Positions 1-32,000 of a stretch of DNA of 32,000 nt are shown in pieces; position 1 is the stretch's first letter; the number at the start of each line of letters is the position of its first letter. The stretch comes from Candidatus Electrothrix yaqonensis. Its GTDB lineage: Bacteria; Desulfobacterota; Desulfobulbia; Desulfobulbales; Desulfobulbaceae. The notes under the pieces are model-generated. The model did no database searches and was not told the origin of the DNA. It saw only the letters and a list, made by a program, of their open reading frames with translations. Location: NCBI GenBank assembly GCA_047651235.1, contig CP178758.1, positions 2,310,001-2,342,000 of the forward strand, written 5' to 3'. The translations under genes were made by a program, and so were the position numbers.

Positions 1-338
1 CTGATCCTGCCGGGAGTGGCGTCGGCAACGAATGGGTGTCTTTGATCAACCTCGGCAGTGAAGCAGTCGATCTGACCGGATGGTCACTGAGCGACAACTC
101 GGATAAACGCCTGGTAATTGATACCGTGGTCAGTGATTCTGCTTCCCGTGTGCTTGCTCCGGGAAAGTCAATCGTCGTAAAAGGATTGGAACCGTTGCAG
201 TTGGCAAACAAGGGTGACATCATCAAACTCTATGATGCTGACGGAGCACGGATCGACTGGGTTAATTACACAAAGCCTATGGTCCGTAGCGGGAAAGCGG
301 TGGTTTTCCTGTCACCGCGCAATACCTTGGATGTATAG
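1..338 (+). CDS. Lamin-tail-domain (LTD) protein, C-terminal part; 5' end lies outside the window
   Basis: Frame 3 is open from base 3. DPAGSGVGNEWVSLINLGSEAVDLTGWSLSD...IIKLYDADGARIDWVNY matches the LTD signature. TAG stop at 336-338. Confidence 0.6.
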   Translation, partial: DPAGSGVGNEWVSLINLGSEAVDLTGWSLSDNSDKRLVIDTVVSDSASRVLAPGKSIVVKGLEPLQLANKGDIIKLYDADGARIDWVNYTKPMVRSGKAVVFLSPRNTLDV

Positions 339-354
339 CTGAAGCAGAGCCGCA

Positions 355-389
355 GGCCGGGTGAAGCATTATGGGAACCCGGCCTTTTG
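355..389 (+). terminator. Rho-independent terminator after the LTD gene
   Basis: GGCCGGGT (355-362) pairs with ACCCGGCC (377-384) around a 14-nt loop, followed by TTTT. Confidence 0.55.
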
Positions 390-564
390 CGCCTCTATAG
401 TTGTCAGCACTTCCCATGGATCGTATTTTCCTTTTCTCTCACTGCCTGTTCGTTCTCTTCTTGTCAACAGCGCAAGAAATGACTATTGTTCTGATTACGA
501 AATAATCTACAGAGGAAAACGAACCAAACAGCCCCTGATCGCCAGCGGCGATACTGTCCGAACA

Positions 565-1011
565 ATGAAGATCGTCTGTAAAAATAAAAAGGCCTTCCAT
601 GATTATCATATTGATAAAACTATGGAGGCTGGCATGGTGCTGACCGGGCCGGAGGTAAAATCCCTGCGTGCCGGTCGGGCCAATATCAAGGACGGTTATG
701 CAAGAATGAAGGACGGGGAGGTGTTTCTCTATAATATCCACATTTCCCCGTATGCCTTTGCCGCCGATGCCGCTGATCCGCTGCGGGTGCGCAAGCTGCT
801 CCTGCACCGCCGGGAAATACGCAAGCTGATCGGCAAGCTGAATGAAAAAGGGGTTGCGCTTATTCCGCTCAAGATATACTTTATACATAACGGCAAGGCA
901 AAAGTGGAACTCGGCCTTGCTCGCGGCAAGAAACTCTATGATAAGCGCGCCGCCTTAAAAGAAAAGCAATCAAAACGTGATGTCCAGCGTTCATTGCGTC
1001 AACAGTATTAA
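565..1011 (+). CDS. smpB: SsrA-binding protein SmpB
   Basis: [16 protein letters not shown]...[24 protein letters not shown]...[11 protein letters not shown] is canonical SmpB. The ATG at 565 is preferred over the ORF-track start at 361, because the upstream part contains the LTD terminator and has no SmpB similarity. The tmRNA gene follows 8 nt downstream. Confidence 0.95.
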
Positions 1012-1018
1012 TTGTTAT

Positions 1019-1380
1019 GGGGGTGAAACGGATTCGACGGGGATATGTAAGCTCAGCGTTGCATGTCGAGTGTTCTGTCAGCTCGTAAAAATGATGGAAT
1101 TGTAAATATAATCGCAGACGATTATAACTACGCACTGGCAGCGTAAGCTGCTGTGCCGCTTTCTCGGTCCGCGCCCGTAAGGCCGGAGCAAAGCGTCGAT
1201 TCTTCGGGCTGGTCTAACCGATGTGCCTCTCATTGGAAAGACGAGAATTTAACAGGCTGGCATTCGGCAATCTGCTGTTTCGGGTGAGAGCCGGGTGCGA
1301 GATTTTTACCCGGAACTAAACATGTAGAGACGTGAGGGGAGTATTTTCGGACCCGGGTTCAACTCCCGGCACCTCCACCA
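1019..1380 (+). ncRNA. ssrA: tmRNA (SsrA)
   Basis: 5' GGGGGTGAAACGGATTCGACGGGG and 3' GGACCCGGGTTCAACTCCCGGCACCTCCACCA (tRNA-like T-arm/acceptor plus CCA). The internal tag ORF at 1114-1146 encodes ADDYNYALAA*. Adjacent to smpB. Confidence 0.95.
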
Positions 1381-1391
1381 AAAAAAGAAAA

Positions 1392-1425
1392 GCCCGCAAC
1401 CTGACACGGTCTGCGGGTTTTTTTT
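1392..1425 (+). terminator. Rho-independent terminator of ssrA
   Basis: CCCGCA (1393-1398) pairs with TGCGGG (1412-1417), followed by T8 (1418-1425). Confidence 0.8.
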
Positions 1426-1553
1426 ATGTCCGCTGCAGTCCGGGGCGTCCGTTGAGAGCCACGAAAAATTACAGTACCAAACGAAATTTCAGAAAGAGGT
1501 ACTTGTTCTGGTTAGTGAACAGTTGCATTCATTCCCTATGAATTGAAAATTCC

Positions 1554-2381
1554 ATGAGCAGACAAGGCGCAAAATCAGATCAGGGAGATAACTACCAGCG
1601 GTTCATAGCCCAGCACTGGATAATCCGCCTGATCAGTGATGACGAGATTGACTTTATTCAGGCCCAATCTACCGGTCTGCCCGGCGTGGATGAAAAAATC
1701 ACGGTTGATGACATCGTTATCTGCTATAAAAACGGGCAGCGGCGGCATATTCAGGCTAAGAAAAATCAGTCGGCAAATCGTTGCTGGAACCTGACCGATC
1801 TAAAGGACGAGCTGCCTAAGATACTGGAGCAGCTCGAAAGCTCTCCGCAGACTCTGGTTGCACTCTACTCTCGTACCCCGTTCGGCGAGTTCGCAAGTCT
1901 TGTCGAAGCAGGCAGAGAATATCCTGATTTTGCCGCATTCAAGCACGAGACCGGTAAAAATCTCCAAGATGCCTTGGCTTCGCTTGCCGCCTGTTGGGAT
2001 TTGTCTCTTGCAGACACCTTTTCTCTGCTGCGAAGAATAGAGATCGGTCCGCATCACAGCTTTGCGGACTGGCCTCGCATCAATCTTCAAGATTTGCAAA
2101 AGGTTGTTGCTCGTGCCGATACAGCCCTCGCCATTCTCGGCGGAGACTATCTCAATTCTCATCAATCCAAGCTGCTCTCGCAATCATTCACGATAACCCT
2201 TGAGGATGTGCTTGCTTATCTCCGCAAGCACGGCTGCCTGCGGGTGCCTTTATATGAAGAAGCGGAAGTACTTGAGCAATTTCAGCGAACATCAGCTATC
2301 GGGCGGAACGCCTGGCAGCGCAAAGTCAGCGGCCAGAAAATACAACGCCCGGAATTCAATCAGGTTATACAGCACCTATAA
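1554..2381 (+). CDS. N-terminal module of a nuclease-STAND NTPase: DUF4297/Cap4-type (PD-(D/E)xK-like) nuclease domain. It ends at an in-frame TAA (see findings).
   Basis: GDNYQRFIAQHWIIRLI...ITVDDIVICYKNGQRRHIQAKKN shows the G-x-x-YQ ... DD-hhh ... hQxK pattern of Cap4/Mrr-like effector nucleases. Same reading frame as the ORF at 2448-6071. Confidence 0.6.
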   Translation: MSRQGAKSDQGDNYQRFIAQHWIIRLISDDEIDFIQAQSTGLPGVDEKITVDDIVICYKNGQRRHIQAKKNQSANRCWNLTDLKDELPKILEQLESSPQTLVALYSRTPFGEFASLVEAGREYPDFAAFKHETGKNLQDALASLAACWDLSLADTFSLLRRIEIGPHHSFADWPRINLQDLQKVVARADTALAILGGDYLNSHQSKLLSQSFTITLEDVLAYLRKHGCLRVPLYEEAEVLEQFQRTSAIGRNAWQRKVSGQKIQRPEFNQVIQHL

Positions 2382-2447
2382 GAGGGTGCCGCCACAATTC
2401 TGATCACAGACCGACCCGGCAGCGGCAAAACCTGTCTGCTGCTTGAT

Positions 2448-5400
2448 TTGGCCGATCATATTGAAGCTGATGATCGTTACGACCTCCTGTTCATCAAGGG
2501 CGACCGCTTTATCAAAGAAAGTAGCACCATTAAGCTGCCTAAAAATATTCCCGGACTCTGTGCCCGTTTATCGGAAAAACGACGCGTTGTTGTTCTTCTT
2601 GATTCTCTGGATGTCTTGTCTATGAACCGTGAGCACGGCGCACTGGAGAGTTTTCTGGGATTGATTGATCAGTTACAACTTCTCCCCGGCGTAACGGTAA
2701 TAGCAGCCTGTCGTTCCTTTGACCTTCACTACGATTCACTACTTCGAGATAGATCTTGGCAGGAAACAGTTTCTTTAACCGACTTCGATTACGAGAAAAT
2801 CGTTTTACCGCTACTCAAAGAATGGAATGTCAATGAAAACGAGCTAGAGGCCCCTCTTCAAAAGCTTCTCCGGCTACCACAAAATCTGCGACTTTTTGAA
2901 ACCGTAGCCCGGCGCGGCGGGCCGTATAATATCCGCTCCGTTCATGAGCTGCATGATGCCTATCTTGAGGAAGCGGTTCAGAAAAATTATCTGCTGGGCG
3001 ATGCCGCCATGCAGATGCTGCGCGACTTGGCAGACAAGTTGCTTCAGGAACGGGAGCAATGGACTACACCGGCATCCTTTCCTGTGGCAGAAGAGCTTCG
3101 TCGTGCTCTTATAAGTTACGGCGTGCTGCATGAAGATGGGCTAGGCAGGATAGGTTTCGGTCACCAGACTTTGCTGGATAATCTGGCGGCCAAGTCCGCA
3201 TTTCATCGTGGGCAAACGCTGGCCGATTTCATCACATCACATCCACCCTTTCCGTTCATTCGTCCCGCTGTCCGTTCTTTTGCCTTTCATCTCCGGGCAG
3301 CTTCTGCCAAAAAATTCAGGCGGCAGATATGGTCGGCCCTCACTGATTCAGACATGGCCTATCATTTCAAGCGGCTGCTGGCAGAATCCCTGATTGAAAT
3401 TATTCCTGATGCGGATGACAAGTCGCTGATCAACCGCCTGATGCGGAAGGAACCTGAACTGTTCCGGCGTTTCTTCTGGCGACTTAACAACGACGCATGG
3501 TTCTGTTGGCTAACTGAGCATTGGCTGCCGAATCTCGGTTCTGTACAGGAGGACAAGGAATGGTATGCCCTTTTTGCCTCAAAACTGGGACAATGGCAGA
3601 ACGCCTTTCCGGAAGAGATATTGGCTCTTTGGCAACGGGCTTTTGCGGAAGAATGGGATGAGAAGAGCAATCTTGTCTGGAGGGCTGCGGTCAGTCTGGA
3701 TAAGTTTAAATATTGGCAAACCAGCGGTATTGATTCTCTGTTAGAGCTACTACTGCGTGAACACTTCGATAACACTCATTTTCTCGGCAAGGCAATCAGT
3801 CAGTACGTTGCAGCCACCGGCCAAGGTGATGATCTGCTCTGGCAATTCATCACCAAAGACCTGAGCAGCGAGGATTTGACCAAATGGGATTTAGGCAAGA
3901 AACTGCACTGTGATGAGTACGACTTCCACCAGAAGGATTTCCTTGAGCAGCGGATGCTTACCTCGGAAGATCTGCTGGACCTAGCTCTCAATGATCTGCA
4001 AAAATGGGCGGATGCCGGAATCAGTGATTATGACAGGAAAAGAGGCCGCCGACCGTATTCGGTCTTGCTTCATTGCACCAGTTGGCAGCTACGGCACGAA
4101 GAAGACGAAATCTCACACCATGACAATTTGTCGATACTGTTTCAAGTTATTGAACAAGCACTCAAGCATCACTCAGAAAACAATACAGCATGGTGGCAGA
4201 AAAACGAGCCGCAGCTCAGGCAATCCTGGGAAGAGTCTATTATCTATCTGCTTCTGCTGGCCTATCAGGAAAACATAGAAGCCAATATAGCCGGAATTAC
4301 CGCCCTGCTTTCCGATCAAGAATTGTTGAGCGATGGGCAACTGGAACATGAATTGGGTGAACTGGCAGGAGCATCTTTTTATCTGTTCAATGATTTAAAT
4401 CAAGAGCTTTTTCAACGAACTGTCCTTAGTCTGTACGATGATGAAGACTGGGGAGAAGAGCAATGGATACAGCAAAAAAAATACGATTACTTAATCTGGA
4501 TTCCGGCTGTATTTCGCCTGCCAGAGGTTCAGTACCTTATTGAGCAGTATCAATCCGTTCAATTTGTTATAGGTTGTCCTCTACCTACGCCCCAAGTTAG
4601 TTTTCAATCAATAGACAACGAACCAATTGCTCCTTTGAAGCAGCTGCTCCAGTTAAGTGATACGCAGCTCTATCGACTACTCTCATACTTCGACATTCTC
4701 TCTGATGACGAAGCCAGCGCTCATGTTGGCAAAAAAAACAGCAAACATGACGTTTATATAAGGATGAGACGGTGGAGTCGTGTTGAGCAGGTACTTTCCG
4801 AAGCTGCCGCCTATGACCCGCTACGCTATTTTGCTCTCCTACCGGAATTTGAACGCCAAGGATTGAGCGCAAGCTATGCTGTCAGTATTTTGCAAGGAAT
4901 TGCCAATCATTTGCGCTATCGTTTTGGCAACCTGAGACCATCTGACAAAGACTGGCAGCCAGTCGAGCCAGCTCCTGATGTTGATATTCTTGCTGAAATC
5001 CTGCTCAATACCGTTGAACGATTTGATCCCGTCTGGCAGGACGGCTATGCCATAAGCCGAATCATTAAAGCCTGCTGCGAAGTGGTTGAAGACACCATTT
5101 CAGCAGAACGTCTTGTTTTTCTCCTCTTCCGTCTGTGCAAACATCCTGACCCGGAAAAAATAGAACAGCGGATTGTGAGACAAGATAAGAAGGAAATCAC
5201 TTCCTATGATCTCCAGCATGATGCCATAAATCGCGTTCGGGGCGTGGCGGCTGGTGCGGCAATGACCTTATGCAACCGCCTGCTGGAAAAGGAGATTGAA
5301 CCGCCGGAGCTACTCTTTCCTCTGCTGCGCCATTATGCACTTGATCCTGTCTTGTCCGTTCGCGCCGCCCTGATGAACGGTCTGCCGTTTCTCACCCATA

Positions 5401-6071
5401 AACGCCACGCTTGGGGCTGGCAGCTCTTTGAGGACATCTTCCGGGATGCTCCGACACTCCTCTGGCCCCTCGCAGAACGCCATCTCTACCATCAATACCA
5501 TAATCACTTCGACAAAGTAGCTCCCTGCCTTGACCGCATACAGCGGGAGGCCCCGGCTGAAGCTGGCGAGGCTTGGGGACGGATCGCAACTCTTTCCTCC
5601 TTGGCCCGGCACCTGCCACAGGACAGCCTCTTTACCCAACTCGAAAAAGCAAATCAGCCGAAACAATGGAAAGGTGCTGCACAGGTCTTTGCCGCCAATA
5701 TCGAACGGCACAACGACGCCTGCATGAAAGGATTGCGCAGAATTCTTGAGCGGGAAAAAATCGACAAAGAGGCCTTGAGTTCTGTCAGCAATGCCTTCAA
5801 TCTTGAGAAGAACGGGAAGCTGCTGGATGCTGACTTTGCTGTTCTGTTCATCAGGAAAATGCAGGTTGACAGCAATAGATTTCACGACTCCCAACTCTTC
5901 GATTGGATTGCCTGGCTTGCACAAAAAGATGCGGAGACTTCCATTGAAGTCTGTGAATGCCTGCTGGAAAAATTTGAAAGCAAAAATGCAAGAGCCCTGC
6001 TTTCTGCGCTGACCAGCATTCTCCGGTGGGTGCGATTACAAGTGCGGTTTTATCAATTACGGGATGCATGA
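2448..6071 (+). CDS. STAND/NACHT-like P-loop NTPase with a >900-aa helical (HEAT/TPR-like) repeat region. This is the body of the disrupted Avs-like gene. The last 15 codons (6027-6071) are IS-derived.
   Basis: Walker A (RPGSGKTCLLL) lies at 2412-2444, upstream of the TTG at 2448 and directly after the TAA at 2379-2381. Walker B is RRVVVLLDSLDVL, followed by VTVIAACRSFD. The C-terminus is helical and includes the HEAT-like LLRHYALDPVLSVRAALMNGL. Confidence 0.7.
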   Translation: MADHIEADDRYDLLFIKGDRFIKESSTIKLPKNIPGLCARLSEKRRVVVLLDSLDVLSMNREHGALESFLGLIDQLQLLPGVTVIAACRSFDLHYDSLLRDRSWQETVSLTDFDYEKIVLPLLKEWNVNENELEAPLQKLLRLPQNLRLFETVARRGGPYNIRSVHELHDAYLEEAVQKNYLLGDAAMQMLRDLADKLLQEREQWTTPASFPVAEELRRALISYGVLHEDGLGRIGFGHQTLLDNLAAKSAFHRGQTLADFITSHPPFPFIRPAVRSFAFHLRAASAKKFRRQIWSALTDSDMAYHFKRLLAESLIEIIPDADDKSLINRLMRKEPELFRRFFWRLNNDAWFCWLTEHWLPNLGSVQEDKEWYALFASKLGQWQNAFPEEILALWQRAFAEEWDEKSNLVWRAAVSLDKFKYWQTSGIDSLLELLLREHFDNTHFLGKAISQYVAATGQGDDLLWQFITKDLSSEDLTKWDLGKKLHCDEYDFHQKDFLEQRMLTSEDLLDLALNDLQKWADAGISDYDRKRGRRPYSVLLHCTSWQLRHEEDEISHHDNLSILFQVIEQALKHHSENNTAWWQKNEPQLRQSWEESIIYLLLLAYQENIEANIAGITALLSDQELLSDGQLEHELGELAGASFYLFNDLNQELFQRTVLSLYDDEDWGEEQWIQQKKYDYLIWIPAVFRLPEVQYLIEQYQSVQFVIGCPLPTPQVSFQSIDNEPIAPLKQLLQLSDTQLYRLLSYFDILSDDEASAHVGKKNSKHDVYIRMRRWSRVEQVLSEAAAYDPLRYFALLPEFERQGLSASYAVSILQGIANHLRYRFGNLRPSDKDWQPVEPAPDVDILAEILLNTVERFDPVWQDGYAISRIIKACCEVVEDTISAERLVFLLFRLCKHPDPEKIEQRIVRQDKKEITSYDLQHDAINRVRGVAAGAAMTLCNRLLEKEIEPPELLFPLLRHYALDPVLSVRAALMNGLPFLTHKRHAWGWQLFEDIFRDAPTLLWPLAERHLYHQYHNHFDKVAPCLDRIQREAPAEAGEAWGRIATLSSLARHLPQDSLFTQLEKANQPKQWKGAAQVFAANIERHNDACMKGLRRILEREKIDKEALSSVSNAFNLEKNGKLLDADFAVLFIRKMQVDSNRFHDSQLFDWIAWLAQKDAETSIEVCECLLEKFESKNARALLSALTSILRWVRLQVRFYQLRDA
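6028..6050 (+). repeat. Left terminal inverted repeat of the IS
   Basis: GGGTGCGATTACAAGTGCGGTTT. Its reverse complement occurs at 7506-7528 with one mismatch. Confidence 0.85.
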
Positions 6072-6173
6072 GAGCGTATTTTTCTGTTACTTTGATTTCT
6101 TTGAGAAAGAAACAGCAAGTAATCAGGATGCTGTGTTGTCCGTTCGTCTAATATTATCCCGGAGAAGATATTT

Positions 6174-7497
6174 ATGTCCTCACTGTCACAGGAAGATAAG
6201 GAATTGCTCAATCAATTGAACCGTCAGCCAAATCTGAAAACGCGTATTCAAGCTATTCTTTCTATAGCCGGTGATGACGGAGACGGGATTGTAAAAGCTG
6301 ATGAGGCCGAAAGTCGGGTCATTGAGGAAGTTCGCCGGATGGGTAATGAGGTGCTCAGCGGATGGGCGGAGAGTCGAATTGAAAAATCCGGGGCAGCTCT
6401 TCCGACGGACGGTAATTGTACCCGTAGCGGTAAAAAAAACACATTGGCACACGACGTTCGGGATAATTCACGTAGTTGAGCAGGAGTACAGACAGCCGGG
6501 AAAACGGTACCGGCCGTTCAGCCGAAGTGCCGGAATAACCTGCCGATGCTGCTCGCTACCTCTGCAGCGTGCCGTAACAGATTTCGGGGCAGACCATTCC
6601 TTTGGTCGGGTTCCTGAAAAACTGAAGGAACATTATGGGATAACATTACCGGTAAGTACTGTCCGAAATATCACGGAGACTCACGCCCGACACATACATG
6701 AAAGACGTCGATAGGAGAGAATTGAAGAATATCCGTCTATAAAGGGACGGGACTTCGTTATTGCCGAGACGGACGGCAGCATGGTTCCGATTGTCCTGAC
6801 GGATACAGATGCCAGGGACCGGCGCAAAGGTAAAAAGCACAGCTGGAAAGAAGCACGTCTGAGTATAGCTCATGTTCTCGGTGAAAGGACGCTTAAATTC
6901 GGAGTTGCATTTCAGGAAAACGTTGACGAGTCGGGAAAGGTTCTCTTTGATTGCGCCTGCCGTGCGGGATTCGGTCGGGGTACATCTCTGCATTCAGTGG
7001 GTGACGGAGCAACGTGGATTTCCGGGCAGGTGAAAAAACAGTTCGGTTCACAGGGACATTACCTTGTCGATTTTTATCATGTTTGTGAATACCTGGAGGC
7101 TGCTGCACCGGCATGTTCCGGGAAAGACGGAAAAGGATCATGGGGTAAGCAGCAGAAAGAGCGCCTGAAAAAGGGACAGGAAAAAAAACTGATCGAAGCA
7201 TTGAAGCCTCATCTTGAGCCGGAAAAGACAGAAGATCAAAATGCACCTGTCCGCTGCTGCCTGCGTTACCTGAGCAACCGTCCGGGGCAGTTCGACTATC
7301 CCGATGCTCAACAGCTTGGTTTACCTATCGGTTCTGGAGAAATAGAAAGTGCGCACCGGTATGTCATCCAGGAACGTCTGAAAATAGCCGGCGCATGGTG
7401 GACACCGGAAAATGCCCGAATCATGCTTTCCCTGAGAGTTGACCGTGCGGACGGATACTGGGATAAATATTGGGAGAATATAAGCTGGGCAGCGTAA
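6174..7497 (+). pseudogene. ISKra4-family transposase, disrupted by a frameshift in an A8 run plus an in-frame TAG
   Basis: The three ORF pieces join cleanly. ...CTRSGKK (frame 0) meets KKTHWHTTFGIIHVVEQEY (frame +1) at the A8 run 6432-6439. ...HIHERRR-TAG(6712-6714)-ERIEEYPSIKGRDFVIAETDGSMVPIV continues in frame. GDGATWI, LVDFYHVCEYL and GSGEIESAHRYVIQERLK..GAWW are ISKra4-type motifs. Confidence 0.8.
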
Positions 7498-7505
7498 GGT
7501 GTCAG

Positions 7506-7528
7506 AAACCGCACTTTTAATCGCACCC
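7506..7528 (-). repeat. Right terminal inverted repeat of the IS
   Basis: AAACCGCACTTTTAATCGCACCC is the reverse complement of the left repeat, 22/23 identical. Confidence 0.85.
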
Positions 7529-7536
7529 TTCTCCGG

Positions 7537-7656
7537 GAAGCTGACGAAAGCGAGGATGAAGCAATGATCAATCGGGCCGTACGGCTACAGGATCAATTTT
7601 TACGGATGGGCCTGCACGGAATGGAAAAATTTCTGGAGCAGGCGGCGACGGTGTGA
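7537..7656 (+). pseudogene. Displaced original 3' end (39 codons + TGA) of the STAND gene, cut off by the IS
   Basis: Removing the IS and one TSD copy joins ...ALTSILR (ending at 6026) in frame to EADESEDEAMINRAVRLQDQFLRMGLHGMEKFLEQAATV*, with the stop at 7654-7656. Confidence 0.7.
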
Positions 7657-7788
7657 TGTTCTTTTTCTTGCGTCCTATTGAAATATAAGAAAAAGTAGTA
7701 TGATACATCATGTCGATCAATGTTACCATAGATCGGAAACTTCGTTTTCCATTCTGCGCCTCCCCACGGCTTTTTCATAAAAAAAGTT

Positions 7789-7822
7789 TGACAATTTATT
7801 GTAATATGAGAATAAATTGTCA
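7789..7822. repeat. Perfect 12-bp-arm palindrome with a 10-nt spacer
   Basis: TGACAATTTATT (7789-7800), spacer gtaatatgag, AATAAATTGTCA (7811-7822), followed by T6. The left arm overlaps a TTGACA hexamer (7788-7793). Confidence 0.5.
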
Positions 7823-7852
7823 TTTTTTAAATTTTGCATAAGGAGAATGACA

Positions 7853-8054
7853 GTGCTGAACGCGTGGGAGGATGAAGATAACCACGTTGAAAGTTTCGTA
7901 GAAGCCTTATCCCGCATGCCTGATCGACGTGACAATCACGGTAAAAAAAGAGCTTTTCCCAGAAGTTATAATAGCCGGTTTTGTTTCGGCGACTTTAGTC
8001 GGTCGATCGACAGTATCGGGGATTGCCGAGTTGACCGGAATTTTCCTGGTATAA
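7853..8054 (+). pseudogene. N-terminal remnant of an ISAs1-family (H-repeat-like) transposase, frameshifted
   Basis: VLNAWEDEDNHVESFVEALSRMPDRRDNHGKK, then a shift at the A7 run (7952-7958) into ELFPEVIIAGFVSATLVGRSTVSGIAELTG. This resembles the DDE_Tnp_1-associated N-terminus (..DPR...K....eil.ia..A.l.G..s...Ia.). No DDE domain follows. Confidence 0.4.
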
Positions 8055-8102
8055 TGGCCGCTTGCGGTTGATTATTGCGGGAAAATTTCGAGTCCAACGT
8101 TT

Positions 8103-8143
8103 GGTTCCGAAGGCGTGGCCCGAAGGGGCGCGCCTTTGGAACC
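8103..8143. other. Long GC-rich imperfect hairpin (REP-like or terminator-like)
   Basis: GGTTCCGAAGGCGTGGCCC, loop GAA, GGGGCGCGCCTTTGGAACC. 16/19 positions are complementary. TGTTTGT follows on the + strand. Confidence 0.4.
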
Positions 8144-8482
8144 TGTTTGTCAAGAGGAATAATTTTGGCGTAGGGTTTCCCATGAAAGGTGATGACAACC
8201 TCCTCGCCCCTCCTTGCCGCATCAAAGTTTATATTTTAAAGTGTGAACTTTATAGGCAAGGCTGTCAAACAAAAACTGTAGCGGGCAGGGAAGTAAAGCA
8301 GGAAGTTAGAAAGACTTGCTATCTGGAAAAGCTGCCGGGATCCGGTTGTCGTGGATGCAGCCGATACAGTCGGTATTCAGGTAAATTCATACTTGATTTT
8401 CCGGAAAAATCCTTGTAAAAGATGTTGACAGGAAGAAAAGTTCGTTTCGCCTAATATTTTACCTGTAACGTATTCTGCACAT

Positions 8483-8800
8483 ATGAGAAAAAAACGAAAT
8501 ATATTGTCCCGCTGTCTGGGCAGAACCAAAAGATGCGGTCGGCTGCCCGTTGCCGAGGTCCGTCCCCTTTCGGAATGCTGCGGCTGCTCCAGGGTCAGGG
8601 TCTGCAGGATCAGCGGAGACCGCAACGCATGCGGCCGGATGGCCTGTCTGGGCATCCTTCCCGGCACAGAAGTGGAACTGCTCTGTCCAATGCGGGGACG
8701 ACGAGGGAGACGGCGGCAGCAGTGCATGGTCAGGATCAACGGAGGCGTACTGAGCCTGGACGGGATGACAGCCCGGAATATTCTGGTACAGCCTGTCTGA
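8483..8800 (+). CDS. FeoA-domain protein, atypical Arg/Cys-rich; start uncertain
   Basis: PLSECCGCSRVRVCRISGDRNACGRMACLGILPGTEVELL...MVRINGGVLSLDGMTARNILVQP fits the FeoA SH3-like pattern (L..l..G..v.v..i......rL..lGi.pG..v.......v...g....l....A..I.V). All three forward frames are open here, so the call rests on this motif. Confidence 0.5.
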   Translation: MRKKRNILSRCLGRTKRCGRLPVAEVRPLSECCGCSRVRVCRISGDRNACGRMACLGILPGTEVELLCPMRGRRGRRRQQCMVRINGGVLSLDGMTARNILVQPV

Positions 8801-8970
8801 TGTACCTTTGTTCAGAAGAACGAAGGTAAAGAAAAACAGCGGAGGACGAATAGTGAATCTGCGCAGAAGGAGAAACCGGTTATATCTGCACCCATATTTT
8901 TATTTATGCCAATATATTGATTTTAAACATGATAAATCTCTCAGAAACAGTCAGGTTGATATTTTTTTGC

Positions 8971-8999
8971 TTGCAAAGTTAGGTATGGCTAATTATATT
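8971..8999 (+). promoter_or_regulatory. Sigma70-type promoter candidate for the feo operon
   Basis: TTGCAA (8971-8976), a 17-nt spacer, then TATATT (8994-8999). It sits about 100 nt upstream of the first operon gene, in an AT-rich region with Fur-box-like half sites (TGATAAA at 8931-8937). Confidence 0.45.
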
Positions 9000-9097
9000 G
9001 AACTTACCTTAAAAGGGTGCATTTTCTGCTGTACGAATCAAAATCAGCGGATGAGCAGGCTGTCGCCCTCCTTATTCGTATTCACGGAGAAATAATT

Positions 9098-9277
9098 ATG
9101 CAGAATATTATAGTATTCTTTATTCTTCTTGCGGCCTGCCTGTATGTGGGCGGCAGACTGTTCAGGTCATTCCGTTCAGGAGCATCCTCCTGCAGCTGTT
9201 CAGGTTGCGACGCAGGCTGCTGCGGCAGTGCAGGGAGTTCATCCCGGAAGAAAGACCCAAAGGAGGGCGGACAATGA
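9098..9277 (+). CDS. FeoB-associated Cys-rich small membrane protein
   Basis: MQNIIVFFILLAACLYVGGRLF (one TM helix) followed by SSCSCSGCDAGCCGS. GGAGA lies 7 nt upstream. The stop overlaps the feoA ATG (ATGA). Confidence 0.75.
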   Translation: MQNIIVFFILLAACLYVGGRLFRSFRSGASSCSCSGCDAGCCGSAGSSSRKKDPKEGGQ

Positions 9278-9513
9278 ACCTGCGCAAATTGCAGAGCGGT
9301 GAATCCGGCGTTATTGCCGCTGTCAAAATTGGAGGTTCCCTTGGGCTGCGGATCAGGGAGATGGGGATTGTACCGGGCACCAAAATTACCGTGACAGGCC
9401 GTGCGCCGCTCTACGACCCGGTCAAGCTGCGCATCAATGGACAAACCCTGACTCTGCGCAACAGCGAAGCAGATTATATTGAAGTAAATACAGGAGAAGG
9501 AGCAGTAAAGTGA
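9274..9513 (+). CDS. feoA: Ferrous iron transport protein A
   Basis: MNLRKLQSGESGVIAAVKIGGSLGLRIREMGIVPGTKITVTGRAPLYDPVKLRINGQTLTLRNSEADYIEV. AGGAGGG RBS. 4-nt overlap with feoB (GTGA). Confidence 0.9.
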   Translation: MNLRKLQSGESGVIAAVKIGGSLGLRIREMGIVPGTKITVTGRAPLYDPVKLRINGQTLTLRNSEADYIEVNTGEGAVK

Positions 9514-11666
9514 ATGATTCAGAGTCACTTCATATAGCTCTTGCTGGCAATCCCAATGCCGGTAAAACCACTCTGTTCAATCATCTCACCGGGGCGCGTC
9601 AGCATGTGGGGAACTATCCCGGCGTGACGGTTGAGAAAAAAGAAGGGCTATATCTCCATGAAGAAGCGGAAATCAGGGTGGTTGATCTGCCCGGCACCTA
9701 TTCTCTGACCGCCTATTCCGTGGAAGAACTGGTTGCCCGCGATTACCTCGTGAATGAGCGGCCGGATGTGGTGGTCAATATTGTTGATGCCTCCAATCTG
9801 GAACGCAATCTGTATCTAACCTGCCAGTTTCTCGAACTGGGTGTGCCCTTGGTGATCGCCCTGAACATGATGGATGTCGCGGAAAAGCGGGGAATTCATA
9901 TTGATACGGAAAAGCTGAGCGAGCTGACTGGCGTTCCGGTTATCCCGATCATTGCCCGCAGCGGCAAAGGTGTGCCTGAGCTTCTGGAGGCTGTTCAGGC
10001 GGTCAGCCGTGCAGCTGCTCCTCCGCAGACTCTGCTCCGTTACGGTGCGGATATTGATCAGGTGCTCAGTGAGGTCATCCCGATCATCGAAAAGCATAAA
10101 CTTCTTGCCGACACCTATCCGGCCCGCTGGACCGCTTTGAAAATTCTGGAAAGCGACGAGCAGGTGGTTGCCAAAGTCATGCTGGAGGATATGACAGTCG
10201 GGCAGCAGCTTATCGACCGCAGCGAAGCCTTGGCCCGACATTTACAGGATACGCTTGAGGTCTATCCGGAAACAGTCATTGCTGATCACCGCTACGGTTT
10301 TATCCGTTCCATCCTCCGCCAGGGAGAGATAACCCGGATAACAGAGCAGGACCGGCTGTATGCCTCGGACCAGATCGACAAAGTCGTAACGCACAGGCTG
10401 GCCGGACCTTTGATTATGGCAGCGATCCTGTTCGGTCTGTACAGCTTTACCTTTAACTGGTCCGGTTTTCTGGTGGACTGGCTGGGTGCTCTGTTTGAGA
10501 TCCTCGGTGGACTGACCGAAGCCGTGCTGCCGGACGGACCAATCAAATCCATGATTATCTCCGGGGTGATTGACGGCGTGGGCGGAGTACTCGGGTTTGT
10601 CCCGATTATCATGTTCATGTTTTTCGGTATCGCGGTGCTGGAGGACTCCGGATATCTGGCCCGGGTGGCCTTTATGCTGGACAGGATCTTCCATTTTTTC
10701 GGGCTGCACGGCTCTTCGGTCATGCCCTTTATTATTTCCGGCGGTATTGCCGGCGGCTGCGCCGTGCCCGGTGTGCTGGCCGCCAGAACCCTGCGTTCGC
10801 CCAAGGAACGGATGGCCACGCTGCTGACCGTGCCCTTTATGAACTGCGGCGCTAAACTGCCGGTTCTGACCCTGATTATCGCTGCTTTTTTCCCGAATCA
10901 TCAGGCAAGGTACATGTTTCTGGCCACGGTTGTTGCCTGGCTGACGGCCCTGCTGGCCGCAAAGTTTCTGCGCATGACCGTGCTGAGGGGCGAATCCACC
11001 CCTTTTGTCATGGAGTTGCCTCCCTATCGCATTCCAACCTTCAAGGGGCTGTTTATCCATACCTGGGAGCGGACTTGGCAGTACATCAAAAAGGCAGGCA
11101 CTGTGATCCTCGGCATTTCTATTCTGCTCTGGGCCATGATGACCTATCCCGGTCTGCCCTCGGATAAGGTTGCTGAATTGGAAACCATGCGTCAGAATGC
11201 GGTTTCCCTTGCCGCAGACAACAAGGAACTTCACCAGGTTGACCAGATGGAGGCCGAAGCCGGACTGCGTTACTCTCTTGCTGGCCGGATCGGTATCGCC
11301 CTGGAGTCGCTCAGTCAGTATGCAGGGTTTGACTGGCGGACCAATATCGCTCTGGTGGGCGGCTTCGCAGCCAAGGAGGTCATCGTCTCCACCCTGGGCA
11401 CGGCCTATTCCCTCGGCGAGGTGGACCCGGAAGAGACAACCTCGTTAAAAGACAGGCTCGTCCGGGACAGACACTGGAATCCGGTATCGGCCCTGGCCTT
11501 TCTCTTCTTTATTATGTTCTACTCCCCCTGTTTTGTCACCGTAGTTGCCATTGCCAAAGAAGCCGGATCCTGGAAATGGGCTTTTTTTTCCATGGGATTC
11601 AATACGCTCTTTGCTTTCAGCATGGCGGTAGGAATCTTTCAGCTCGGCACCCTGTTAGGAACATAG
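9510..11666 (+). CDS. feoB: Ferrous iron transporter FeoB
   Basis: N-terminal G domain (IALAGNPNAGKTTLFN, DLPGTYSL, NMMD) followed by a polytopic membrane domain. 718 aa. Confidence 0.95.
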   Translation: MNDSESLHIALAGNPNAGKTTLFNHLTGARQHVGNYPGVTVEKKEGLYLHEEAEIRVVDLPGTYSLTAYSVEELVARDYLVNERPDVVVNIVDASNLERNLYLTCQFLELGVPLVIALNMMDVAEKRGIHIDTEKLSELTGVPVIPIIARSGKGVPELLEAVQAVSRAAAPPQTLLRYGADIDQVLSEVIPIIEKHKLLADTYPARWTALKILESDEQVVAKVMLEDMTVGQQLIDRSEALARHLQDTLEVYPETVIADHRYGFIRSILRQGEITRITEQDRLYASDQIDKVVTHRLAGPLIMAAILFGLYSFTFNWSGFLVDWLGALFEILGGLTEAVLPDGPIKSMIISGVIDGVGGVLGFVPIIMFMFFGIAVLEDSGYLARVAFMLDRIFHFFGLHGSSVMPFIISGGIAGGCAVPGVLAARTLRSPKERMATLLTVPFMNCGAKLPVLTLIIAAFFPNHQARYMFLATVVAWLTALLAAKFLRMTVLRGESTPFVMELPPYRIPTFKGLFIHTWERTWQYIKKAGTVILGISILLWAMMTYPGLPSDKVAELETMRQNAVSLAADNKELHQVDQMEAEAGLRYSLAGRIGIALESLSQYAGFDWRTNIALVGGFAAKEVIVSTLGTAYSLGEVDPEETTSLKDRLVRDRHWNPVSALAFLFFIMFYSPCFVTVVAIAKEAGSWKWAFFSMGFNTLFAFSMAVGIFQLGTLLGT

Positions 11667-11823
11667 TTACCCGCAGGACAGCATGGGGTGTTGCTTATAC
11701 AGGCCCCTCTTTTTTCTTGGTCTATCCGAGTAATCCCAGCTCGGCGGCCCGTAACGGTGCCGGGGGAGCGATGAGCATCTGCCGTCGGATGTCCCTAACC
11801 GCAGCTGCAACAGACAGGCATGA

Positions 11824-13251
11824 TCAGATTGCCACAACCTCCTTAACCTCTTCCCCAAAGGCATGAATCTGGGCCATGATACCGTTCATGGTAAAACGAC
11901 CCATGTCAATAGCCATGGTCGGACAGCGGGCAGCACAGACACCGCAACCCTTGCAGGAGGCGGTGATAGTGCGGGCCTTGCGTTTGCCGTTGTCATCCTT
12001 ATAGATATTAATGGCCTTGTACGGACAGAAGCTCTCGCAGGCCCCGCAGCCGATGCATTGCTCCGCATCGATCTGAGAGACAATGGGTGCAGGTGTTACT
12101 GAGCCCTTAGCCAGGGGATGACAGGCCCGCCCTGCTGCAGCCTGCGCCTGAGACACGGTTTCATCCATCGAACGTGGTGAATGGGCCAGGCCGCAGACAT
12201 AGGTACCGTCCACCGGCAGATCCACTGGCTGAAGCTTGACATGGGCCTCCAGAAAAAACTTCTCTGCTGTGACCGGCACCTTGAGCATTTTGGCTAATGC
12301 AGTCGGATCTTCCGGCACAATGCCGGTGGATAAAGCGAGTAAATCAGCCTCCACCTCCAGCTCCTCGCCGAGCAGCGGGTCAAAGTAGCGCACTGTAACT
12401 GTATCCCCTTTCACGCTGACCACCGGTTTGCGCTCCAGGCTGTAGCGGGTGAAGATCACGCCGAGCTGGCGCGCCTTGCGGTAGTCGTCCTCCATGAAGC
12501 CGTAGGAACGCATGTCACGGTAGAGGACGATGATCTGCATTTCCGGCTGCAGGGCCTTGAGGCGCAGAGCGTTCTTCAAAGCCTGTCCACAGCAGACCCG
12601 GCTGCAATAGGTCAGGTCTTCGTCACGGGAGCCGACACATTGAATCATCACTGCCTGCCGGGCTACCTTCAGGCTGTCCTGTTCCTCGACCAAGCGCTGC
12701 TCCAGCTCAAGCTGAGTGACGATCTTCGGCGACTGGCCGTAGCAATACTGGGTCGGTTGATACGGATTACCGCCCGTAGCCAGAACCGTCACCCCGTGAT
12801 GAACCAGCTCACTTGCCCCTTTGCCCTCCACCGTGGTGGTGAAGTTGCCCACATAACCAGAACAGGCTGTTACCTGAGCCTCGGTATGGATAGTGATTTT
12901 CGGATGAGAGTTCACTCGCTCGATCACCGCCTGCACGGCCTGTCGAGGATCATTACCGTGCCGGTCCGCAGTGAGCAGCATGGCCTTGCCGCCGAGCTGC
13001 GTTCCCCGCTCAATCAGAGCGACATCAAAGCCCTGATCAGCAATAGCCAGCGCAGCGGTCATGCCTGCCAGGCCGCCGCCGATCACCAGGGCCGCCGGGG
13101 TAACCGGGAGCTGCATCTCCTCCAGCGCGGTCAGGTGACAAGCCTTAGCAACCGCCATCCGCACTGCATCCTTGGCCTTCTGTGTGGCCCGCTCCGGCTC
13201 ATGTATATATATGTACCCAAGAGCACTGGTCACGGATATTGGCCATCTCAA
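11824..13251 (-). CDS. hdrA: Tandem HdrA-like flavoprotein, 3' portion (remainder of HdrA unit 2). True continuation begins at about 13203, not at the ATG at 13251.
   Basis: HEPERATQKAKDAVRMAVAKA...ALVIGGGLAGMTAALAIADQG...CSRVCCGQA...CIGCGACESFCP/CKGCGVCAARCP. HEPERATQKAKD normally follows CSWVH directly in HdrA. Confidence 0.9.
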   Translation of the reverse strand: MRWPISVTSALGYIYIHEPERATQKAKDAVRMAVAKACHLTALEEMQLPVTPAALVIGGGLAGMTAALAIADQGFDVALIERGTQLGGKAMLLTADRHGNDPRQAVQAVIERVNSHPKITIHTEAQVTACSGYVGNFTTTVEGKGASELVHHGVTVLATGGNPYQPTQYCYGQSPKIVTQLELEQRLVEEQDSLKVARQAVMIQCVGSRDEDLTYCSRVCCGQALKNALRLKALQPEMQIIVLYRDMRSYGFMEDDYRKARQLGVIFTRYSLERKPVVSVKGDTVTVRYFDPLLGEELEVEADLLALSTGIVPEDPTALAKMLKVPVTAEKFFLEAHVKLQPVDLPVDGTYVCGLAHSPRSMDETVSQAQAAAGRACHPLAKGSVTPAPIVSQIDAEQCIGCGACESFCPYKAINIYKDDNGKRKARTITASCKGCGVCAARCPTMAIDMGRFTMNGIMAQIHAFGEEVKEVVAI

Positions 13252-14896
13252 AGAGCGAACGATTCAGCCCGGCCTCGCGCAGGGTGGCCTGAAAAAGCGG
13301 CTCATGGGTACGCGGGGTGCAGGCCGCCACCACCAGCCGGTTGAGCTTGTGCTCCTGAATGGTCTCGGTCAGCACCCTTTGCGCATCCTGCGAACAGGAA
13401 TACATGTTGGCCGAGGAGTATGCCACATTGGGCAGGGTCTTGGCATACTCAGCCACTGCCGGTACATTGACCACGCCGCCGATATTGATGCCGCAATGAC
13501 AGACAAATACGCCGATCCTCGGCTCTTCCTGACTGATTTCGCGCTCGTCCGGGAAGACCGCCTTGACTGTTTCGCTGCTTCGGGCCGGGGCAAGCTGACC
13601 CGCACAAAGAGCTGCCGCCCAGCCGCCTTGAGTAACGGAATCAGGAATATCCTTGGGCCCCTGAAAGGCACCAATCACGTAAACACCCGGCCTGATGGTT
13701 TCCAGTGGAGTATAGGTATCGGTCTCGGCAAAGAGGTACTCGTTCAGGTCGATGCCCGCAGCCTGAGCCAGCTTGTCCGCTTCCTCCGGTGCCTCAAGCC
13801 CCTGGGAGAGCACCACCATATCGAATTTCTCATAATGATGCTTGCCGTCTTCTGTGGCCCAGGTCAGGAGCAGACCACCGCCAAAGACATCCTCCACTCG
13901 GGGCGGACGGGCATAGATCACTCGGAAATTCCCTTCCTCAACTGCCCGCTGACGTGCTGCATCAAAGCCCTTACCATGAGTACGCACATCCATATAAAAG
14001 AGGGTGATCTCACAGTCTGGATCATGCTCACGGGCCAAGGTGGCCTGCTTGATAGCGTACATGCAGCAGACCGAGGAGCAGTAATTATTACCACAGGTCT
14101 CGTCACGGGAGCCGATGCATTGAAGAAAGGCTATTTTCTTGGGGTGCTTGCGGTCAGAAATACGCAGAATCTCGCCGCCGGTGGGGCCGGAGGCGCACAT
14201 CAACCGCTCATGCTCAAAGGCCGTGACCACATCCTGGAATTTACCCAGACCGTACTTGGCCATGACCTCATCACTCACCCGACCAAATCCCGGAGCAAGG
14301 ATCACCGCTCCAACGGAAATCTCCAGTTCCTTCTCTGTATCGTCAAAACGAATCGCCCCGGCCTGACAGGCCACTGCGCAGAGACCGCAGGAATCGTGAT
14401 TCAGCTTGAGGCAGGCTTTGGCATCAATATAATAGGAGGTCGGCACGGCCTGGGAATAGTCAATATGCGCGGCATGATTAATCTCCATATTTTCATTGAA
14501 ATCGTTGCCGATCTGCTTCAGGCAGTAGAGCGTACACTGGCCACAGCCGGTGCAGACCTCTTCATCAATATAGCGCGGTTGTTTTTTGATGGTAGCCGTG
14601 AAATTACCCGGCGCTCCTTGCAGATCAACCAGCTCGGCCAGGGTGAGGATTTCTATATTCGGATCGCGGCCCGCCTCAACCAGCTTGGGTGCGAGGATGC
14701 AGAGAGAACAGTCGTTGGTGGGAAAGGTCTTGTCCAGGCGGGCCATGACTCCGCCGATGGCCCCGGATTTCTCAATCAGATAGACTTTATAGCCCAGTTC
14801 AGTGAGATCAAGGGCTGTCTGGACACCGGCCACGCCACCGCCGATCACCATGACGGCCCCGTTGATCTTGTCGGCTGTTTTCGCAATTACGGTCAT
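13199..14896 (-). CDS. hdrA: Tandem HdrA-like flavoprotein, 5' portion: HdrA unit 1 plus the N-terminal Cys domain of unit 2. It ends at a frameshift.
   Basis: VMVIGGGVAGVQTALDL..LDKTFPTNDCSLCILAPK, CTGCGQC/CGLCAVAC ferredoxin insert, SSVCCMYA, then IGVFVCHCGINIGGVV...FEMANIRDQCSWVH. Start taken at the ATG at 14896 (AAGGAG 6 nt upstream) rather than 14923. Confidence 0.9.
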   Translation of the reverse strand: MTVIAKTADKINGAVMVIGGGVAGVQTALDLTELGYKVYLIEKSGAIGGVMARLDKTFPTNDCSLCILAPKLVEAGRDPNIEILTLAELVDLQGAPGNFTATIKKQPRYIDEEVCTGCGQCTLYCLKQIGNDFNENMEINHAAHIDYSQAVPTSYYIDAKACLKLNHDSCGLCAVACQAGAIRFDDTEKELEISVGAVILAPGFGRVSDEVMAKYGLGKFQDVVTAFEHERLMCASGPTGGEILRISDRKHPKKIAFLQCIGSRDETCGNNYCSSVCCMYAIKQATLAREHDPDCEITLFYMDVRTHGKGFDAARQRAVEEGNFRVIYARPPRVEDVFGGGLLLTWATEDGKHHYEKFDMVVLSQGLEAPEEADKLAQAAGIDLNEYLFAETDTYTPLETIRPGVYVIGAFQGPKDIPDSVTQGGWAAALCAGQLAPARSSETVKAVFPDEREISQEEPRIGVFVCHCGINIGGVVNVPAVAEYAKTLPNVAYSSANMYSCSQDAQRVLTETIQEHKLNRLVVAACTPRTHEPLFQATLREAGLNRSLFEMANIRDQCSWVHIYT

Positions 14897-15160
14897 GAAG
14901 AGCTCCTTCGTACGTATCGGCACAGTTCCCTTGCCATGACCAGGACGTAGTTACCCTGTGCATGGTGAGGCCATCATGCCGAAGAAATGAAATTGCTCAG
15001 ACGGCCCTTGTCCGTCTGATCTGTCGTAGAAGGATACGTCGATCGAACAGGTCGAAAAAGATCAGGAGAGGAGGCAAGCCGCTGAGCTTATTTGCCGACC
15101 CAGACCGGGTCGGATGCCGTTACGGCAGCTTCATGTGTAATGATGGGTCTTTAACATGGA
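14897..15160 (-). promoter_or_regulatory. hdrA leader/promoter region, paralogous to the mvhD leader, with two conserved hairpins
   Basis: Hairpins at 15095-15113 (CCGACCC/GGGTCGG) and 14997-15019 (CAGACGG/CCGTCTG). The blocks ATCATTAC..CACATG, AGCGGCT and CTCCTCT are shared with 24207-24470. Confidence 0.5.
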
Positions 15161-15304
15161 CTATCTCTGATAGGGAATAGATAAAAGTGAATGATACGCC
15201 ATCTTGCAACTATCTGATCTTTAGTCATCCTTGAAATAACTTAAATCCAACATTTCAGGCTGAATCTAAGTGGTAAAACAGGGCATCTACAAACGCAGCT
15301 TCAG

Positions 15305-15318
15305 GCGGTCAGGTTGAC
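15305..15318. repeat. 14-bp motif GCGGTCAGGTTGAC, copy 1
   Basis: Identical 14-mer at 17001-17014. Each copy lies 7-8 nt 3' of the stop codon of an unrelated minus-strand ORF. AGCTTC occurs a little further downstream in both. Confidence 0.6.
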
Positions 15319-15326
15319 AGAGAGTC

Positions 15327-16478
15327 CTAAAATGATGCTTCCCTGATCAATTTACGGTAACATCTTTCGCGTAAGATATGGCAAGCGCGACGAGGAATTT
15401 CGTGCCACGGATGTTTTTGATACTCGGCCTCAAGTTCGGAGTAATCTGGATTTGTTGCCAAGTAGAGTTCTATATGTCGCAATTTCTCGACTGCCTCTTC
15501 AGATTGAGCTATCACTCCAAGCACCGAGAGTTCATGCTCAATTAAGAGCGGGAATAGAATAGAGGCAAAAGCAAGATGATAGAATTCCGACCACATGAAC
15601 CGCGATGTGTTGGTTCGTTTCACTCCATGAGCTGACACCCCCCGCATATCACAAAACTCCTTTGCCCAGCATTCTATAAGGCGGGCCGACTTAGAACGCT
15701 TTGCATGCCAAGCTGCTTCATATTCAGTATGCTCAATATCAGGTGCCTTTACCGCCTCAAGCTTCGCCTTGATAGCGCGACAGAAGTTGCCGCTGTGCTG
15801 ATCAATTTTGAATAGTCGTTCAAAAGCCGACTTTATCATTATTAACTCGACATGTTCTGGAACGTTAGGAGAGTCGGTGTTTGCCAAAACAAACTCTTCA
15901 ATGGCTTCTATGATGTTATCTGGAATTTCCGGTGTCAACAAGGCATCCAACAGCCTTGCATCTACATTTAGATTATGATGGGAACTTACGTGGTACGGTC
16001 GAGTGAAAGTAAATTTCCTGGACGACCACACATGACTGGCTCCCCCGTCTCGCCTACGTGTTGCAAAAGCGAAATGTCCTGTGGAGCCTTCTTGATACTT
16101 CTGTACGACTAGCGAGTAGGTGTCGTAGTTGCAATAATTGAAGCTCTGCGAGAATAACGGACGGCACGCTAAAGCTGAAAACCCGATTAGCGATCTGATC
16201 TTAAATAGGGCCTTGACGACTGATGTCGGGTCTTGCCCTGTATACCAGTCGTCGATTTCAATGAGAGTTGCACTATATATTAAATGATCAGCGTGATCCG
16301 CATATGCGGCCATCACCCCGTCTATATCTGAAAGGCTTGCATATGGCAGGTTGTCTGGAAATTTCCCCCTGCTCCATGGTATTAGGCGAAGACGACCGAT
16401 TTCGGTACGTTCGTGCAATGGTACCCACGGCAGAAAGGCAAGACCCTTAATTGTATTTTCTCGGCAATCTTCGGACAT
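15327..16478 (-). CDS. Uncharacterised 383-aa protein with a C-terminal Rx4H (HEPN-like) motif; candidate RNase/abortive-infection-type effector
   Basis: Long uninterrupted ORF in AT-richer DNA. WAKEFCDMRGVSAHGVKR contains R279-x4-H284 followed by G (15627-15644), the hRxxxAHG form common in HEPN domains. No other family recognised. No obvious SD. Confidence 0.6.
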   Translation of the reverse strand: MSEDCRENTIKGLAFLPWVPLHERTEIGRLRLIPWSRGKFPDNLPYASLSDIDGVMAAYADHADHLIYSATLIEIDDWYTGQDPTSVVKALFKIRSLIGFSALACRPLFSQSFNYCNYDTYSLVVQKYQEGSTGHFAFATRRRDGGASHVWSSRKFTFTRPYHVSSHHNLNVDARLLDALLTPEIPDNIIEAIEEFVLANTDSPNVPEHVELIMIKSAFERLFKIDQHSGNFCRAIKAKLEAVKAPDIEHTEYEAAWHAKRSKSARLIECWAKEFCDMRGVSAHGVKRTNTSRFMWSEFYHLAFASILFPLLIEHELSVLGVIAQSEEAVEKLRHIELYLATNPDYSELEAEYQKHPWHEIPRRACHILRERCYRKLIREASF

Positions 16479-16565
16479 TTATCAAGGAATGTTAATAAGG
16501 GTTAACCTGAAACGTCTATTCATCCAATTAAGGAAAGCGGACAGCTCCATCCGTCAAACAATAGG

Positions 16566-16814
16566 TCAAGCAGAGATACAAGCGGCCAATGCCGCTCCAA
16601 AGGCCCCGATGATGTCAGGAAAATCAGGCACCAGCACTCGGCGATTGTTCTTGCCAAGATCACGAATATTAAAGGTCGCAAGCAACAGGTTGTCGTCTGC
16701 GTCTTTATTCGGAACTGTCCGGTCTAACTGAGCACGTAGACGGATCAAATTGTCCACGGCTCTTTTGCGGTCATCTTTCTTGCGAATTTTATAGGTAAGC
16801 TGACTGTAGTACAT
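16566..16814 (-). pseudogene. N-terminal fragment of an endonuclease/exonuclease/phosphatase (EEP) family gene
   Basis: ...NLLLATFNIRDLGKNNRR is the first EEP catalytic strand motif (h.h.t.N). The ORF ends after 82 aa with no further EEP motifs in any frame. Confidence 0.45.
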
Positions 16815-17000
16815 GGGAATCCCTCAAATGAATGATATGGACTTCTCAATATCCGTGATCTTGTTGATTGCCTCTTGCACTTCGGGTAAAAGAACGCTGT
16901 CTTCTGCTAAGGTACCGTTGTAGTCGCAGACAATGATGGCAAGCGTTAGGGTGCCGAAACAAGGGATAGTTATTGTTTATACAAGCTTCCTGTGGAGCAT

Positions 17001-17014
17001 GCGGTCAGGTTGAC
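17001..17014. repeat. 14-bp motif GCGGTCAGGTTGAC, copy 2
   Basis: Identical to 15305-15318. Lies 7 nt beyond the stop (17022-17024) of the 111-aa ORF. Confidence 0.6.
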
Positions 17015-17021
17015 TCGCTTG

Positions 17022-17357
17022 TTAGAGCTGCTCTGCCAACATATTAGCTCCAACATTTTCATGTATCCCGCAGAACACTTGGCAATTTTTTAAGATAAAA
17101 TCATGTAATTGAAGTTGGGCTACATGACCTTTACAGGGTTTCCCCTTCTTCGTAAGGGCGTGACAGCATGGGTTTTCATAATGCTTTTTCCATTTTTTCC
17201 AATTTGACAAACTAACTCCATGCTTTTTGGATTCAAATATCTCAGGAGCTTTTATATATTCGATAATTTCTTCTGGAGACAAAAAATAGAAGCCATCAAA
17301 TAAGTGTATAGAAAATTGAATACCAGCTTTATGCAGTTCATCTAGCTCTTTAATCAT
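17022..17357 (-). CDS. Hypothetical 111-aa protein with a Cys/His-rich (zinc-ribbon-like) C-terminus
   Basis: Open ORF in very AT-rich DNA. The cluster is NPCCHALTKKGKPCKGH...NCQVFCGIH. No family recognised. Confidence 0.45.
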   Translation of the reverse strand: MIKELDELHKAGIQFSIHLFDGFYFLSPEEIIEYIKAPEIFESKKHGVSLSNWKKWKKHYENPCCHALTKKGKPCKGHVAQLQLHDFILKNCQVFCGIHENVGANMLAEQL

Positions 17358-17440
17358 ATTTCCCCTTCTTGTATTGCTCTAACAGTATTAATAAGCGGAA
17401 ACTTTCCTCGCTATAGACCGTAATAGATTCCATAAATCTC

Positions 17441-17486
17441 CAACACATCCGCCAACCACCCGTAATACTGATCCCGCAAGTTCTGC
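17441..17486 (-). repeat. Copy A of the ~50-bp repeat flanking the TA modules
   Basis: CAACACATCCGCCAACCACCCGTAATACTGATCCCGCAAG is about 33/40 identical to copy B. On the minus strand it encodes MQNLRDQYYGWLADVLEIYGIYYGL*, whose ATG overlaps the higA stop (TGATG). Confidence 0.6.
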
Positions 17487-17487
17487 A

Positions 17488-17865
17488 TCACGCAGAAATA
17501 CTTTTCTCCGTTGCAACGAGCGGCTTCAGCCTGAAGATCGCCCGAGCTTCCGGTCGGTGCATGGCCTGCCACAAGTCCCAATCTTGTTGCAGGCCCAACC
17601 AGAAGTCAGCCGACATACCTACCACTTGCGACAGCCGCAAGGCAGTGTCCGGTGTGACTGCGGACTTGCCTTTGATGATGTTGTTCAGACGGGAATAGGG
17701 GATATCCAAGTGTCGGGCCAGCTCGGTTCTGGTGAGGTCGAGCGGCTTGAGGAATTCTTCCGCAAGCATCTCGCCTGGATGGGTCGGCGGGCGATGTTTG
17801 GGCAGCCGTCGTCTGACAGTTCGTTTAGTGGTAATCTGTGATTTCGACTTCGTAGGCATAGTCAT
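17488..17865 (-). CDS. higA: HigA-family antitoxin (HTH/XRE)
   Basis: THPGEMLAEEFLKPLDLTRTELARHLDIPYSRLNNIIKGKSAVTPDTALRLSQVVGMSADFWLGLQQDWDLWQA. Overlaps the higB 3' end. Confidence 0.9.
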   Translation of the reverse strand: MTMPTKSKSQITTKRTVRRRLPKHRPPTHPGEMLAEEFLKPLDLTRTELARHLDIPYSRLNNIIKGKSAVTPDTALRLSQVVGMSADFWLGLQQDWDLWQAMHRPEARAIFRLKPLVATEKSISA

Positions 17866-18118
17866 CCTCCCATTGAAAGCAGATGCGATACTGCCGGTTG
17901 ATCCGAATGCTGTACTGTCCCTCTCGGTCGCCTTTCAGCAACTCCAGACGATTTCCCGGCGGTACTCTGAGTTCGGCCAGCTCCCGAACCCGGTTGAGCT
18001 GATCCAGCTTGCGGCGGGCCACAGACCAGATCGACTTGGGGCAGCACTTCAACGCAGCCCGTGATACTGCGCCGTCGAATATATCTTCAGTGCCTGTGTC
18101 CTTGAATGAGTGAATCAT
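17825..18118 (-). CDS. higB: HigB toxin (RelE/ParE superfamily, plasmid-killer type)
   Basis: MIHSFKDTGTEDIFDG...PPGNRLELLKGDREGQYSIRINRQYRICFQWEDDYAYEVEITDYH. Confidence 0.9.
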   Translation of the reverse strand: MIHSFKDTGTEDIFDGAVSRAALKCCPKSIWSVARRKLDQLNRVRELAELRVPPGNRLELLKGDREGQYSIRINRQYRICFQWEDDYAYEVEITDYH

Positions 18119-18165
18119 AGCAACGGATCAGAAAAAATGAAAGCCCTCAATCACGCCCCAACCCG

Positions 18166-18216
18166 CACATCCAGTACATCCACCAGCCGCCCGTAATACT
18201 GATCCCGCACCAAGTC
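18166..18216 (-). repeat. Copy B of the ~50-bp repeat
   Basis: CACATCCAGTACATCCACCAGCCGCCCGTAATACTGATCCCGCACCAAGTC is 46/51 identical to copy C. The minus strand reads (LIVNVADYAAL)LDLVRDQYYGRLVDVLDVRVGA* and has no start codon. Confidence 0.7.
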
Positions 18217-18271
18217 AAGCAGGGCGGCATAGTCGGCCACGTTGACGATGAGCTACCATGCTCTCAGGTGG

Positions 18272-18766
18272 TTATGATGTCTCACCTGCTAACTGTAAAG
18301 CAGCCTGATACAGCCGATCATCTATCCTGAAGTCCACGTCAATCAAGCGGTTGAGGAGGGACTGCACGTCAGGGATAATCCCTGCTTTTTTCGCAATCAC
18401 GATCACGCCGATGGTTCCGCATAAAGCAATACCCAAGGCCTTCGCACATTTCCGTGCAGCCAGATCATCAACTACAGCCTGATATTCCGGGTGATGGTAA
18501 CTCCAGGAGAGTACCGCACTTTCACCGGCACCGAGATCCCATGCCGCAACAAGAGGTGTAACCGGTTCGATATCCTGTACCCATTGCCGACCGAATGTGG
18601 AAATCCAGTGTTTTGCGAGATCATCATCAGAGCCGTCGAGAATCTCCTGTTCAACGGCACGCGGAATGATCATCCGGTCACATGAATCCGGCAGCAGATG
18701 GGCATGCTCAATATTGGCAAGCGAGATAATAGGTGATGCGTTGACTGCCCACAGACGTTCAGGCAT
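18272..18766 (-). CDS. DUF3368 (PIN-like) putative toxin
   Basis: ...LGAGESAVLSW...AVVDDLAARKCAKALGIALCGTIGVIVIAKKAGII matches the DUF3368 pattern (GE.a.i.l......vilDD..aR..A..lgi...GtlGvl). 8-nt overlap with the upstream UPF0175 gene. Confidence 0.8.
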   Translation of the reverse strand: MPERLWAVNASPIISLANIEHAHLLPDSCDRMIIPRAVEQEILDGSDDDLAKHWISTFGRQWVQDIEPVTPLVAAWDLGAGESAVLSWSYHHPEYQAVVDDLAARKCAKALGIALCGTIGVIVIAKKAGIIPDVQSLLNRLIDVDFRIDDRLYQAALQLAGETS

Positions 18767-19013
18767 TCCCCACCTCTTTGGCTAAATCCTCCGGGGTGAT
18801 CTGATAGGGTGAGACATTGAACTGTCCCAAGGCCTTGAGGAATTGCGCCCGGCTGAGTCCGGCCAGTTCAGCTGCTTTGGCTTGCGAAATCTTCCCGATT
18901 TCGTACCATTTGACGGCTGCTGCCAGTCGTAGTTCCTGGACAAAGGCTGCTGGCGTGGTCCGGAGAATGGAAAACGATGCTTCCGGGAGATCTATTGTTA
19001 CATGGACTGACAT
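18759..19013 (-). CDS. UPF0175-family putative antitoxin
   Basis: MSVHVTIDLPEASFSILRTTPAAFVQELRLAAAVKWYEIGKISQAKAAELAGLSRAQFLKALGQFNVSPY. Start at the ATG at 19013 (AAGGAG upstream) rather than 19094. Confidence 0.8.
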   Translation of the reverse strand: MSVHVTIDLPEASFSILRTTPAAFVQELRLAAAVKWYEIGKISQAKAAELAGLSRAQFLKALGQFNVSPYQITPEDLAKEVGNA

Positions 19014-19176
19014 ACCTATACGCTCCTTTTTTTGTAAGGGGCTGTAATTTATCCATCCCCCTTGACTGTTGCGGCTGAACAGAGCGGCTTGCATCTTCTT
19101 TCCCTGCCCGCCTTATAATATCCTATCTCATCTTCTACAGAATGTATCTTGAAGTTTATGTGACTTGTTACATCCT

Positions 19177-19227
19177 CACATCCAACACATCCACCAGCCG
19201 TCCATAATACTGATTCCGCACCAAGTC
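19177..19227 (-). repeat. Copy C of the ~50-bp repeat; forms the 3' end of the 76-aa ORF 19168-19398
   Basis: CACATCCAACACATCCACCAGCCGTCCATAATACTGATTCCGCACCAAGTC. The minus strand reads FDLVRNQYYGRLVDVLDVRM*. Confidence 0.7.
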
Positions 19228-19551
19228 GAACACGCGGGGCACAAAGCGAATTTTATAGGACGGAGGAACGGTGAGGACGTTGGGTTCGACACGCCATTGG
19301 ATTGATTGCATGATATGCTCCAATATTGAGGAGGAATGCTGCGCCGACAGGTGAGTGTAAATTTTACCCACCGTAATTCCAAGCCGTTGCCTTGTCAAGG
19401 ATCTTTTTGCAGCAGTGCAGTCGATACGAATCCGTCGTGATACCTATCATGATGCAAGAGGATTATATGAGCAGGCCCCGCTGCACATCAGGCAGGGGGG
19501 CTGTTCAAAGACGCTTATTAGGCAAGCCTGCTGATGCTGACCGCACAGGCC

Positions 19552-22500
19552 TTATACTCCGGGGGTCAGGGCGATTTCATCCAAGCCCGGACTGGTGAGC
19601 AAATTGATGAGCGGCTCCTCATGGTGAAAGGCCATGAAGACGGAACCGGGCCGACAGCGTTCGGTAACGCAAACAGTGACTTCAATTGCATCCCGCCGTG
19701 AACGCACCCGCACCCGCTGCCCATCAACAATGCCGATTTTCGCTGCGTCTTCCGGGTGGATCTCCACCTTTTCCTCCGGCACCGAATCGATCAATCCGGC
19801 GCAGCGGCGGGTCATGGAGCCGTTATTGTAATGCTCACGCCGCCGACCTGTGACCAGGATAAAGGGATACTCCGCATCAGGCCGCTCCAAGGTCTCGACA
19901 TTGCCCAGGACCGAGAAATAGCCTTTGCCCCTGGTAAAGCTCTCCTGATGAAGGATCGGGGTGCCGGGATGATCGCTGTCCGGGCAGGGCCAGACCAGGC
20001 CCTCGCCTTCGAGGCGGGCATAGCTGACTCCGGCCATATTTGGAGTGCAGGCTGCAATCTCATCCATCACCGCCGCAGCATCAGGGTAGGCCATATCATG
20101 TCCTATGTCATTATTTATATCCTGTCTCATAGCCTGAGCCAAATTACAGACGATCTGCCAGTCAGGCCGACATTCGCCCGGCGGCTCCACTGCTTTGCGG
20201 ATGCGCCGGATACGGCGTTCGGCATTGGTGAAGGTGCCGTCCTTTTCATAGAAGCAGGCTGCCGGCAGAACAACATGGGCCATTTCGCAGGTCTTGGTCA
20301 GGAAGATGTCCTGCACCACCACCATCTCCATCTGAGCAAAAGCAGCCCGGACATTGTTGACATCGCCTTGGGTATGGAGCGGGTCATAGCCGATGCAGTA
20401 CATGCCCTTGAAACTGCCCTTGCGGGCGGCCTCGTACATCTCCGGCTCAGTCATGCCGGCCTCGGCAGGCAAATCCGCGCTCCAGCTCTGTCCCATCCGG
20501 CTGCGGGCGGCCTCATCCGCCACATCCTGATACCCGGAATAGACATACGGCAGCGCGCCCATGTCGCAGGAGCCTTGGACGTTGTTCTGACCCCGGAGCG
20601 GACAGATACCTGCGTTGCGCCGACCCACATTGCCGGAGGCCAAAGCGATATTGGCCAAGCCCATCACGCCTTGAGTGCCGTTGCGGTGCTCGGTCATGCC
20701 AAGACCGTAAAGGATCATACCTTTCTTGGTTGAGCAGTAGAGCCGAGCCGCCTTGCGCACCAGCTCCGCAGGCACTCCGGTCTGCTCGGCCATGATCTCC
20801 GGCGCAGAGTGAGCAACATGCTCGCGCACCTTATCCAGGTTCTCGGTTCGGGCGGCAATGAAATCCTTGTCCTCCAGACCCTCGTCCAAAATCGCATAAA
20901 GCAGGGAATTGAGCAGCAGGACATTGGTGCCCGGAATAAGCTGGAGGTGAATATCGGCCAGCCCTGCCGGCTCAGTGCGACGCGGATCAATAACGATCAG
21001 CTTACCGCCCTTGTTCAGCGCACGACGCATTTTCATGCCGACGACCGGATGCGCCTCTGTGGGATTGGAGCCGCTGATCAGCAGCACCTCGGCACCTTCG
21101 ATATCAGCCAGGGCGTTGGTGGCCGCACCGCTGCCCAGAGCGATGCTCAGGCCGCTCACTGACGGGGCATGGCAGACCCGGGCGCAGTTATCCACTGAGT
21201 TGCTGCCAAACACAGTTCGGCAGAACTTCTGGGCCAGATAGTTGACCTCGTTCTCACAGCGGGACGAGGAGAGTACACCGAGAGCCTGCGGTCCATCCTG
21301 TTCCTGAATGCGCAGAAAGCCTGCCGCAGCAAAGGACAGGGCCTCCTGCCAGCTTGCCTTTCGGAAGGGTTGATCAATTCTTTCCCGGATCAATGGCATG
21401 GTCAGACGCTCCGGGTGACGATAAAAATCATAGCCGAAGCGGCCTTTGACACAGAGATCGCCGTTGTTAGGCGGCGCATCGGACAGGGCCTTGATCTCGA
21501 CGATGGTGCCGTTTTTCACGGCAATATCCACGCTGCAGCCGGTACCGCAATAGGTGCAGACGCTACGGATTTGTTCGGCCTCGCCGGGCAGCAGCGGCAG
21601 GGCAAGCTGCTTCTTGGTCAGCGCACCGGTCGGGCAGGCATCCACGCAGGCCCCGCAGGAAACGCAGTTGTCCTTGATGGTCAGCGTCGGCGTCGGCTCG
21701 CCCGGTGCAAAGACAAAGGCATCAAACTCGCAAGACCGCTCGCAGCGTTGGCAGCCGATGCAGCGGTCCGCATCAATACTGATAAAGGGATGCAAATTAT
21801 TCACTGCACTTTGTCGGTCGGTCGGAGCGGTGCCGGCAGAGACCTTATGATCCCGGCAAAGCGGACGCAGCTCGCATTTACTCAGACCGGTGCAGCCGCA
21901 TTCCAGGCAGCGTTGAGCCTCGCGTACAGCCATCTCCTCGCTGTAGCCCGACTCGGTTGGGCTGAAATCGCGGCAACGTTCATCAACCGCCTGCTGCGGC
22001 ATCAGCGATCGTGCCTGAATCGCCATGCCGCTGTAGTTGCTCATGTCGATGCCGTCTAATTTTCGCCCTTTGCTGAAGTTGCAATGGCCGTCCGCCAGTG
22101 CTGTCTCGGCCCCGCCAAACTGCCGGTGCATGGCCTCGGCAGCCTTGCGGCCCGCGTTCACCGCCTGAATCACCGAGCGCGGTCCGCCAGCGACCTCGCC
22201 GCCTGCATAAATGCCGGGCAGGTTGGTCCGCATAGTGGCTTTGCCCACCTTAATGTTTTTTTGCGGCGTGATTTCCAGCCTGCTTTCCAATTCGCCAAAG
22301 GACAGAAAGCTGTCATCAGCCTGCCGACCTTGACAATGCAGAACAGTGCCGCCCTGCCAAATCAGGGAGCCGCCCTTCCTGAGCACAGGAACACCTCGGA
22401 CATCATCAACCAGCTCTGTCCGAGCCAGCTCCGCTGTCAGCGTAGTCTCATTCTCCTGCTGAACAGCAAGCAGGGCGGTCAGCATCAGCATCTGCACCTT

Positions 22501-23601
22501 TTCCTCCTGAGCTGCCTGAATATCTTTCTCATAAGCAGTCATGCGGACAGCAGGACGGTCATGAATCAGCGTGACCTCGTCCGCGCCGAGACGCAGGGCA
22601 ATGCGGGCCGCCTCCACAGCGAGCTTGCTGCCCCCGACAACCAGGACCTTGCCGGACAGGGAAGTCAAACCACCTTGGTTGACTTGAGCGAGAAAATCCA
22701 GACCGTCCTGAGTCAGCTCGCTGCCCGGCACGTTTAACTTTTTATGACCGGAAAGACCGGTAGCGATAAAGATCGATTCAAAGCTCTGCTGCTCAAGATC
22801 AGCCAGCGAGAAGTCTTTGCCCCAGACCTGACTGGTCTTGGCCTCAACACCAAGAGAAAGGATGTTTTCAATCTCCCGTGTCAGATTTTCCTTGGGCAGC
22901 TTGAAAGAGGGAATGGCAGTGCGGGCTGCGCCGCCCAAGGCCGGGCCTGCCTCAAAGATGGTGACGCTGTGGCCTTGCTTACGCAGGAACCAGGCTGCGC
23001 TCAGGCCAGCCGGGCCGCCGCCGATGATTGCCGCCTTGTGCCCGGTGGCCGGAGCAATTATCTCCGGCGGCAACGGATGCTGGGCCGCATAATCAAAGGC
23101 AAAGCGTTTCAAGTTGTTAATGGCAATGGACTCATCAAGCAGGGCACGGCGGCAGGAGTGCTCGCAAAAGGCCGGACAGACCCGACAGACAATACCGGGC
23201 AGGGGATTTTTCTCCCGGATCAATCGGAGGGCCGCGCCGAACTGCCGCCGGGCGATCAGACCGATGTAGCCCTGCACGTTGATTGAGCCGGGGCAGGTTA
23301 TGCTGCACGGGGCCTTGCAGTCGCCGTAATGCTTGGCGGCCAGCCGGGTCAGCCGCTCCTTGCGGTGCTGAACCAGTTCCCGGGTTTCTGTCTTAATCAC
23401 CATGCCCTCAGCAACCTGGGTCGTGCAGGCCCGCGCCCTTTTGCCGTTCACTTCCACAAGACAGGGCTGGTCAGCATCGCGCTTCCCCGGCAAATGACAA
23501 AGATGGGGAATACTCACTCCGGCCTCTTTGGCCGCAGCCAGGATAGTTTGCTCAGCAGCAACACTGCATTGCTGACCATTCATTATCAAGGGTATACTCA
23601 T
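19552..23601 (-). CDS. fdhA: Fusion protein: [2Fe-2S]-like N-terminus + GltD/SfrB-like NAD(P)H flavoprotein + 4Fe-4S + formate dehydrogenase alpha (molybdopterin, Cys-type). The 3' end is frameshifted; the likely true end is 19518.
   Basis: NPLPGIVCRVCPAFCEHSC, KAAIIGGGPAGLSAAWFLRKQGHSVTIFEAGPALGG, CIGCQRCERSC/CVSCGACVDACP, SVCTYCGTGCSVDI...GDLCVKGRFG, NCARVCHAPSV. The start ATG at 23601 overlaps the mvhD stop (ATGA). Confidence 0.9.
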   Translation of the reverse strand: MSIPLIMNGQQCSVAAEQTILAAAKEAGVSIPHLCHLPGKRDADQPCLVEVNGKRARACTTQVAEGMVIKTETRELVQHRKERLTRLAAKHYGDCKAPCSITCPGSINVQGYIGLIARRQFGAALRLIREKNPLPGIVCRVCPAFCEHSCRRALLDESIAINNLKRFAFDYAAQHPLPPEIIAPATGHKAAIIGGGPAGLSAAWFLRKQGHSVTIFEAGPALGGAARTAIPSFKLPKENLTREIENILSLGVEAKTSQVWGKDFSLADLEQQSFESIFIATGLSGHKKLNVPGSELTQDGLDFLAQVNQGGLTSLSGKVLVVGGSKLAVEAARIALRLGADEVTLIHDRPAVRMTAYEKDIQAAQEEKVQMLMLTALLAVQQENETTLTAELARTELVDDVRGVPVLRKGGSLIWQGGTVLHCQGRQADDSFLSFGELESRLEITPQKNIKVGKATMRTNLPGIYAGGEVAGGPRSVIQAVNAGRKAAEAMHRQFGGAETALADGHCNFSKGRKLDGIDMSNYSGMAIQARSLMPQQAVDERCRDFSPTESGYSEEMAVREAQRCLECGCTGLSKCELRPLCRDHKVSAGTAPTDRQSAVNNLHPFISIDADRCIGCQRCERSCEFDAFVFAPGEPTPTLTIKDNCVSCGACVDACPTGALTKKQLALPLLPGEAEQIRSVCTYCGTGCSVDIAVKNGTIVEIKALSDAPPNNGDLCVKGRFGYDFYRHPERLTMPLIRERIDQPFRKASWQEALSFAAAGFLRIQEQDGPQALGVLSSSRCENEVNYLAQKFCRTVFGSNSVDNCARVCHAPSVSGLSIALGSGAATNALADIEGAEVLLISGSNPTEAHPVVGMKMRRALNKGGKLIVIDPRRTEPAGLADIHLQLIPGTNVLLLNSLLYAILDEGLEDKDFIAARTENLDKVREHVAHSAPEIMAEQTGVPAELVRKAARLYCSTKKGMILYGLGMTEHRNGTQGVMGLANIALASGNVGRRNAGICPLRGQNNVQGSCDMGALPYVYSGYQDVADEAARSRMGQSWSADLPAEAGMTEPEMYEAARKGSFKGMYCIGYDPLHTQGDVNNVRAAFAQMEMVVVQDIFLTKTCEMAHVVLPAACFYEKDGTFTNAERRIRRIRKAVEPPGECRPDWQIVCNLAQAMRQDINNDIGHDMAYPDAAAVMDEIAACTPNMAGVSYARLEGEGLVWPCPDSDHPGTPILHQESFTRGKGYFSVLGNVETLERPDAEYPFILVTGRRREHYNNGSMTRRCAGLIDSVPEEKVEIHPEDAAKIGIVDGQRVRVRSRRDAIEVTVCVTERCRPGSVFMAFHHEEPLINLLTSPGLDEIALTPGV

Positions 23602-24206
23602 GCAGCTTCCCCCCCAAGCAACGCTGTCAAATTCTTCTCGCACTTGGTTGCAACCAAGTCGGCAATGGCTGGTCGGGAGAAGTCACCACTCTTCATCATT
23701 GCCCTGCTCGCGCTGATCAAATTGGTGCGAATTTTTTTGTTCCGGGCCACCTCAGCAGCCAAGAGCAGCTTTTTGCGCAACTCCTCCTGATCCATGCCTT
23801 CCGCCTGTCCCAGCGGACCCAACTCAGTAGCCTGCTCGGTAAAGCGGGTGATGATCTTGACAAAGTTCGGGCCTTCCGCAGCCGAGGCCCAATCGATCAG
23901 AAAGCGGTCCTTGCTGATGCCGAGCCGCTCCAGGGTTTCATGCACTAGGGCAGCAGAGACCAGGGCATGGTAGTTGCCGTCAATATAATGGCATTCGCCA
24001 GGATGACAGCCGCCGACAAAAACGGCGTCCGCACCGTTGGCCAAGCCTTCGAGCGGAAAGGAAGGATCAAGCCGGCCAGTACACATCATCCGGACAACCC
24101 GCAGGCTGGGCGGATACTGATAACGGCCCACCCCTGCTGAATCGGCTGCGGTGTAGCAGCACCAATTACATAAGAAACCTAAAATTTTCGGTTGATAATC
24201 AGACAT
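23598..24206 (-). CDS. mvhD: MvhD/FlpD-like hydrogenase iron-sulfur subunit (Hdr-associated), with a C-terminal extension
   Basis: KILGFLCNWCCYTAADSAGVGRYQYPPSLRVVRMMCTGRLDPSFPLEGLANGADAVFVGGCHPGECHY. Confidence 0.85.
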   Translation of the reverse strand: MSDYQPKILGFLCNWCCYTAADSAGVGRYQYPPSLRVVRMMCTGRLDPSFPLEGLANGADAVFVGGCHPGECHYIDGNYHALVSAALVHETLERLGISKDRFLIDWASAAEGPNFVKIITRFTEQATELGPLGQAEGMDQEELRKKLLLAAEVARNKKIRTNLISASRAMMKSGDFSRPAIADLVATKCEKNLTALLGGEAA

Positions 24207-24470
24207 ACTCTCTCTCCGTGAGGGTAAAAGGAAACGTTATCCCGCAGCAATGCCGGGGAGCAATGTATTGAACACGGTTAGGCGTCAGACGGCTGTCAGT
24301 CCGTCTGCGCTATGAGAGATATGCGGGAAGTCCGCAGAGGAGAGCGTCAGGAAAGGACCGGAGCCGCCGACAGTTTTCCCGAACCCGAACCGGGTCGGAA
24401 ACAGCAGTTTCAGCTATGAAAACAAAGAGTCAGCATGTGATAGTAATGATCCTGAATGAATTGATAAGGT
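24207..24470 (-). promoter_or_regulatory. mvhD-fdhA leader/promoter region, paralogous to the hdrA leader
   Basis: Hairpins at 24379-24398 (CCGAACCC/GGGTCGG) and 24285-24308 (CAGACGG/CCGTCTG), plus shared sequence blocks in the same order as 14897-15160. Confidence 0.5.
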
Positions 24471-24596
24471 TATAATCGTTACAAAATTGACATACTTTTA
24501 TCGGGATTGCAAGGGAATGATATCGAAACAGTTCCACTGGCCGAAGGATCAGCCTGAAAACAAAATAATTATCCGAAATCCACAGCTGTTCATTGT

Positions 24597-25973
24597 TCAG
24601 CTATTGCCCCTGCTTTTCTGTTTGATGATATCAAAGTAGAGCAGGATGCGTTTGATATATCGGACTGGTTCCGTCCCTCTTGCATAACCGTATCTGGTAT
24701 TCTTATAATATTGCTCCAGCCTGAGCAGGGGCAGAGCCTTTTCCAGAGCAGCCCAGTGCTTGGGATTCCACCCTTTGCGCTGACAGATTTTCTGGGCGTC
24801 CCGCACATGACCGTAGCCGATGTTATAACTGGCCAGGGCAAAAAGCAGACGCTCATGCGGGTCCTGTATCCCGCTGAAACGGGCATACAGTTTGGCAAGA
24901 TAGCCCACGCCTGCCCGTATGCTCTGCACAGGACTGAGCCGGTTCCTGATTCCCATCTCCCGTGCTGTGGCCTTGGTGATCTGCATAAGCCCGCGCACGC
25001 CGGTATAGCTCCTGGCCCTCGGATCAAAATGGGACTCCTGATACACAACTGCTGCAATCAGACGCCAGTCAAAGCCGTGCTTTTCCGCCTCTTTGCGGAG
25101 AATATCCCTGTATTGCGGGAGGCGGCTTTTCAGGCGCTTATGAAATTTTTTCAGATCCACATAGTCAAAGATGCTTACACCCCGGTAATACCGTTCGTAG
25201 ATTCTGCCGAACGTTCCGTTTTCTCTGATCAGTTCAAAAAACGCATTGATCTGTCCGAGCAGTTCCGTTTCACCGCTGCGCACGGCCCAAGCCAGTGTCT
25301 GCGGTTCTTCTATGGGGAAGGCAATGCGTATATCAGGATAATAGCGCTGGTTCAGGAGGGCGATATTCGAATCTGCGATCGTGATTTCAATTTCCTGCTC
25401 CGCAACCTGACGGACCAGTTCCTCTGTCGGTGCATTTTTATGCAGCACGGTCTGCAGAGCATAGCCATCCTCCCGGAGTTCGCGGATCCGTTCCGCATAC
25501 GAGGTTGCGGCGCGGAGATGGATTGTTTTTCCTTCCAGATCGGCAAGCTCCTGTACTGTGCTGTTGTTTTTATGCACAATGACCTGCTGCTGCACTTCCA
25601 GATGTCCGTCGGAAAAATCAGCCAAAGTCTCCCGTGACGGGGTGACTGTCAGGCCTGCGGCGATAAGATGCGCCTCACCTGCCTCAAGAAGCTGAAACAT
25701 GCTCTCCCAGTCCGGGGTCAGAATTTCCAGCTCAACTCCGAGATGATCGGCAAAGGCCCGTACCAGGTCATATTCAAAGCCCATGTACTCCCCCCGATAG
25801 CGGTAGTACACATTGGCATTGTTGGTCATGATGACCCGGAGCTTCTGCCGCTCCCGGATATCCTGCAGCGGCTCAGGCGGCTGAGACCTGTCCGGAAATA
25901 CTGCCCAAAAAACAGCAAACAGTACCGCCGACGCCAAAAGGATCAGAAGCAGCCTGCTGAATGTTTTCTTCAT
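24597..25973 (-). CDS. mltF: Membrane-bound lytic murein transglycosylase F
   Basis: Signal/anchor MKKTFSRLLLILLASAVLF. Periplasmic-binding-protein-like domain (KLRVIM...GFEYDL). SLT domain (AVVYQESHFDPRARSYTGVRGLMQIT). Confidence 0.85.
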   Translation of the reverse strand: MKKTFSRLLLILLASAVLFAVFWAVFPDRSQPPEPLQDIRERQKLRVIMTNNANVYYRYRGEYMGFEYDLVRAFADHLGVELEILTPDWESMFQLLEAGEAHLIAAGLTVTPSRETLADFSDGHLEVQQQVIVHKNNSTVQELADLEGKTIHLRAATSYAERIRELREDGYALQTVLHKNAPTEELVRQVAEQEIEITIADSNIALLNQRYYPDIRIAFPIEEPQTLAWAVRSGETELLGQINAFFELIRENGTFGRIYERYYRGVSIFDYVDLKKFHKRLKSRLPQYRDILRKEAEKHGFDWRLIAAVVYQESHFDPRARSYTGVRGLMQITKATAREMGIRNRLSPVQSIRAGVGYLAKLYARFSGIQDPHERLLFALASYNIGYGHVRDAQKICQRKGWNPKHWAALEKALPLLRLEQYYKNTRYGYARGTEPVRYIKRILLYFDIIKQKSRGNS

Positions 25974-26044
25974 GCCGTCCTTCAGAAAAATCCGGAAAAA
26001 GACAGGACAGGAACAGATGCTGTTTGTTGCTCCGTCTGCTTTTT

Positions 26045-27505
26045 TTACTTTACTGCAGGCAGTCTTTCTTTGATCCCGGCCTGCTGCTCCAGATTCCAGG
26101 CTGCCCGGAAAAGAATCTCCTCATGAAAATGGCTTGCCTGCATCTGGATGCCGATGGGCAGACCGTCTGCGGCAAAACCGCAGGGTACGGAGATGCCGGG
26201 TATCCCGGCAAGATTGGCCGAGATGGTAAGAATGTCCGACAGGTACAGCGCCATCGGATCATCAGCTTTCTGCCCGATTTTCCAGGCCGGGGTCGGGGTA
26301 ACTGGCGAAACCAGCAGATCGCATTCCGTAAACGCCTTGGCAAAGTCGTCCGTAATCAGGGTGCGCACCTGAGATGCCTTTTTATAGTAGGCATCATAGT
26401 AACCTGCAGAGAGCGCATAGGTACCGATGAGAATGCGCCGCTTGACCTCGTCACCGAACCCCTGAGAACGGGTCTGCTTATACAGATCAAGCAGGCTGTC
26501 CGCACCCATATCCCGCCTGCCGTAGCGCACACCGTCATACCGGGCCAGATTGGAGCTGGCCTCAGCCGGGGCGATCAGATAGTAGACCGCCACGCAGTAT
26601 TCCGTATGGGGCAAGGACACATCCATGATCTCAGCTCCGGCATCCTGCAGCATCTCAATGCCAGAACGGACTGCCTTTTCCACTTCCGGGTCAAGCCCTT
26701 CGCCGAAATACTCACGGGGAACCCCAACCCGGATGCCCTTCATCCCGTCCTGCAGGGCTGTGCTGTAATCCGGCACTGCCTGATTGACTGAGGTGGAATC
26801 GCGGTGATCATACCCGGCAATGGCGTTCAGCATCAGGGCACAGTCGGCAACGTCTCTGGTCAGCGGCCCGATCTGATCCAGCGAGGAGGCAAAGGCCACC
26901 AGTCCATAGCGCGACACCCGGCCGTAGGTGGGCTTCATCCCCACCACCCCGCATAAGGAGGCAGGCTGCCGGATGGAACCGCCGGTGTCGGAACCTAAGG
27001 AGGCCAGACATTCACGGGCAGCCACCGAGGCGGCAGAGCCGCCGCTGGAGCCGCCAGCCACATAGCCCGGCTTCCAGGGGTTTTCCGGCACTGTGTAGGC
27101 GCAGTTTTCATTGGTCGATCCCATCGCGAACTCATCCATACTTACCTTGCCGAGCAGTACCGAATCTTCGGCCTTCAGCTTTTCAATCACGGTGGCATTG
27201 TAGGGCGGCACAAAACCTTCCAGTATTTTTGAGCCGCAGGTGGTGGGCATGGTTGCAGTGCAGAGCACGTCCTTGATCGACAGGGGCAGGCCGCAGAGCA
27301 TCCCGCCCTGTCCGGCCTCCAGCTTTTTGTCCGCCTGTTCCGCTGCTGCCAAGGCCTGATCCTTATGCAAACTCAGGTACGCCTTTACCGTATCTTCAAC
27401 CTGATCGATACGGGCCAAGATGGATTCAGTCAGGGCAAGGGAGGTAATTTCGCGGCTATCCAGTTTTTCTTTTGCCTGCTGCAGGGTGAGGTTATAGAGT
27501 TCCAT
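26045..27505 (-). CDS. gatA: Glu-tRNA(Gln)/Asp-tRNA(Asn) amidotransferase subunit A
   Basis: Amidase signature GGSSGGSAASVAA...GSDTGGSIRQPAS. Full-length, 486 aa. Confidence 0.95.
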   Translation of the reverse strand: MELYNLTLQQAKEKLDSREITSLALTESILARIDQVEDTVKAYLSLHKDQALAAAEQADKKLEAGQGGMLCGLPLSIKDVLCTATMPTTCGSKILEGFVPPYNATVIEKLKAEDSVLLGKVSMDEFAMGSTNENCAYTVPENPWKPGYVAGGSSGGSAASVAARECLASLGSDTGGSIRQPASLCGVVGMKPTYGRVSRYGLVAFASSLDQIGPLTRDVADCALMLNAIAGYDHRDSTSVNQAVPDYSTALQDGMKGIRVGVPREYFGEGLDPEVEKAVRSGIEMLQDAGAEIMDVSLPHTEYCVAVYYLIAPAEASSNLARYDGVRYGRRDMGADSLLDLYKQTRSQGFGDEVKRRILIGTYALSAGYYDAYYKKASQVRTLITDDFAKAFTECDLLVSPVTPTPAWKIGQKADDPMALYLSDILTISANLAGIPGISVPCGFAADGLPIGIQMQASHFHEEILFRAAWNLEQQAGIKERLPAVK

Positions 27506-27573
27506 TCTATGTTCTTTTATTTAATTTACTTGGGAGAGTTTTTGTCTTGTTGGCGTCTTTTCAACCAGGACGA

Positions 27574-28049
27574 TTAGAGACTGTCCGGGAAATTCGGCGC
27601 CAGGAGAGATTTGCCTGACTCCTCTGAATTGAGGAAAAAAGTGAACCGTCCATTTTGATCGCAGATCCAGACTTCTTCAGCACCGTTGGCAAAATACAGA
27701 TTCCTTTTCACCTCCATCTCCTCTAACCTTGCCGGTGACATCACTTCAATGCAGATTTCAGGAGCAACAGAACACTCGGCCTCGTTTCGGATCTGCTGAA
27801 GCCGTTGCGTTGAACACCAGGCCACATCAGCAACTTTGGTCCCCTTTTCGGTGCGGATGGCGCATTCCGCAAGGGCCTCACCTCCGCGCAGGTGGGCATA
27901 CAGCAGGCCGATAATCTTTCCCTGAAACAGGGAATGGTACACTTTGACATTTGACAGGAGTCATAAGAAGCTGGCCCTGCTGATTGGTTTCGATCTTGAA
28001 CGGCAAATCTTGCAGATTGCTGCTGTCACATATTTTTTTCCAGGTCATG
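27574..28049 (-). pseudogene. Uma2-family (DUF820) endonuclease, frameshifted by a 7-bp tandem duplication
   Basis: The upstream frame reads MTWKKICDSSNLQDLPFKIETNQQGQLLMTPVK and the downstream ORF reads (V)YHSLFQGKIIGLLYAHL...EICIEVMSP...YFANGAEEVWI. TTTGACATTTGACA (27943-27956) is a perfect 7-bp x2 repeat. Removing one unit restores the frame. Confidence 0.75.
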
Positions 28050-28063
28050 GCTGATATCCGGCC

Positions 28064-28257
28064 TAATCAAACAGCGCGAGAAGTTCTTTGACGATTTTAG
28101 GATACAGAGTCTTTCCTTGATGGTGCGGAATAACCATACGGCTGCCTTCTTTACGGTAAATTCGATGACTTCCTTTTTGTCGGGACAGTTAAAAGCCGTT
28201 TGCCAGCAGTAACTTTTCTGCCTCTTTTGCTGTTAATCGCGGGATTTTATCAGACAT
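28064..28257 (-). pseudogene. hicA: HicA mRNA-interferase toxin with an in-frame TAA at codon 23
   Basis: MSDKIPRLTAKEAEKLLLANGF*LSRQKGSHRIYRKEGSRMVIPHHQGKTLYPKIVKELLALFD*. The stop is at 28189-28191. The GF.l.RqkGSH motif spans it. The gene falls below the ORF-track size cutoff. Confidence 0.75.
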
Positions 28258-28477
28258 GCGCTACCGGCTCTACGGTAATAGGAGCTATTATGTAGCTGCT
28301 TTCAGATAATCTCTTTCTTTCCTGCTCGTCAATATCCTCCAGATATAACTCCAATGCTTCCTTGATATTGGTGAGTGCTTCTTCAAGTGTATCGCCTTGG
28401 CTCATGCATCCCTGCAGTGCAGGGATGTAGGCATAAAAGCCGTCCCGATCTCGTTCGATGATTGCGTTGAACTGCAT
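28250..28477 (-). CDS. hicB: HicB-family antitoxin
   Basis: MQFNAIIERDRDGFYAYIPALQGCMSQGDTLEEALTNIKEALELYLE. AAGGAGA RBS. 8-nt overlap with hicA. Confidence 0.8.
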   Translation of the reverse strand: MQFNAIIERDRDGFYAYIPALQGCMSQGDTLEEALTNIKEALELYLEDIDEQERKRLSESSYIIAPITVEPVAHV

Positions 28478-28778
28478 ATCGTCTCTCCTTGCTTTTTTAT
28501 ATTTCAGTCCTGTTCTTCGGCAGAAAGAATACCCTGAAAAGAGCAGGGACATCGGCCACATCCCCACAGTGCAGTTGTCGGGACTTAACTCATTACGGTA
28601 TCGATATCATACCATCAATCGAGCCTTTTTGTCGGCATAATCTCTTTACTAACTGTTGAAGCGTGTTTTCTTCCTTGTGACGCGACATGATCTCCAAGGG
28701 GAGAATCCTTTGACACAGCGGCTGTCTTTTTCGTGTTCGCATGTCCGCATATCCGCATCGCAAAAACAAAAAATAAAA

Positions 28779-29306
28779 TCACTGTCCGCCGCGCACCAGC
28801 CGCACTGCAAATCTGCTGGTGCGGGTGAAAATATCGAAATGGCCGTAGGCAAAGCCGACAGACCATGCGTAGCCTGAAAGGTGAGCACTGGACGACCCGG
28901 ACCAGACATTCGAACTCGGCGTGTTGGGAAAACGGTTCAGGTTGATTGCAGGACCAAAACACTGTCCCTCTATAAGGGAACGCAATTCCTTGATCTCGGG
29001 CAGCCGCCAATCGGTGTGCCCTGCAAATCCGCCGCCGGTATTGACTGTTCCAGGCTGCTTCAGGGCCTGCTGCCAAGTCAATAAACTTGGTGTGCCGTCC
29101 TTGCAGTTATCTCCTTTAACACCTTCAAGACATCTTTTCCACATCAGACCGGTTTTGCTGTCCGTGACCGTGCCGTTACCGTTATCGATTAACTGGCTGT
29201 CCGGTGTGGAAGCCGGGATGGAATCCGTTTTGCATACCTGTGCAGCATAAACGGTAGCTGCGGAGAACATGCAGCAGAGTATCAGGAAAAGGAAAAATAT
29301 GCGCAT
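28779..29306 (-). CDS. Secreted DUF1566 (Lcl C-terminal / C-type-lectin-fold) protein, paralogue 1
   Basis: Signal peptide MRIFFLFLILCCMFSAATVYA. TGLMWKRC...GHTDWRLPEIKELRSLI...AVRLVRGGQ. AGGAG RBS. Start at 29306, not 29447. Confidence 0.8.
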   Translation of the reverse strand: MRIFFLFLILCCMFSAATVYAAQVCKTDSIPASTPDSQLIDNGNGTVTDSKTGLMWKRCLEGVKGDNCKDGTPSLLTWQQALKQPGTVNTGGGFAGHTDWRLPEIKELRSLIEGQCFGPAINLNRFPNTPSSNVWSGSSSAHLSGYAWSVGFAYGHFDIFTRTSRFAVRLVRGGQ

Positions 29307-29468
29307 AATTTGGCTCCTATTTGAGAGAAAGAGGGAAGGGAGTGATAGTTGTGGTACAGATGAAACTGCCGCATACCCTGCTCTAATTTCCAGCAGCAGT
29401 CGGTTGGGGTCACGCCGGGTCGGCAGCCGTTCTTTTCCTTCCATCACGAGAAAACAAAAAAAACAAAA

Positions 29469-29999
29469 TTACTGTCCGCCGCGCACCAGCCGCACTGCAG
29501 CGTAGCTATAGCGGTTGTAGACGTTGGAATAGCCGTAGCCGAAATAGACGTACCACGCGCTGCCCGAATAGGCAGCAGCTGGCGACCGGGACCAGACATA
29601 CGAATTTGGTGTGTTGGGAAAATAGGTCAGATTAATTGCAGGATAAGAACACTGCTCTTCGATAAGGGAACGCAGCTCCCTGATATTGGGCAGCCGCCAG
29701 TCGGTGTGGCCTGCGAATCCGCCACCAGTGTTGACAAGGCCGGGCTGCTGCAGGGCCTCCTGCCAAGTGACAGTATCAGCAGAGCCGGTTTCACAATTAT
29801 CTCCCTCAATACCCTCAAGGCATTTTTTCCACATCAGGCCGGTTTTGCTGTCCATGACCGTGCCGTCGCCGTTGTCAGTGAACTGGCTGTCCGGTGTGGA
29901 AGCCGGGATGGAATCCGTTTTGCATACCTGTTCAGCATGAACGGTTGCTGCGGAAAACATGCAGCAGCAGAGCATCAGGAAAAGGAAAAATATGCGCAT
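29469..29999 (-). CDS. Secreted DUF1566 protein, paralogue 2 (tandem duplicate)
   Basis: MRIFFLFLMLCCCMFSAATVHA, TGLMWKKC...GHTDWRLPNIRELRSLI...AVRLVRGGQ. The 5' UTR and the last 30 nt are near-identical to paralogue 1. Confidence 0.8.
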   Translation of the reverse strand: MRIFFLFLMLCCCMFSAATVHAEQVCKTDSIPASTPDSQFTDNGDGTVMDSKTGLMWKKCLEGIEGDNCETGSADTVTWQEALQQPGLVNTGGGFAGHTDWRLPNIRELRSLIEEQCSYPAINLTYFPNTPNSYVWSRSPAAAYSGSAWYVYFGYGYSNVYNRYSYAAVRLVRGGQ

Positions 30000-30065
30000 A
30001 ATCTGACTCCTGTTTGCAAGAAAGAGGGAAAGGATGACAGGTTGCACGGGAGACCCGGACTGCAC

Positions 30066-30239
30066 TTACGAACTGATCGTATCGGTGCTATTATACCACG
30101 CGGTGCTCTTGTCGTACAGGCAGACCCGCTGAAAGCCTTTGCCGTCGGCACCTATATCCTTCCTGCCAGCGCAGTTGTTAGGAACGGGAATTAAATAACT
30201 GCCGCATTTCGTGGAAGCGATGCCCGTCATCATGTGCAT
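30066..30239 (-). CDS. Possible small Cys-containing ORF (57 aa), not in the ORF track
   Basis: MHMMTGIASTKCGSYLIPVPNNCAGRKDIGADGKGFQRVCLYDKSTAWYNSTDTISS*. Open frame only. No clear SD and no recognisable family. Confidence 0.2.
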   Translation of the reverse strand: MHMMTGIASTKCGSYLIPVPNNCAGRKDIGADGKGFQRVCLYDKSTAWYNSTDTISS

Positions 30240-30360
30240 CTCGATCAGGCAAACGTACCAGTTATTAAATCCTCATTCCTTAATCCAATAATATCCTGGT
30301 GAAACAGCCGAAGTTTTCATTTGTCTCCATCCCCGATGGAAATCAGCAGCCGCTGATACC

Positions 30361-30699
30361 TCAACCTCTTTTTGCCGGGGCAGCCTGCTTCTCTTCTGCC
30401 GGAGGAATGGCGAGAATATATCCGCGATGCACCTTGGTCCTGACATTATTCGCGATTTCCAGGGTCACCGTACTGTCGGTCAAGCCGGTTATCTGACCGT
30501 GAATGCCTCCTCCGGTCATCACCTTGTCGCCTTTTTTCAGATTGCTGAGAAAATCCTGCTGTTCCTTGGCCTTTTTCTGCTGGGGCCGGATAAGCAGAAA
30601 ATAGAACACAATAAAAATTAGGATAAGCGGAATAAACGAGGCAATACCTCCGGCTGCCGGTGAACCGGCGGCTCCCTGTGCATAAGCGATTCCAGTCAT
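30361..30699 (-). CDS. yajC: Preprotein translocase subunit YajC
   Basis: FIPLILIFIVFYFLLIRPQQKKAKEQQDFLSNLKKGDKVMTGGGIHGQI. AAGGAG RBS. Confidence 0.9.
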   Translation of the reverse strand: MTGIAYAQGAAGSPAAGGIASFIPLILIFIVFYFLLIRPQQKKAKEQQDFLSNLKKGDKVMTGGGIHGQITGLTDSTVTLEIANNVRTKVHRGYILAIPPAEEKQAAPAKRG

Positions 30700-30746
30700 T
30701 TGTATCTCCTTAGGAATATTAACAAAACGTCTTGTTGGCGGTTAAT

Positions 30747-31339
30747 TATTTTTTTGGTAATGCATACGAAACTTTTTCCTGCTGATCCACAGAAATATAC
30801 TTCATTTTCTGCAGTTTTCCTATAATTGATGTCAACTCTTGACCACTCAGCTTGTTTGTGAACAGCGAGTTGATGGTGTTGGAGAGCGTTGCAAGTTTTC
30901 TCGGTTTTGACTGACCTCTTCCTGCCAGGTTCTGGACAATGGCCTGTATTTTTCATCAGGGTCAGTTATATTGGAAAGGCGCAGAAGCGGTATTTCAGCC
31001 AAATCGGTTACCCGTCCGGCTTTAATCTTTCTGCTCCGCAAATGCTGTATAAGCGGATCAAATCCTGTATCTCTGGAGATCACATGAAAATAGCCCTGAG
31101 TATCCTGCGAGGATAACTGACCTATATAACGCAATATGGAAATCCAGCGCATTCGGGCCGTTGCCTGCTATTTTGACGTACTTTGCGTTGTTCCCGAATT
31201 TTTGCAGAGCATTTGCGGTTTCAAAAGGAACTTTTGTCTGCCTTTCCCCGACAAAGACAAAAATCTGAAAAGGATGCTTTACCAGCACGTCTACGTTTTT
31301 AGGTTGAACATTTTCAAAATCAATGAAAATATAGTTCAT
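30747..31339 (-). pseudogene. NYN/LabA-like (PIN-fold) domain protein with two frameshifts; start uncertain (ORF open up to 31690)
   Basis: MNYIFIDFENVQPKN...GNGPNALDFHIA | YIGQLSSQDTQGYFHVISRDTGFDPLIQHLRSRKIKAGRV...DPDEK | IQAIVQNLAGRGQSKPRKLATLSNTINSLF...VSYALPKK*. The frame changes fall at about 31123-31135 and at the T5 run 30949-30953. Confidence 0.6.
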
Positions 31340-31759
31340 CGGAGGCAAGTGGACATCTCCCGCTACGATTGACTTTCCCGCTGTGCATAAAGATTCCGGC
31401 AAGACTTCATCAAAGGGCCGCTGAGCCTTTCGATAACGACGGTTTTTTATAACAACTCTACCCTGTGAAGTAAAGAGCAGAAGTAAAGAGCATTCCATTG
31501 CGGACCGCATGATGCAGTCGCCGAACAACTCGAACAACGTTCTGGAAAGCAACGTATGCGGACTTTGCAGAACAGAAGGAACAGCAGCTGTTCTCCGCTG
31601 ATCCTCTGAAGGCGCAGTAATCCAGGGCCCGCTGAACCGTATAATTTTCTTGACGTTCCGGCCAGAAAGAATGTAGACTATTGCAGACAAATAAATAGTT
31701 CTGTTTTCCTGTATCCTGCAATTATTACAAAATAATTTATCTTGCTGAGGACTTTTTTC

Positions 31760-32000
31760 ATGAATGTCATGAATACTTTCATGCCCCGTATGCTGTTTTT
31801 TGCCTGCTTGGCCCTTTCTCTCGTTCTCACCGGATGCGGTTCGAAAGAGTTAGAACCCTATCAGTCGCCAACTGCGCCTGACGGTACCCGCACAACAACC
31901 AAGACAACCACGACAAAAACACGTCCGGGTTATGCCTCTTTTGTCGATGGCGACGGTAATCTCGGTAACATTCTGGAAGAAACTGTTGATGGAAATAAAA
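31760..32000 (+). CDS. Putative lipoprotein, N-terminal part; runs off the window
   Basis: MNVMNTFMPRMLFFACLALSLVLTGCGSKE has a signal peptide plus lipobox L-T-G-C. The frame is open to base 32000. Absent from the ORF track because no stop is reached. Confidence 0.6.
   Translation, partial: MNVMNTFMPRMLFFACLALSLVLTGCGSKELEPYQSPTAPDGTRTTTKTTTTKTRPGYASFVDGDGNLGNILEETVDGNK

Follow-up and report, generated by a model that had tools for sequence, protein, structure and literature searches.

Whether two consecutive open reading frames of Candidatus Electrothrix yaqonensis YB6 are two genes, as they are annotated, or the remains of one was the question raised by this locus, which we studied within a window of 32,000 nucleotides (the whole stretch of DNA analysed, to which all coordinates refer). 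The upstream ORF starts with an ATG at 1554 and is closed after 275 codons by a TAA (2379-2381). In GenBank, it corresponds to XOF32539.1, a 275-aa 'hypothetical protein', and the downstream CDS to XOF35428.1, an 'AAA family ATPase' of 1222 aa with its start placed at ATC 2403; the locus carries no pseudogene flag. The initial annotation had proposed a single gene with an Avs-like antiphage architecture, split by an in-frame stop. The evidence presented below points to 1554-7656 being a single avs7 gene that is now a pseudogene by two lesions, the intact product of which would have functioned as the Salmonella enterica protein SeAvs7 does; we give this reading a probability of about 0.9.

One reading frame, a stop codon and an insertion sequence

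The frame of the upstream ORF was found to be open again over 2382-6071, so ORFs 1554-2381 and 2448-6071 are in frame with a single TAA between them, exactly as the initial annotation had described. Reading through the stop gave ...RPEFNQVIQHL*EGAATILITDRPGSGKTCLLLDLADHIE, with the TAA located 12 codons upstream of the Walker A glycine. The absence of a conventional start between the stop and the P-loop, also noted initially, was borne out, with no ATG, GTG or TTG among the in-frame codons 2382-2447, a stretch that includes the GSGKT motif. Three rare initiators allowed in translation table 11, ATT (2397), CTG (2400) and ATC (2403), are present 16 to 24 nt past the TAA.

Aligned full-length relatives, of ~1,500-1,570 aa, were all single ORFs (58 out of 58), and the juxtaposition of the two ORFs is therefore not due to chance. 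These homologues, belonging to cable bacteria, Thiothrix, cyanobacteria and Bacteroidota, exhibited 38-79% identity to the window protein. An organization as two separate genes, which the initial annotation had named as the counter-evidence to look for, was seen in none of the 58. Shorter homologue matches ended at contig edges, with the Cap4 domain still fused in them. Among the homologues examined, none was split at the TAA position or began near Walker A, a start just before Walker A being found in this genome's own entry alone. At the position of the TAA, all of the intact orthologues carried a sense codon, most frequently for glutamate (E 31, R 9, K 8, D 4, Q 2, S 2, T 1 and C 1; n = 58); in four cable-bacterial orthologues, this codon was GAA (three) or AAA (one).

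Near the 3' end, the gene was interrupted by an insertion sequence of the ISKra4 family, flanked by 8-bp direct repeats (TTCTCCGG) corresponding to a target duplication. The insertion cuts the last 39 codons and the stop codon from avs7, and the translation of the downstream ORF now finishes ...SILRWVRLQVRFYQLRDA. Excising it restored ...SILREADESEDEAMINRAV..., which matched the orthologues, and the junction of 1554-6026 with 7537-7656 that had been suggested at the outset thus proved to be right. Two ORFs within the element matched the NCBIfam profile NF033572 (6301-6714 at profile positions 71-164; 6781-7497 at positions 189-422, E = 7e-45), and a match to Pfam UPF0236 was also obtained. The transposase frame is itself broken, by a frame change from ORF 6174-6479 to the frame of 6301, near an A8 run (6432-6439), and by a second defect, an in-frame TAG (6712-6714). 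A database look-up with ORF 6781-7494, made for the copy number of the element, returned no record. A candidate ISAs1-type transposase remnant at ~7850-8060, proposed from a sequence motif, was dropped, its frameshift-corrected peptide having no match in Pfam or NCBIfam.

The locus thus carries two independent lesions. At 2379-2381, one base of a GAA or AAA codon was substituted to give the nonsense codon TAA; the other lesion is the ISKra4-family insertion at 6028-7528. The proposal that the TAA splits the gene was accordingly retained as far as the stop is real, but the TAA alone does not account for the disruption. The coordinates of all features are listed in Table 1.

Table 1. Features of the avs7 locus and its surroundings in the window
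Feature	Position	Strand	Description
smpB	361-1011		Pfam SmpB match
ssrA (tmRNA)	1019-1380	+	ARAGORN; tag peptide ADDYNYALAA; upstream neighbour of avs7
5' fragment of avs7 pseudogene	1554-2381	+	275 codons and stop; predicted Cap4-like PD-(D/E)xK nuclease domain and linker into the NTPase; aligns with SeAvs7 1-275
Putative active site, D52/D53	1707-1712
Putative active site, Q67-x-K69	1752-1760
Premature in-frame TAA	2379-2381	+	One substitution from a sense codon (GAA/AAA in orthologues)
STAND NTPase module	2382-3473	+	NBD, HD1, WHD and start of sensor; residues 277-640
Walker A, GSGKT	2418-2432		aa 289-293
Walker B, VVVLLDSLD	2586-2612		aa 345-353
AACRSFD	2703-2723		aa 384-390; Arg aligns with SeAvs7 R395
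FGHQTLLD	3156-3179		aa 535-542; His aligns with SeAvs7 H545
Predicted bilobed TPR-like sensor of Avs7 type, as far as the IS	3474-6026	+	Restored residues 641-1491; alignments to SeAvs7 and family
Direct repeats, 8 bp	6019-6026 and 7529-7536		Target duplication
IS-derived tail of downstream ORF	6027-6071	+	15 codons, WVRLQVRFYQLRDA, and stop
ISKra4-family insertion sequence, 1.5 kb	6028-7528	+	Inverted repeats, target duplication, NF033572 and Pfam UPF0236 matches
Terminal inverted repeats, 23 nt	6028-6050 and 7506-7528
Displaced 3' end of avs7	7537-7656	+	Last 39 codons, EADESEDEAMINRAVRLQDQFLRMGLHGMEKFLEQAATV, and TGA; holds the conserved C-terminal helix

Relationship of the restored protein to Avs7

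The restored protein comprises 1,530 residues, the TAA codon being counted as one. A phmmer search aligned it with SeAvs7 (PDB 9N00/9N01/9YIX) over its whole length (E = 1.2e-196; query 1-1526, chain 1-1519), and the family profile scored 1178 bits against 9n00_A over 1-1527. The C-terminal half, including the segment that follows the IS, aligned to SeAvs7 888-1519 of 1523 (E = 3e-58), and the restored C-terminal tail resembled those of the orthologues. Judged by these alignments, the restored protein is a member of the Avs7 family, with a predicted Avs7-type sensor that ends in the conserved C-terminal helix. The Avs clade, left unnamed in the initial annotation, can thus be given as Avs7, and the layout proposed there, nuclease, STAND NTPase and helical-repeat sensor, agreed with both the full-length alignment and the fold matches described below. 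The gene as it stands is not an intact single ORF, being interrupted by the TAA and by the IS; the locus is a pseudogene of the Avs7 family and not a working member.

In Avs7, as described by Lee et al. (Nature 2026; PMC13581612), a Cap4 nuclease is combined with a STAND NTPase and a TPR sensor of two lobes. SeAvs7 binds the phage major capsid protein (MCP), recruits EF-Tu, tetramerises and cuts DNA; its Cap4 domain is scaffolded and restrained by the covalently joined NTPase and C-lobe, and the C-terminal helix is implicated in activation, its movement having been proposed to release autoinhibition (PMC13581612).

In the nuclease domain (residues 1-275), D52, D53, Q67, K69, K70 and N71 were invariant in the alignment of 59 sequences. 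The AF2 model of this region (pLDDT 83.9) was compared with the PDB using Foldseek (library to April 2026), with Avs3 as the best PDB fold match (8dgc, E = 2.3e-7), followed by HamA (8zue, E = 5.8e-6) and LmuA (9hr5, E = 5.4e-5). SeAvs7 entries were absent from the Foldseek matches, the link to Avs7 coming from the sequence search. Pfam PF14130 (Cap4_nuclease, formerly DUF4297) gave no match to the restored protein at E <= 1, and matched one of 31 relatives (E = 0.0056). The assignment of residues 1-110 as Cap4-like was therefore upheld by the fold matches, the invariant D52/D53/Q67/K69 and the homology to the SeAvs7 Cap4 domain, but not by the Pfam profile. Together, the modelled fold, the invariant residues and the homology to SeAvs7 support a Cap4-like PD-(D/E)xK fold, the active site of which is of the D...(Q/E)xK type.

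The NTPase module yielded the only Pfam match of the restored protein above threshold (PF00004 AAA, E = 5e-8). NACHT (PF05729) remained below threshold (17.6 bits versus a cut-off of 26.7), as did nSTAND_NTPase5; NACHT matched 6 of the 31 relatives at E <= 0.01. The arginine and the histidine listed in Table 1 align with two SeAvs7 residues of known contacts, R395, which touches the ATP gamma-phosphate, and the WHD residue H545, which touches ADP (PMC13581612). With the AF2 model of the NTPase (pLDDT 90.0), the best Foldseek match was Avs4 (E = 3e-10), followed by NLRC4, NLRP3 and NOD2; the fold similarity of the model to NACHT-type NLRs is strong.

The window protein resembles SeAvs7 in length and in domain order, i.e., Cap4, STAND NTPase (NBD-HD1-WHD), bilobed TPR sensor and C-terminal helix, as well as in its D...QxK nuclease motif, Walker A/B and the R395 and H545 equivalents, all of which are conserved. 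It is likewise encoded by a solitary gene found at varying loci, which fits the horizontal transfer reported for Avs7 (PMC13581612). Apart from being a pseudogene (nonsense codon and IS), it differs from SeAvs7 in belonging to a divergent clade (cable bacteria, Thiothrix, cyanobacteria and Bacteroidota), the members of which are 38-79% identical to the window protein and clearly more distant from SeAvs7, and in a set of EF-Tu contacts that is only partly conserved. At the five contact positions mutated in SeAvs7 (Q999/D1003/K1044/H1048/D1059), the alignment reads Q/E/R/Y/D, i.e., two identical, two conservatively replaced and one different, which is suggestive at most of a conserved contact.

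Avs3 and Avs4 (SeAvs3 8DGC and EcAvs4 8DGF; Gao et al. 2022) also combine an effector, a STAND NTPase and a TPR sensor, but gave no sequence match to the window protein in the PDB sequence search, and have other sensors and other triggers (terminase, portal); moreover, the SeAvs7 Cap4 tetramer is arranged otherwise than that of Avs3 (PMC13581612). Dsr1 and other non-STAND carriers have an MCP-sensing sensor fold in common with Avs7 (PMC13581612), but are described as having neither a STAND NTPase nor a Cap4 nuclease. The Cap4, LmuA and HamA nucleases, effectors of CBASS, Lamassu and Hachiman, share the fold of the N-terminal domain and the D...QxK-type active site, but are stand-alone or occur in other architectures.

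The intact protein would thus have united three modules, a Cap4-type PD-(D/E)xK DNA nuclease at the N-terminus, a STAND NTPase in the middle and a bilobed TPR sensor at the C-terminus. Given its homology to SeAvs7, it would have rested as an ADP-bound, autoinhibited monomer until the sensor clamped freshly synthesised major capsid protein of a phage, with host EF-Tu probably taking part; ADP would then have been exchanged for ATP, a tetramer formed via the NTPase and Cap4 domains, and dsDNA degraded, thereby aborting the infection. MCP sensing and the use of EF-Tu are extrapolated here from SeAvs7 at moderate sequence similarity. The TAA detaches the nuclease from the NTPase, and what follows the stop lacks a canonical start ahead of Walker A; the IS replaces the final 39 residues and, with them, the C-terminal helix.

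Authenticity of the stop codon and state of the gene

If the TAA were an error of assembly or polishing, the gene would be broken by the IS only, and the protein would otherwise be short of just its last 39 residues. The genome is closed and, according to its authors, was obtained from ONT R10.4.1 reads no shorter than 10 kb, with Illumina polishing; they changed the polishing procedure because their initial scheme had corrupted the 16S sequence, and this, like the missing pseudogene flag, could be taken as a sign of such an error. The stop was, however, recovered in Logan assemblies of two raw runs, both consensus-level, independent and from one enrichment culture: a contig from SRR31704081 was 100% identical to window 1-6054, covering the TAA and ending 27 nt inside the IS, and one from SRR31704082 was 100% identical to 1509-2604, TAA included. 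Its presence in two independent raw-read assemblies indicates that the TAA is not a consensus error. Furthermore, errors in ONT reads are mostly indels, the site lies outside any homopolymer (CACCTATAAGAGGG), the remaining large genes of the window are intact, and the IS would still break the gene even with a sense codon at this position. We thus regard an artefactual stop as highly improbable. A genome-wide reassignment of TAA was also considered and rejected, given that TAA terminates 6 of the 21 genes in the window, smpB included.

A real stop could nevertheless be tolerated, through low-level readthrough or reinitiation at ATT/CTG/ATC (2397-2405) that yields a working NTPase-sensor, a two-piece Avs7, or a free 275-aa Cap4 fragment with a role of its own, e.g., in curbing a toxic effector. 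The non-canonical initiators just past the stop, the GenBank start at one of them, the otherwise undecayed coding sequence and the 'split proteins' described among sensor carriers in the Avs7 paper (PMC13581612) are compatible with such a functional split; the homologues examined, however, were neither split at this position nor started near Walker A. A restart at 2403 would also cost the beta-strand preceding the P-loop, and TAA is a normal terminator here. A TAA with G as the next base is not known as a leaky context. The IS independently takes away the conserved C-terminal helix, and in SeAvs7 the Cap4 domain has the covalently attached NTPase and C-lobe as its scaffold and restraint (PMC13581612), so a functional split appears very unlikely. 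It is likewise very unlikely that the locus is not simply dead because intact and broken alleles (GAA/TAA, with and without the IS) coexist in the clonal multicellular filaments, as an on/off heterogeneity of a suicidal nuclease, or because a regulatory or dominant-negative role is kept by the free 275-aa Cap4 piece or by an NTPase-sensor piece made by reinitiation. Last, the 'AAA family ATPase' annotation implies a housekeeping AAA+ ATPase rather than a defence gene. PF00004 as the sole Pfam match above threshold and the housekeeping nature of the flanking smpB, ssrA and feo operon would agree with this, as would the results of PADLOC 2.0 and NCBIfam, which gave insignificant P-loop matches only; both, however, lack an Avs7 model, the PADLOC library (2023) being older than the description of Avs7. 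Full-length homology to the experimentally validated SeAvs7, the STAND/NLR and Cap4 folds, the unrelated loci that orthologues occupy in related genomes and the additional caspase effector borne by some of them refute a housekeeping role within the reach of sequence and fold comparisons, and it is extremely improbable.

A pseudogene with two lesions therefore remains our reading of the locus. Among the 204 columns that were at least 95% conserved, a single departure was found (E197G; family median of three), and all catalytic residues were retained in the fragments; this lack of decay elsewhere in the gene indicates that the inactivation is evolutionarily recent.

Genomic neighbourhood and significance

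The position directly downstream of ssrA had initially been viewed as that of a classic island integration site, a proposal for which we found the adjacency but no further sign. No integrase was present among the ORFs from ssrA to the feo operon, the last 26 nt of ssrA had no second copy within three mismatches, nor were direct repeats of that kind found, and the composition did not shift (GC 0.45-0.52 versus 0.513 for the genome). For comparison, 80 smpB loci were retrieved from related genomes; in the 64 Desulfobulbales loci examined, neither Avs7 nor the feo genes, the ISKra4 ORF or another large ORF of the window lay within 10 kb of smpB, the smpB region itself excepted. Synteny is thus of no help here, and the idea of an island is unsupported.

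The Avs7 family is already known, having been published in 2026, and no new mechanism is described here; what is new is a disrupted member. XOF32539.1 and XOF35428.1 should be corrected in the annotation as two parts of a single Avs7 pseudogene. The Avs7 system, which would be capsid-sensing as in SeAvs7, is present in cable bacteria (Electrothrix, Electronema), and one cable-bacterial lineage has recently lost it by a point mutation and an IS. For bacteria whose phages are hardly known, this provides a small data point on the turnover of defence genes.

Reading frame of the split gene

An ATG at 1554, located 174 nt 3' of ssrA, opens a 275-codon ORF that ends with a TAA (2379-2381), and the same frame then continues open from 2382 to 6071. 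Translation through this stop gives ...RPEFNQVIQHL*EGAATILITDRPGSGKTCLLLDLADHIE. None of the 22 in-frame codons between the TAA and a TTG at 2448 is ATG, GTG or TTG; a canonical start could therefore lie only 3' of the Walker A motif. Both ORFs and translation thus agree with the initial annotation, which had described split ORFs and a P-loop entry lacking a start. In GenBank, the upstream half is a hypothetical protein (XOF32539.1, 1554-2381), and the downstream half is an "AAA family ATPase" of 1222 aa (XOF35428.1) with a non-canonical ATC start at 2403, two codons ahead of the motif's first glycine; neither entry carries a pseudogene flag.

A collection of 5.8 billion proteins was searched with the restored protein (1554-6026 joined to 7537-7656, the TAA counted as one residue), which returned hundreds of homologues, the best 120 of which were inspected. 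Nearly all of these were single proteins, about 1,500-1,570 aa long, with 100% coverage of the query. The closest came from other cable bacteria (Ca. Electrothrix and Ca. Electronema, 71-79% identity), and the remainder from Thiothrix, cyanobacteria and Bacteroidota (37-52% identity). Shorter matches were contig-truncated fragments with the N-terminal domain still fused, and the only entry starting just ahead of Walker A was the GenBank protein of the window's own genome (Ca. Electrothrix yaqonensis YB6). At the TAA position, a sense residue was present in all 58 aligned full-length homologues (E 31, R 9, K 8, D 4, Q 2, S 2, T 1, C 1). Four cable-bacterial orthologues carry GAA (three) or AAA (one) here, so TAA lies a single substitution away. 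An organisation as two separate genes, the alternative to the single gene initially proposed, is therefore contradicted by orthologues that are single ORFs with a sense codon at this position, and the one-gene reading holds.

Assignment to Avs7 and domain structure

Pfam matched only AAA in the restored protein (PF00004, E = 5e-8), with NACHT and nSTAND below threshold, and PADLOC 2.0 and NCBIfam scans of it gave nothing useful. Among PDB sequences, a family profile matched a single chain from end to end, the 1523-aa 9n00_A, at 1178 bits; searched by itself, the restored protein matched this chain with E = 1.2e-196 (query 1-1526 on chain 1-1519), the tail beyond the insertion sequence (IS) aligning to its C-terminus. 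PDB entries 9N00, 9N01 and 9YIX show the Avs7 of Salmonella enterica (SeAvs7), described by Lee et al. (bioRxiv preprint, January 2026; Nature, 29 July 2026; PMC13581612). The Avs-like gene, whose clade had been left unnamed, is thus an avs7.

[quoted passage not shown] EF-Tu becomes part of the complex, which it enhances; an asymmetric tetramer assembles with ADP-to-ATP exchange, and the tetramerised Cap4 domains degrade dsDNA (PMC13581612).

In the PDB, the AlphaFold2 model of residues 1-275 (pLDDT 83.9) best matched Avs3 (8dgc, E = 2.3e-7), followed by Hachiman HamA and Lamassu LmuA; all three are Cap4-like PD-(D/E)xK nucleases. Residues D52, D53, Q67, K69, K70 and N71 are invariant in the family. 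The label "DUF4297" was supported as a fold but not as a Pfam profile: the DUF4297/Cap4 profile stayed below threshold, with no match to the restored protein and a match to one of 31 relatives (E = 0.0056). The STAND NTPase call was borne out by the model of residues 277-640 (pLDDT 90.0), with Avs4, NLRC4, NLRP3 and NOD2 as best matches (query-normalised TM-scores up to 0.67), and by aligned counterparts of the SeAvs7 nucleotide-binding residues: GSGKT (289-293), Walker B VVVLLDSLD (345-353), the Arg of AACRSFD and the His of FGHQTLLD.

Two cyanobacterial-type relatives, P0081 (1821 aa) and P0120 (1671 aa), carried an extra N-terminal caspase (Peptidase_C14) before Cap4; in P0120, Cap4 was shortened and the QxK motif read IQTQD. 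This may represent an effector replacement in progress.

Genomic setting

The gene lies between ssrA and the feo operon (see table). Apart from adjacency, an island integrated at ssrA, as initially suggested, was unsupported: no integrase was found between ssrA and the feo operon, a search for a repeated ssrA 3' end found none, and base composition showed no anomaly. Cable-bacterial orthologues occupied unrelated loci, following tonB, macB/ftsX or an isocitrate-dehydrogenase-family gene, and within 10 kb of 64 Desulfobulbales smpB loci there was no Avs7, feo or other large window ORF besides smpB. This distribution makes avs7 a mobile defence gene that occurs on its own, in line with what is reported for Avs7.

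At three cable-bacterial loci, the intact avs7 was followed by a DUF6155 gene, an AAA-ATPase_like/PDDEXK_9 gene, or both (L001, 12627-13166; L003, 6220-6747 and 6814-8367; L002, 7105-8661); neither is present in the window. The AT-rich gap between avs7 and feo contains a spacer-less palindrome with 17-nt arms, 88% complementary (TGACAATTTATTGTAAT/ATGAGAATAAATTGTCA), which could be an operator site.

Features of the window (strand given where reported)
Feature	Position	Strand	Remark
smpB	361-1011		upstream of ssrA
ssrA	1019-1380		tag ADDYNYALAA
Direct repeats flanking IS	6019-6026; 7529-7536		8 bp
IS, ISKra4 family	6028-7528
IS ORFs	6301-6714; 6781-7497
Palindrome	7789-7822
feoA	8483-8800		feo operon
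FeoB-associated Cys-rich membrane protein	9017-9277		overlaps second feoA in different frame
feoA, second	9205-9513		feo operon
feoB	9510-11666		feo operon
Two HdrA-like flavin/Fe-S proteins	11824-14923		near the fusion gene
383-aa ORF	15327-16478	-	no Pfam or NCBIfam match
Scattered small toxin-antitoxin-like and nuclease genes	18272-19094 (-); 17488-17865; 27574-27942; 31058-31690		UPF0175 + DUF3368 (PIN-like) pair, HTH_3 protein, Uma2-family putative endonuclease, PIN7-domain protein
1363-aa fusion protein	19552-24206 region	-	2Fe-2S, GltD-like NAD(P)H flavoprotein, 4Fe-4S, formate-dehydrogenase-type molybdopterin oxidoreductase
FlpD/MvhD-like gene	23598-24206		precedes fusion gene; - strand

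Two lesions and the state of the gene

The YB6 genome is closed (3,738,687 bp); its assembly used ONT R10.4.1 reads no shorter than 10 kb, with polishing by Racon and, on Illumina data, by Pilon. Two Logan contigs, independent assemblies of raw runs from the same culture, likewise encode the 275-aa product and are identical (100%) to window 1-6054 (SRR31704081) and 1509-2604 (SRR31704082), TAA included. At the level of the assembly consensus, the TAA is genuinely part of the DNA of this culture. Codon reassignment was ruled out, since TAA terminates 6 of the 21 other window genes, including smpB. The SRR31704081 contig stops 27 nt into the IS, which confirms the left junction in reads and suggests several genomic copies of the element.

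The initial joining of 1554-6026 to 7537-7656 implied an insertion, and the IS found there has 23-nt inverted repeats at its ends (GGGTGCGATTACAAGTGCGGTTT and its complement, one mismatch), with the direct repeat TTCTCCGG on either side. The ISKra4-family transposase profile NF033572 matched its first ORF on positions 71-164 and its second on 189-422 (E = 7e-45); Pfam UPF0236 was also matched. The transposase is broken: the frame switches close to an A8 run (6432-6439), and a TAG in frame (6712-6714) lies between the two ORFs. Mobilisation in trans is one possible history of this defective copy, decay after insertion another. Excision of the IS and one repeat copy yields ...LSALTSILREADESEDEAMINRAVRLQDQFLRMGLHGMEKFLEQAATV*, in agreement with orthologue C-termini, and a gene of 1,530 codons, counting the TAA as a residue, followed by a TGA stop.

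Each lesion should be enough by itself to disable avs7. The TAA would cut the nuclease off from its NTPase scaffold as a 275-aa fragment and leave the NTPase-sensor part without a proper start. In place of the last 39 residues, the IS supplies 14 of its own, and the C-terminal helix is lost; in SeAvs7, this conserved helix (1511-1521) clashes with the NBD upon MCP binding, a proposed aid to autoinhibition release (PMC13581612).

Outside the two lesions, the sequence is pristine. Inactivation is recent, because the window protein departs at one (E197G) of 204 columns at least 95% conserved, versus a median of three for family members. E197G falls within a small divergent patch (window 2140-2152, restored residues 196-200; LGGDYLN versus LESFLN, one codon extra). 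This patch aligns beside the SeAvs7 extended loop 199-215, reported to regulate Cap4 (PMC13581612).

Overall, the initial observation was confirmed and its interpretation supported. Since structures, trigger and mechanism are already known for Avs7, and the copy in the window is a pseudogene with two disruptions, the finding amounts to a sound correction of the annotation, not to a discovery.
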